A program made the translations under genes and the position numbers. A stretch of DNA of 64,000 nt from Macrostomum hystrix. Its lineage: Eukaryota > Animalia > Platyhelminthes. The notes beneath the pieces were generated by a model. That model saw only the letters and a program-made list of their open reading frames with translations, was not told the origin of the DNA and searched no databases. Position 1 is the first letter of the stretch; the number at the start of each line of letters is the position of its first letter. This document shows positions 1-64,000 of the stretch, one piece after another. The stretch covers positions 5,518,001 to 5,582,000 of the forward strand of contig CATNEN010000034.1 in the NCBI GenBank assembly GCA_950097015.1, written 5' to 3'.

Positions 1-1
1 C

Positions 2-358
2 GAAAGTCCAATCCTGGGAGTACCACCGCAGCCGCCGCCTCAGCAGCAGCAGCAGCAGCAGCAGCAGTCGGGCAGGTTCGCTCGGGTCTCTAATCACTAC
101 GCCTGCTCGGTGCTGGACCCGGGCCAGACTGTGCGCTACGCACCGCCTCCGGCAGCCTCAGCGCGCACGCGGCACGCGGCCCTCAGTCCGATCGGCCCGG
201 CGTTTCCAGCTGCCGGTGACGGCGCAACCTGTTCGACTTCGGCGGACGATGGCTGCGTCGGTGGCGGCTACACGCGAAAGAATTCCTACTGCAAGATTGT
301 CGAAGAGGAGAGCGACCACAAGGAGAGTGACTCGGAAGGTGGTGGGTCCCTGTTCTAA
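2..358 (+). CDS. 3' end of a protein-coding gene truncated by the window edge (poly-Q/Pro low-complexity C-terminus)
   Basis: The frame is open from position 2 (ESPILGVPPQPPPQQQQ...SGRFARVSNHYACSVLDPGQ...EEESDHKESDSEGGGSLF) to TAA 356-358. It is GC-rich and followed by a T-rich UTR-like tract. No family is recognisable. Confidence 0.6.
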   Translation, partial: ESPILGVPPQPPPQQQQQQQQQSGRFARVSNHYACSVLDPGQTVRYAPPPAASARTRHAALSPIGPAFPAAGDGATCSTSADDGCVGGGYTRKNSYCKIVEEESDHKESDSEGGGSLF

Positions 359-544
359 GTTTTTTGTTTTTTGTTTTGTAATATCGTAGGAACATTCTCC
401 TGCGTTCGGCTTGCCTGATTTCATTTATTATTCCTTTCCTGCTTCGTTTCTACGAGGTTCTTTTCTGATTGTTTGCCGAACAAAAAGACATTTTGAATTA
501 CAATATCTCTCTTGAAATTCATGGGAATCTTAAAGATTCGAAAC

Positions 545-800
545 AGGGCGACTGGCTTGTGCGGTCCAACGCGTTTGCCTTTCTCACCAAGGTCCCTGAG
601 CTCGGAATCCGCGGCGTAGCCACCTTTATTTGGGCTTGGGAGGGCTTGTCTTGCAATTTGCACCCAAGAGGGCCAACCCCAAGGCACAGTGAGAGTGTAC
701 ACTGCCTGACAAAATATAGCGCAAGGCAGATGCACATCACCTGCGTTTGTGTGCTTAGGGTCAAGCGAAATGAGCACACTTGCCTCCTTGCTGCGTCCAT
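545..800 (+). mobile_element. Diverged copy of tRNA-derived SINE family 1
   Basis: Shares colinear blocks with 42784-43150 (aacgcgtttgcct, tttatttggg, gagggccaac..caaggcacagtga.gtgtacactgcctgac, ggcagatg, ttgcctcct). The tail is degraded. Confidence 0.75.
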
Positions 801-3800
801 CGTTTTCATCCTCGCTAAATAAACGTATCATAAGAGACTTTGGATTCAATGGAAAAAACGAGAAATAATATAATATTATATCTCTGTTGTTTCAGATTAC
901 TATAGAATGCTTCCGTTTCTTGTCAGCAGCAGCAAACACATTTTCTAAATAATGTCCATTCTGCGAGCGATTTCGATAACAATCTGTCAATCAGTCATTT
1001 TTATATTCGACAAATCTAATGGCTTTTCCATGTAAATAAGTGCAACATGATAATACATCTTAGCCCCTTTTGCCGCGAGTTCAATGAGTCCAGTTGTGAT
1101 CCAATACGAGTTATTATTTCGTGATAGTGTGTTCTATTTTATCGTCTACGTCGTTACGGTGGGTTGTATTTCGTTCTGCTAAGAAATACTCAGACCAGAA
1201 CGCTGACGGCCCCGGGCTTTGAAGCGTGGCTTTTCAAAGACGCTGTATTAGAACTGACACTTGATTATGTACTTCAATTCGCCACAATAGCTAAAAATGT
1301 ATATTATAGAAAAATCGAATTTGAAATGTCGTACAGAGCATTCCTGTCAGAAAATAAGTGCAAGCAGTAACGCCCCTCTCAGAGAAGAAGTTAGTTTTAT
1401 CCAGACACTCTGGGCACTGATTTATGAGCCACTTACTGATATTGAAGAGGCTTTGCGATGGGAAACAATCCAAGCAAGGCCGCTCTAGCTGCTAAAGCAC
1501 CGTGGAAGCTGAGCGATAAGGCCTACGAACCGCCAGGCCACAAGTGCAGCTGCAGTTTAATAGCCGGCGTAGCTTTATCGGACAGGCCTTTTGCACGTTG
1601 GCTTTTTTCTTCAGTTCGCAGTGCAGATTTATCAGAGTTGATGCGATGTTCAGCCACCGAAATCGTACAAAATAACGAGGAATCTAATCTAGACAGGGTG
1701 GAAGTTTATTACGATGCTGCAGCGTATTGCATCATGTTATGGGATGTTTTATGTAGCACTTTAGTGGCAAGCATGATATGAATATTGATCCGCTTTTGTG
1801 AGAACTTTCGCAATATTAAAGATTCGACTGTCTCATGCAAATTCAGCAATCTGACTGGTAAATAACATCGTGAATTTCGCCTCTTTTCGAAACTGTTGAA
1901 ACGCTAAAAAGCTTCGCCTATTTATGAATCTATTTCCTACAAATTTTAATTTATATAACCCAGATGTAGGACATCCAATCAATGATTACTTACAAATATG
2001 AGTAAATATCGCATCTGTAGTGTAGAAGGCCTAGCTTACACCCACGTCTGGCAGCGTACATTTCGCTTGACAGACGTGTCTTCGTTTGTCTATGGCCGTA
2101 AGCTTATTGGCCATAGACATTTAAGCACTCAAACCTATCATTGAGCAGCGGCTGCTTTCGTGACTGATCTGCTTTAGTCTACTAAATAATCAACCATGCT
2201 CCCGAAGTGCCGTCAGTTAGTCTACCTCGTCTAAGGAAGGCCTGAGCCGCCCTTCGAATCTGTGCGGGCGGTCGAGACCGAAGCACTCGAGGGACAGCTC
2301 GACACGGCGCACGCGGTTCTGCCCACCGTGACCCTGGCAGCGAGACAACTGGCTCCCTGTACAAGCGAGCGCGGCGTTCTGGAATGGACAGCCAGCAACC
2401 TCCTAAGCCACTTCTGATAGGCGCAGAGCGTGTATTATCATTATTATTATATATTTGAGACAGACAAAACATTTTTTGCTCTTGAGGCTAAACCGACATT
2501 CTATGCGCGCAATCGAGCGAAGTATTGAGTGGATCCATCTTGTGTTTCTAGGATCTGTTCTTTAGCCATATTAAGTCTTTAGCATGCCTGTATATAGGAG
2601 CTTTCCATAAAACCTGTCCGGTATTGCTAAAAATAACATGAGAAGAAAGACAAGTCGCGACTTAATTACTAGGTAGGCCTTTTTACACGGCATTATTGTT
2701 CGAGACGCGTAGATGCTGAATGTTCTCTACAGATAAGAAAAGGTTATTATTACGCACATTGAAGCATTGGAATGTCATTGCATGGAAACTTCGTCACTGT
2801 GGAAATTTTAGCTCGTATAATTCCTCCTTTTCCTATATTTTCATTTAATTATATCAATGCAGCCTTTAAAAACACGAGATCAGTGTAAAGTAACGTTTTA
2901 AGCAGTCTACCTATGGACTCAATTCTTAGAAGGAAAAGCAAGGCCAACAGTGAGCTGGTTATGCTCAACTGGGTTCCAGTAACAAGAACTGACAGGCCCT
3001 GCAGTTATAGTTGGGAGACTGTGGGACCATTAAGTCTAGCGCGGGATGGAGGCGAGAGTGGTAGTGCTGGAATGCTGTCGTTGGTTGTGGCGTGTAAAAC
3101 CTGCTCCCAAGGGCTGCGTTAGGCCCCAGGGCCACTTTGCTGGTGGGGAAAATGAGTGAAATTGTGAGTTGGCCTGAGAGCCTCAACCACTTTGGCTTTG
3201 ATGGAGTAAGACAGAAAATAGTACGGGAAATAGAGAATGGGGCGATTAAGCTTATAGTGAGCTCATTTTACCCTACCATATCCACTCACTGCCAGTTTGC
3301 CACCTAATTTTCTCACCCGCTCATTGGATCACGGCTCTGCTGTTGAGAAGGCCTAAAAGAAAGAAAAGTTAAGGAAGAGAAAAGAGAGAGAAAGCAGAAG
3401 TGAGGGGCAAAATTGATGAGGGCAAGATTGAGCGAGAGTGGAACGAGCACAGTTCGAGAAGGCTTTGAGCACCCACCTTCTCACCCAGTTTCCCTCCGCC
3501 TATTAGCTAAAGTCTAAAGAAAGTTTTGATTCCATGTACTGAACCCTCCAAAGAGATGGCGCAACACAGTGAGACATGCAAGAATTCTAGAAGTGAGCAC
3601 AAAATGTATACAAGCAGCTTAACAACGATATCAAATTCTTGAGTTCTGTAAGTCAAATAAGGAGACATCACCGATTGGAAATTGATTGGAAATCGGATAT
3701 TACTATGAACATGCCAGTGGTTTCTGGCAGTTGAAATTATCTACTCGGCTTATCGACTCCGAGGTCACGAGCTCGGATCCAGCTCTTGAGAGGACTAAAC

Positions 3801-3823
3801 TCGGCTAGTTGTCGCTGACACCA

Positions 3824-3920
3824 TTTTTTATGTGTACAATCTCCCATCTTAACTTTAGGGGAAGGGAGGAGTTGTTTTTTATGTGTACAATCTCCCATCT
3901 TAACTTTGGGGGAAGGGAGG
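3824..3920. repeat. Two-copy direct tandem duplication, period 51 bp
   Basis: ttttttatgtgtacaatctcccatcttaacttt.ggggaagggagga occurs twice (tgtgtac at 3831 and 3882). Confidence 0.9.
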
Positions 3921-6102
3921 AATGTGTGATTGACGTAGCAGGCCGGATAAGGGATAAGTCAGCAACAGGCGCGGCTGCGTCTCCCCAGCTCCCAACCCCG
4001 CTAAGACGGCCTTTTTTATCGCGAATGCATTTTATTTTCAAACGGGGCAATATAATCTGCATTGATTAAAAGCGACTATAAGATAGACAAACATGGAGGC
4101 ATCATCGCCATGGATGAGTGCATCCGATCTGCATGCATCTCAAATTTGAGTGCTTCTTGGGTTGCTCTCGCTAAAAATGCTCAAATTGCAGCATTTCCTC
4201 GACTGCAGGATGCGCAATTAGAAAAATAATAAGAGGCACTTAGCAACTATTTCAGGCAGCTGTAGAGAGCACAGGATGTTATCAATATGAGTGCCCTGCT
4301 AGAAATGCAGGACCGTGGAGTCAAATATTCATTGGCGAGGAAAAGAGAAGGGTGGCATATCTGATTCCTCGACACACTTTCATTCTCTACAGCAAAGACG
4401 CGCCAATGTCTCAGGAGACATTGTTTGGGATGAGGGACATTGGGAAATCGGTGGGAACAGCGAACCACTGTCTTGAATGCTAGTTGCATATGCATGAGAC
4501 TTTCACTGCAGACGCATTGCGTGTGAAGAACTTTGCTCGAGCGTCTTCCACAATGTCCGTAGGCCTTATTGATTGGCTAGCTGGTCTTGAACAGCTGAAA
4601 GCTGATCTGGAAAATATTCGCGCCCTGGACTCAGGACGAAGAGAAATTAAAGTCCCGAACGCATTCCGTCTATCTGGGCAATGGGGATCGAAGATTGTTA
4701 AATAATTCATAAAGATTGAGTTGTTGGCCTGGTGGAAATGGTTTCCGAACAATTTTTTGCAAAATAAATTACCTCTGTGGATTTGCTTCAAGCAAAGTTG
4801 GAAGTGGCGACCTAAATTTTGTTACCGTTTCACTCTTTTTAGAGGCGTTATGGGTGACGCTGTTTTTAGAAAAGCCATTATTAGACTCAGAGAATCACAC
4901 TGCAGAATCCCATTTTGCATAGCTGATGATCGATATGGCTACTCATAGTAGAATTAAGCGCGATGCAATGCCAAAATCTGCTTTGATTAATCATTGAAAA
5001 TATATATTTTCCAATTTTTTGTTCGGTGTAAAAAATTGGTACTCCTGCGAAATTTGAACGATGCACAGGACGGACGTACCAATTGGGCAAAGCAAGTCCT
5101 GGATAAAGATCATTCTTTGAATAAAAAAAGGAATAAAAAACTTTAGTATTAAAATAGTTAATTCTATGAATCAAAAGATCGACAAGCGACAGTATAAAGT
5201 TAAGCAGAAAACAAAGATCAATGCTGGGTGCCTTTGAATTCTGCAGTTAGCAACCGTTCCCCTTTCCCCTTCTGAAACTTTCATCCTCGCCCGCCTCCAC
5301 ACACACTTTACCTTTCCAAAACGTCCAATATAGAGGAATGGAAAAGTCAAGATCTTGCTGCTGCTGCTGTTGCTGCCGCTGCCGGCAGCTTTTTGGTGTG
5401 TCATCGAGCGAGCGAACAGTGCGCGTGCGTGTGCGTACGGGCCACTGGGTACAAGCGTGGCCGATAGATCCCAAACCGGCTATGCAGTGCCATTTTCAGC
5501 ATTGTCTTTACCGGTTCGCAGCTCCGCGTCAACGGGACAGCAGAATCTGTGCGCCTGCTTCCGCGGAAGGCATTTCTGAAGCAGTGCGGACCAGTCCCCA
5601 TTGCGAAGGAGCCTACACAGAGCTATTTATCGATCGGAATTCAGCCTCAATGTGGATCTGGATGGTTAGGGAGGAAAGTTTCGACGCAAAGTGAAGAGCC
5701 AAAAAATGTGCAGCGCCTACGAAAGCGAAACTGGAAGACAGTTCGACCTGACATTTTCCACCTCACCTCCTACTTTTTCATTCCTCGATTTTCCTTTACC
5801 CCTCTCTCCCTTCTGCCAGCTCTTCTAGCCTTAGCCTTGGCTGTATTTAGTCAGCCTGGGTGACCCGGAAACCTAGGCCGCTCAGCAGTCCTTCATCTCT
5901 CTGTGTTTCGATCGCCACAACCGCATCAGCTTATACGAAGGTAAATTAACAAACAGATAGAATGTGTAGCAGTACTTCTAGTATTATTCGATTATTAAGG
6001 AAAATCAATTTTTACCTGACCTATCATCCTTCCTCTTCATAACCAACTAATAAAATTAAAATTTGCGTCGATAACTAATTTCTTTTTCGCACGGCAGCAA
6101 CC

Positions 6103-9100
6103 ATGAGCGACATGGACGAGCGACGCGCGGCCCGACGCAGGGCGAGGCAGACAGCGTGAGTTCACAAATCTTTACTGTGTGTTCGAGCAGAAATTGGGCC
6201 CACGGAAAGCTTAGAGAGAGTAGCTGTGACCCAGAAGGGTTATCGAGAGAGGGTATCAGTGACCTAAAAGGGTTATCGGCAGAGGGTAGCAGTGACCCTA
6301 GAAGGTTATCGGGAGATGGTATCAGTGACCCTAGAAGGGTTATCAGGAGAGGTTATCAGTGACCCTAGAAGGGTTATCGGGAGAGGTTATCAGTGACCCT
6401 AGAAGGGTTATCGGCAGAGGGTAGCAGTGACCTAAAAGGGTTATCGGCAGAGGGTAGCAGTGACCCTAGAAGGTTATCGGGAGATGGTATCAGTGACCCT
6501 AGAAGGGTTATCAGGAGAGGTTATCAGTGACCCTAGAAGGGTTATCGGGAGAGGTTATCAGTGACCCTAGAAGGGTTATCGGCAGAGGGTAGCAGTGACC
6601 TAAAAGGGTTATCGGCAGAGGGTAGCAGTGACCCTAGAAGGTTATCGGGAGATGGTATCAGTGACCCTAGAAGGGTTATCAGGAGAGGTTATCAGTGACC
6701 CTAGAAGGGTTATCGGGAGAGGTTATCAGTGACCCTAGAAGGGTTATCGGCAGAGGGTAGCAGTGACCCTAGAAGGTTATCGGGAGATGGTATCAGTGAC
6801 CCTAGAAGGGTTATCAGGAGAAGTTATCAGTGACCCTAGAAGGGTTATCAGGAGAGGTTATCAGTGACCCTAGAAGGGTTATTTGGAGAGGGTAGCAGTG
6901 ACCCTAGAATGGTTTTCGGGAGAGGGAGGGTAACTGTGACCCACTAAGGGTTTGACCCACGGAGGGTTATCAATGGTTATTATATAATTTCGAAGTTTCA
7001 AAGGCGCAAATGCATTCTCTTCACACCACATTCCCCATTTCAGAACCGAGGAGGTATGCAGGGCGATCAGTAATAAGAGTCATCTTCCAAAGTTTTCCTT
7101 CGACTTTTTCTCTTCCTTTCATTTAAAAAAATTCATAGTCTAAAAGCATTCTTCTTAAGGCAGCAGTTTTCGAATCGCTGATCTCATCACCGTGTAGAAA
7201 AACAGATTAATAAATTCCTGAATCGGAGTCAGAACGCTCGTAAGATTGCAACAATTACAATATCCTGACATCCGGTTGAGTTTTGCGCTTTTATTCGCAC
7301 CTAATTCTGTACTTTAGTTCCCGCGAACTTTACAGAGCTTAACACGCGATATGCTTTTGGTCAGTTTTATAGCGCTTTCCCGCTGGCCGAGGCCCTCATT
7401 TCACCGATTGTAGTTGGCTGCAAAATATTTGTACGACGCTTAAAAATTGTCCTAAGCGTATTTTTATCGTTCGTGCCTGCCTATGCCATACGGCGGTTTT
7501 AAAGCGTTCGCTTGCATCCCCATCTGTTGGTTGACGGTTCGTTTTGCTTATGCGCCATTGTTCTTGCGATTCCGGGGGGGGCTCTTAGTCGACCAGTTTA
7601 ACGAATCGCAGAAACATAACCATATGGAAGTCTTATAGTAGGAACATCTTTGATAATTTACACCATAGGAAATTCTTGAGAGTTTTTCAAGGAAGATCTT
7701 AGCTCGTACATGGTATTTTTGTTGTTAAAGTTTGTCTTAGTTCCAGTCGCAAGAACAAACCAGCAATGCCCACTAGTTTATATGGGAGAAAGTCAGCCTC
7801 AAGCTCAACCTTGGTTGGTCTGGCGATGGTTTTTAGCTTGTGACTAGTCGTGAATTTTCCTACCCCAAACAAAGCACGTCACCTTTAAAAGTCCTTAAAG
7901 GACTCCGATTAAGGCAATCGAATAAACAAACTATAAATATGTCAGGAAGCCCCGGCTCCAGCGGCGGATTCATCGAGGCGCCGTCGGAGGCGCGGCGACG
8001 ATGACGAAGGTGGCGAGTCCGAGGCGGCGCCAGTGAGTGCTCGCGGGTGTCTGCCATCAGCAGGCAGAAGATGAGAATCCGTTCAGCAGACTGCGATTTG
8101 ATTTCAGAATATTCTGTTGCCACAGAAAGCCCAAAATTGTTGTCAAATTCACAAACGTATTTTGAGGTGGCCTCCCTAACAACCCTAACAGTTACTAACC
8201 AACTCTTTTTAAACAAAACTGTATACATACAAGTTAGTTTAATATACGCGCTCGTAGATCTCGAGTTTAGTTTACGAAATTTGCATGCTTCAACATGCTC
8301 CAAACCAATTTTTTGTTTTAACATCAACCACTGTTACGATAGGTCTCATTCTAGAATATCTTTAGTTTAACTCAACCGTTTTGCCCCAACACAATGTGCC
8401 ACGAACGACTTAAACACTGGATGTATAAGGGCTATTTATAAAAACTTGACCAGAATGCATGACAGCATACTTAAATCACGAATATATATGTCTATATGAT
8501 TATTATTATAAATATTTATTTAAACCATCGCATGCGAGTCTCAATGAAAACAGAAGCCCAAATGACATCTAAGGATATCCTAAAGTACTTGCCTGCTTAC
8601 TTCACCCTCTGACATCATAGAAAAATCCGCTTTTCAGCCCACAGCCGACTCCGCCCCGGCTGAGGAGCCGTCCGCTGGTGGTGGCGGCGGCGGTGGTGAT
8701 GACGATGTGAGTCCAAAATTTGATAGATTTTACTGAAGTAGTGGCAAAATGATTCTAAATATGCTCGAGTTAGAGACAGAATACGGCTTGAACGTCAGGC
8801 CGTTCCTGAGGGGGCAAAAATCAAGTCAAGAACGTCTCTCTTTGTAGGACCGCAGGAGGGCCGAAGAGGAGGAGGCCGCCGAACGCCGCCGTCGTCAGCA
8901 GCAGCAGGAGGAGGAGGAGCGGGAGCGGGAGCGGGCTGAGGCCGAGCGTCGTAGGCGCGAGGAGGTAAGCTGCTGAGGAACTGAGACGCTGCTGTTTGCC
9001 TTCCACCAAGATGAGACCGCCTTTGACGATGCCGATCTTGCTTGACATTTTCTCGCTTCACCGCACGCTGCGCACCCGTTTGTAGGAGGCTGAACGACGC

Positions 9101-9939
9101 CGTCGCGAGGAGGAGGCTGAGGAGCGCCGCCGCGCTGAAGAGGAGGCTGAGCGCCGCCGCGCCGAGGAGGCTCGCAAAGCAGAGGAGGCTGCCGCTGCCG
9201 CCGCCAAAAAGGGCGGCAAGGGCAAGAAGAAGAAGGGAGTCACCATGACTCCTGAGAAGAAGAGGCTGCTCAAACAGCTGATTATGCAGAAGGCGGCTGA
9301 AGAGATGCGAGCAGAGCAGAAGCGCAAGGCGCAGGAGCGCGAAAGCCACCTCAAATCTGTGGTCGGCGAGCTCAACATTTCGGGCCTCAGCAAGGGTGAG
9401 CGGTCACTTCATTCTTCATCTAAAATTTCGACTCTAATGGCAAACAAGAAATCGCTTTTTTCTTTTGCAGACCAGCTAGAGAGCAAGGTGAAGGAGCTGT
9501 ACAGAAAGATGGCCCAGTTGGAGGCTGAGAAATATGACTGGGAAGTGAAGATCCACAACCTGGACCTGGAGATCAACTCCATGGAGGCCAAAGTGAACGA
9601 GTCCAAGGGCAAGTTCACCAAGCCTGTGCTGAAGAAGGTCTCCAAGACCGAGCAGCGCCTTGAGAAGCTCAAGAAGAAGAACAAGGCGAGCGCCGCATCC
9701 CTTCGTGAGGGCCTCAAGTCCACCGGCCAAGACAAGTACGCCCTGGAGGAGAAGGAGGAGGTAAGCTTCAGTGTGATATATTGCGAGCTGCCATCCTTCA
9801 GGGCCTTAGGGATAATGCTGAAAGCTACTCCCCAACTCGCCCACCGCAGTCGGAGAAGCCAGAGTGGACCAAGGAGAAGAAGGAGAAGCACGAGGAGGGA
9901 GGCGAGGGCCAGGCCGAGGAGGCCGCCGCTGAGAGCTAA
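6103..9939 (+). CDS. TNNI: Troponin I, invertebrate type with long E/R/A-rich N-terminal extension (~341 aa if all exons are included)
   Basis: GT-AG exons 6103-6155, 7044-7053, 7946-8032, 8638-8706, 8848-8964, 9086-9395, 9471-9760, 9850-9939 join in frame. Motifs MTPEKKRLLKQLIMQKAAEE, EAEKYDWE, KGKFTKPVLKKVSK and KPEW match invertebrate TnI. A 5' UTR intron is probable at 5941-6097 and there is an AATAAA near 10115. Confidence 0.92.
6214..6950. repeat. 33-34 bp minisatellite with a 168-bp five-monomer higher-order repeat, in TnI intron
   Basis: Unit is approximately gggttatcggcagagggtagcagtgaccctagaa. The variant gacctaaaa recurs at 6261, 6429 and 6597 (168-bp spacing). Confidence 0.95.
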
Positions 9940-12544
9940 AGTCATCAGCTGCGAATTACATCCAACCAAAAGACCGGCCGGGACACACCGCGACTGAGCC
10001 TTCCCCATCAAATCACTGCTTGTGTTGCGGCTGTGTTGTCTTCTGAGCTGGAACTCTTTGTAGGCAAACTCTACTCGTGCATTCACCAGGGGATTTCGGT
10101 CGTCTAGTGTGGAAAATAAATATTCAAATAGAAATTTTTCGTGCACACACTTGTTTTTTAAATCTGCTCCTTTTCTCCCGAAATGCCCATCTTTCTGTTT
10201 TGCTCCTTTAATTTTCTCTTTCTCTGTCGCTCGCGCTCACCTTTTGCTTCGCAAATGGTCCTCACGCAATCAGAACAGCATGTTTTGAAAGCCCTTTTCA
10301 ACGATTAGGAAGAAGTTAGTTGACGCCAATTCGCCAAGTATGAGTAAAAAACTAATTATATGCTTGTTCGTTTTCAGAACGCAGTTTTATACTCATCAGT
10401 CTCTTAGTCGCTTAATTCCTATATAACACGCACATCCTAAAACACAGATTGCCTAGAATAATGCAAAGTGCATTCTGGTTCCTTAAAGTCGATCATGTTA
10501 AATCCTACACCCCGCTAAATTAAATTGTCATTATAGCAATAAATAAACTTTTAAATTATACTTGCTTTATTTATCGGCTTGGGTAAAGAAGCAAGAATAT
10601 ATTAAATCAAAGGAGGCAATCAAAATAATACTTAATTATGCTTCGATTTCCGCGAGCTGAGGAAAGAAATTTGTGATCAATGAAGTCAACAAGATCTCCT
10701 AGAAATTTGTTTCAAGCGGTACGTATAGGCCCATAGTAGTTAAGGTTGATGGCGAAGCAGCATGAGTTGAGCAGCACAAAAATATACGCTAGCTCGTGTA
10801 GGTGGAAGCGTACACCACTGCACGTTGGTGATGTTGTAGTCGGATTTTACTATTGCTTTGGTGAAAATTTTACTGTTGTAAATTTTAATTCAATCAAATT
10901 TTCCTCGGGCTCAATGGGGCATTGAGGAGACACGCTACAACTGAGTTTCGTGTACACATGCGCATGTGTGGCAGACCAAGGGTTGAAGTTTTTGTGAGAT
11001 ATGTACTCTGGAGAACTCTGGAGTATAATTGATTAGTATAAGATCGCTGTTGCGTTGATTATGATTATTAACGTGCATGATTATTGTGCATTATTTTGGT
11101 GCATCAATCAGAAAATTAAAATCATAAAAAATACCGAGAGCTGATTGATCGAGAACATCTTTCTGTTCAGGAAATAGAAAAAGCCTTATTGGTTTAGGCT
11201 TTAATTTTAAGAGATCACTAGCTTGGACATTGGGTATTAATATGCCGACCTAGCAGTACGATGATATATGACAAGATAACAATTATGAAAGTTGCAGAGT
11301 CTGAATAGCTATTTTTCTAACGTCTAAAACGAGCAGCTTTTGATCGATTCAGGCAAAGATGCATTAGAGTTAATATTCTTTCTTCACATGCTATATTAGG
11401 TTATAATATACAGTTTATTTCAATCTATATAAGAAATAGCGGTAAAATATCCACCTCTTAAGAACTGCGATATAAATCCAAGACAGCGCCTAAAAACTGC
11501 TAAGACTGGTAGAAGAGACGATGGCGTCGTATTGCCACTGTTTTGTTCGTGTACGCTGAAACGTTTGATTTGAAACACTGTTTCAGTTTCAGAAAAGTTA
11601 TATTTAGTGGACAGTGGACTGAAGAACACAAAATATTGTTTTTAAAAAAAACCTTCTAATGATTACGAAAAGGCAAGTAACTTGGCAAAAAATTCTCGAT
11701 CGCTAGAATTCTATATAGCTTAGTTTCTTGCTAGCTATTGTAACTTGGTTCCAGATTGTTCAGTCCATTGCTAAGTGTTAAGTTCAACCGCCAAATCAAA
11801 ATCTTGTTTCTTTGAATTACTGTCTTACGATGCGGATTGCCATGATACAGACGACCTACTGAACAGTCCGATTCTTCTCTTCAGTAGTTCGTTTGTTTGA
11901 CTTAAGGCTATGGCTACATAGCTGCATGTTTGATTAATTGAGTAAAACGTACTTACAGATAAGTGACTATTTTAACCAGTTTTTTGTTTACATTTTGAAA
12001 ATTAGGCCTATGACGCTTTAGGCCTACTTATTTCTAACCCACCGATAAACGCTAGCAACTAGCTATTGCTAGTTATGTATCTGATTAAAAAGGCAGGGAA
12101 AGCTGAGAAGGCGTTTAATAAAATTTTACTCCTAGTGGACTAGCTAGTAATTAATTTTGTTATTGAATGACCTCTACACTCAGCATTAGGCCTAATCGTC
12201 TCATTATGACATTATTTCTAACTTTCATCAATTTACTACAAATAAAGCCATGACATCTAGATGCTAATAATCGAGGTGTATAGCTAGCTAAATGCATTAA
12301 ACATTTGAAATGGCTAAAGTCAAAATTGTTGCAAGCCATCTTCTAGTGCCCATTTTTAATTTGAACTGTAGCTAACTTTTTTAGTCTATGCATTATAATT
12401 TGGTGCGAGTTCCAGTAAATTTATCTGCTACCATCTTATGTGCCCACAGATGATGAGATTACTACTTTGTAAGCAAGTGAAATTCATGAGCAGACAAGTT
12501 GGCCAAACTTGGCCTTAACTGAAATAAGAAGACATTAAATGCTT

Positions 12545-13184
12545 GGCAGTGCTTATCCCCATGGTACCATAGAAATAATTTTTGTCTTATTCCTACGGTA
12601 CCATGGGAATAATTTCCTGCTTATCCGCACGGCACACTGATGAGATAGCTGTCCTATCTTCGACTTCAACATATTCTGTGGGAATAATTTCCTACGAAAT
12701 AGTTTCAAATGGGAATATTTCATATGGGAATAGTTTCAAACGTAGAGTGCGTAGGATTCGTAGCTCCAGAGATGCGTAAAGTAATAGACTGGATTATAGA
12801 CTTAGAAGGCTTGAGCTATAAGATTAGAAAAATACACACTTCAGTTGTATTCTTTTAAATATATAAATAATAGAAATATATATTTTATATACTTAAAAAA
12901 TTAGTTAACTAGTTGCGAAAAATGCAGAAAACTTTAATTTCTTTACTTGCTTTTAAAAACCGGAAAAAAAGGAAAATTGCAGTCATGATAAAAATATAGA
13001 TGATAGGACAGCTATCTCGTCAGTGTGCCGTGCGGATAAGCAGGAAATTATTCCCACGGAATATGTTGAAGATAGGACAGCTATCTCGTCAGTGTGCCAT
13101 GCGGATAAGCAGGAAATTATTCCCACTGTACCGTAGGAATAAGACAAAAATTATTTCTACGGTACCGTGGGGATAAGCACTGCC
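12545..13184. mobile_element. Non-autonomous DNA transposon (MITE) with ~150-bp TIRs and 9-bp TSD
   Basis: Left arm ggcagtgcttatcccc... (12545-12693) is the reverse complement of the right arm ending ...ggggataagcactgcc (13184). Flanks are taaatgctt (12536-12544) and taaatactt (13185-13193). The right arm has a 69-bp subterminal tandem repeat; the core is AT-rich and non-coding. Confidence 0.88.
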
Positions 13185-16100
13185 TAAATACTTAGCTATC
13201 ATGCCAATGTGTCAACAGAAGATCAGTTGTTTTTTAGACTAGGCCTAGAGGTACCAGAGGTGACAGGTTTAGTTATTTGGTTAATTTTAAAGAAATATGA
13301 AATATAATAAGTTGAAATATTACAAATGTAGAGCCTGAAAGTGGAACTGTCTAATAATAGATTTATGGCTGATTCAAATTTAAATAATTCAATATTCTAA
13401 ACCAGGGCCCTAAATTATAAGACCATGCTTACAATATTTTTATATAGGCCTATTTTTGGTATTTTTTCAAATAATAATTATCATTTAACATACTAGTTTC
13501 AGTTGACCATCACATTTTAAATTTGTCTTTAGAGCTTTAAAAATTGCAGTTTTTTAATTTAACATTCATATCAAACAATCAGATGCTCATCATTTACAAA
13601 AGTTGAATGGGTCCACATGGTCTTTTATATTATTTAATTCACAAGGCAATCATTTTAGGGCAACTTTTAAAGTGAACTGATTGTCATCCACAACTAAAGA
13701 CAAAAAGGTAAAGTTCCAACACTTTTAGCATCCAACCATTATATCTGTTTTTGGGAGACAATCGTTTCTATACAACTTTTAAAGAAAATGTGTGTAATCC
13801 AAAACTATGAACAAAGTGTTTATAGTATTAAGCATTGCACTTTTACTTGAAATTCATTTGCAAGTATCCATACCATTGAAAATGATTGTCTTCTGAAATT
13901 GAGTGGAGTGCTCCACTTTGTAAACCCAGTATACTTTTGTTTACTTTAGTTAGCTATTCTTTAGTAAGTTACGGTAAGTAAAGACATGAAAAGCTGTTGT
14001 TGCTGAATGCAATCATTTTAGGGCAGATTTCTTATTCAAATAATTGTCACCTAAAACAGAACTAATGCACAAGGTCCTAAATTAAATAACTGGGAAAATA
14101 GCAGTGCAGCAGTTTGAGAAGACAATCATTTCAATTTGAAATCTGCCCCAAAATGATCAAGACTGATATATGAGGTCTGGATCATTAAATACATTAAAAA
14201 ATGATACTGAAACCATTGCTACCCCAAATGTTTGCTTTTGATTCTGTGGAAACCATGTCCATGAGCACTAAAACTTAAACTTAAGTCTTTACCTAGCCAA
14301 AATGTCAAGAAACTAATTTTGTTGCTCAGTCATAAGTTAAGCTATTTTAAAAAACACTTCTATTATTCCAAGTTGGCAATATATTAAACTTTTATGATAA
14401 ATGCCATTTAGCTATAGATTATAGAACTTATAAAATATTTTTTCTTTTTACTTTTGAAAGTTGGACCTATCAAGCTTGTTAAAACTATGGCAGTATTGGT
14501 CATATACATGGCAACATCTGAAGTCTCAAGCCATGTGACATAGCTTTAAAGCATATATAATTTGGCACTATTTTTATCTTATCCAATCCTATCCTATCCT
14601 ATCCTATTTTCCTATTGAAATAGGGCCTCTTATTATTTTAGTTTCTTAGAAATGTCCCAGCAAATTTAATATTTTTGTTTTAATGCACCGTTTGTTTGAC
14701 TAATTTTGTTTAAATGCACTGTTTGTTTGACTGCACTAAAAATAAATAGTTTTACCGAAGTTATGGAGGAGAGAAGGCGAAGAGATAATACTATAAATAC
14801 ACGAGCAAAATAAAGAGAAAACTTACTTGGACAACCTTGGTTGAGAAAAGAGTTCAGAATAAAGAAAGCTTGAATCTTGAAGTGTTCATGCTGAATTTAT
14901 TGGAAAGAGACATTGCGAAAGAGAAGTAAACAGAGTAAGGGAGAGCTGTAAATCAAGATCCACTGGTAAAGCCCAAGACTGACTGATGATTGAATTGACG
15001 ATTGAACTGACAATTGAACTGACAATTGAACTGAAGATTGAATTGAAGATTGAATTAAAGAAGGACTAAAGAGTAACTGAAGAATAATTAAAGAGTGATA
15101 AAGACTGATAAAGACAGATAAAGACCAATAAAGAATACTTATAGAAATAGTACAGTAAAGTTATAAAGTGAATATCGGCAATATTAAATACATATTATGC
15201 TACCAGATTAAATACATAAAATGTTACCAATTGAATTTGAAATAAGAAAGTGCATAAAGCAAATAAATAAAGACATTATCACTATGACAACTTTGGTAAC
15301 AGCAGTGGGATTAGTTAGTCCTACAACAACTTTGTTGGCATTATTATAATTCAGAGTTTAGTAAAAATTATAGAAAGAGGCCTAGGACACTATTTTGATA
15401 GGATTATGTACATTTTGTAATTGTGAACATGTTATATGAAATAACTAACAATGCTTGAAGCATTATTATTTACTAAGGAAGTAAAATCTCAATTTACTTG
15501 ATATTTTTGCCATAGTCTGGATTATGTAATATTCCTGAAAATTTGAGCATGCATTGGTGGTGCCTGCCCAATTTGGCATGCCTGGTTTGTTTGCACTTGT
15601 CTCACATTTAATATCCTCCAAAATTGAAAAAATTGTGCTCAGGGTTGGTATATTGGCTGGAACCATAAAGGTAGAAATCATATCTGTTTTATTATTTATT
15701 TATTTATTTTTTATTACCCAAAAAATTGCTGGTAAGCTAGTTTTATACTATAAAATTTTTGTCAACATATGTATAAATTATCTGCAAATGTCTGCCTATT
15801 TGCTTCTGAATAAAGAGTTATGGAATAAGTAGTACCATAAAACAAGTTTTGGTGAATGAATATATTTTCTATTTACCTAAATTTTTAGTTGGACTGACTC
15901 TAAGATGGTTAATTACAATATGAACATATGAATTAAAACATAAATTAAATCAATGTATATAGAAATACTGGCAAGTTGGTTTAAAGCACATGCTTATTGT
16001 ACAAATAATATTTGTTTATGACTGGTTCTTATAAGTTTTCGAATCGAGAAAATATTTTTACTTCAATATGAATTAGCTTTTCTCAAAATCTTATCTAAAA

Positions 16101-16251
16101 ACAATAAATTAGTGTCAAGAACAATAGAGCATATAAGGTAGATTTAGATTGCCGTTTATTTTTCTATCATCGCTGAAAACTAAATGATAACAAAGCTAGT
16201 CTTTTATTTGGCTTTGGTCTGTTTTTCAGATCAGTCGGGACTGAATCCATC

Positions 16252-19200
16252 ATGTCCACCGAGCAGGTGAAAACGCAGACGGTCAGTGAACCAGTAGAGC
16301 AGCAGCAGCTCGCTGTTGCTGTTGCCAACGATGATGAAAAACAGACGGACGAAGTTGTCAATAATAACGCCAGCGACACAGAGACGGCAACAGCAGGCGG
16401 CGCAGCCGAGTCTGACGCGTCAAACTCTGGTCCGATCCAAGTCTCGGCCACAACTAACGGCCAAGTTAGCGGCGGCGTTAAAAAGAGTCAACGAATTCGT
16501 GTCACTGGCGCCAACGGCAAGCAGCACGACAATGACCTGGTCGAGATGTTTAAAAAGTACGGCAATGTGTCCAAGGTTGAGCCGCACAATTACCAAGACG
16601 GCATCCTGGTCGTGTCTATGGACTGCGTCGATTCCGCTAATCGGGCAGTGGCTGACCTCAATGGCGTTGAATTCCAGGGCCAGAAACTGATCTTAAATAA
16701 CGACTCAGCCAATCAGCGCCGTCTCAACCAGCAGAGGCGCAACGCCCCATCGTCAAACAGTCTGCCGCTTAGGGAGAATTATCCCCTACGCGTTCTGATC
16801 AATTCGGATTTGGTTGGCGCCATTATTGGCAAAGGCGGCGAGACAATCAAAGAGATTACCAACAAGACTAAGGCGCGCGTTGACGTCAAACGGGAAGTTG
16901 TGCAAAAGAACGCTCAACCGAAGAAGGTTCGCAGATATTTTTGTCTGATATTCGTCTCATATTTCACGCGATAAATACACGTACAAGGTCCTTGAGCAAG
17001 ATACTCTATTACATAGCCGAATTACCAGCTTTTTTGCTTTATTACCTGCGGGTAGGAAATCGGGTGGTGTGGAGGCCTCCCTGTCGAAAGACTGGGTAGC
17101 TGTACACAACCTTTAGCTAGGCGAGTAAAAGTTGTTAGTTTGAACAGTCGGGCTTTTGAATCACAGGTTTTCACTGTCTACCATTGTATTTTCAGAGCTC
17201 GCTGCGCAGTCCGGAAAAGGGTGACGCGTCTGAGGCGACGGCTTTGAGTGAAAAGCTTCAGGTTTGGGCATTGTATTCTTCTCTGGTTTTTTGTTGCTTT
17301 TTTAATCCCTGTAGATGACTTGTTTCTAATTGTTAAGGCGCCATTGAATTTTAAGCTTTTAATACTAAGCCTTGACTGGTCCATATCCGTAGTATTGCTT
17401 TATGTGTAGCCAAATCCTTAGTTCTATTGCAAAGTATGGGCCTTGTCACTTATACACTTGCTTAACGACACCAGTTTTTTAGTCTAAGCGTATGCTCATA
17501 AGCTGTCATATTATGTCGCTGAATTTTTAGATTGTATTCATTTACGGCTCGCCAGAGTCCTGCTCGGACGCCTGTCGCGAGATCATGTCAATCTGCATCG
17601 GCGAGGCCAAGGAAAAGAGCAAAGAGTATGTTATTACTTGTCATTTTGTCTTATTTATTATCTGTTCAGGTGTTCATAGTTCATCCAATATTTCAGGTAG
17701 ATAATCTGGTATGTTTTATCATTTATTACGTGTGCCTTTGTTCCCCAAAATGCCATCCGAGTTTAGCATTGCGGCTGCATACAATTCTAATGGAAGCATA
17801 GCTATTCCCACTCCGCAGCAGAGTGACATTTTCGAGACTGTCATCCTTGTACCCCACTCGCAGAAAAAATCCATTGAAATCCCTTGCCAAAAATTTGACT
17901 GTGTTCTCTCTGTTTGGCTGTCTGTGTCTTGATATTTCTTTAGTTTTGCCTAAATTCGTACTTTACGATTAGCACAGAAGAAGGCCACACTAGGCAGCAT
18001 CGAGAATTTATTGAAGAAGGCTGTAAAAAAATCGAATGTCAATTTCCTTTTATTCTTTCCCAAATTTCAGAGAGCCTGATCTGGGCATCCTAGCCGAGGA
18101 CAGATTCTGCGGACGAATAATTGGCAAGGATGGCAAGAATTTGAATACCATCCGAGAGAAGTCCAAGACTAGCATTCAGTTGTCCAAGTAAATAGCATTA
18201 TAAAGCTTTGTTAAATTAAACATCTCCTAAAAACGGGTATTAAAACATGTTTTGCAATACAACATCCACAGTTCGCCAACCATCACCACCTACGATTCGA
18301 GTTCGCCAGCATTCAGCCTGGACCGCATCATTACGGTGAAAGGCAGTTTAGAAGGCATGTGTCAGGCTGAGAAGTATCTGTCTGAGAAGCTGCGCCAGTG
18401 TCACAGCATTGACATGCAACAGTACAGTTATGCGCCCAACATTCCCCAGGGTTACCCGGCTCCGTATCCAGCTGCCGACTATGGTAAGTGCAAACGTTGC
18501 CTAGTCTGGTTGACAAAAATGCCGAATTTGTATATTCTTAACGAGTTCGTTTAAAATCCCAATCAGGCTACCCGGTACCCATGCCCGGCATGCTGCCAGC
18601 TCAAGGCGCTCCTCTGCCCGGCTACCCGGCACACGGTTATCGGCTTGGCATGCCTGCTGGCGCTGCCGCAACGACTGTCGCATTCGCGCCTATGCCGTCG
18701 CCTTCAGCTGCCGCAGCAGCCGCCGCTGCTCAGTACGGCGCCGCCGCTATGCAGGCACCGCCTCCTCAGCCCCCGGCGCCACCGTTGCCGCATCATCATC
18801 AGCATCATGGCACTCCCCTTGGTGGCATGGTTAGCATGATGCAAATGGCGCCAGCTGGACCTGCCCTGTACGCTCCTGCTCCGCCTCCGCCACCGGCTGT
18901 TATTGAAGAGATTCGTCTAGACGAGGCTGTCTACATGCGCATCCCGCACGGTAGCGCTGGCGCCGTTATAGGATCTGACGGTGTGTCGATTAAAAAGATC
19001 ATGGAGGACACCAAGACCTACGTGAATGTTAGCAAAGTCAATGTTGATACTAAGCGCGATGGCGAGCTGCCTCAGCGTCTAGTTACCATCCGCGGCCCGC
19101 AAGGCAATCAGTGCAGAGCTCAGTGGCAAATTTTCCAACGAGTTCGCGCCTCGGTAAAGCAGCAGGAGACGCCTGATGTACCCGAACGGGATCTGCGCCT

Positions 19201-19768
19201 CTGGACTGTGCTGCGCGTGCCAAAGAAATGGATTGGCCGTATCATTGGCAAGCAGGGTAAAACTGTGCGCAATCTCCAGGGCACCTCCGGTTGCATCATC
19301 AACTTGCCGGACGAGCCTGACCTGCCAGAGGAACGCGATCAGAGCCTGGAGATCTACGGAAATTTCGACTCGACCCAGCTGGCCCTCACAAAGATTCGCG
19401 CCCTGATTAGCCAGGCTCAGTCTCTTTATCACCAACAACTGGCCGCTTCGATGGCCTACCCAATGCCGATGCCTGCTATTCACGGCTATTCCCCTATGCC
19501 GCAGATTTTGCCGGCTAGGCTGGCCCCTTATCCGGGCGGTCCAACTCGCGCCGAATACATGCCGCAGCCAGCGATGCTGCCAAATATGCCCGCTTATCAG
19601 CCGGCTCGAGTGCCACCGTTGCCGCGGCCGCAGCTGCCTCAGCATATTCCTCCGCGTGATGCCCAGCTCCCAGCCGCTGTACCTGCCTCCGCAGTGCTAA
19701 ATGGACACGGCGTCCTACCCGGTAGTAGCGGCGACAATAAGCAAGCTAGTCCACCAACGCAGGCCTAG
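16252..19768 (+). CDS. IGF2BP: IGF2BP/Imp-like RNA-binding protein (one RRM + four KH domains, ~766 aa)
   Basis: Exons 16252-16926, 17531-17625, 18071-18187, 18272-18483, 18567-19768 join in frame. KH motifs are YPLRVLINSDLVGAIIGKGGETIKEI, FCGRIIGKDGKNL, GAVIGSDGVSIKKI and IGRIIGKQGKTVRNLQ. The DRIITVKG segment and Pro/Gln-rich linkers resemble IMP proteins. Confidence 0.88.
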
Positions 19769-19821
19769 GATGCATGGCTAGTAAGTCGAATTTAAGGAAT
19801 TAAATCTTCGTAATCATAGAC

Positions 19822-20685
19822 TTGACTGCCTTCCTAATCATGATCTTGACTGTCTACCTAATCATGATCTTGACTGTCTTCCTAATCATGATCTTGACTG
19901 CCTTCCTAATTATGAACTTGACTGTCTACCTAATCATGATCTTGACTGTCTACCTAATCATGATCTTGACTGTCTTCCTAATCATGAACTTGACTGTCTT
20001 CCTAATCATGATCTTGACTGTCTACCTAATCATGATCTTGACTGTCTTCCTAATCATGATCTTGACTGTCTACCTAATCATGAACTTGACTGTCTACCTA
20101 ATCATGATCTTGACTGCCTTCCTAATCATGATCTTGACTGTCTACCTAATCATGATCTTGACTGTCTACCTAATCATGATCTTGACTGTCTACCTAGTCA
20201 TGATCTTGACTGTCTACCTAGTCATGATCTTGACTGTCTACCTAATCATGATCTTGACTGTCTACCTAATCATGATCTTGACTGTCTTCCTTATCATGAA
20301 CTTGACTGTCTTCCTAATCATGATCTTGACTGTCTACCTAATCATGATCTTGACTGTCTTCCTAATCATGATCTTGACTGTCTACCTAATCATGAACTTG
20401 ACTGTCTACCTAATCATGATCTTGACTGCCTTCCTAATCATGATCTTGACTGTCTACCTAATCATGATCTTGACTGTCTACCTAATCATGATCTTGACTG
20501 TCTACCTAGTCATGATCTTGACTGTCTACCTAGTCATGATCTTGACTGTCTACCTAATCATGATCTTGACTGTCTACCTAATCATGATCTTGACTGTCTT
20601 CCTTATCATGAACTTGACTGTCTTCCTAATCATGATCTTGACTGTCTACCTAATCATGAACTTGACTGCCTTCCTAATCATGAAC
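19822..20685. repeat. 24-bp minisatellite, 36 copies, with a duplicated 13-unit (312-bp) block
   Basis: Unit is cttgactgtctacctaatcatgat. The variant order in units 7-19 is repeated in units 20-32. The array starts about 54 nt after the Imp stop codon. Confidence 0.97.
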
Positions 20686-23600
20686 ATTTTATTTATTTAT
20701 GGTAGCTAAATTTCTTTAATGATTTTTTGCAGAGCGCTCTGCCAATTGCTGTCGAGAGATAAAATGAAAGAGAGAGAGCAGCCAATACCAAGAAGACGTT
20801 GCGGCAAAAAAGATTAATTAATTTCTCATGTTTCTGTTGTTTTGCTAGACCTCTCTAATGTCCGCGTTCTCAAATTTTGCATGCTGCATGTAGTGGCGCG
20901 CGCGACAGTCAATTGCGTTTCTCTTGCTTCTCAGCTGCTGCTGCAGGGCTCGCCTTAGTCTGCTCGATGATGGCACGGGGCTACCCCCGCAGAAGTCTTG
21001 GTGGAAACATATTATAATACTTATTAAAGTTTCGCTTTGCTTTTTTTCTTGAGTCTTTTGTTACGTTACTTATATATTTTTAGTTCATATTTTCAAGAGA
21101 GTCATTGTGCCAGGACTGTAGTTTGCTTAGATTCGCTTGGCGAGGAGTTTTGTTAAGCTGGTTGCTTTTCTTTATTACGTCATAAGCGGCGCTTGCGCCT
21201 AAGGAACGTTTGCGCTTGTTTTCTGTGCATTTTTTTCTGCGAGCGACTTTCAGGGATTTTTTCCCTTAACAAAAAACAGCGAACTGGTGATGCGTCCGTC
21301 TTGGGCTTGGGGTTGAATTTTGCGTATTTTCTTATTTCTTTTTTATTACTCTTTTTTACCACCGAACATGTTGTCAACAATGTCCCTAGTCGGCAAAACC
21401 TGCGTCTAGGATTTGACTCCGACCGATACGGCGCAGGCTATTTTGTTTTTTGGCAACTGAATGTTGTGTCCATTTTATTTTTCTTATCCAAATCTCTCCC
21501 TTCAATCCTGTCCTCTCTTTCATCCATGCCACTTAACTTCAATTCTTACTGCTTCACTATGCTTGCCCCATTTGGCTTCTAGTGTCGTTGAAGTCACTGC
21601 TCTTTACAGGTAAACTAATCCCAGTTACGGGTAAGGGGATCTTATCCCATTGTCATAATGGCACCCCTCCCATTCTCCTTGTTCCTGTTCCCTCCTCAGT
21701 GCTTCCAGTGGCTTCAGTCGCGGTGATGCAGGCTCTTTACCTATCACCTGCGACTTCTGCCATCACAAACGATCTTGGGCCTCATCGGTGTTAGGGATAA
21801 AATAAATTGTGATCCAGCATTGTCAGAAATTTGGGTTTTTCAATCAGAAAGTAGGGCGCCATTCGGTTGAACAGAATTTATTCAGCTTGCTCAGCTAGCC
21901 AACCAGCCTGCAGACTGGCTTCGCTGGCCAAACACAACAAATGTCAACTGTTTTGTTTGCTTTGATTATTTTCAAAGCTAATTAATTCAATTAAAGTATA
22001 TATTTATATTCTTTATTTTTGTTTCTTACCGTGTTTTTCTTTATTTGTGTTTTTTATTTGTTTTTTACGAGTTTTAGTTGCTTCTTTCGTACAGGAATTT
22101 CGGGCAGCCTATAGGATAACCTCTGAGTCCGGCACACACACACTAACACTCGCACCTACATTTGCAAAAGCGTGCTAAGAGAGACATTGTGAAGTTGAGA
22201 GAGTACCTATAAAGCATTGAAGCATTGTATTTTATATTTGAGTTAACTTTTTGTCCTGCAGACTCTTCTTGGTCGCGCATATTTTTATTTCTTTTGTTGG
22301 TTTTTTTACTTTGAGAATTCTTAGTAAAATTGCTGTCTTTTTCGCGAACTGACGCTTTTTCTGTTTGCTGAGAGTTACCAAGCTAAATAATAACGGAAGT
22401 AATAATTTTAAGAGACTAATAATTCACCAGTTATCCCTTTCTGCAGTCTAAAACCAACCAACAGCTTACCGTATAACATGTAACTTTTTTAGTTTCCAAG
22501 CCGCCTTACTATGCTCTAAGTTGATATCTGTCTCTCGCTGCTCCACACAGTACTAAACAAGGCCCGCTTGTCGATCACTAGAACATCTACCAGCGCAACA
22601 GCAAACATATCAAAACATATTATGCTTTTTCTCCATGTTTTATTCACGTCGCCCGTCTATGCCGCCGTCGCTGCCAGTAAGCCAGACAAAATGAAACACT
22701 TGTCAAGTTTAGCCATAGAGATTATATTCGCCAGCTTCCTATAGACGTTTTTTCAGCTTTGCATCCGCGTGATTTTCCCCATCCCCAGACCCATTCGTTT
22801 GCTGTGTTCTACTTTACCTACTTCATCCTTAGTTTGTTTATTAAATATATTACACTTAATATGTTAGCCGAACTTTTTAGTCGGACTTTTGCGCCCCGCG
22901 TCTCCGGCCTTACTTTATCAGCCCGCTCATGTACTGTTCTACCACTTTTTTAACTTATCTGTTTGTGTTCTTTTCATTTTTTCTTAAATTAGCAAACTGT
23001 GCAAATTAGGCCTTTTTGTTACAAACTGATAAAGTTGTCTCTGTGTGACCCTGGTTTTTACAGTTATTTCTACTTCTTTTCGTCCACCTGTTTTGCTAGC
23101 ACTACGCAGTGTGTATTGAAATAGTGTCTTTTTGCTATATTATATATAGTTATATATATATACATATATTAGTTCTATTTCACTTTTCAGCCTTTGCTTT
23201 ATCTTGCAATCTGTGTTGCTTTCTATGCAGTTCCTTTTTTGTACTTGCTTTTCTCTATCAGACTGTCGGACTACTTTATCTCGACTTCTATCAAAACAAT
23301 TCGTAAGTCTCTTAATTGATTGTATTAATTAATAAGATCATAGATTCTTAAGATTTAGCTAAAAATGAGCCTATAGCTTTTACTTAAAATGTGAAATCAT
23401 AAAATATAGACTCAAAGCCAGTTATATCTTTTAGCTTCCGGTTCACTTTTTTCTAGAAAAAATATAATCGGCTCATTAAAAAAACTACTAAAAGTCGTAA
23501 CCATCGCACAGTCAGTTCCTTTGTAATCCCCGTTTTTTTGTTAAAATTAGCTTCTTTTTTTTCAAGTTTAGCCTGCTCTTTACCGTCATTTTTCTGTTTT

Positions 23601-26079
23601 CTAAGCGTTTAGCACTTAGTCACTTTCAGTTTGTTCTTTTCGTTGCTTTTCTCTGTCCTTAATTTCATGAAGGTTTAACAAAAACTTCCACCACAAATCT
23701 ACAAAAAAGTTTATTAATTTTTTTTCATTTAACAAGAAACCGCAGCCTTCTGCACTAGTTACTCTAGCAACCACCTATTGCCCTCTTCTCTGCGTTCGCT
23801 TTTCCCCCGCACCTTTTTTCTTTTCTGTTGAAAGCAGTTTCTTAATCGATTTCCCCTAAACTCGCTTATTCATAAGCTATGCAAAATACTCGAATTTATC
23901 CCTATATCAAAGCGCTGTTTTTTCAAGCTTATATTTGTTTCACAGAAAAAATACGACAATTTACTACTACAAACTTACCAGTTCTCATGTCCACAACGAA
24001 TTAGATGGAATTCCGATGCACCGTTTATTGCAGCGCAGCTGTGCAGTCTCCTTGCTCAACTACCTTGCAGTTGCCGCGTGTTTTCCAACTGTTTTCTCCC
24101 TCAGCAACGCAAGCGGGCACTCAGCTGTTAGTTATTATTATAAGTTTTCTAATGTAAAATTCCTTGTCGAGATACGATGACCGCGGATTTTTTCTATCCA
24201 TATGCCAGCCTCACTACTATTAGCGTCTACGCTCTGTAAGGATTCTCTACTCTCTTAAAACTAACTATAAAGGATAAATGATATCGGTTTTCCACGAGAT
24301 AGTAATGTCACTGGTAACTATTGAAGCTTACATTTGGTTTAAAAAAGAAGCAAATAAAAATTTAGTGAAACTTGTAATGTTTGTTTTCTTAAGGAAAAAA
24401 ACCCTGCGTGACGCACTTTTGCCTTTTTTCTTTACTGATTGTGAAAATGTTAAAAAATTTGCCTGCTTTCGGAGTGGTAAGGTGCAATTTTGTATAAAGC
24501 GAGTACAAAATGTAGGCTTATGTAACGAGCTCATTTTGAAACAAAGATAATACAAAATTAAAATGAAAACTTCCGCGACCGCGCTGGGAGCATCGGAGAC
24601 CCCGTTGCGCATCACAAAGATGTATAAAACATAGATAAAAGGTTAGTAGATCAGGTGGATATCCGAACGGGGAAAGCAGAATAGTGTGCAAGCTTTTGGT
24701 ATCATTCGGATAATTAAAAGCTAACTTGCCACAACGAGAATGTTGTGCGGCCCTAGTAAGGGGCACTGGTTGATTGCTGGCACACTGTGAGGATCCGTTC
24801 GCAGGCCTCAATGTGCCTGGCATCCAGGCCGGCTGGGGCCCTGTAAGCTAAGAGAGACAGCCCTAAAGGACATTGTTGACCCCTTGACCCGGAGTTAATT
24901 ACGCACCGAAGTTTTAAGATCTATAGAGGGCCAAATTGTCACTGGTACGTTGTGGTTTCTCAAGGGAGCTGTTTAGGGAGTGAAAATCGCCGCTAATTTG
25001 TTCATCGCTCTGTAGTAATATACTGCAAGTGTAAGTCACCACGCTGTCAAACCGCTGGACAACCCGCAACAATCACATGCAAGACCCAGGGCCACAGGCA
25101 CGCATGCAGGAATTCCAAATTGTTCACTAAAGTTTCAAAAAAGTAATTGTCAGTAAAACAAATCAAAAAACCTTTGTATAAATATTATTATGTGTAATAG
25201 CTAATAACTATATTATTGACCGTAAAAGGAATATTCTTTGAAAAAGCTATATTAATTTATCCTCAGATTTATCCTCAAATAATTGGTACGAGCGTATTTT
25301 CCTAGGCCTATGTTCTACGCACTTTGTTATGGCCTATTCAAGCTGATCTATTTACTTGCACTTTTAGTCGCTCAAAATAATTTTTCCGTTTCCATTTGTA
25401 AAATTGTACGTAGCAAATGTAGTAATTGTAATTGCTAGTGTAATGTTTCATGCTTATCACATTAGCATATATTTAGATGAAGCTATACATTTTTTGTATT
25501 TGTTGCATGCCAGAAATGAGAATTGGTGCTGACGTGAAATTCTTACGACTTCTTAAAGCTTCAATCCTACATACTTCGGCTTCGGGTTTTCCGCCCGACT
25601 TCAAACTTCCTATGTCTTCTGTTTACAAAAATACCAGTGAAGGTTTACTAAGTTGTTTTCTAAGGCATCAAGTTGCTTAAATGCTGGCTATTTAAAACTT
25701 CTTAAACTAACTAAAACCTAACACTAGCTAAGAATAAGATGATTTAATATACCCATTTCCAGTAACCAGTAACAACCATAGACTTATATTAAGGTAAGTT
25801 GATGTTAATAATATAAATAAAAAGCAGAGACAAAAATAACATTTTTAATCATAACTTTAACTAGGCCTAGCTGCTATTTGTGTACAACTTTAAATACATT
25901 TTTCCAAAAGTAAATATAAATGTTTTTACTTTAATTTTTTTCTTTTAAAATAAAAAATATTAATAACTAAAGATTGGCATGGCTTTTTGAGCCATATTAT
26001 AAACTAGAATAAAAATGATACTTCCTTGTCCCCATTGTAGTCTGTTCTGGTCCTATTGCAGTCCCATTGTGGTCTGTTG

Positions 26080-26685
26080 GGCAATAATGCACTTTTGTTT
26101 GCGAAATTATTTTTCAGTTTAAATTGAAAACTTAGAAACCAGAATATACGCTTAGGCCTAACATTATACGAATAAACCAGAATATATGCTAATATACACT
26201 TTAGTCTTAGTCTATGGTCGAAATCCTTAAGCATGCATGTGGGATGCTCTATTATTATTTTTTCATTAAATCCATTTGTGGACCCAAATGACGCGACTCT
26301 CCACACCAACACAATTGAGGGAACGTGGGCACATTGCAAGGCCAAATTCAGGGCCATGCATGGAACAAGTGATGCCCTCTTCAAGAGCCACATCCAGGAG
26401 TTTATGTGGCGCCGACTGTTCGGAGCAAACAGGGCTTTCGGAAACATGTTTTTCTGGATTTGCCACTACTACAATGCCCAGTGACAAGCTATGTCCGCCA
26501 CTAGAACACAATGACCTGACGAGTTGGCAAGTTCAGCAACCAAAGAGCTAAAAAGATACACTGTGCTCTGGCACAATCGTTAGAATTGTTCAAAGCATCA
26601 ATTTTTGTCATTGTTATTGTTTTCTGGTTTTAAAGTATTAAATTTAAATGAAAAATAATTTCGCAAACAAAAGTGCACTATTGTC
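26080..26685 (+). mobile_element. Merlin/IS1595(ISXO2)-family DNA transposon, internal deletion derivative
   Basis: TIRs of ~65 bp (ggcaataatgcacttttgtttgcgaaattatttttc... and ...gaaaaataatttcgcaaacaaaagtgcactattgtc) with a perfect 9-bp TSD ggtctgttg (26071-26079, 26686-26694). The residual ORF FVDP...HTNTIEGTWAHCKAKFRAMHGTSDALFKSHIQEFMWRR is the C-terminal part of a DDE IS1595-type transposase. Confidence 0.9.
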
Positions 26686-27878
26686 GGTCTGTTGTAGTCT
26701 GTTGCAATCCATTTTGGTGTTTACATGGACCCTTATAAAATATGAAACCAGCAATGTTATTGATAAATGCTTGAATGCTGTCTCTAGGCTTGAGCTAAAG
26801 CTAGATAGGCTATACCTAATGCCTTGCAACTATAGCCTAGTGTCAACCAAGGCCCTAACTAACAGAAATATTTTATAGCTGTTTTATTGCTATCTCTATT
26901 GTTCTGATTCGTTTTTTTACCTCAGCCTTAACCTTAGGTTAGAACCTTAAAAAAAACAAAATAAATATTTTATTATTCAAAAGAATAAAAAAGCATTTTG
27001 AAATATTAATATAGTTATGAGCCTCCTAGTCCTTGCCACTGCCTACTGAATAAGCTGGGAAAATTTTGTCAAGCTGGCTAGGCCCTCCCTTGGCATAGAT
27101 TTTTTCTTAAAAGGCCTATTGTATTAAAAAAATTGCCCAATTAGGCCAGCTTTATGCAAAACTGCTATGCCTATTTACTCATACTCAGGGCTAACCTAAG
27201 CTAAGTGGACCACTATCTTTGCATATTTTTTGCACCATAACTTTCTTATGGCAATCTTGGCACTATTATTTGTGTTTAGTAAGTTTCATTATCAGTTTCA
27301 TTGTTTTTAGGGCCTATAGCTAAATATAATAAACACAAAAGTGCATTAATAAATTCTCACATTTTATTAATGTTATGACAGTATTTCATTGATTAAGAGC
27401 AAATAGTATTTTACATATTTACACTTTTATTTGTTTAAAAGAACTTGTATGTATTAATTATGTGTCAATTAGGATATCTAGTGATTTAAACAGTCCTAAT
27501 AAACTTTAATATTAAAAACTTAGTATTTAACTAAGTGATGTAGCTTTTTACAAATATACAATTATTAATTTAAAAACTTAAAAATTATAGTTGGTTGCAA
27601 ATAGCTTTCTTACCTAAACCTTTGTGCATACTAAGTTAGGAAGTTTTATTAACTTACTAGAAGAAATTGGGTTATAAAATTAATGAAATGAATTGTATTG
27701 CATGTTGAAGATTGTCACATTTATGTCATTCGACGCAGCAAAGAGTTATATAATATAATAGATGGATAAACACAGGTGAAAACCTGCTCTTATAAGGGCA
27801 CTGAGTTGTTTTCAGTATCGCTCCGGTAGCCTCGGTGCTAATCCATAATGATTTACTGCAAGGTGTTAATCGCTTCAG

Positions 27879-29903
27879 CCTCGCTCCAACCTGGCGAGCT
27901 GCAACGCTCAGTGTCAGCGGCCGTCTGCGGTGCCGGCCTCCTGTTTCGACAACGGCGGCATCGGCGGCGGTAGCAACGATGAACTCAACGGAGAACTGCG
28001 TGACTTCATCACCAGGTTAGACGAGACGCCAATCGTGTATGTAAGCAAGCCACCGAAGCTGCTGCGGGATCGCTACCTAGTTGACGAACTGCTGGGCGAA
28101 GGCTCCTACGGCAAGGTGAAGCTGTGCGTCGATAGGGAGACGGGCGACCGACTTGCTGTGAAGATTGTGACACTCCGGCTAGTCCGCAAGATTCCCCAGG
28201 GCTTGGAGACCGTTGAGCGCGAGGTTGCTGCCATGCGCCAACTGAAGCACGTCAACACTGTCCACCTGTACGCCGACTTCTCGGACGACAGCGGCCAAAA
28301 GCGCTACCTGGTGATGGAGTTCGCCGTCTGCAGCATCCACGACCTGCAGGCCAAAGGTGTGCCGCTGGATGCCGAGCACTTCCGCTGCCTGCCGGAGTCG
28401 CAGGCGCGTCACTACTTTGCACAGCTGCTAGACGGTGTCGAGTATCTTCACAGCCTGCGCATTGTGCACAAGGACCTCAAGCCCGGCAACTTGCTGCTAA
28501 CAGCCGAGCACATTGTCAAGATTACAGACTATGGCGTCTGTGAGCAGATTTCGCCTGGTGCTCAGGATGACACCATCACCGGAACCCAGGCAACGCCAGC
28601 AATTCAACCACCTGAGGCGAGGATTAATTGTTTATTGAAAAATTATATATAATTAGTAGTTGGTATATATAAATCTTGCGTGGCGTATCTAAAAAAGGCG
28701 TACACTCGTACAGACCATAGACTGGGCTTCGCCACTCCCTATACCTAGACTGGGGATGGGAGCCCCGCGCGCCCTAAGTTACTCCAGTTACTACTGTTAC
28801 TACAGTTACTGTTACTACAGTTACTACTGTTACCAATTTAACAGTCAATGTAGAATTAAGTGTCTTTTTTTCGGACAAAATTTTTCTAGTGGAGTCGTGA
28901 ATCGAACCCTCGACCTTCAATTCGTGAGTCCGACGCTCTTACCACACTATGCTACAACCCCCCTTTTAATATCCTATATGCCCAAATATCCATCCACAGC
29001 TGAATAATTATGTAGTAAATTACAAAACGAGGGATTTGAACTCAGGATCTCTCGGTTTGGAATCCAGAGCTAAAATTCAATGGACTATTTGCTTGATAAT
29101 GTGAAAAGAAGTGGACTCCAAACTCAAAACGTTTCCCATAGACCAAACCTACTATTAAAAGCGTGGTTTAGCATGCCGCCTGTAGGACAAAGGAGTAATT
29201 GACACTTTAATATGATAAGATTTGCCGCTAACACTCGAAGGTCGCTGACGGCAGCAAGCAGTTCTCCGGCTTCCGATTGGACGCTTATTGTGTTGGAGTT
29301 TGCTTATATTTCATGGTTTGCGGCCGGGTGCCCTACCGCGAGAAAAATGTGCTACTAATTTACGAACGCATAGCGGAGGGTCGCTACACCATCGAGGCCT
29401 GGGTTAGTGAGGCCTGCCAACAGCTCATTCGCGCCCTCATGGCCTACAAGGCGGCCGATAGGCCGGATCCGGCCGGAGCCAGGCAGTTCGACTGGCTCCG
29501 TTCGGCCAGCGCTGGCGCCGTTGTGCCTGAGCCGGACTGGGTTAGTCTAGAGACTGTCTGCGACGTCGAAGACGCCGCGGTCACCGTCGCTAGAATTCGT
29601 CAGGCTTTCGATGACCGATGGCAGAGCAGGTCGCAATACGAGACACACGGCCTCAGCATGACATCGGAGGCTGCGGAGTCTGCTGAGCGTCAGCACCAGG
29701 CCGTAGACGACATTCTGGCCACGGACGATGACGACGACGATGAGGCTGGCATCGACTTCCAGGCTGGTGGCGGTCCATCCAGCGCCTCCGAGCACAGCGG
29801 CGCCGCTGAATCGCCGCCAACTCCGCCGCCGCCGCCGCCTGCTCCGTCCGCGCCTCCGTCGGCCGGTGTCGGTCGCAAGAAGCGGCGATGCTGTCTGTCT
29901 TAG
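27879..29903 (+). CDS. STK11: LKB1/STK11 (PAR-4)-like Ser/Thr kinase; start codon not resolved
   Basis: Exons ~27879-28616 and 29241-29903. Motifs FITRLDETPIVY, LLGEGSYGKVK, HKDLKPGNLLL, QPPE|VADGSKQFSGF and a C-terminal polybasic CaaX (RKKRRCCLS*) parallel LKB1. The intron must be GC-AG. Confidence 0.82.
28886..28960 (-). mobile_element. Degenerate tRNA-like SINE head (family 3) in the kinase intron; second copy at 48231-48296
   Basis: The minus strand reads tagcatagtgtggtaagagcg...actcacga...ggttcgattcacgactcca (A and B boxes). The same actcacga...ggttcgattc.cgactcca occurs at 48231-48296. The stems are mismatched. Confidence 0.6.
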
Positions 29904-31698
29904 CGGCCTCTCCGCGCAGCACTAGATATAATGCGCACACAGCTAGGAGTCTCAGATGCGAGCTGTACGAGCGTATCTATTTTATCATCATCAATTCGTT
30001 TGTGTAAAATAGTGGGCGTATTGTGTTGCCCAATTGAAATATATTTTGTGTTTAAATAAAATTTTCTCACTACATCGCTTATTTACTAAGCTTTCGCTGT
30101 AGATCTTTCTGTAAATCAGTTTTATTTTGTAACAAATTGTTTTTTTAAGTTCAGTAAGGCAAAAGCACTCTAATTAGGACTAGCCATTTATTAAAAAAAA
30201 TAATCTAAAAAAGCATTGCGTGTCTCTTAGCCCACCAAATCCGCTGTGTGAGTCCCGATGTGTGCAATTTTTATCATGCAGTTTCGGATTTCTATTAGAA
30301 TATGTCTATTTTATACTGGATTACTAACTATTACATAGGCACTGTACGGCCTGCTATCCCGGTGACCATACCTTTTTACTTTCTCACTAACAAACAGATT
30401 AACACAGCTCATATATGTACTTATATAACTATTTACAAACACATTCATATATGAAGATTAATTTTTACGCACTAAAATACTTCTATAGAATAGTTTATAT
30501 AATCAGTAACATTCATTGTGTCTGCGAGATGTTGGTCTGTTTTTCTGTGTTTTTTAATCAAAGCAAATTATATTAACGATTTTGTTTCTTCTCTTTCTTT
30601 TTTTAAAGCTTTCGTTTTTGTGAATTATAAATTAACATAACTGTCGTTGGGACTTGATTAGTAAGTCTTACATATATAGGAGCTTATTTTTTTATTCTGA
30701 AAAGCTTTAATGAATTGGTTTCGCATTCCTGTCTAATCTAAAGTACTGTTTGCCTGTCCGGTAATTTAGTGTGTGTACATAAGTCATGTTAGCTGATTGG
30801 GATCTATTTTTAACTATTGACCTATTGTTTTATCATGCTTTTGCTCTTCACACTTTCCTGTTGTCCTCATGTAACGCTTATGCCTGCCTACTGTCGCTAC
30901 TATGATATTAGTAGTATATTTCGATTTTTATACGTTTAATAAGGTATGAAATGTTAATAGTATAGTATAATTCAAATTTCCAAAACATATATTTTTACCT
31001 GTGTCTCAAGATGTATAATTAGCTCTAGCAATTAGTTGTATTTAAATTTAATCAACAGCTAATTATCTAATATAATCCTGAATTAAATTACTTTGAAGTG
31101 GTAATAATATTGAAATATATATCAATTGCGTTTTCAACATTATGCTTAATGTCTAAACAAGCAAGTCATAGTTTTAATTTAAGAGATGAAAGGTAGTATT
31201 GCAACGAATTGCAGGGACTTAACCTCAGAGCCGCTTTATTCACGCAATGTTATTTTATTTCTTCAATAGTTTTATTCCTTAGCATACATAAACCTTATTT
31301 AACCTTCTCTGAAGCGTTTGTTTTATGTAACGGATGAGCACTGAAAAATTGTGTATTTATTTCTTAAAAAACTGACCGCTTCGCGATTATACGAGTTTAG
31401 TATTGTTTTTTTAGGCAAGCATGTCTACTGTTGTGTGTGATTAGTTATTATGGTTAATCACTGCTGTATCAATGCCTGTTGATTCTTTTTGTCTGTCTAG
31501 TTTTTCGCGAAGCAAGTTAACTATATTAACATGCATTGTTAGCGTTAAAACTGTAATAAAACAGCAACTAATGTAGCTTTATTTTTGTGAAAAAATTGCT
31601 CGAAATATTATAAATACCACTATACCTTGGTGTGATCTTTCGAAATTGCTTCGTTTAAATCTTTCTGTGTCTTGATTTTTGTTCATTGTCGGGACCAA

Positions 31699-32339
31699 AG
31701 CTGGGCTGGGGTGTCAGTTGGTTCAGTGACAGCTGGGTGGGGTGCCATCTGGTTAGTGACAGCTGGGGTGGGGTGTCAGTTGGTTCAGTGACAGCTGGGT
31801 GGGGTGCCATCTGGTTAGTGACAGCTGGGGTGGGGTGTCAGTTGGTTCAGTGACAGCTGGGTGGGGTGCCATCTGGTTAGTGACAGCTGGGGTGGGGTGC
31901 CATCTGGTTTAGTGACAGCTGGGGTGGGGTGCCATCTGGTTTAGTGACAGCTGGGGTGGGGTGCCATCTGGTTCAGTGACAGCTGGGGTGGGGTGCCATC
32001 TGGTTCAGTGACAGCTGGGGTGGGGTGCCATCTGGTTCAGTGACAGCTGGGGTGGGGTGCCATCTGGTTCAGTGACAGCTGGGTGGGGTGCCATCTGGTT
32101 AGTGACAGCTGGGGTGGGGTGTCAGTTGGTTCAGTGACAGCTGGGGTGGTGTGCCATCTGGTTTGTGACAGCTGGGGTGGTGTGCCATCTGGTTTGTGAC
32201 AGCTGGGGTGGGGTGTCAGTTGGTTCAGTGACAGCTGGGGTGGGGTGCCATCTGGTTCATTGACAGCTGGGGTGGTGTGCCATCTGGTTCAGTGACAGCT
32301 GGGGTGGGGTGCCATCTGGTTCATTGACAGGTGGGGTGG
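31699..32339. repeat. G-rich 31-32 bp minisatellite (~20 copies)
   Basis: Unit is approximately cagctggggtggggtgccatctggttcagtga. Confidence 0.95.
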
Positions 32340-32559
32340 AAATAAATATACTTCCTTTTTGCACTGAAATCGACTAAAGAAAGTTTTATTGTGTTTGGTT
32401 TTGTACGGCATGCATTTGATGGCTGTGCGCCTTTGAGATTTTTAATACAGGTCTTTTTTCACGCTTTAAGACTAGTGTTATCAAGGATGCCCCCTATCTC
32501 CACTGCTATTCTCCCTATACATCGTCCCGCTAAGCACAATTCTAAAAAACTCATTTCAA

Positions 32560-34040
32560 AGCCATACCTCCATATTGAATTAAGAAGTAAACAACTTGCT
32601 TTGTTGTGACGATTTGGTCATTTTTGGTGAAGACCTGACAGAATTACAAAAAGGCCTCGACAAAGTAGCAGATTTTTGCAATACTCATAAATTAGAAATA
32701 AACACTGAGAAGACAGCTTCTGAGCTGCAATGTCCACTCAAGGGCAACACATAGACTGTTTTACATGGTCAACTGGTTGAACCCGTACAGCAGTGGAAAT
32801 ATCTTGGGTTTCACATGAACGTGAAGGGTACAATAGATACTCATGCCATAGAACTAGGTAAAAAGTGGATATCCAATAATGCTTCTGAGAAAGTTGGCGG
32901 GATTTCAGAGAGTGAAACACAAATAGCTCATCTTGTTTAGCGCAACTATGATTGAAAGCATAGTTCTCTATGCATCAGAGGCCTGGTGAGCTTTTGGCTC
33001 CAGGAAATCGGGTACTTGGGATCGGAACCTTATGGAGAGAATTAATTTTAGAATCTGCAAGTTGATTCTGCAAGTTAGTCCAAACACTGACAGCAATGGT
33101 GCTCGGTCCGAATTAGGAAGACTACCAGTATTCAAAAAGAAGCCTTCAATACTGGTCCTCAGTTCGGAGCCGACCAGACTCCATCATCGCGAAATTGGTG
33201 GCAGATACAGAATACAGCGATGTTGGAATTGGGGAAAAATGAGCAGTGAAGTAATGCGGAATTGTCAACAGACTAGAAAAACAAAGTCCATCAAAACGCA
33301 CAGGGAGAACTTTGAGTCAGAGTTTCGAAGGCACTGGACTCAGGGGATGGGAAAATCAGCCAAGCTCAGCCACTTCTATTACACGTTTAAGAAAGATTTC
33401 TCCCGAGAAAAGTACCTAACAATAATCTCTAACCCAGAACAAAGGCGCACAATGTCCCGATTTCGTCTAGGAAACCACAAACTGGCCTGTTAGACATTGC
33501 GCACTGTGAGACCGAAAATCGCCTATGAAAACAGAACATGTCCAAAATGTAGAGTCGAGGTAGAGAACGAAACTCATATTCTCCTTAGATGCGATTGGTC
33601 CGTTTATGTTCCAATTAGAAATAAATTCATAGAGAAAGTGGCAGGTACTGCTCGAAATTTCGAAAGCCTAACAGCTGATGACAAAATGGTGTATTTAATG
33701 ACACAGGAAAGCACAGAATTAACAGAAAGTTTTGTGGACTTCATAGAAAGCATAATTAAAGCTAGATAAAAAAGCCACTGCCCTGAGGCCCATAGTTAGA
33801 ATGCAAAAACACAATAGTATTCTCCTTTCGGGAGCGAAGTGATATTAGTCAGTTTTAATTTTCTCTTCAAATTTCAATATTTCATTTTTTGTTTTAATGC
33901 CTTTGTTTATTTCAAAAATTTGTTTTTTTGTCATATATTTTATTCACCTAAAATTAATCTTATGCATGCTACTGTTTTCCTATCGCTTTCTTTTTAAAAA
34001 ATCGAATTGTTCAGCCTCAAACATCAAATAAACAAAAAAA
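32560..34040 (+). mobile_element. 5'-truncated, degenerate non-LTR retrotransposon (CR1/L2/Crack-like RT C-terminal half)
   Basis: NNLLCCDDLVIF at 32590 is a degenerate YADD. Further motifs are EINTEKT, YLG, LYASEAW, ELGRLP, SRFRLGNHKL and the zinc knuckle CPKC...ETHILLRC. There are several frameshifts and stops. An AATAAA plus A-run lies near 34028; boundaries are approximate. Confidence 0.85.
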
Positions 34041-34679
34041 TCAGCACCCAATCGGCGTGCGCACCTCAATAATAATAATAATAATAATAATAACTTATAG
34101 TATTGAGTTGAGTATTAATGTTTTCACTGATTACTTAAATTAGGAATCCTCCGCAAGCTTGCCACTGCTACATTATTTAAAAAACTATCAGAGTAACGAT
34201 GAATCCCCGCTAAGATTTATGGCGGGTGCATTTCAGCGACTTATTTTTGCCGACTTATGTCCATGCCGCGCGGCATCAATGCGAGCGGCAAGCATAGCAG
34301 CTCGTATGGGTACATCTGCTTACCTTCGTGCGCGCATTGTCGATGCCTGAGAAGCGACATGCTAATAGCGTTCTTGCGCTACTGACTTCGCAGCTAACAC
34401 AGACGTCTGGTTCCAGTCTGTATTAGCTTTTTCAGCCGCTGTTTCTGTTCTGTACCAATGCACAAGAAATAAGTTGCTGAAGCCGCTCGGTAACTTTTTT
34501 CGGGCTGGGCGCAGTCTGACTGCAGCCTGACAGCACCCACTAAGAGCTGCCGGGCCCCTCCTTCCCCCCAAGCACTAAAGGCCACCAGCGGCATTGGGGC
34601 CAATGACGGACGGCCTTCGCGATCTAAACTTGGCGCCAGCAATTCTCGTTTTTTCCTTAGTAGACGCCAACCCCGTCCG

Positions 34680-34688
34680 TATTTAAAG
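34680..34688 (+). promoter_or_regulatory. TATA-like box upstream of secreted protein A
   Basis: tatttaaag lies ~80 bp before ATG 34761 in otherwise GC-rich DNA; paralog B has a box at a similar spacing. Confidence 0.4.
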
Positions 34689-34760
34689 CGCGCGAGGAGG
34701 CCCGATTGTAGTACAGTCGATAGTGTTTGCTTCACAACAGCGATTCACCCGGACAATCCA

Positions 34761-36305
34761 ATGATACCGTCACGGCTGTGTCTGCTCTGCCTCTGCCTCG
34801 GGCACCTAGGTGTACAGGCCACGTCAGTGCACGAGGTAGCAATCTCGGTGCGAAGCGTGAAGTCTATTGTCTACCGAGGCATGCAAGTCTCAATCTTTGA
34901 GCACATTGAAATGCCTCGCCGCTACTTTTTTCAACCGCTTGGCTTTCTCGACGCCGTCTCAGCTCGACTTGTTGACAACGCTGATCTGAAAGCCACCGAG
35001 CTCAACTTCGACGTCTACCTGTGGACCGATGAGTTCATTCAACTGGTCAAGAGCCATTTCGCTGAGCCAAACTCTGTGGAGCTTCTGCCCCTAACTGAGA
35101 TAAGTTTGGCGTGGTCGAACCACGCTTCCAGTAGGCTCGGTGCTGGCTTCAATCGCACTTACCGCCTGCTTGATGAATGGAAGGACAGCGACAAGCCTCA
35201 CATGCGGAACACATTCTCCATCTTGTGTGGCAGACGGGACGCGTGCGATCGGCTGCTTATGAAGTTCAATCAGAGCAATGACTTGTTCAATCTAAGGTAC
35301 AAGATCCAGTGTGACAATACACAAAATCATACTATAACCGTGAGCGATTCCCACTTCAAGAATTCGCCCACCTTCGAGAATATGGATAAGTTCGGCTTGC
35401 TGCACGGAAGCAGCACGGTCATTATATCGGAAAAATCTGTAGACGAATTAGTCGACCAAGTGTACACAGCCGCACTGGTTGAGCTACAAAGTAAGATCGG
35501 GCAGCAACTAGCATCTGTTGATAGCCAATCTCGGCAAGCCGTCCTAACCGACCTGCATCATCGTCTTCGCTCCGAACAAGTGCACTCGCTGAGCGACAGT
35601 GTTTGGAAAACAAAAGTCTACTGGCCCGAGCGCCCGGGAAGCATTAGACCAGACAAACTGGCTGTCATTTTCAACAAACTTTTCAAGCAGGCTACCGAGC
35701 TTCCTCTCAAGGTGACGCTTCCCAACTCTTATTTATTGGCCTCAGCCGGAGAATCAATGCTGCCAGTGGACTTTGAGAAGCTCGGAAAATTTGTAAATCT
35801 TTACAGTGGCCAGGGCAAGGGCTCGGAGCCGCCAGTCGCGTCAGTTGATGATGTTCGGAAACTGGCAAAAGAACTAGGCAGCGACTCCGTTTGGAATGTC
35901 GAGAAGGGGCAATTTGCCCCGCCTTCAACTCTCACTTTCTTCAGCATCGACCTGCAGTCGATTCTCCGCCGCGGCATATTTCTGATGCGCGATTTGACAG
36001 TGCATTTCAAGGTGTCCCAGCACATGGACCCCGTGCACCTGCTGCCCAAGGACACGGAGTTCCAGAGCTCGCTATGGCAGCGCCACTTCGCTGGCTCATT
36101 CTGCATCCTGGCTAATCGGGGTGAGCCGCCGGGCATGCAGTGCCGCGTCCTCTCCTACCGGCTGCCAAGCACGTCATTGCAGCGCGAAAGCCGCATTAGA
36201 TACAACGGCGGCCACATTGGGCAGAACCACTTTTATCAGGTAAATCCTGATGAGTTCAGCTTCAGCGTCAAGATTTGCTGCACGAAAGATCTGGAGACTC
36301 CGTGA
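34761..36305 (+). CDS. Intronless secreted protein of unknown family, paralog A (514 aa)
   Basis: Long ORF with a signal peptide MIPSRLCLLCLCLGHLGVQA|T. It aligns with the 39115-40962 ORF outside that ORF's 99-aa insert, with many synonymous differences. Confidence 0.9.
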   Translation: MIPSRLCLLCLCLGHLGVQATSVHEVAISVRSVKSIVYRGMQVSIFEHIEMPRRYFFQPLGFLDAVSARLVDNADLKATELNFDVYLWTDEFIQLVKSHFAEPNSVELLPLTEISLAWSNHASSRLGAGFNRTYRLLDEWKDSDKPHMRNTFSILCGRRDACDRLLMKFNQSNDLFNLRYKIQCDNTQNHTITVSDSHFKNSPTFENMDKFGLLHGSSTVIISEKSVDELVDQVYTAALVELQSKIGQQLASVDSQSRQAVLTDLHHRLRSEQVHSLSDSVWKTKVYWPERPGSIRPDKLAVIFNKLFKQATELPLKVTLPNSYLLASAGESMLPVDFEKLGKFVNLYSGQGKGSEPPVASVDDVRKLAKELGSDSVWNVEKGQFAPPSTLTFFSIDLQSILRRGIFLMRDLTVHFKVSQHMDPVHLLPKDTEFQSSLWQRHFAGSFCILANRGEPPGMQCRVLSYRLPSTSLQRESRIRYNGGHIGQNHFYQVNPDEFSFSVKICCTKDLETP

Positions 36306-39042
36306 TTTACTCATGATAACTGAAGACTAAATTTGGTTGGCTGAAAATTGTCGTCGACTGAACTGATCCGTTTTTAACTAGGCAGCGATCTTCGCAAGAC
36401 ATGCTCTTAAAATTGATCGCCCAGCTCTCTTTAGTGCTTATGCACTTGGCCCTCGTCTGCCTCAATTTTTATGTAAAACTCTGGCAAAGTTTGCATCATT
36501 TTTTTTCGAAAGCTTTGCTTCGCTTATGTGCAAACGGACATTTTCACCTTTAAAGGAGCCGTGTGTGTCTGTTTTTGTTTTTTGGCAGTTCATTAAGCTC
36601 CGTTAGTTATCAGCATATTATTTGTTTTTATCTTCAAAAGCCATATTTACTCGTAAACTTCATTATTTTCATTTCGGAGCAGTTGGCTGTATTGGTGTCC
36701 CAGATATAAAAACTTGCATATTGGCATTGGCTTGTGGCTAAGTTTCGAAATTATAATATTTGCGCAATACTTGTTTTGCTACCAATGCATCGATAGCTCG
36801 ACTGTTGTGTGAGAAATAATGATGGGTTTATAATTTTTTAGTTCGCAAAGAAATCTTTGCCTTCTAAAATGTTTTTCTACAATGAACATTCTACGCATTT
36901 TTATGCATCATCATGTAGCTGTTGTTTCACAGCAATGCGATTAATGAGAGCTCGCCTGTCAGATTTGGATTATTGCGCAAGCAGCGATAAGCGCGCATTA
37001 TTGCCAGCCAGACTTGTTGCTGGCCCCATTAAGCAGCAGTGTTTGAAGTCAGCAAATGCAAATTGATGCAAAACGGCTGCTGCCTTCAGAAGGCAAGATT
37101 TAGGACCGATAGATAACGAAAAAGCAAAATTCACATCTAACATACATCACGCGGGAAAGCGTCAGAAAGTCGTGAATGTTTTTAGTTGTAAACACTGAGA
37201 GAATTGTAGGCTCTCGACCATCCTAATATAAGTTATGAATTGGCACTCTCTAGGAGTGCAACCGATGCTAAAGCAAGTTTTATTCTTTTCCTTCCACGGA
37301 CTAGACGAGGCTTATCGTGATAAAGCAACGCTTCCTTCCTATCAAAAGTGCATGTCTGGGCTCGTATGGAAAAGCAGACGGTCAACTGTCACTCAATCGT
37401 CATAATTTGCCCTAACCATTTCTTCCCATCACTTTCCTGATCATTATGGGTTGTTCTGTCACGTGCTAGGCGCTTCCAGACCCCCGTGGGTTTGCGAGCT
37501 GCGCATTGCTGTTGATTGGCAGTCGAGCATTCCTAGATGATGAAAGACTGACAGTTAAAATTTTTGTTTCCAAAAAAATCCCTTTGATCCTTTTAGCTTT
37601 AACCTGCTCCAGAGGTGCCAAACATTCGGTCTGCGTCACTCCTGATGCTTGCGGTGATCAGAGGCACAATGGCCCACTTGTTTATTGAAATGCGCCATGT
37701 TTACATAGGTGCATTCGTGTACCGTTCAGCCCATTCTCGTGACCTCATTATCCGTCATACTGCTTGTCCATCTGCCAGACATTGCTGCTACGGCAAAATT
37801 TAAGTGCGCTGTTAAGATTCTTCCGGGAAATTCGGCAGATCATAAAAATAAATCACGCTCCTGTGTCTATGGTGAGTTATTATTGAGAACTCGTTTGTAA
37901 AGCGACATTTTCCAGCGAATGTCGACTATTTTACACTATCGCTTGCCAATAAAAGTCGCGTCTCGCTTTTAAAAGCGGCTTCATCCAACAAACTGTCCCC
38001 AACAAAAACTGCACTGGCCTCAGTACTAACTTGAGGTCCATAAAAATATTAAAATGTCATTAGTCTGAAAGGTGACTGTCTGTGAGGGGGTATTTCTGGG
38101 CTAAGCATTCAAATCAGTGCAGTCTGTGGATCTCTGCTGCATATCAAACTCGCTGCGAGAGGTCCCAGGGCCAGCAGTTCTATGCGGAACAGTTTCATAA
38201 ATAAAAAGCAAATTGCCTGCCTTCCTTCGAGTGCGCTTAATCATTCGCGAGTTTCAACAGAATATGGTGCATCACATGACGCTCCCCCAGTTCCGATGCT
38301 GTTATTGATGCGAAGGAAAACTTTTCAGACACTTGCTGGTCCCTCGATCGAGTGGCTGCCATGAATATCATGCGGAACTTTGCAAACACCAGAGAAAATT
38401 CCCGAGGCCCTCTCTCTTTGCACTCTCTCAACCCAAGCAGACGCGGACGGGTGGCGTCATTAACAACAAGAAAAAGGGAACTTGGCCGGATCGTAAATGC
38501 AAACGAATCCGCCGGGACCACCCGGCGGAGTGAAGCTGAGCGGAAAGACTGAGACAGACATTGTTATTGGCGCTGGCGCCTCCCACCGAGATGAATATTG
38601 TGAAAGCTAGAATCGCGGGCACCATGCATTTCGACACCCGGATACCGGCCACAATTTCTCTTCAGCCCCAATCCGGCCAGACAAGACTAAACCAGCTTTC
38701 AGTCAGCCAGTCTTCCCATTCTCCCCGCTGTGCACCGCGGGCCCCCAGATCCCGCATATGGGAGCTGGCGTCTGGCGTCAATTAAACATTCCCCGGTTCT
38801 TCTATATTCCAACTCTAAGCAATTGAAACCAAGTGCGCCTATCCTAGAAACTCGTGAAATTCCAACACTTCAGCTTCGACCAAGGCTCGCGCAACCATAG
38901 GAGGGTGTTATACAAGGAGCCACTCGTGATGAATTCCACACACAGCCATGCAGGCAACTATGTAAGTTGCTAATCACGTGATCCTGGCATAACAACCCGG
39001 ACAATCTTCAAGGCATTCCACGCAACACACCCGAGACCGATG

Positions 39043-39050
39043 TATATAAG
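39043..39050 (+). promoter_or_regulatory. TATA box upstream of secreted protein B
   Basis: tatataag lies ~70 bp before ATG 39115. Confidence 0.45.
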
Positions 39051-39114
39051 CAGCTGGCTTGAAGAAGAGAGAGGCAGGCCTTTTGCATAGAGCCCACAAT
39101 TCCAAGAAAAAGTC

Positions 39115-40962
39115 ATGATCGACTGTCGGCTATTTGGCCTTCTTATTCTCTGCCTCGGGCAACTCGGAGTTAACGCAACATCGGTACACGAGGTCGCGAT
39201 CTCAGTGCGAAGCGTGAAGTCCATTGTCTATAGAGGCATGCAGATCTCAATCTTTGAGCACGTTCAGACACCGAAGCGATACTTCTTCCAGCCGTTGGGA
39301 TTCCTCGACTCTGCATCCGCGCGTCTGGCTGAGAATCCCAATTTCAGCAGAACGGAGCTGCACATCGATGTCTACCTGTGGACGGACGAGTTCATCCAGC
39401 TTGTCGAGAGCCACTTTGCAAATCATAAGTCTGTAGAGCTGCTGCCCCTGACTGAGCTCAGCCTGGCGTGGTCAGATCGCGCATCCAGATGGCTAGGTGT
39501 GAACTTCAATCGAACGTACGAACTGCTCGACGATTGGAAGGACGGAGACAAGCCTCACATGAGGAGCACATTCACAATTTTCTGTAAAAGACGGGACGCG
39601 TGCGAGCAGCTGCTTATGAAATTTAATAGTAGTGATGAAGCCATCCACAACCTGTTTGACCTGAGGTACAAGATCCAGTGCGACAATTCGCGCAATTTCT
39701 CTCTGACCGTCCGCAGCTCCCATTTCCTGCAGTCGTCCGTCTTCCAATACCTAGACCGGTTCGCATCTCAGCGCTCGGGTGAGAGGCAGGTGATCGTCTC
39801 CGAGCAGACGGTGGACGAGCTGGCTGACCAGGTGTACACAGCCGCGCTGGTTGAGCTGCAACACGTAGTGAAGCAGCAGTTCACCTACGTTGACAGCGAA
39901 TCACGCAGAGCTATCTTGGCCGATCTGCACCGAAACTTGCGCTCCAGTCCGATGCACTCGCTGAGCGACTTCCAGTGGCGAAACTATGTCGCCTGGCCGG
40001 CTGACCGGCTAGACATGCGCCCGGACAAGCTGGCGCACATGTTTAATGCTCTTTTTAGCGCCTCCGAGCGGCCGCTGTTTGTGCAGCTGACGAGCGCCGA
40101 TCGAATGCATGAAGTCCGCGAGACGCTGCCGGCCACCGAGTTTGCCAAAATCGACACCTTTGTTCGCCGCTACACTCCGCGGAGACCAACTGACACGGTG
40201 CCTATCCCGGTGGCCGAAGTGCGAGACCTATCGCTGGCCTTGTTCAGCCCTGTAGCCTGGAACGCATCCGCCAAAAGGTTTATTCCGTCGCCGAATAGCG
40301 TCATGTTCCGCATCAATATTGAGCGCATCAAGAGCGAAGGCACTCTGTTGATTCGCGACGCTCTCGTCTTCTACAAGGAGACCGCCCACCGCGACCAGGT
40401 GACCCCGTTGGATCGCTTTGACGGCAGCGTCGAGACAGCCTGGCGTACGCAAGCCGACCAGCTAGATGCCAAGCTGCAGCAGCTGCAGCAGAAAGTTAAC
40501 CTGCTGGAAACCAGCTTGAGTCGAGTTGCCGGCGAGCTCGATAGCTGGACATCTATCTACGCTCCCAACAATCGTGGCCGCGGCGGTGTTAACGTCCGCA
40601 GCGGCGACCTGCCGCCTCTTGAGTACTACCCGCCGCCGGAACCGGGAGCAGCCTCGAAGGACCTCTCCGACCTGCAACGCTCCCTAGCCGCGCTGGAGGC
40701 CCGCGTGGCCGGCCTGGCCGTCAACCGGTCCCGGCAGTACCAGCCGCGGTTCGCCGACTCATTCTGCGTCCTGGCCAACCGGGAGAATCCACCTGGCATG
40801 TCCTGTCAGATACTGTCGATGATCATACCGAAGAAGTCGCTGCGGCACAGTCCAATATTTGACAGGCGAGTGCGCTACCAGGAGGGCAGTATCGGGCAGA
40901 GCCACCTGTCCAGTCTGAACTCAGACTTTGTGAGCTTCAGCTTGAAGATCTGCTGCACTTGA
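39115..40962 (+). CDS. Intronless secreted protein of unknown family, paralog B (615 aa, extra coiled-coil segment)
   Basis: Long ORF with a signal peptide MIDCRLFGLLILCLGQLGVNA|T. It is a clear paralog of 34761-36305 and shares the C-terminal F..SFC.LANR..PPG...KICCT module. Confidence 0.9.
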   Translation: MIDCRLFGLLILCLGQLGVNATSVHEVAISVRSVKSIVYRGMQISIFEHVQTPKRYFFQPLGFLDSASARLAENPNFSRTELHIDVYLWTDEFIQLVESHFANHKSVELLPLTELSLAWSDRASRWLGVNFNRTYELLDDWKDGDKPHMRSTFTIFCKRRDACEQLLMKFNSSDEAIHNLFDLRYKIQCDNSRNFSLTVRSSHFLQSSVFQYLDRFASQRSGERQVIVSEQTVDELADQVYTAALVELQHVVKQQFTYVDSESRRAILADLHRNLRSSPMHSLSDFQWRNYVAWPADRLDMRPDKLAHMFNALFSASERPLFVQLTSADRMHEVRETLPATEFAKIDTFVRRYTPRRPTDTVPIPVAEVRDLSLALFSPVAWNASAKRFIPSPNSVMFRINIERIKSEGTLLIRDALVFYKETAHRDQVTPLDRFDGSVETAWRTQADQLDAKLQQLQQKVNLLETSLSRVAGELDSWTSIYAPNNRGRGGVNVRSGDLPPLEYYPPPEPGAASKDLSDLQRSLAALEARVAGLAVNRSRQYQPRFADSFCVLANRENPPGMSCQILSMIIPKKSLRHSPIFDRRVRYQEGSIGQSHLSSLNSDFVSFSLKICCT

Positions 40963-42783
40963 ATAGTTGGTTAACAAGACCTATGATAAAGAAGGCAAAA
41001 AACCACTAACAAATCTTTATGCACCCACTGAGCGACTTAAAGTTGCATTCGTTTTTACCTTTTTTCTTTTGCTTGCCTAATAACCAAGGCTCTCATTTGA
41101 CGGCCTACCTTAGATACTCCAGCTCTCCTAAACTGCCCTAAAAGCCAGCTGAAACTGATGCTTCTACAGTCGAACTTTTCAAAAACTTTTCTAACGCTCG
41201 ATCATGTTGGCTGGCTAAAAATACACTGTGTGCTTTGTGTTTTCGCAGTAACAACACTCAGCTTATTAAATCAGTTGATAACTAATCAATCATTTTTCCT
41301 TTTGAAAAAAACCGAATATAAATAAAGGAAAAAATTACACCAGTTAAATCAAATTGCATTTTTAAAGGCTGTGTACAGCTGCCCAGTCAGAGGACTGGGG
41401 AGGAATGTCTACCCCAGCCAACGAACTGAAGGTGGAACTAAAAGCAATGGTGAAATTTTGCTGGTAATATCTGCTCAAAGAACAAACTGTTTCCCCTAGT
41501 CTAAGTCTACCAACCCATTGGTTAGAAGGCCGGAGCTGTAACCGTTGGGTAACTCTTTTTAGTAGTAATTCTAGTACTGTGCTGGTCTAGGTAGTAAGGA
41601 TAGTTATTGTGGAAAAAGCAGCATCCTTTTACTTTTAGTAGTATCGAGCTGGACATGCAATATAATCTTTATCTCTAGTTTTATTTCTCTGCTTCACCCA
41701 TCCTGCATTTGTCCATTTGATTTGGCTGAATTAGGGCCGACTTGCTGTCAAGCAAAATCAAAAGACATCCGGGGATTCAGGTTGTAGACTCGACCAAATT
41801 GACTTAACTGACTGAACTGAGTTCTAGTTCTTGATTTGTTTATCTCGCTCAACTGACCAAGCGCTGGATCACAGGAGCTCCAGATTTCGGGATTCATCTT
41901 CCTGACACGGAGGGGTTCGTGATGCTGAAGTGCAGCGCACACTGCTAGGCCACGACATTTACACAATTTACACATTTACACAATGCTCGCCATCGAGGCA
42001 GGAATTCATCTGGCATGGAAGCAAAGAGAGCAGCGATCGAGCGTTTACGACGAGGTACTAAGCTCGTAGTACAGAGAAGGGACAATGAGGAAGGGAAGAT
42101 TCGTCGGAAGAAAACCAGCGAGGAACTGGAAAGGGGAAAATGCAAACGGGGGTTGTGGCGAGGCTCTTAAAGTACAAAAACATCTAAGCTGCTGCCGTGC
42201 CATATGCTACAAATAGCGCCTGATCTGGCATAGTCTATTCTCCTGGGTTGACAGCCCTGTTAGCTTCATTTGCCGAATTTTTGGCTTGTCAAAGTATTCA
42301 ACAAGCTGAGATAAACAAAATTCAAAAAGGGGAGCAGGAAATTTGGCTCAGATCAAGAAAGATAAACGGAAATGGCCAAGAGTTGAGTACACAGAGACAG
42401 GTAGATACGAGGGAGTGAAGATAAGCATTGATAAGCATCTGGTCGAATAATTGATGAGATCTGAACTGACAGTCCTCAAAAAGCGGTCTTAGTTGAGCCG
42501 TACGCTTCCTCCAGCAGAGCACTCAGGAAGTTGGCAAAGCTAAACGATTACCTATTATATTTTGATCGCTCTTATCACAACTTCGAAAACTATCTGTCAG
42601 GAGTGGTTTCGGGAGGTAGTGGGTAGAAATTAGGCAGGTTATGACAGCCCCCGAAGTCAACGGACTGAACAACTGTACAGGGCCGGATCTGCTGGTTCCC
42701 TGGTAGGACCGGTCAGAGCAGTCCTCTCGGGACATGACTGTCCGGTTTCAACCAAGGCAAGGCTCAAGTATCTCGGACCAAAA

Positions 42784-43150
42784 GGGGGTCGGTGGCAGAG
42801 CGGTTATCGCGTTTGCCTCTCGCACCACGGTCCCTAAGTTCGATTCCACGGCGAGGCCACATTTATTTGGGGCGCAGCCGCGGAGAGAAGGCTTGGGGGC
42901 TTGTCGTGCAATTTACGCCCTCGAGGGCCAACCTCCAAGGCACAGTGAAATGTACACTGCCTGACGATGAGAAAGTCAGGGCAGATGTACACACCTGTGT
43001 GAGCGTATGCCTGCGTAGAGTATCTGTGTGCGTGTGTGCTCAGGAGTCAGCGAAATGGGCAGAATTGCCTCCTCGCTGGCTGCGGGTCTAGTGTCACTAA
43101 ATGATGTGCCATTACCCGCAGCCCTCCTGCAATTATTATTATTATTATTA
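42784..43150 (+). mobile_element. Full-length tRNA-derived SINE (family 1) with (ATT)n tail and 14-bp TSD
   Basis: A box ggtggcagagcggtta, B box gttcgattcc and an (att)n tail. The TSD tatctcggaccaaa is at 42769-42782 and 43149-43162. Confidence 0.92.
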
Positions 43151-44149
43151 TCTCGGACCAAACGCGGACCTTTCCGACGTTTACAGACCCGAGAACATCC
43201 ATCTGCCAGCCCGGTATCTGAGGGACACCGGGCGCGCGAATTTCTTCCCCACCGACGGTGAGGAGGATCCTGCTGCGGGCGAGATCGTCGGATCCCATTG
43301 AGTCGCACTGCCTCGCTGGTGCAGACGCACCCTGCAGCTAAGTCAAATTATTCAAGAACGGCTGTACACCGCTTTTATGAGAGCTGTGGCCCAGATTGTA
43401 CATCTGGCCAACTGGACTAAGGTACCTTTAAGATCAAACGCTGACGCTGTGTTAGCTTGACAGCGTAAACATTGTTGTTGTAACTTATAAAATAAAATTA
43501 ATTTCATGCGAACTGAGAATTTTGACATTTTAAGGTTAAGCTGTCCTTCGCTGCAGCCGTAGGTATGTTACACTAAAAAATCTGTCTAAAAGCAGCCTCC
43601 ATCCGGCCAATCCCACATTTCCAGCCTAAATATGTTCTTTCCATTTTTAGCAGCTGTAAAGTATTTTAGATGAAGAACTTCACTGCCAAGCGTTGCTGGG
43701 ATGAGCAGAGAAAGCGATGTCGTTAATGGGAAAATTTTCCCAATTATTGACTTTTCCGCCTGGTTCTTTGTCGGGGGGGTGAGGGGGAGGTGGGGTTTAA
43801 ATCTGGGCCGGCTAAAGTATTTTTCATCTCGCTTTGACACTTCCCCGCTTTCATTGCAGCTTCTATGGGATTAATTGATACGGCTGTTAATGCAGGGCCA
43901 GTTAGTCCGGGCTCTGCTGCAGCAAGGAAATTGCAGCGAGGTTCGCGAGAACTCATTAACCAAGACAATGCCCCGGTGGGTCAGCGAAAGTGCTAATTAT
44001 AGAATTCTGCTTGCTAGATGAATAAGTCGATCTTGAATATATCCGCCACTACGCGAGTAACAAGACGAACACTGTCCTCCGTTACGGAAAATAAAAGAGA
44101 AGCATAATAACTATTGTTTCATAGAGCTATCTGACAACCCCGATCTGGG

Positions 44150-45216
44150 ATGACATCCTAGATTTCAATCCAAGGTGGGGTGGCGTCCCATCCATTAATC
44201 CACGGTGTCAAAGCGTCCAATCCTTCAATCCAAGGTGATGTGGCGTCCTATCCATTAATCCACGGTGCCAAAGCATCTCATCATTCAATCCAAGGTGATG
44301 TGGCGTCCCATCCATCAATCCAAGGTGTCAAAGCGTCCCATCCATTAATCCACGGCGTCATAGCGTCCAATCCTTCAACCCAAGGTGGGGTGGCGCCTCA
44401 CCCTTCACCCCAAGGTGGGGTGGCGTCAAAGCGTCTCATCCTTCAATCCACGGTGTCAAAGCATCCCATCCTTCAATCCACGGTGTCCAAGCATCTCATC
44501 CTTCAATCCAAGGTGGGGTGGCATCCCATCCTTCAATCCACGGTGTCAAAGTGTCCTATCCATTAATCCACGGTGTCAAGGAATCTCATCCTTCAATCCA
44601 AGGTGGGGTGGCATCCCATCCTTCAATCCACGGTGTCAAAGTGTCCTATCCATTAATCCACGGTGTCAAGGAATCCCATCCTTTAATCCAAGGTGGGGTG
44701 GCGTCCCATCCTTCAATCCAAGGTGTTAAAGCGTCCCATCCTTCAATCCACGGTGTCAAAGTGTCCCATCCTTCAATCCACGGTGTCGAAGTGTCCGATC
44801 CTTCAATCCACGGTGATGTGGCGTCCCATCCTTCAACCCAAGGTGGGGTGGCGTCTCACCCTTCACCCCAAGGTGGGGTGGCGTCTCATCCGTCAATCCA
44901 GGGTTAGGGTGGCGTCCCATCCTTCAACCCAAGGTGGGGTGGCGTCTCATCCTTCACCCCAAGGTGGGGTGGCGTCCCATCCTTCAATCCAAGTTGGGGT
45001 GGTGTCTCATCCTTCACCCCAGGATGGGGTGGCGTCCCATCCTTCAATCCAAGGTGTCAAAGCGTCCCATCCTTCAATCCAAGGTGTCAAAGCCTCCCAT
45101 TCTTCAATCCAAGATGGGGTTGCGTCTCATCCTTCACCCCAAGGTGGGGTGGTGTCCCATCCTTCAATCCAGGGTTAGGGTGGCGTCTTAAGGTGTCAAA
45201 GTGTCCCATGCTTCAA
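44150..45216. repeat. 30-bp minisatellite (~35 copies, two alternating variants)
   Basis: Units ccttcaatccaaggtggggtggcgtcccat and ccttcaatccacggtgtcaaagtgtcccat; occasional 31-bp units shift the frame. Confidence 0.95.
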
Positions 45217-45817
45217 TCAAAACCAAAGGCAGGTAAACTCTTTACTTTTCAGGATTTTGGTGTGACTCAGGAGCTCATAGGTTTTCGCTTGCACCTAGAG
45301 GCTAGGATTAAAAATAAATTTAGCTAATTTTTTCAGCAATCACTTTTGGCGGTATCCAGTGCTTTCTCTGTAATGAGGAAGCAGAACAGAACTGGGAAGT
45401 TGTTTTTTGGGCGTGGAAAATAAACCTGGTTGCCATGCTGTCAGTTGAGCCCAAGCGTCGTGTTGCTTCTAGGCAAGCAAACTTCAGAGCCAGAATTTCC
45501 TGGAAGCGCACAGCAGGCGAACCGCCTACAATTTTTTACCCTAAAATTGGAAATAAAAAAATGTGGAACACCCACGCGCCCGCCCATTGTAAGGTTTGCT
45601 TCCATCGAAATCAGAGAATAAAAAAACTGAATGCGTCGCTTTCAGGTGCGCTAAGTCACGTCTGAACTCTACTTTGTTGTGGCACACCGTTCTCGCTTTA
45701 TTTTAGCGTTCTTTTTAGTCGCACGAAAACTCTGAACAAATAGTTGACATTATCGCGTTGAGGTCAAGCCACGGGGTCCCTTGTGTTTGCGCCAGTTATG
45801 CCATTGCATGGCGCTGA

Positions 45818-46101
45818 TCAGCCGAGGAAGCCGGGCGAACCTCGTGACGGTGCCGGCTGCTGCAGCCGGTCGAGGTCGGACTCCAGAGGCTGGCCAAACA
45901 TGTCCGCTGCCGAGAACCGCTTGGCCACCTGTCGAGCAGCGTGGAGACGACGCAGCACCTCGGCCAGGGTGCTCGCTTCTTGATCGTCCACATCCATATC
46001 GGGGGCTTCGGAGAAGTCGACCGCCGGGCGAGCCGGTTTAGCTTGCGTCGAGTGCGCCAGAGATGCTAGGAGCACAGCCGCGACTGGAATACGATTCGGA
46101 G
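45818..46101 (-). CDS. Possible exon of a small secreted or peptide-precursor gene
   Basis: GC-rich island with the open frame ..PNRIPVAAVLLASLAHSTQAKPARP...ARQVAKRFSAADMFG...RGSPGFLG*. It has a hydrophobic stretch, a dibasic KR and a terminal Gly. There is no in-frame ATG and the upstream exon is uncertain. Confidence 0.35.
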
Positions 46102-46201
46102 CTAGCTAACTTGGATTATTGTTGCGGCTGTGTTCTATTTGTCACGTCGGAGATCCTACTTGATGGATCCATTTAGAGCTCATTTTGTAAATCGATTTTT
46201 T

Positions 46202-46890
46202 AGTTTGATTTGGTAGATTGGGTACCGATTTGTTAGATTAAGTACTGATTTGGTAGATTGGGTACTGATTGGGTAGATTGGGTACTGATTGGGTAGATTG
46301 GGTACTGATTGGGTAGATTGGGTACTGATTTGGTAGATTGAGTACTGATTTAGTAGATTGAGTACTGATTTGGTAGATTGGGTACTGATTTGTTAGATTA
46401 AGTACTGATTTGGTAGATTGGGTACTGATTTGTTAGATTAAGTACTGATTGGGTAGATTGGGTACCGATTTGGTAGATTGGGTACCGATTTGGTAGATTG
46501 GGTACTGATTTAGTAGATTGAGCACTGATTTGGTAGATTGGGTACTGATTTGTTAGGTTGAGTACTGATTTGTTAGGTTGAGTACTGATTTGTTAGGTTG
46601 AGTACTGATTTGGTAGGTTGAGTACTGATTTGGTAGGTTGAGTACTGATTTGGTAGGTTGAGTACTGATTTGGTAGGTTGAGTACTGATTTGGTAGGTTG
46701 AGTACTGATTTGGTAGGTTGAGTACTGATCTGATTTGGTAGGTTGAGTACTGATTTGGTAGGTTGAGTACTGATCTGGTAGGTTGAGTACTGATTTGGTA
46801 GGTTGAGTACTGATCTGGTAGGTTGAGTACTGATTTGGTAGATTGGGTACTGATTTGGTAGGTTGAGTACCGATTGGGTAGATCGGGCAC
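46202..46890. repeat. 20-bp minisatellite array 1
   Basis: Unit gtactgatttggtagattgg or gtactgatttggtaggttga. Confidence 0.96.
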
Positions 46891-48488
46891 TGATTTAGAC
46901 GCTGGCCATGGTGCCTGGAGTCATGTAATTTTTACCTGCCGCAGCCAGCTCTGAGCAATTTCGGGTCAACCAGGTGATCTGGTTGCAGTAGATTTTATTG
47001 CTTTTTAGAGAATTGGGTCTCATTACAACCACCTGGTCCAATAGCTGCTTAATCTTCCCTTGATATCACGTTTCTACTCTCTATTGAATTTCACTTTCCA
47101 CTTACGAACTGATTATCATCGGTAGGCATGAGAGCCAGAATGTTGATTTGCGTCTCTGATTCGCGCAGTCTAACTGGTAAAGCTGATGAACTCGATGAAT
47201 CAATCGTATTTTTTAGCTACCAAAAATGCAATGGAGTCCGTCGCTTAATCTTGTGCTTTATTATGCACGTTCAGTTATGAGTGCCACGAGTAGGTGAGTT
47301 AGATATAGATGGAGATTGTAGATGAAGATGCAATTATGAAAAATCAAACTTGTCTTAGGGAAAGCTGAATATGCTTCTCTTTGACGCTAGTTCATTAACC
47401 TCTTAAGTTAATGTTCTAATTTAAAAAAATCATACCTACCCTATTTGAGCCAGATGTGCCCAGCTGCAGCAATTGAGCGATGCTTACGGCTTAAAGGCTG
47501 CGTACGGCTGTTTAGTCCATGGACTAGGGGGGAGGCGAAGACCAGCCTAAACAGGAGGACAACCAAGCCATTTTGCCGCCCGTTTTTATACTAAGAGGGT
47601 GGGAAATTCCCCTGAAGGCGCTGAAAATTTCATTGGCAGCACCTGAATGCTAACAGCGCTGGCTGGGGTTGACAGACTAGACGATGGTGTCCTGTGGTTG
47701 AGCTGCACCTAGTATTTATGTTTCAGCAGTGAAATTGGAGTGTCCATAGTGGCCTATTTTCAAATCTTGTAGCCCTTAAAGTTCCAGCAAATCCGTCAAG
47801 ATAAATGTAGGTGACCACCGAAGACGGAGATGATGCAGGCACATTCGGGTGACATGCTGATAAATTTTGAAGGCCTGGCAAGGCCGCACTAAGGCGCAGT
47901 GCTAATTTGTGTATAGGGGTGAATGAAATACACTAGCTCTTATGGGAAAAAATGACTTTCGGCCAGAAACATTGAATATCTCGACGGTTTGAAGAGCTGG
48001 CGACTTGATTATTTTTTAGAAGTTGCGCAACAAAAAGTTGGCCCGTGTTCTTGAGTTTCGTGTGCTTGCGTTGCTCCGTTCGGGTGCAGCACAAAAATTG
48101 TCAGGGGGGATTTTTCAGGGGGAGGGAAATTCCCCCCCTGTCTGGTAGTTCTACTGTTAGTTACCTCAGCCTATGCTGGTACCGACTTAACAAGTGTCTT
48201 TAGCATAGTCTCTTGCTAAAGGACTCAAACTGGAGTCGCGAATCGAACCCCGAACTCCAAGTCGTGAGTCTTACGCTCTATCCACTAGGCTAAAGCTCCC
48301 TTGCAATTATTGTTATAAAATCGCAGGCATTCATGTTTGTGGCACGCGTGGAGATCGCATGCCTGCTTTCAAATGCACTTTTAGCACTGAGGCGACGTGG
48401 TTGAATTATTAATTTGGAGAGATGAAGGTATATTGCGTGAGGCTCTGCTTGAAATTTATTGAATTTCCTATATACGTAAGGCCTATAT

Positions 48489-48524
48489 TTAGGGTTAGTT
48501 AGGGTTAGGGTAAGGGTTAGGGTT
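48489..48524 (+). repeat. Short interstitial TTAGGG-like tract
   Basis: ttagggttagttagggttagggtaagggttagggtt. Confidence 0.7.
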
Positions 48525-49451
48525 GAGTGTTGTTGCCAAATTTAAGGATGTTTGGTTTTGATGGGATTAAATTGGCAGAGCGAATTTCCCATCGTCTTTC
48601 CTTCCTCCTGCCTCCCCGAAACGGTTACAGCTGTCATTATTCAGCTTGCTACGGCTGAACATAAGCCGGTCGTTTTCAAATTGAGTGTTTGAATTTCGAT
48701 CCGATCTGGTAATGCGATACAATATCATGAATTAATTTTCTAATCTAAAGAGCATCTCGAATGCTAATTAAATGCAGATCGGGTTTATTTAAAAAGTTCG
48801 ACCTCGAATTAAACAGACCAAGTCAGTTCTAAAGTGCTCCTCTAAAGAATTAAAAACTTTCTCTAGACTTACAAAAATCGACTAGTTTAATAATGAATGT
48901 TGTAACTGACGTTTTCGACTGTCAATCTGACAAAGGAAGGCTGGGCAAGCGAAGGTGAGGCAGATTGGCGTGCAAGTATTCCCGAGTCCATCACTGCCCT
49001 ATCGGGACAGTTTTTCCACTGTCTGGCTGGAGTCAATTGTGTTAGGAAAACTGTAGAGAAAATTGAGCACTGATTCACATGCAGACAGCGCTCGTACAAA
49101 GGACTCACAGAGTGAAAGCTAGTGAGGCTGAATAGATGAATTGAAGTACTTTTATAATGCGATTTCTCGGCTCTCTGGGAACCTGTCTAATTCCCAAAAA
49201 CTATGGCTTCAAATGAAGTATTGATATTCATTTAATAGAAACAGAAAATTATATTTATAGAAATTGCACTTGGCTCACTTGGGCCAGTTGTACAGCCAGT
49301 GGCAAAGCTACAGTCTTACGCGGCGCTTTCAAAGCCTGTGTACAGTTGTCTAGTCCATAGACTGGGGAAATTAAGTAACTGGTTCAAGGACACAGATAGC
49401 TTCAGAAGTCTCTCGAGCTCTAGTAGATTAGCTAATTAAATAGTTTTAGGG

Positions 49452-50998
49452 ATATAGGTACTGATCTGGTAGATTGGGTACTGATTTGGTAGATTGGGTA
49501 CTGATCTGGTAGATTGGGTACTGATTTGGTAGATTGGGTACTGATCTGGTAGATTGGGTACTGATTTGGTAGATTGGGTACTGATTTGGTAGATTGGGTA
49601 CTGATCTGGTAGATTGGGTACTGATCTGGTAGATTGGGTACTGATTTGGTAGATTGGGTACTGATCTGGTAGATTGGGTACTGATTTGGTAGATTGGGTA
49701 CTGATCTGGTAGATTGGGTACTGATTTGGTAGATTGGGTACTGATCTGGTAGATTGGGTACTGATTTGGTAGAATTGGGTACTGATCTGGTAGATTGGGT
49801 ACTGATTTGGTAGATTGGGTACTGATCTGGTAGATTGGGTACTGGATTTGGTAGATTGGGTACTGATCTGGTAGATTGGGTACTGATTTGGTAGATTGGG
49901 TACTGATCTGGGTAGATTGGGTACTGATTTGGTAGATTGGGTACTGATCTGGTAGATTGGGTACTGATTTGGTAGATTGGGTACTGGTAATTGGGTAAGA
50001 TCATGGTAGATTGGGTACTGATCTGGTAGATTGGGTTGATCTGGTAGATTGGTACTGATTGGTAGATTGGTACTGATCTGGTAGATTGGGTACTGATCTG
50101 GTAGATTGGGTACTGATTTGGTAGATTGGGTACTGATCTGGTAGATTGGGTACTGATTTGGTAGATTGGGTACTGATCTGGTAGATTGGGTACTGATTTG
50201 GTAGATTGGGTACTGATCTGGTAGATTGGGTACTGATTTGGTAGATTGGGTACTGATTTGGTAGATTGGGTACTGATCTGGTAGATTGGGTACTGATTTG
50301 GTAGATTGGGTACTGATCTGGTAGATTGGGTACTGATCTGGTAGATTGGGTACTGATTTGGTAGATTGGGTACTGATCTGGTAGATTGGGTACTGATTTG
50401 GTAGATTGGGTACTGATCTGGTAGATTGGGTACTGATTTGGTAGATTGGGTACTGATCTGGTAGATTGGGTACTGATTTGGTAGATTGGGTACTGATTTG
50501 GTAGATTGGGTACTGATTTGGTAGATTGGGTACCGATTTGGTAGATTGGGTACCGATTTGGTAGATTGGGTACCGATTTGGTAGATTGGGTACCGATTTG
50601 GTAGATTGGGTACCAATTTGGTAGATTGGGTACTGATTTGGTAGATTGGGTACTGATTTGGTAGATTGGGTACCGATTTGGTAGATTGGGTACCGATTTG
50701 GTAGATTGGGTACCGATTTGGTAGATTGGGTACTGATTTGGTAGATTGGGTACTGATTTGGTAGATTGGGTACTGATTTGGTAGATTGGGTACTGATTTG
50801 GTAGATTGAGTACTGATTTGGTAGATTGGGTATCTATTTGGTAGATTGGGTACCTATTTGGTAGATTGGGTACCTATTTGGTAGATTGGGTTGGGTTTGG
50901 TAGATTCGATACCGATTTGGTAGATTGGGTACCTATTTGGCAGATTGGCTGGGTTTGGTAGATTAGGTTGGTAGATTGGGTACTGATTTGGTAGATTA
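49452..50998. repeat. 20-bp minisatellite array 2 (same family and orientation as 46202-46890)
   Basis: Unit gtactgat(c/t)tggtagattgg, ~77 copies. Confidence 0.97.
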
Positions 50999-51502
50999 GA
51001 AAAACGCCTACAAAACGTGGCCAGGTTTTTGACAGTTATAATGACGAAGACATTTCGGCACGCTAGTAACTCTCTATGCACTTACCCAGCAAAGCGGTTG
51101 ACCAAGCCTTTTGCCAAATCATCCTTTGACTGTGAATGAGCCTCGGTCTAGTCGGCGCTGGAATTGAGTATTTTTTATGGCAGAGGTCCTGCAGCAGGCT
51201 TGTCCGCACTGCTCTTGCTGAGATTATGAGCAAAGAGCACCGGACGGGGGATGGGCTAACCGTTGTAAATGCCTCACGGCCTAAGGGACAGACTGGCTCG
51301 GAGTTGGTTCAGCCAATCTCACCTCACCGCTCTAAAACTGAATGACTGGCCCATTTAAGGGTTGGTCAGGCCTATTGAAACTACGATCTAGTTCTGTCTA
51401 TGTAATCAGATTTTAATTCAATTGAGCTGATCTCAAGGATTTGCTGTTGGATGCTAATCAAGGATCCTGATATCCACCGAACCGTGCTTTTATCAACCGT
51501 GA

Positions 51503-51877
51503 GGGGGGTCGGTGGCAGAGCGTTTAACGCGTTTGCCTCCCCCAACACGGTCCCTAAGTTCGATTCCGCGGCGAGGCCACATTTATTTGGGGCGCAGCCG
51601 CGGAGAGAAGGCTTGGGGCTTGTCGTTCAATTTACGCCCTTGAGGGCCAACCGCCAAGGCACAGTGAAAGTGTACACTGCCTGAAGATGAGAAAGTCAGG
51701 GCAGATGTGCACACCTGTGTGAGCGTGTGCATGCCTGCGTACAGTATCTGTGTGCGTGTGTGCTCAGGAGTCAGCAAAGTTTATAGAATTGCCTCCTTGC
51801 TGGCTGCGGGTCTAGTGTCACTAAATGATGTGCCATTGCAAGCAGCCCTCCTGCAATTATTATTATATTATTGTTAA
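51503..51877 (+). mobile_element. Full-length SINE family 1 copy
   Basis: Highly similar to 42784-43150. The TSD is ttatcaaccgt (51490-51500) / ttatcagccgt (51878-51888). Confidence 0.9.
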
Positions 51878-51977
51878 TTATCAGCCGTAGCGAGATGAAA
51901 AAGTTATTTCTCGGAACAACTTCGAGTCGAATTCTGAAAGTACTACTACATAGTAGGCTATATCGAGTATTAATTTT

Positions 51978-53478
51978 TTAGCTTCTCTCTGTCCGCAGCT
52001 CCGCTTCATCCGGCAGCCTTGAAAGGAGGCCACTGACCGCTCGCAGCGGCCAGGAAGCTATTCGACGACCGCCGAGCCGATCGCCAACAATCCAGGCTGC
52101 AGCCAACAGCCGCATCAGAGTCGCCAGAGGCACCAAGAGAGCCAATGCCGCCGTGGCTGCTAGGAAAGCCAGAGCCAAAGCTGAGAGCCGAGGCTCCGCG
52201 GTCCAATCCGCCAGCCGCCGCAGCCGCCAGCAGAGGTCGCCAGCGAGAGCCAGGCCAGACACAACTCGAGGCAGGGCTTCCGGCTTCTCAGTCAGCGTTG
52301 CAGTCTCTTCGCTTTGCCTTTTCAGCGCCGCCAGGGCTGTGGGCAGAAAGCGAGTCTCGGCCACTCGGTAGGCAATGCAGGTCAGCATCAGGGCTGCCAG
52401 AGTGGCTGGCAGCAGCCGAGTCTCGAAGTTGTACACCACTGCCAGGCGACAAGCCGTGGCAAGGTGTGCTGAGACACCCTTGCTCTCTGGACCAATGTCG
52501 AGACAAAATGCGCCAAAGCTGATGACAGTGTCCGTGACGTCGGCAATAATGTGAGCGGCGCTCCACTGCTGCTCCTGCCGGAGGCGTCGTCGAAGCTGTA
52601 TGAGCGACGTCGAAGGAGGACGGAGCGTCCGCAGCGCAGCCCGCATCGGATTGTATACTAGGTCCAGCTCCAGCTGCACAGCACCGCGCGGCGCGAGCCG
52701 GTGCCAACGTTTAGCACCGTTCACCAGGCGAGTCAGTCGAATTGGCGCAGCGTGCCACTCTGTCGCTGATGTCGTCAGGGATAGAAGCAGAGGCTCGTGC
52801 AGATCAGACACTGGAAGCTCAAGAGTGACCGTCTCGCTGATACCGATGCCGGAGCCGATACTGCTGCTGCTTGCAATGATGCCGCTGACTCGGTGGACGG
52901 ATCCGAGGCAGGCGTGCAGGCGGATCTGGCCCGCAGGCGCTACCGCTCTAAGACCATCGGCGCGCAAAGCCTTGGATGTGAATTTAAACGGTTAATATAG
53001 TTGACATACTGAACTGCCGTCCGCACTTATCTTTAGAAATGGCCATTTCATGGAGCCTTCGGCATTATACTCAAGACAAATATACATAATACTGTCATAC
53101 TCGTACTGTATATAATAGTATACTGTCAAATTATTTTTCTGTGAGCCCGTCGATCAGCCCGCCCTCGTATATTTTTATTCGTTTTGTCATTTTATTTTTC
53201 AAGAGAACTGATAATAGTGATCAACAAAATATAGTAGATCTTGTACGCGTATGAAGCCTTTATTTACACACCCCAGCCTCCCTCACCTTGACCCTGAGCC
53301 AGCCAACATCCTCTAGACAGTTGAAGGTCCGCCGCCAGCCGTAACGCTCTACAAGTTCGTCTCTGCCACGTCGGCTGAACGGGAAGTCGTTGTCTTCTGT
53401 TGTCCTCGTCTTGTCTTCAGACTCAGCAAGCGGCTCTTTTCCTTCCTGAGGCTTCTTGAACGGTTCAGACTGTAGCAT
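51978..53478 (-). CDS. MCTP: MCTP-like protein (last C2 domain + transmembrane/PRT_C region); 5' exons not resolved
   Basis: Exons ~53478/53469-53287 and 52970-51978, with a phase-0 GT-AG intron 53286-52971. ELVERYGWRRTFNCLEDVGWLRVK|ALRADGL, LELDLVYNPMRAALRTL, hydrophobic hairpins and LLSRLPDEAEL parallel the MCTP C2C and C-terminus. Confidence 0.72.
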
Positions 53479-56400
53479 GTGTCTGGCGATTCATTTAGCT
53501 CAATCCTTGGGACTTCCCCGCTTATCGTTTGGTTTTTTAACACACACGCACTCACCCACACTGGACGCTGGAGCTTTTGTACATTTTGTCTAGCAATTCA
53601 ATTGGCTGGCTGGTTTCCTAACAAATATTACACATAGAGCAGAGAGACAAGCAGAGAGACGGGCTGAATGTATGATATCGCAATTCGCCCAGTCACATAC
53701 CCACCTCTTCTGTCGTCCATGTCGCCAAATTAAGGAGTTAATCTCATTGCGTTGCCTTAATTCATATTCCTGACTAATGAGTAACTTCTATTCCAGATAT
53801 GATATCGAATCGAATAAAATCAAGTGTTCTCCTAACCATGAAACAAAGCAGAGATTGAGAATGGCATGCGGCATGCTCTGTGTACTCACGAACTGGTTTC
53901 ACCTGCGCACAGTAGAAGCGCCTCTTCAATACACAGCATGGGCTTTTAGAGGCCGTCCTAGTTACAAAAATGTACTGACAATATCGATCCACACTTGGCC
54001 TGAGCCGCAATGCAAATTAGCTCTCGTTGTGCCGACCTGCCTGGGCTAAAAATGGCTAATGGAGAGGGATCCTTGCGAAAAAAATGAAACGTCACGGTGA
54101 AACGATGGTCAGCAAAAGTTATATGCAATGCCCCCACCAGACCAGCTTAAACCGAGAATGACAGCGAGATAAATTGCAATTCAGAGATATTATTCTTTCA
54201 ATCTCCCACAGGGCTACTTTAACTAGTGTCTTGTGTATTCAATGTGTCCAAAGACTAAAACACACGCACACACACGAGGACGTGTACAATGTGTGCAACA
54301 TCTTTCTGTCTGGGTGGTTTGTGGGTCCAAAAGGACTAATTACTGGTACACAGCTGCGCCTAAAATCAAAGGCAAGTGACAAATTATTTTTTCAGTGATC
54401 CGATCAGAACCTCCTGATAGTCAAAGTGCTATCCAAGTATTTAGATGAACTTTAATTGCGAGTAGCAAAAGAACAACACAGTCTTCATTAGTCAAGGAGG
54501 GCAGGCTTCAGATGTGCAGTCCAATAACTTTTTCTTTGCAACTTCTCTTGCACTTAATTTTCGCCCACCCAACGGCCTCCGGGAGGATAATCTCGTCTTT
54601 CCCCAGTCCACTGAACCCACCACATCGAGAGGGTTGGGGAGAGCTTGGGCAATCAACTGTCTCAGACAAGCAAATCAAAGCATAATCAAAGTTATCCTCT
54701 TCACCGTTGCACTGAATGGATTACTGACCAGAGACAGTGTGTGGTCCTAATCTGATCTTGATCCTGACATCAGAAGCGGTCTGCGCTTCAAAGCAGGCTG
54801 AAATTCTGGGAGACTGGAGGCTGAGATTAGTGAGCATGTGTCTGACACTCCTGAATATGTACTGACTTTGAGCAGCTACAGTTCGTGCAGCTGCAATAAG
54901 TAGCTTGACTTAACTCGCAAACTAATACGTATGGGAGGTACAAGGGGACAATACAAGCGGAGTAGGACTCTGGGATCAAACTATCTATATCGCATACATC
55001 CCGCGAAGATAAATAGTAAAAAAACTGTCGGAGCTTTTCACGCTATACACTAGAATTATCAAACCGGGATGCTTAAATCAATTGCTATATATTTTATGTA
55101 CTCGAATTATCTCAACCCATTGCTAGCATTGGAGGATAAGTAGGACACTACGATCGTATGGCAGCCTGTGCTCAGCATGTTATCAGTTCGCAAATCAGAA
55201 AAAAAATATATATATATTTGACACTTATACTTAGGGAAATATGAATTCACGCACTAGTTCGATTCACTAGTTTGAAGTCATCGACTCGGGTTAAATTCTG
55301 ACTCCCCCAGATACACTCGCTGACAAAATTGGCAATTGGAGCTGTTAACTGAATAACTACAGACAAGGCAGACATTTTAATTTTTCAGAACTTCCTTACC
55401 TAGCTCGCACATGCAGTAGTTCTCTGAATAGATTTTAAGGCACCTGGATTCGTACGCAGACGCGTATTTCAAATGGCTTAAAGTATTTATTTACTTAGCA
55501 TCTTGCAGCCGTGTTTTTGTCACAATGGGTCTCAATCCTTGATAGTTCTTTCGCGTGCTGCCAAATCCAGATATGCGTAGAGTTCGCGACACAACTAAGG
55601 AACTGAGTCTCCATTCGCGCAGTGTTGGGATAATGCGGGTTAGATTTCCCCAGTAGGACACAAGGCAACTACATCGTAAATCTTCTCCGATTTCTCAGCT
55701 GTTAGTAGCAGCTGCCAGCCAAGTCGATGTCATGCCTCTCTCCCGAGTTGATTTTTTTCAACTGCAAAGTGCAACAGAAAGCCAGATTTCGTCACCCTCT
55801 GACGCTTCAGCGACCCAGTGTGCCGCTTCTCGCTCTCTGCACCCGTTAGACAGACACGCCTGTCTACTTTTTTTCTAAATGAATTTGAGTCAGTTTTGTT
55901 AGGATTGAACAGAAAAATACAATGGGCTTATAGCAATTCTAGCTTCAAACTAGCTTACGAGGAAAGCTGTGACACGACACGCTTCATCTTTGTCTTAAGT
56001 GTGAAAGACATTCGCAAGCAAGCCTCCTAGCCATATACTTTCCTCTTCATCGACAAATCGATTTGTTGTAGCTCCAAAATCCGACAGCACGCTCTTCCGT
56101 CTTAACTCTTTCTTTTTGACTAATTTTCTGTCCCTGCTGTCCCAAAAACTTTGCGATATACCCAGCCGAGTTAATACTCGTAGCTTAAGACCTTCTCACG
56201 GTAATAGTTTGTGGCCTCGCTATTCAGTTCCCATATTGCTGTTCATGAGGCCTAGGGACAGATTCTGGAGCATTCGAGCCGTCAACAGTTCGTGTACATC
56301 GTCTAACGTTTTCAGTTTAGTCCGATGATTCAGTTCGAGTCATCAGTCGAAACAAGTCCAGTTTTAGGGCGCCGAGACAGTCTGCGGAAACGGATGTGCG

Positions 56401-56650
56401 CACTACGTCAAGCGTGTACCGCACAAAAATCCACTATTCCTTAACCCCTGACCTCGCTGAACCTGGGCATACACGCCAGGGCACACATACAGTTAGGTGT
56501 GTAGGTCTACCATAACTTTTTCATTTCAGGCAGTGTGCATCCTCATTTCACTCCCCCTGCTCCATTTTTACCTACTCAATCGTGTTACCATTTTTTATGT
56601 ACTCGTACCTCTAGCAGTAACATTTTACGTACATTATGAAGCTTGCGCAT

Positions 56651-57252
56651 AAGGGGGCGAGTGGGTCAGCGGCTAACGTCGCTGCCTCGCACTCCAAAGG
56701 ACGCTAGTTCGATTCACCCTTCAAGTCACGATTAATTTCGGGACTTGTTGGGGGGTTTGGACAGTAGCGACCGGCGGAGGTGCACCATATTTCGTGCAAT
56801 CAAAGCTTGAAATAATAGCTTCGCTCCTACCTTTCTGTGTGCCTGTTCTGCGTTGTGTGAGTTGTGTGCGCTGGCGCTGGGGCGTGAGACCTTGCGGGGG
56901 GTGGCTGGAGGGCGGGTGTACACCGCCGCGCGCTTTCTGGACTTCCGTCAGCGCGATTGGATAAGTGCACACTCATCACCCGGCCCCCCCTGAGGACTGA
57001 TTTCTTATCAGCCTTCCGCCCCGGCTTGGTCTGCTATGTGCGTGTGGGGCTGGGGTGGGGGGCACTGCTGCCTATTCTGGGTGCCTCCTGCCCTCCCCGG
57101 CTGGTCTGTGCTGCTGTGTCTGGTGCCTGCTCAGGGGAGGCGGCGCGATGGGCGCAAAAGCGCCTAGTTCGCCGGTCTGGGGGCGTGCCGCTCCATCGCT
57201 TGTGCGACAAGTACCCCGGGCCCCCCTGCAAATAGATAGAGATAGATAGATA
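56651..57252 (+). mobile_element. ~600-bp tRNA-headed SINE (family 2) with (AGAT)n tail and perfect 13-bp TSD
   Basis: Head gggggcgagtgggtcagcggctaacg...gttcgattc, GC-rich body and tail atagatagagatagatagata. The TSD gaagcttgcgcat is at 56638-56650 and 57253-57265. Confidence 0.82.
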
Positions 57253-58111
57253 GAAGCTTGCGCATCATGAACCGACCCCAATGCTGTCGAAATTCGATGA
57301 AATGACGACTTGGTGAAAACTGGTTGTTTTGTATGTTTTGTACATATTATACATTGTACATTCTATTTATTTCATTGCTTGAAGCTCTTGTTTGAAGCTC
57401 TCGTTTTCTACGAGACGAGAAAGCACTTCTATATTTTTTCTTTTTAGTTTCTATTTCTATACACTTTCTTTAGTTGGAATTTTGGCGCTTCTGCTGTAGC
57501 CGCATCGATAATCGAAGGTCGTTAGGGTAGGCCCTCATTACCTGCGTCAGCCTGGAGTCGCATCGCGTGACTTCCTGTCACCAAACACATCGCTTCCGCT
57601 CTCACAGTAAGGCAATCAAAACAGCAGTTACTGAGGCCGCAGCTCTGGCAATTAGTTCTTTTTCCTTACTGCTGAACAATCCTCTCGTATACCCTCGCGA
57701 GGCTAAAGGAAAACTTGCGCCTTGGCTCCTTCCTAAACAGCGCATTGTCTGTTAGGCAAAGCGATTTTTTAGCCAGCGAAAAGGGCACGTTCGTCAATCT
57801 AGGGCAGTGGATCTCTAGAGACGCTTGAATGCAAAGATCGAGGATCGCATTAATGTGTGCGAGTGTTTACAACGCAAAATGGAGCGTTTATCTCAGCTTG
57901 TGTACCGGTTCTGGTCAGAATTTCCAAGACCCGAGTGACCCATTCAGAAGGACTTTCTGCATTCCAATTTAAAAGATCCAGAAGCCTACCATAACTTTTT
58001 ACGAGTTTTCACATAGACTTTCTGTGGCAGAGTCACAGCCATTGTGCGCGCTTTCTAACGCTCTGCGGCACAGCTGTACAATCCGTGAACCCCAGCGGCC
58101 ACAGAAATTGG

Positions 58112-58240
58112 ATTCCCATTTTACAGCTGGGTGAACTAAAGCATCAGGAATTAAGTGTCTTGCTCAAGAACATAATTGCTTCCCTTGTGCTCAGATTCGA
58201 ACTCAAGACTTCTCAGTCAGAAGTCCGAAGCTGTAACCTC
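58112..58240 (-). mobile_element. CORE-SINE (MIR-like core) fragment
   Basis: cccattttacagctgggtgaactaaagc...ttaagtgtcttgctcaag...gattcgaactca resembles the reverse strand of the MIR/CORE consensus as I recall it. A related fragment lies near 49290-49400. Confidence 0.55.
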
Positions 58241-59883
58241 TTCAAGCTCCCTATTCGACAACCACAAAAATATACATAAAAATCGCTGAAGCACAGTTTA
58301 TATTTGCCACAGCTAAGCATAGATATTGCTTTAGACTTTATATATTTAGCTATAAGCTTAAGAGTGAATATTAGAGTTATCGGTGCACAACGTCCACAAT
58401 TCCTGAAATATTGGGCTATAGTTGGAATGCAGAGGAGCCAAGCAACGATCATTGATTTAGTCTTAATAAAGAAAGCAAGGGCTAGGCAGTGGATATAATA
58501 TGGGCATAAAAGACTAATTAGCAGCAGGTGAGTTAAAAAAGCACAGCTAAAATCTTAGTATTTCAGGTGTGCAAAGTTCGGGAATGACGCGTCTAAATTA
58601 TATGAACTTGATAAACACACAAGTATAGGGTGGGCTAGCGGTATAGACTGAAGTGATTTATGAATCACTTAAAGAGATCAAAGCATGGGAGAGTTTTAGT
58701 GACAGTCATAGCACAACAGGTGGCCAAGCAATATATATCAATGAAACAAAACTCGGCGAGTCATAAAAGGATTTAAATCACCGTTACCATCTCGAATGAC
58801 TTTCGACATTCGAGGCGCACTTTAGTTTGCGTTTCGTGGCTTGAAAAACAGTCATGTTTTAATTAGCGTGCGTCTAGTTATTTTTTTGGCCAATCGTGTC
58901 AGGCCACTTTTCTACCCCTCACAATCCTCTGCACCCACCCCTTTGGGGTTGATAATGTACATGCGTAAACTATTTCACTTCACCCCTCCGATAAGCTCAA
59001 TAAATAAACTTTTCATAGTGTTTCTTGGTTTGACAGAGTGCTGCTGCAGTCCAATTCATCTGAGTTGATTTTATCTCGTCAAAGTTTGTGGGGGTTGACA
59101 GGGGTAGAAAATTGGCATGACGTGATTAGTCAAGAAATTATAAGATACACGCCAATCAAAAGCAAGACTATAATTCAAGCGATGAAACGCAAACTAAAGT
59201 ACGCCTTCAAATCACCAAGTACAAGGCGCAAATTCCTAAAATAATTAAATTCAGAAAACGGTTATTATGAAAGTACGAGAAACTCGTAGAAACTACATTC
59301 TGCATTATACGGCAGAGATGCACAACGCATATTGTTTTTTTAAATGAACAATTCCAAACGTTCAAAATGTAACAGTTTTTATCAATTATTATGTGGGAGT
59401 ATTAAAATACAACAGAGTTCATTGCTCATCTCACCTGTACTAAATAATTTAAATCCTTTGTTCGGCATCAGAACAAAGTGGAATTTGAATTTATATCTAA
59501 TTTTCTTCAGCTGGGTTTGGCTATATTGTAATATTTTTAAACAAATTTCAAAATAACTTTCAAGCTGCAATTTCATTCTATCGAACCTACAGGCTCATTG
59601 TGAATCATCAGGCTTTAGAAAATTTTATAATATCTAGCTCTCACATGGACAGAAAAAAATAAGATTACAGGAAGATGACCGCCACTTCCGCCCGCCTCAT
59701 TTTTCATGCCGCAGTCAGTTCCTTTTTGTGTTCTCTGTGATGATTTTGCTATTCCTGAAGACTAGCCATGTTGAATCAGCTTGAAACTCCGTATTGCTTA
59801 CTTTCTGCGAGTACAAAGCGTCCTTTCTGTAGTCATGGCTTTCCTTTTTTAAACTGTCCATAGAAACAGCAATAGACTATTTA

Positions 59884-61335
59884 TCAGTTAGTCACAGCTG
59901 TCGCGGCTGCTGACGGGCGCATTTCAGCCAGGCAAAGTGCTTCTTTCTCATTGCAGCTGTCGCTGTCGCTCTGCTGCAGAACCTGCGCCGCGATTACACG
60001 ATTCGCCTGATTCTCAGACGAGCATTGCGGCAAACTGCTATCCGGATGCTGGTGTTGCTGAAGCGGCTGGTGGTGGCTTACCGTGCTTGTGAGAATCCCG
60101 GATGTAAAGTTTGTTCCTGTGCCCATGTTGCCACCGAGGCCGAAGCGATTACCGCGCGACGCTTCAGCGGCGTTCATCCGGGCGGCCCAGCGAGGACAGA
60201 TCGTCACCAGCATCGACTTGCGGAACGAGGCAGAAACCATGCAGTAGAGAATGAAATTGACTGCGCAGCCGGTTACCTGGCTCAGCGTGACTACATGGAG
60301 CAGAGAGTTCACCGTGTAGTAACTGGACACTCCGCTGATGTCGCCCTGGGCCAGTCTATATTTTAGGTCTCCTGTGATGAACTGACGACAGAAGAAGTTC
60401 ACCATATCGGCTGGCGCAATGGTGATAAAGAATATAGCCATAGCAGCTACCAGAAGTGGAGTTAGGCTGTCTTGCTGCTGCTGCTGCTTTTGCTTTTGCT
60501 TGCGCCGGCTGGCTTGATCGAATCGAACCAGCGTTCTGTTGCTGCTGTCGGCAACAATGCTGCTGCTGGCACTAGCGACGCCTGCTGTTTCGTCGCCAGG
60601 GCGGCAGCTGCCAGTGAGTCGATTGCGCTGCCGTAGACTCGCTCTATAAGCTAAAATGAGCTTCACATTGCCCACAATCATTACCACCAAAGGAAGCAAG
60701 TTTACAAGTATCGCGCACACCCATGGGTATACGATGCTAAACAGATAGTGCGAGAAGAAATCGCGCCTAACGCTCGTGTAGCACAGTGGTCTTTTACCAC
60801 AAGGCTCGTGACGCTCAACTTTGTACTTAAAAAAGTACGGCGCGTGTAATGCAAAGGCCAGGACAAAAATGCAGACGATTGCACCGCTCAGTTTTCGTCT
60901 AGTCAGCCAGGAGCGGGCACGCAGAGGCTGCCAGACGGCAATGTAGCGGCAGATGGTGATGGACATTGTAAGCCAGATGCTGGCCGCCAGGAAGGCAGAA
61001 ACCAGAGCGGAGCTCCAGACGTGGGCGTGGGTCAGCAGCCAGGACGAGCGAACACCCACCGTGACACTGAGCGGCAGAGACCAGAAACAGACGCCAAGGT
61101 CCGAGACGGCAAGCGCAGTGAGCGAGTGCGATACGGAGCTTTCAAGGCCTTCCCGGCCAAGTCGGCGGCGAATGAATACACTGAGGTTGAGCGCGTTTCC
61201 GGCTAGGCCGATGCAGCAGACGAGCTTCAGGGCCACGTCCAACACGACGAACTCGAACACCTTGGCGCTTCGAGCGTGGGCTGCCGCCAAGCGATGAAAC
61301 TCAGGGCTCAAGCTGCTGTTGTTGCCTAGCAACAT
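59884..61335 (-). CDS. Intronless class A (rhodopsin-like) peptide GPCR, FMRFamide/myosuppressin/sex-peptide-receptor-like group (483 aa)
   Basis: ATG at 61335 and seven hydrophobic segments. Motifs are GLAGNALN, LAVSDL, CRYIAVWQPL, LPLVVM and VNFILYCMVSASFR. There is an N-glycosylation sequon near the N-terminus and a 5' UTR acceptor tgtccccacag ending at 61345. Confidence 0.9.
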   Translation of the reverse strand: MLLGNNSSLSPEFHRLAAAHARSAKVFEFVVLDVALKLVCCIGLAGNALNLSVFIRRRLGREGLESSVSHSLTALAVSDLGVCFWSLPLSVTVGVRSSWLLTHAHVWSSALVSAFLAASIWLTMSITICRYIAVWQPLRARSWLTRRKLSGAIVCIFVLAFALHAPYFFKYKVERHEPCGKRPLCYTSVRRDFFSHYLFSIVYPWVCAILVNLLPLVVMIVGNVKLILAYRASLRQRNRLTGSCRPGDETAGVASASSSIVADSSNRTLVRFDQASRRKQKQKQQQQQDSLTPLLVAAMAIFFITIAPADMVNFFCRQFITGDLKYRLAQGDISGVSSYYTVNSLLHVVTLSQVTGCAVNFILYCMVSASFRKSMLVTICPRWAARMNAAEASRGNRFGLGGNMGTGTNFTSGILTSTVSHHQPLQQHQHPDSSLPQCSSENQANRVIAAQVLQQSDSDSCNEKEALCLAEMRPSAAATAVTN

Positions 61336-61395
61336 TTTGGCGCGCTGTGGGGACAGGTCATAGGGCGGCCACGATTTAGTTATGTAATCGGATTA

Positions 61396-62163
61396 ATAAT
61401 AATAATTATAATTCCCAAAGGGCTGCGGGCAGTGGCACATCATTTGGTAACACTATAGACCCGCAGCCAGAGAGGAAGCAATTCTGCCCATTTTGCTCAC
61501 AAATACCGTACGCAGGCATGCATACGCTCACACAGGTGTGAACATCTGCCCTGACTTTCTCATCGTCAGGCAGTGTACACTTTCACTTTGCCTTGGAGGT
61601 TGGACCTCAAGGGCGTAAATTGCACGACAAGCCCACAAGCCTGTCTCATTGGGTTGCAATTTCAGGGGCCGGTTTTAGCCGGCTCTGTAATCGTGCTTAG
61701 CCGACTGGGCCGTCCTTCCGCCTGTCTGTGCGTGCGGCCCGCGCGTGTGCATCCCTGCCGCAAGGTGGGGTGCTGGGTACCGGCCGGCAGGTGGGGGGTT
61801 TGGTTGGTGGGTGGCGGTTTCGGCCCCACTTTTATTTGTGCGCTCACGCTCTCTCGTGCGCGCTGCGTGAGCACTCTGGCTCGTAAAATGTTTTTTGTAT
61901 TGCTTTTATTCCGCTGCTTCGTGACTTCCCTTTTAATCACCCCAAATCCTAATATATATTCGCTATCGCAGGACTCGTTTCGACGCCTTTGTCGCCACGC
62001 CTGTGCCTTCCATCTTGCTGCTTTTGGCCCTGTTGGCTAAACTGCCACTATTTGACCGTCATTATTTGGCTGCGCCCCAAATAAATGTGGCCTCGCCGGG
62101 GAATCGAACTTAGGAACTGCGGAGCAAGAGGCAAACGCGTTAACCGCTCTGCCACCGACTCCC
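61396..62163 (-). mobile_element. SINE family 1 copy interrupted by a ~420-bp insertion (61648-62066)
   Basis: Tail and body lie at 61396-61647 and the head at 62067-62163. The TSD is atgtaatcggatta (61382-61395) / atgtgttcggatta (62165-62178). Confidence 0.85.
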
Positions 62164-64000
62164 AATGTGTTCGGATTACGTTACATGCAGAACTTTGTAT
62201 TGAAACTTAAAAAGTATTGAAACGGATTTAGCTTTATTTAATTTCTCTCCAAAGAAAAACTCATAAAGGAACGATAAGTGTCCCAAACTGGCTTCACACG
62301 AAGCCAAAGCAACGAACTCACCGCCCTCGAATCTTATTCCCTAATTAAGCAATGCTCGCAAAGACAGATTAATAAGAAACTTTATGTCAAACAATTTAGC
62401 CGAGCCGATCCACTCAGCCGTTTCTCAATTTAGAAATGCTGCGTCATTCGATCCAAACAACCTTCAGAGATTGACAAGCTTCCCAACTTGCTGCAAGCTA
62501 ATACCCTGCTTGTCTCTTTGGATATTGTGTTTCCGCTTGGCCGTCAAAATAAATCCGCCTTAGGTCCGAACCCGCGCTCTCAGCGGTGCAGCCCAGAGTG
62601 TGGAAGTCAATTAATTTTCTGCAACTTTTACTCAGTCTCTCAGAGCCTCACATTACACTCATTTCACTAACCTCGATCAGCCCCTGAATCTGAGAACCCC
62701 CTAGGGATGAAAGACTCAATCCCAGCAGGGTAATTCCACGCACACGGGAAGCGCTGGTAAACACAGCAACCCGGGCCGCTCTGGCGGGGGATTCACAGAC
62801 ACGGATGCATTAAGCTGAGCTTGTCGCTTGGCAAGGCTAACAATGGAGCGGAAGGCTAACACGGAGCAAAGTTTACCAGCCCGAAAGCATTGCGGGAAAA
62901 GTTTTACTCTGGGTGCTTGCTGGAAGCACTGATAGCGAGTAGCTGTCGCTGTCGTTGATGAGCACGTCATCTACCTGAAACAAGGACGCAGATTCAGGTG
63001 GGTTTTCCGTGCTAAGTGGATACTGGAGAGGGACAGAAGACGATCCAAGGGTGTAATGAATGAGCTCCAACTCCCTGCAAAATGAGAAGCGAGACAATAC
63101 TCATTGCTCATATAGGCGGGAAAGAGAAAGGCCAATTACGGCTGTCTCAGGGATCTTCCCATCGCATAGTAGCTAGAGTCCTTCTAGGTCCTTCTAAGCC
63201 TCACAAAATCCACCTTGTCTGCATCCGCGAATTCAGTTCTATCTTTAATTAATTCAGAAAAAAACAGGAAACGCAAAAAAGCAATAGTGTTCTCGGTTTT
63301 TTTGGTCAACCCAGAGCTCTCCTGCTACGCTTCAAAGTTATGAGCATTTAGATAGGTCGCTGGTTTTAATGCGGACGACACTTTTTTTAGACGCAACTAC
63401 TGTAAAATACTTTCTTTCTGTATTTATCTTTTTTTATTAGCCAACAGACTAGCAGAAAGAAACTTTCAGTTGGAAGTGCTTATCCATAACCGGGGAACTC
63501 TGCCCGAGTTTTTGTCCTTCAAAATATCAGCAGCGATGGAACACAAATAGTGAAGTCGGGTTACGGGCGCTAAAAATCGACATTTTTTGCTCAAAAAGTT
63601 GGGCGACATAAGCAACATTAATCTAACCGAATGCATCTGTTGAGCTTGATTTTGATTTCTGCCTTTGTTTTAAGTCCCCGACTTTCTAGTTTCTGTCATC
63701 TGCGCTAATATTACTTTTTAACTACTGGGCGTAAATAAAAATAGGTTATGCATGTAATGATCCAGTCTGTGGATCTATAAAAGATCCCACTTACTTTCGA
63801 ACCGAACCGAAAAGTCAGATTCAGTGATTTGAACATCTCGGGACGGGATATTCGGCCTTACTTTTACTTATTGTATGGCCTGGACGTAGATGAGGACTTA
63901 ATTACTCTGGAATTGGGTCTCAGGGATTCTCGTTTCCGCTTAAGTAGCGATTGAATCTGTGCCTCTTGCCAGACTCCTTGATGGGCATTCGTCGGAATGA

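Follow-up and report, generated by a model that had tools for sequence, protein, structure and literature searches.

The tandem gene pair

The window, a stretch of 64,000 nucleotides from Macrostomum hystrix (contig CATNEN010000034.1), contains two co-oriented open reading frames, genes A and B, which are old tandem duplicates, intact and intron-free, in a Macrostomum flatworm. An initial annotation, made from the letters alone, had described both as co-oriented, each with a signal-like N-terminus and a TATA-like box, and had quoted a set of motifs shared by their products. Both reading frames lie at its coordinates, and all of the quoted motifs were found in both proteins. The features, numbered from the first letter of the window, are as follows.

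34680-34687, + strand: TATA-like box TATTTAAA of gene A, 81 nt before the ATG, read from the sequence
34761..36305, + strand: gene A, single-exon coding sequence including the stop codon, 514 aa, from the list of open reading frames
34761..34820, + strand: gene A signal-peptide-like N-terminus, residues 1-20, preceding 34821; the sole hydrophobic 19-mer maximum
34821..36050, + strand: gene A conserved N-terminal "RPDK" domain, residues 21-430, aligned with gene B and 45 distant relatives (alignment A2)
36063..36302, + strand: gene A C-terminal four-cysteine module, residues 435-514 approximately, 50% identical to the gene B module
36306..36752, + strand: gene A 3' UTR; RNA-like contigs of runs X5 and X6 end at 36752
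39043-39049, + strand: TATA-like box TATATAA of gene B, 72 nt before the ATG, read from the sequence
39115..40962, + strand: gene B, single-exon coding sequence including the stop codon, 615 aa, from the list of open reading frames
39115..39174, + strand: gene B signal-peptide-like N-terminus, residues 1-20, at the hydrophobicity maximum
39178..40422, + strand: gene B conserved N-terminal domain, residues 22-436, from the AlphaFold model and conserved columns
40426..40752, + strand: gene B stalk, residues 438-546, from AlphaFold secondary structure
40753..40959, + strand: gene B C-terminal four-cysteine beta module, residues 547-615, from BLASTP against A, cysteine positions and AlphaFold strands

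BLASTP aligned the two products with 55% identity over 436 aa (E 2e-162) and, separately, with 50% identity over the last 78 aa (E 2e-21), the latter bearing out the short cysteine-containing C-terminal module proposed as common to both. The N-terminus is the only hydrophobic segment in each protein, and a signal peptide was predicted from this hydrophobicity; in the AlphaFold model of gene B it forms a helix at residues 2-16, followed by low-confidence residues 18-24. N-x-S/T sites number seven in B and three in A, and the cysteines of the mature proteins are located at 157, 163 and 189 (B numbering), with four more in the C-terminal module. The sole hydrophobic segment, read as a leader, together with the sequons and cysteines, fits a secreted protein.

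Transcription

Evidence of transcription came from runs X5 and X6, which hold transcript-like contigs from public data without a formal RNA record, derived from whole animals that were apparently unchallenged. Contigs were colinear with gene A on 34985-36752 and with gene B from 38738 or 39008 to 40975 and beyond, in both cases with no internal joints, and the spacer between the genes was free of contigs at 37067-38737, with one low-depth fragment at 36896-37066. The X5 contig for gene A begins about 254 nt before 34985, near 34731, which is downstream of the TATA-like box. Starts of the gene B contigs differ (38738, 39008, 39095 and 39114), and thus do not fix a transcription start. Contig depth for the pair was fairly high in this whole-animal material. 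Neither gene is spliced and both appear to be expressed; a lack of expression had been named beforehand as what would speak against the candidate. The neighbours do contain introns, as the first reading had it, among them a kinase domain split between 27930-28652 and 29277-29903 and a KH/RRM gene in several exons (16252-20709).

An unnamed family of head domains, predicted to be extracellular

The large N-terminal domain, which could not be assigned to a named family at first sight, was not matched by name in wider searches either. Pfam at E<=1 returned for A and B only weak coiled-coil noise in B (residues 436-482), a PDB sequence search with gene B gave no useful match, and the family profile retrieved from the PDB only a designed protein at E 0.26. 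The domain was undescribed in general literature searches, and searches with Macrostomum lignano gene identifiers and the LOC identifiers of relatives found no match in the literature.

An exhaustive phmmer search with gene B returned 51 representatives at E<=1e-3, with alignments mostly on query residues of about 20-320, some of them running to about 410-465. Named matches were all animal and all annotated as uncharacterised. The taxa that encode the domain are Macrostomum, acoels, bdelloid rotifers, a tardigrade, the nematode Plectus and Daphnia; judged by sequence comparison, the head defines a family without a name, with members in at least six animal groups. A and B are diverged members of it, which removes the suggestion that the pair itself constitutes a novel system. 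The resemblance, noted along with that suggestion, to proteins of Daphnia and other invertebrates that carry a YRPDK motif and varied C-terminal domains proved sound, such relatives being found by phmmer and a Pfam scan. In Daphnia at least 145 protein clusters contain the domain, most of them with C1q and with names that reflect their coiled coils.

We defined this "RPDK" family by alignment A2. Searched against the genome, the A2 profile found A and B at E 2.4e-96 and 7.2e-92, values to be read with the fact that both belong to that profile, and a word-index profile search with A2 returned at least six proteins. Conserved columns (B numbering) are P60, P111, W141, C157/C163, W288, W294, R302-P303-D304 and N311, at 81-100% across 47 sequences; every one is present in A and B, and conservation runs along the whole domain in the alignment. 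The flatworm clade deviates in two of the family motifs, SVFW being replaced by YVAW or KVYW and W.GE.F.PKP by W.AS..F.PSP. A hydrophobic leader, identified by hydrophobicity, precedes the domain in A, B and most relatives, consistent with an extracellular placement; some tardigrade members have an N-terminal membrane anchor instead of a signal peptide. Family members are patchily distributed among small animals of aquatic or limno-terrestrial habitats, many with resistant eggs.

Names attached to individual entries in UniRef were not upheld. The BLTP2 / Fmp27_GFWDK model, which gives the M. lignano protein P0001 its UniRef name, was unmatched in the 49 family members scanned and in A and B, and the names "Vitellogenin", "TGF_BETA_2" and "VWFA domain-containing" on other entries were equally unsupported by Pfam.

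Predicted fold of the head

AlphaFold modelled the gene B head with high confidence (model m204861b2e3b1, pLDDT 90.8). The predicted core of the head is an Ig-like beta-sandwich into which a helical part is inserted; a single Cys-x5-Cys pair is conserved, and long beta-hairpins (160-179 and 389-407) stand in the model alongside the helical cluster.

Modelling followed by Foldseek, the check that had been proposed for the domain, yielded a confident model with no convincing match in the PDB or the ESM Atlas and one match to a Medusavirus protein. With the full-length model, Foldseek found no match in the PDB and a wide VIA search found coiled coils only. With the domain-only model, the best Foldseek match in the PDB was at E 0.027, with none at E<=0.001, and the best of 48,161 representatives searched with VIA was 8yt8_C, a chain of the dystrophin-glycoprotein complex, over 88 residues at Z 6.0, which is below the tool's stated noise level. 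The remaining VIA matches were Ig-like sandwiches at Z<=4.7, and a second look likewise gave Z<=4.7. An ESM Atlas shape search with the domain-only model reached TM<=0.39; feature searches of the same atlas gave no usable match for gene B residues 20-440 and, for the domain of Daphnia P0052, scores <=0.84, within the range that this tool gives by chance. Pore-formers, whether MACPF, aerolysin or others, were absent from the Foldseek and VIA matches listed; with tools of this kind the lack of a match is no proof that the fold is different. One aerolysin-bearing cluster of the ESM Atlas scored 0.77 only, in the range reported for shuffled proteins.

The head's only significant structural match was the uncharacterised protein A0A7S7YF07 of Medusavirus stheno T3 (BFVD model; Foldseek E 2e-13, probability 1.00), which is of similar length at 417 aa and was aligned over 448 columns. 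Identity was 11%, with a TM-score of 0.42 and an rmsd of 11.4 Å, so that either the orientation of subdomains differs or the match is partial. This protein is from an amoeba virus, unlike the named members of the head family, all of which are animal.

Stalk, tips and domain architecture

The modular build envisaged in the initial annotation, a constant domain of about 410 aa with a variable stalk and a variable tip, was recovered, with a stalk in B only and with partner domains that vary among relatives. In the AlphaFold model the gene B stalk consists of two long helices, 438-482 and 513-546, between which lies a Pro/Gly-rich linker (483-512) modelled with low confidence, and VIA matches within it were coiled coils only. 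Gene A lacks the stalk; its four-cysteine module follows the domain almost immediately, and no coiled coil intervenes. A homotrimer prediction with three copies of B residues 436-615 scored 0.27 against a mark of 0.32, a value that counts neither for nor against oligomerisation.

The cysteines of the gene B module are at 551, 564, 613 and 614, and its strands extend over 551-614 with pLDDT of about 57-87. In this genome the module was found in three genes only, always behind the N-terminal domain, and Pfam gave no match to the isolated C-terminal modules of A and B at E<=10. The flatworm tip is thus an orphan module without known ligand-binding relatives, specific to Macrostomum. C1q (PF00386), present in the Daphnia relatives, was absent from A and B at E<=1 and from the isolated modules at E<=10. 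Across the relatives, the C-terminal partners of the domain include C1q, C-type lectin, Link (Xlink), an NHL propeller and the phage-tail Collar domain. The C-terminal parts are fast-evolving and lineage-specific.

Resemblance to known systems

The nearest annotated proteins are the Daphnia C1qDC1 or "C1q and TNF-related protein-like" proteins, such as D. pulex C1qdc1 (P0173) and D. pulicaria LOC124352561 (P0052), which are true homologues over the domain of about 410 aa. Against gene B they are found at a phmmer E of about 1e-3 with only about 17-21% identity, and they share with the flatworm genes the motifs RYF..P, W..E, F..C.....C, W.SVFW/YRPDK and W.GE.F.PKP. Like the flatworm proteins they begin with a signal peptide, and their domain is followed by a long helical stalk, a part found in B and not in A, but they end in a C1q globular head (PF00386) whereas the flatworm genes end in the orphan four-cysteine module of about 70 aa. 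The immune label of these Daphnia relatives rests on the C1q domain, which the flatworm genes lack.

Collectins, C1q-family proteins and other oligomeric soluble pattern-recognition proteins are alike in layout only: a signal peptide comes first, a helical stalk brings about oligomerisation (as it may in B), the ligand-binding domain at the C-terminus differs from one paralogue to the next, and tandem expansions are lineage-specific. They differ in that their N-terminal parts are short cysteine-rich or collagen regions, in place of the large globular constant domain of the A/B family, and Pfam found none of their collagen repeats, C-type lectin or C1q domains in A or B. With MACPF/CDC and aerolysin-like toxins that bear lectin domains, the family shares the idea of a secreted effector domain coupled to a carbohydrate-binding targeting domain; there is no similarity of sequence or fold to A or B.

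Predicted function

The data show the structure of the genes, their transcript-like coverage, the family to which they belong, its distribution and the domain architecture; secretion, oligomerisation, binding and an immune role of the A and B products we infer. In our favoured reading, to which we assign a probability of about one half, they are secreted modular binding proteins in which the head is conserved, a coiled-coil stalk may be present or absent and the tip can be swapped, with humoral recognition or defence as their likeliest role. They would be secreted, could be N-glycosylated and would act outside the cell; the stalk, where present, would make the proteins oligomers; the C-terminal tip would bind a target, for example a glycan or the surface of a microbe or of the matrix; and the conserved head would provide a common function, either effector activity or anchoring. 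Known ligand-binding domains in relatives occupy the place of the flatworm cysteine module. Because this layout parallels that of collectins and C1q-domain proteins, humoral recognition or defence appears the likeliest role, and a function in immune recognition is plausible. In Daphnia "c1qdc1" serves as an immune marker, by analogy only (PMC8993723, PMC11336676).

A possible, though rather unlikely, alternative is that A and B are structural or secretory products of mucus, egg shell, adhesive secretion, seminal fluid or extracellular matrix, in which the head self-assembles or anchors to matrix. Predicted secretion, potential glycosylation, the cysteines and the contig depth in whole animals all agree with such products, as do the resistant eggs of many of the small animals concerned and the fast evolution of the C-terminal parts, which is usual for reproductive and secretory proteins. 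Matrix proteins too carry Link, C1q and NHL tips, and a Daphnia family member surfaced in a screen for helmet morphology (PMC11336676). The proteins are, however, without the repeats or low-complexity bulk typical of matrix and adhesive proteins, the head is modelled as a compact, confidently folded globular domain, and recognition repertoires are the more typical setting for large, lineage-specific expansions that carry lectin-like tips, as the Daphnia clusters do.

A bolder form of the secreted-recognition reading, which we regard as unlikely, would make the head of about 410 aa an undescribed fold within a repertoire of humoral recognition proteins in invertebrates, where it would be the module common to all, for effector function (or for signalling or anchoring). 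Tips that can replace one another (C1q, C-type lectin, Link, NHL, collar and the flatworm cysteine module) would then aim the head at different targets, and the fold would have been exchanged with giant viruses of amoebae.

It seems improbable that the head is a harmful effector, pore-forming or enzymatic, that the tip aims at prey, microbes or competitors, a reading that takes up the toxin suggested in the initial annotation. Pore-forming toxins are commonly built from an effector domain joined to a lectin-like targeting domain, the head contains both long beta-hairpins and a helical cluster, its R-P-D is invariant and other polar residues in it are conserved, and no known fold accounts for it. 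Against this, the MACPF/CDC, aerolysin, actinoporin, ClyA-like and Cry folds were all unmatched in the searches above, no amphipathic or hydrophobic helices stand out, and the near-invariant residues are mostly Trp, Pro and Cys, which looks structural. The membrane-anchored tardigrade members would also suit a receptor better than a toxin.

Paralogues and origin of the pair

Besides A and B the same genome encodes at least four further members of the family (at least six in total), some of them with introns. Those with introns were matched exon by exon: in the chromosome-30 paralogue an intron precedes the C-terminal part, and in the C37 and C38 paralogues the domain itself is interrupted. Other members, P0006 among them, are also single open reading frames on genomic contigs. 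In M. lignano, P0001 is the orthologue of gene B, with 81% identity, and P0002 is the closest relative of gene A; Mlig030455 and Mlig006920 are M. lignano gene identifiers of orthologues besides the P0001 gene. The tree grouped sequences by animal taxon, with A and B each beside its own M. lignano orthologue and the flatworm clade on a very long branch, and P0016, an entry with a bacterial-style name, nested inside the rotifers.

In amino acids A and B are 65-88% identical over the first 200 residues, while at third codon positions their identity is only about 0.4-0.55. This disparity, together with the separate M. lignano orthologues, indicates that the duplication is old and has been under purifying selection. 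Gene conversion between the two genes was considered and rejected, as identity at third codon positions is uniformly low.

The initial annotation had found the missing introns compatible with retroposition or horizontal origin. Given the intron-bearing paralogues and a tree that follows animal taxa, however, neither retroposition nor a horizontal origin is needed to account for them. Scans with one or two peptide patterns from a Daphnia/tardigrade alignment (A3) retrieved no relative from 185,579 bacterial and archaeal genomes (GTDB) or from IMG/VR, which with so few patterns is weak evidence of absence. Retroposition, or a transfer from bacteria or viruses, is a very improbable source of the pair: the intron-free state of A and B amid intron-containing neighbours, the further single-frame members and the predicted fold shared with the Medusavirus protein speak for it, but the paralogues split by introns, an A/B split older than the split from M. 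lignano, the wholly animal named matches, the empty scans and a TATA-like promoter at each gene speak against it, and an unsystematic inspection brought neither a poly-A remnant nor flanking repeats to light.

Implications

These results delimit a large extracellular domain that is missing from current family libraries and has neither a Pfam model nor a relative of solved structure. The greater part of each family protein was previously unannotated, and in Daphnia the domain is the front part of the "C1qDC" immune-marker proteins. The immune marker c1qdc1 of ecotoxicology papers shares its name with the family member P0173, a name that does not in itself establish the identity of the gene. With a confident model that has no PDB match and one match in a giant virus, the head is a good target for structure determination and for a new domain family. 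Should the head be a matrix or secretion component, the outcome would be a useful but ordinary annotation; should it be an effector coupled to swappable lectin tips, the family would represent a new type of invertebrate recognition molecule. M. lignano is amenable to RNAi and in situ hybridisation, and through the flatworm pair and its orthologues there, first functional data on the family are within practical reach.

Gene structure and transcription

Genes A and B lie on contig C34 of a genome of 220 Mb in 42 contigs, and both open reading frames were found where the initial annotation had placed them, which confirms that observation.

Genes of the pair and its neighbourhood
16252-20709, + strand: KH/RRM RNA-binding protein, multi-exon
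27930-28652 and 29277-29903, + strand: protein kinase, split, at least two exons
34761-36305, co-oriented with B: gene A, open reading frame of 514 aa
39115-40962, co-oriented with A: gene B, open reading frame of 615 aa
59884-61335, - strand: rhodopsin-type GPCR, single exon

The kinase and KH/RRM genes are split into exons, and the contrast drawn earlier between an intronless pair and intron-containing neighbours is therefore real. Across positions 46001-52000 GC skew is strongly positive (+0.25 to +0.33) and AT skew negative. An open reading frame of 393 aa (49432-50616, - strand) drew several Pfam names that are unrelated to one another, none of them with a stretch that was accepted, and looks like low-complexity or repeat sequence.

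The best protein matches of the pair are Macrostomum lignano proteins (81% and 63% identity). Identity between A and B is 55% across 436 residues (E 2e-162) and 50% in their final 78 residues; between these common parts B carries about 100 additional residues, for which AlphaFold predicts a long helix (438-482), a Pro/Gly-rich linker of low confidence and a second long helix (513-546). Gene A has no such stalk. In each protein the N-terminal leader is the sole hydrophobic stretch, and the mature proteins have three cysteines in the large N-terminal domain, or head (157, 163 and 189 in B numbering), four in the C-terminal module, and three (A) or seven (B) N-x-S/T sites. A TATA-like box precedes each start codon, by 81 nt in A and by 72 nt in B.

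Two studies supplied the eight public runs in which parts of the stretch were present. From the X5 and X6 runs, gene A was recovered as a single contig of about 2.0 kb, from just 5' of the ATG to 36752, and gene B as a single contig of 2.2-2.5 kb, from 39008 or 38738 to past 40975, all colinear with the genome and with zero internal joints. These assemblies total 43-50 Mb, compared with 220 Mb for the genome, and their coverage pattern is that of transcripts. Both genes are apparently transcribed, a wording we chose because the run records do not label the runs as RNA. A single joint that "goes back" was rejected as a mapping artefact, in which coding sequence from the 5' part of A had aligned, with 18 mismatches, to the paralogue B. 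Within the 2.8-kb spacer no contig covered 37067-38737; short low-depth X5 contigs lay at 36896-37066 and 38856-39034, and one X6 contig of gene B began at 38738, far upstream of the TATA-like box. Taken together, the spacer contigs and this start suggest minor upstream transcription or read-through.

A head-domain family of animals

Pfam gave no match for A or B, and PDB sequences gave none with gene B or a family profile as query. Exhaustive searching of 1.84 billion representatives with phmmer returned 51 proteins at E<=1e-3, aligned mostly over query residues ~20-320, with some reaching ~410-465, at 19-29% identity except for two M. lignano proteins (61% and 40%). The named matches were all animal and all labelled uncharacterised. 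Family members came from a flatworm (M. lignano), acoels (Symsagittifera, Convolutriloba), bdelloid rotifers (Rotaria, Didymodactylos, Adineta), a tardigrade (Paramacrobiotus), a nematode (Plectus) and Daphnia. Conservation in the multiple alignment extends along the entire ~410 residues, with P60 and P303 invariant and P111, W141, C163, W288, W294, R302 and D304 nearly so. The YRPDK motif that had been attributed to Daphnia proteins is indeed present there, in sequences reading SVFWN.DNYRPDK, and a search started from a Daphnia member gave 145 or more clusters at E<=1e-5, of which the named ones belong to D. pulex, D. pulicaria, D. galeata, D. magna and D. sinensis.

The Pfam domains C-terminal of the head vary among relatives: C1q in the majority of named Daphnia matches, C-type lectin in D. 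magna, an NHL propeller in Adineta, Link/Xlink in the tardigrade and phage-tail Collar in rotifers. Many Daphnia entries are named after long coiled coils ("interaptin-like", "synaptonemal complex protein 1-like"), and some tardigrade members have a membrane anchor in place of the leader. The four-cysteine module of the flatworm proteins had no Pfam match and was not found in the other family members fetched; in the window genome it occurs in three genes only, always C-terminal of the head. These differing domains, and the stalk present in B and missing from A, bear out the modular build first proposed: as read from their sequences, members of the family keep the head constant, vary in the stalk and swap the tip.

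Several Paramacrobiotus metropolitanus members (LOC129597506, -507, -552, -565 and -566) lie on one 470,536-bp contig, so tandem arrays of the family recur in other phyla. The family proteins P0006 and P0009 have four contigs in common in an ENA assembly. P0016, a 940-aa protein on a 4.4-kb metagenome contig, owes the name "microcystin-dependent protein" to its Collar domain; it was rejected as a bacterial homologue since it nests within Rotaria sequences in the tree, and in all likelihood the metagenome contig carries a rotifer gene.

Age and origin of the pair

At least six family members are encoded in the window genome (G000).

Family members in the window genome
C34: genes A and B
C30: one gene, intron of ~435 nt between stalk and C-terminal part
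G000:C37:1394644-1397873, + strand: one gene, intron-split inside the domain
G000:C38:352898-358702, - strand: two genes in tandem, one intron-split inside the domain

The three C37 and C38 members (loci L009-L016) are of a more canonical type, reading SVFWNP..RPDR. In a quick maximum-likelihood tree the sequences cluster largely by animal taxon; A pairs with the M. lignano protein P0002 and B with P0001, and the stem of the A/B/C30 clade is very long, at 2.13 changes per column. A and B are identical at 65-88% of amino acids in the first 200 residues but at a fraction of only 0.4-0.55 of third codon positions, a pattern that indicates that the duplication is old and that purifying selection has acted on the pair.

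P0001 and P0002 are identical over their first ~207 residues and differ in the remainder, which in P0002 is similar to gene A. Either the 5' parts of these two M. lignano paralogues have probably undergone recent gene conversion with each other, or the assembly or gene model is chimeric. Homogenisation of this kind is absent from the window pair.

The horizontal origin considered for the pair is made improbable by the intron-bearing paralogues, the tree by animal taxon, and pattern scans (weak tests) that found no relatives in bacterial or archaeal genomes or IMG/VR. Intron loss inside an old animal family explains the intronless structure, and horizontal origin is unneeded.

Predicted fold of the head

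The head alone was predicted with a mean pLDDT of 90.8 and a pTM of 0.70 from 47 aligned sequences. Weak Ig-like sandwich matches (Z<=4.7; Kir cytoplasmic domains, FnIII, adaptin ears) span residues ~36-168 plus ~390-410, suggesting that the core is a sandwich into which a helical segment is inserted at about 176-389. No convincing PDB match was found by Foldseek (best E 0.027) or VIA-align (best Z 6.0 across 88 residues, under the tool's stated background of 7-8), and an ESM Atlas shape search gave none above TM 0.39. The single strong match, in a viral library, was an uncharacterised 417-aa protein of Medusavirus stheno (E 2e-13, probability 1.00, TM 0.42, identity 11%; second-best E 0.04), a probable but unconfirmed relative.

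Functional interpretation

Of the initial interpretation, a secreted, modular family that has no name and includes Daphnia proteins stands. A "system" specific to the pair does not, given the six or more members in this genome and the wider family in other animals, and the genes are no evidence of horizontal origin. A recognition or defence role is rated most likely, at a probability of about 0.5. A component of secretions or matrix ranks second and is a good deal less probable, and a toxic or enzymatic effector, ranked third, is improbable. Daphnia c1qdc1 is considered an immune gene by analogy with other C1q proteins only (PMC8993723, PMC11336676), and this label does not transfer to the flatworm genes because they lack C1q.

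A and B are like modular secreted recognition-type proteins in layout and differ from them by the head, a domain described by no family library or solved structure. A leader followed by a globular head and a helical stalk, the tips of relatives, which are known to bind ligands, and tandem, lineage-specific expansions support a reading of A and B as extracellular binding proteins whose target would be chosen by the tip.
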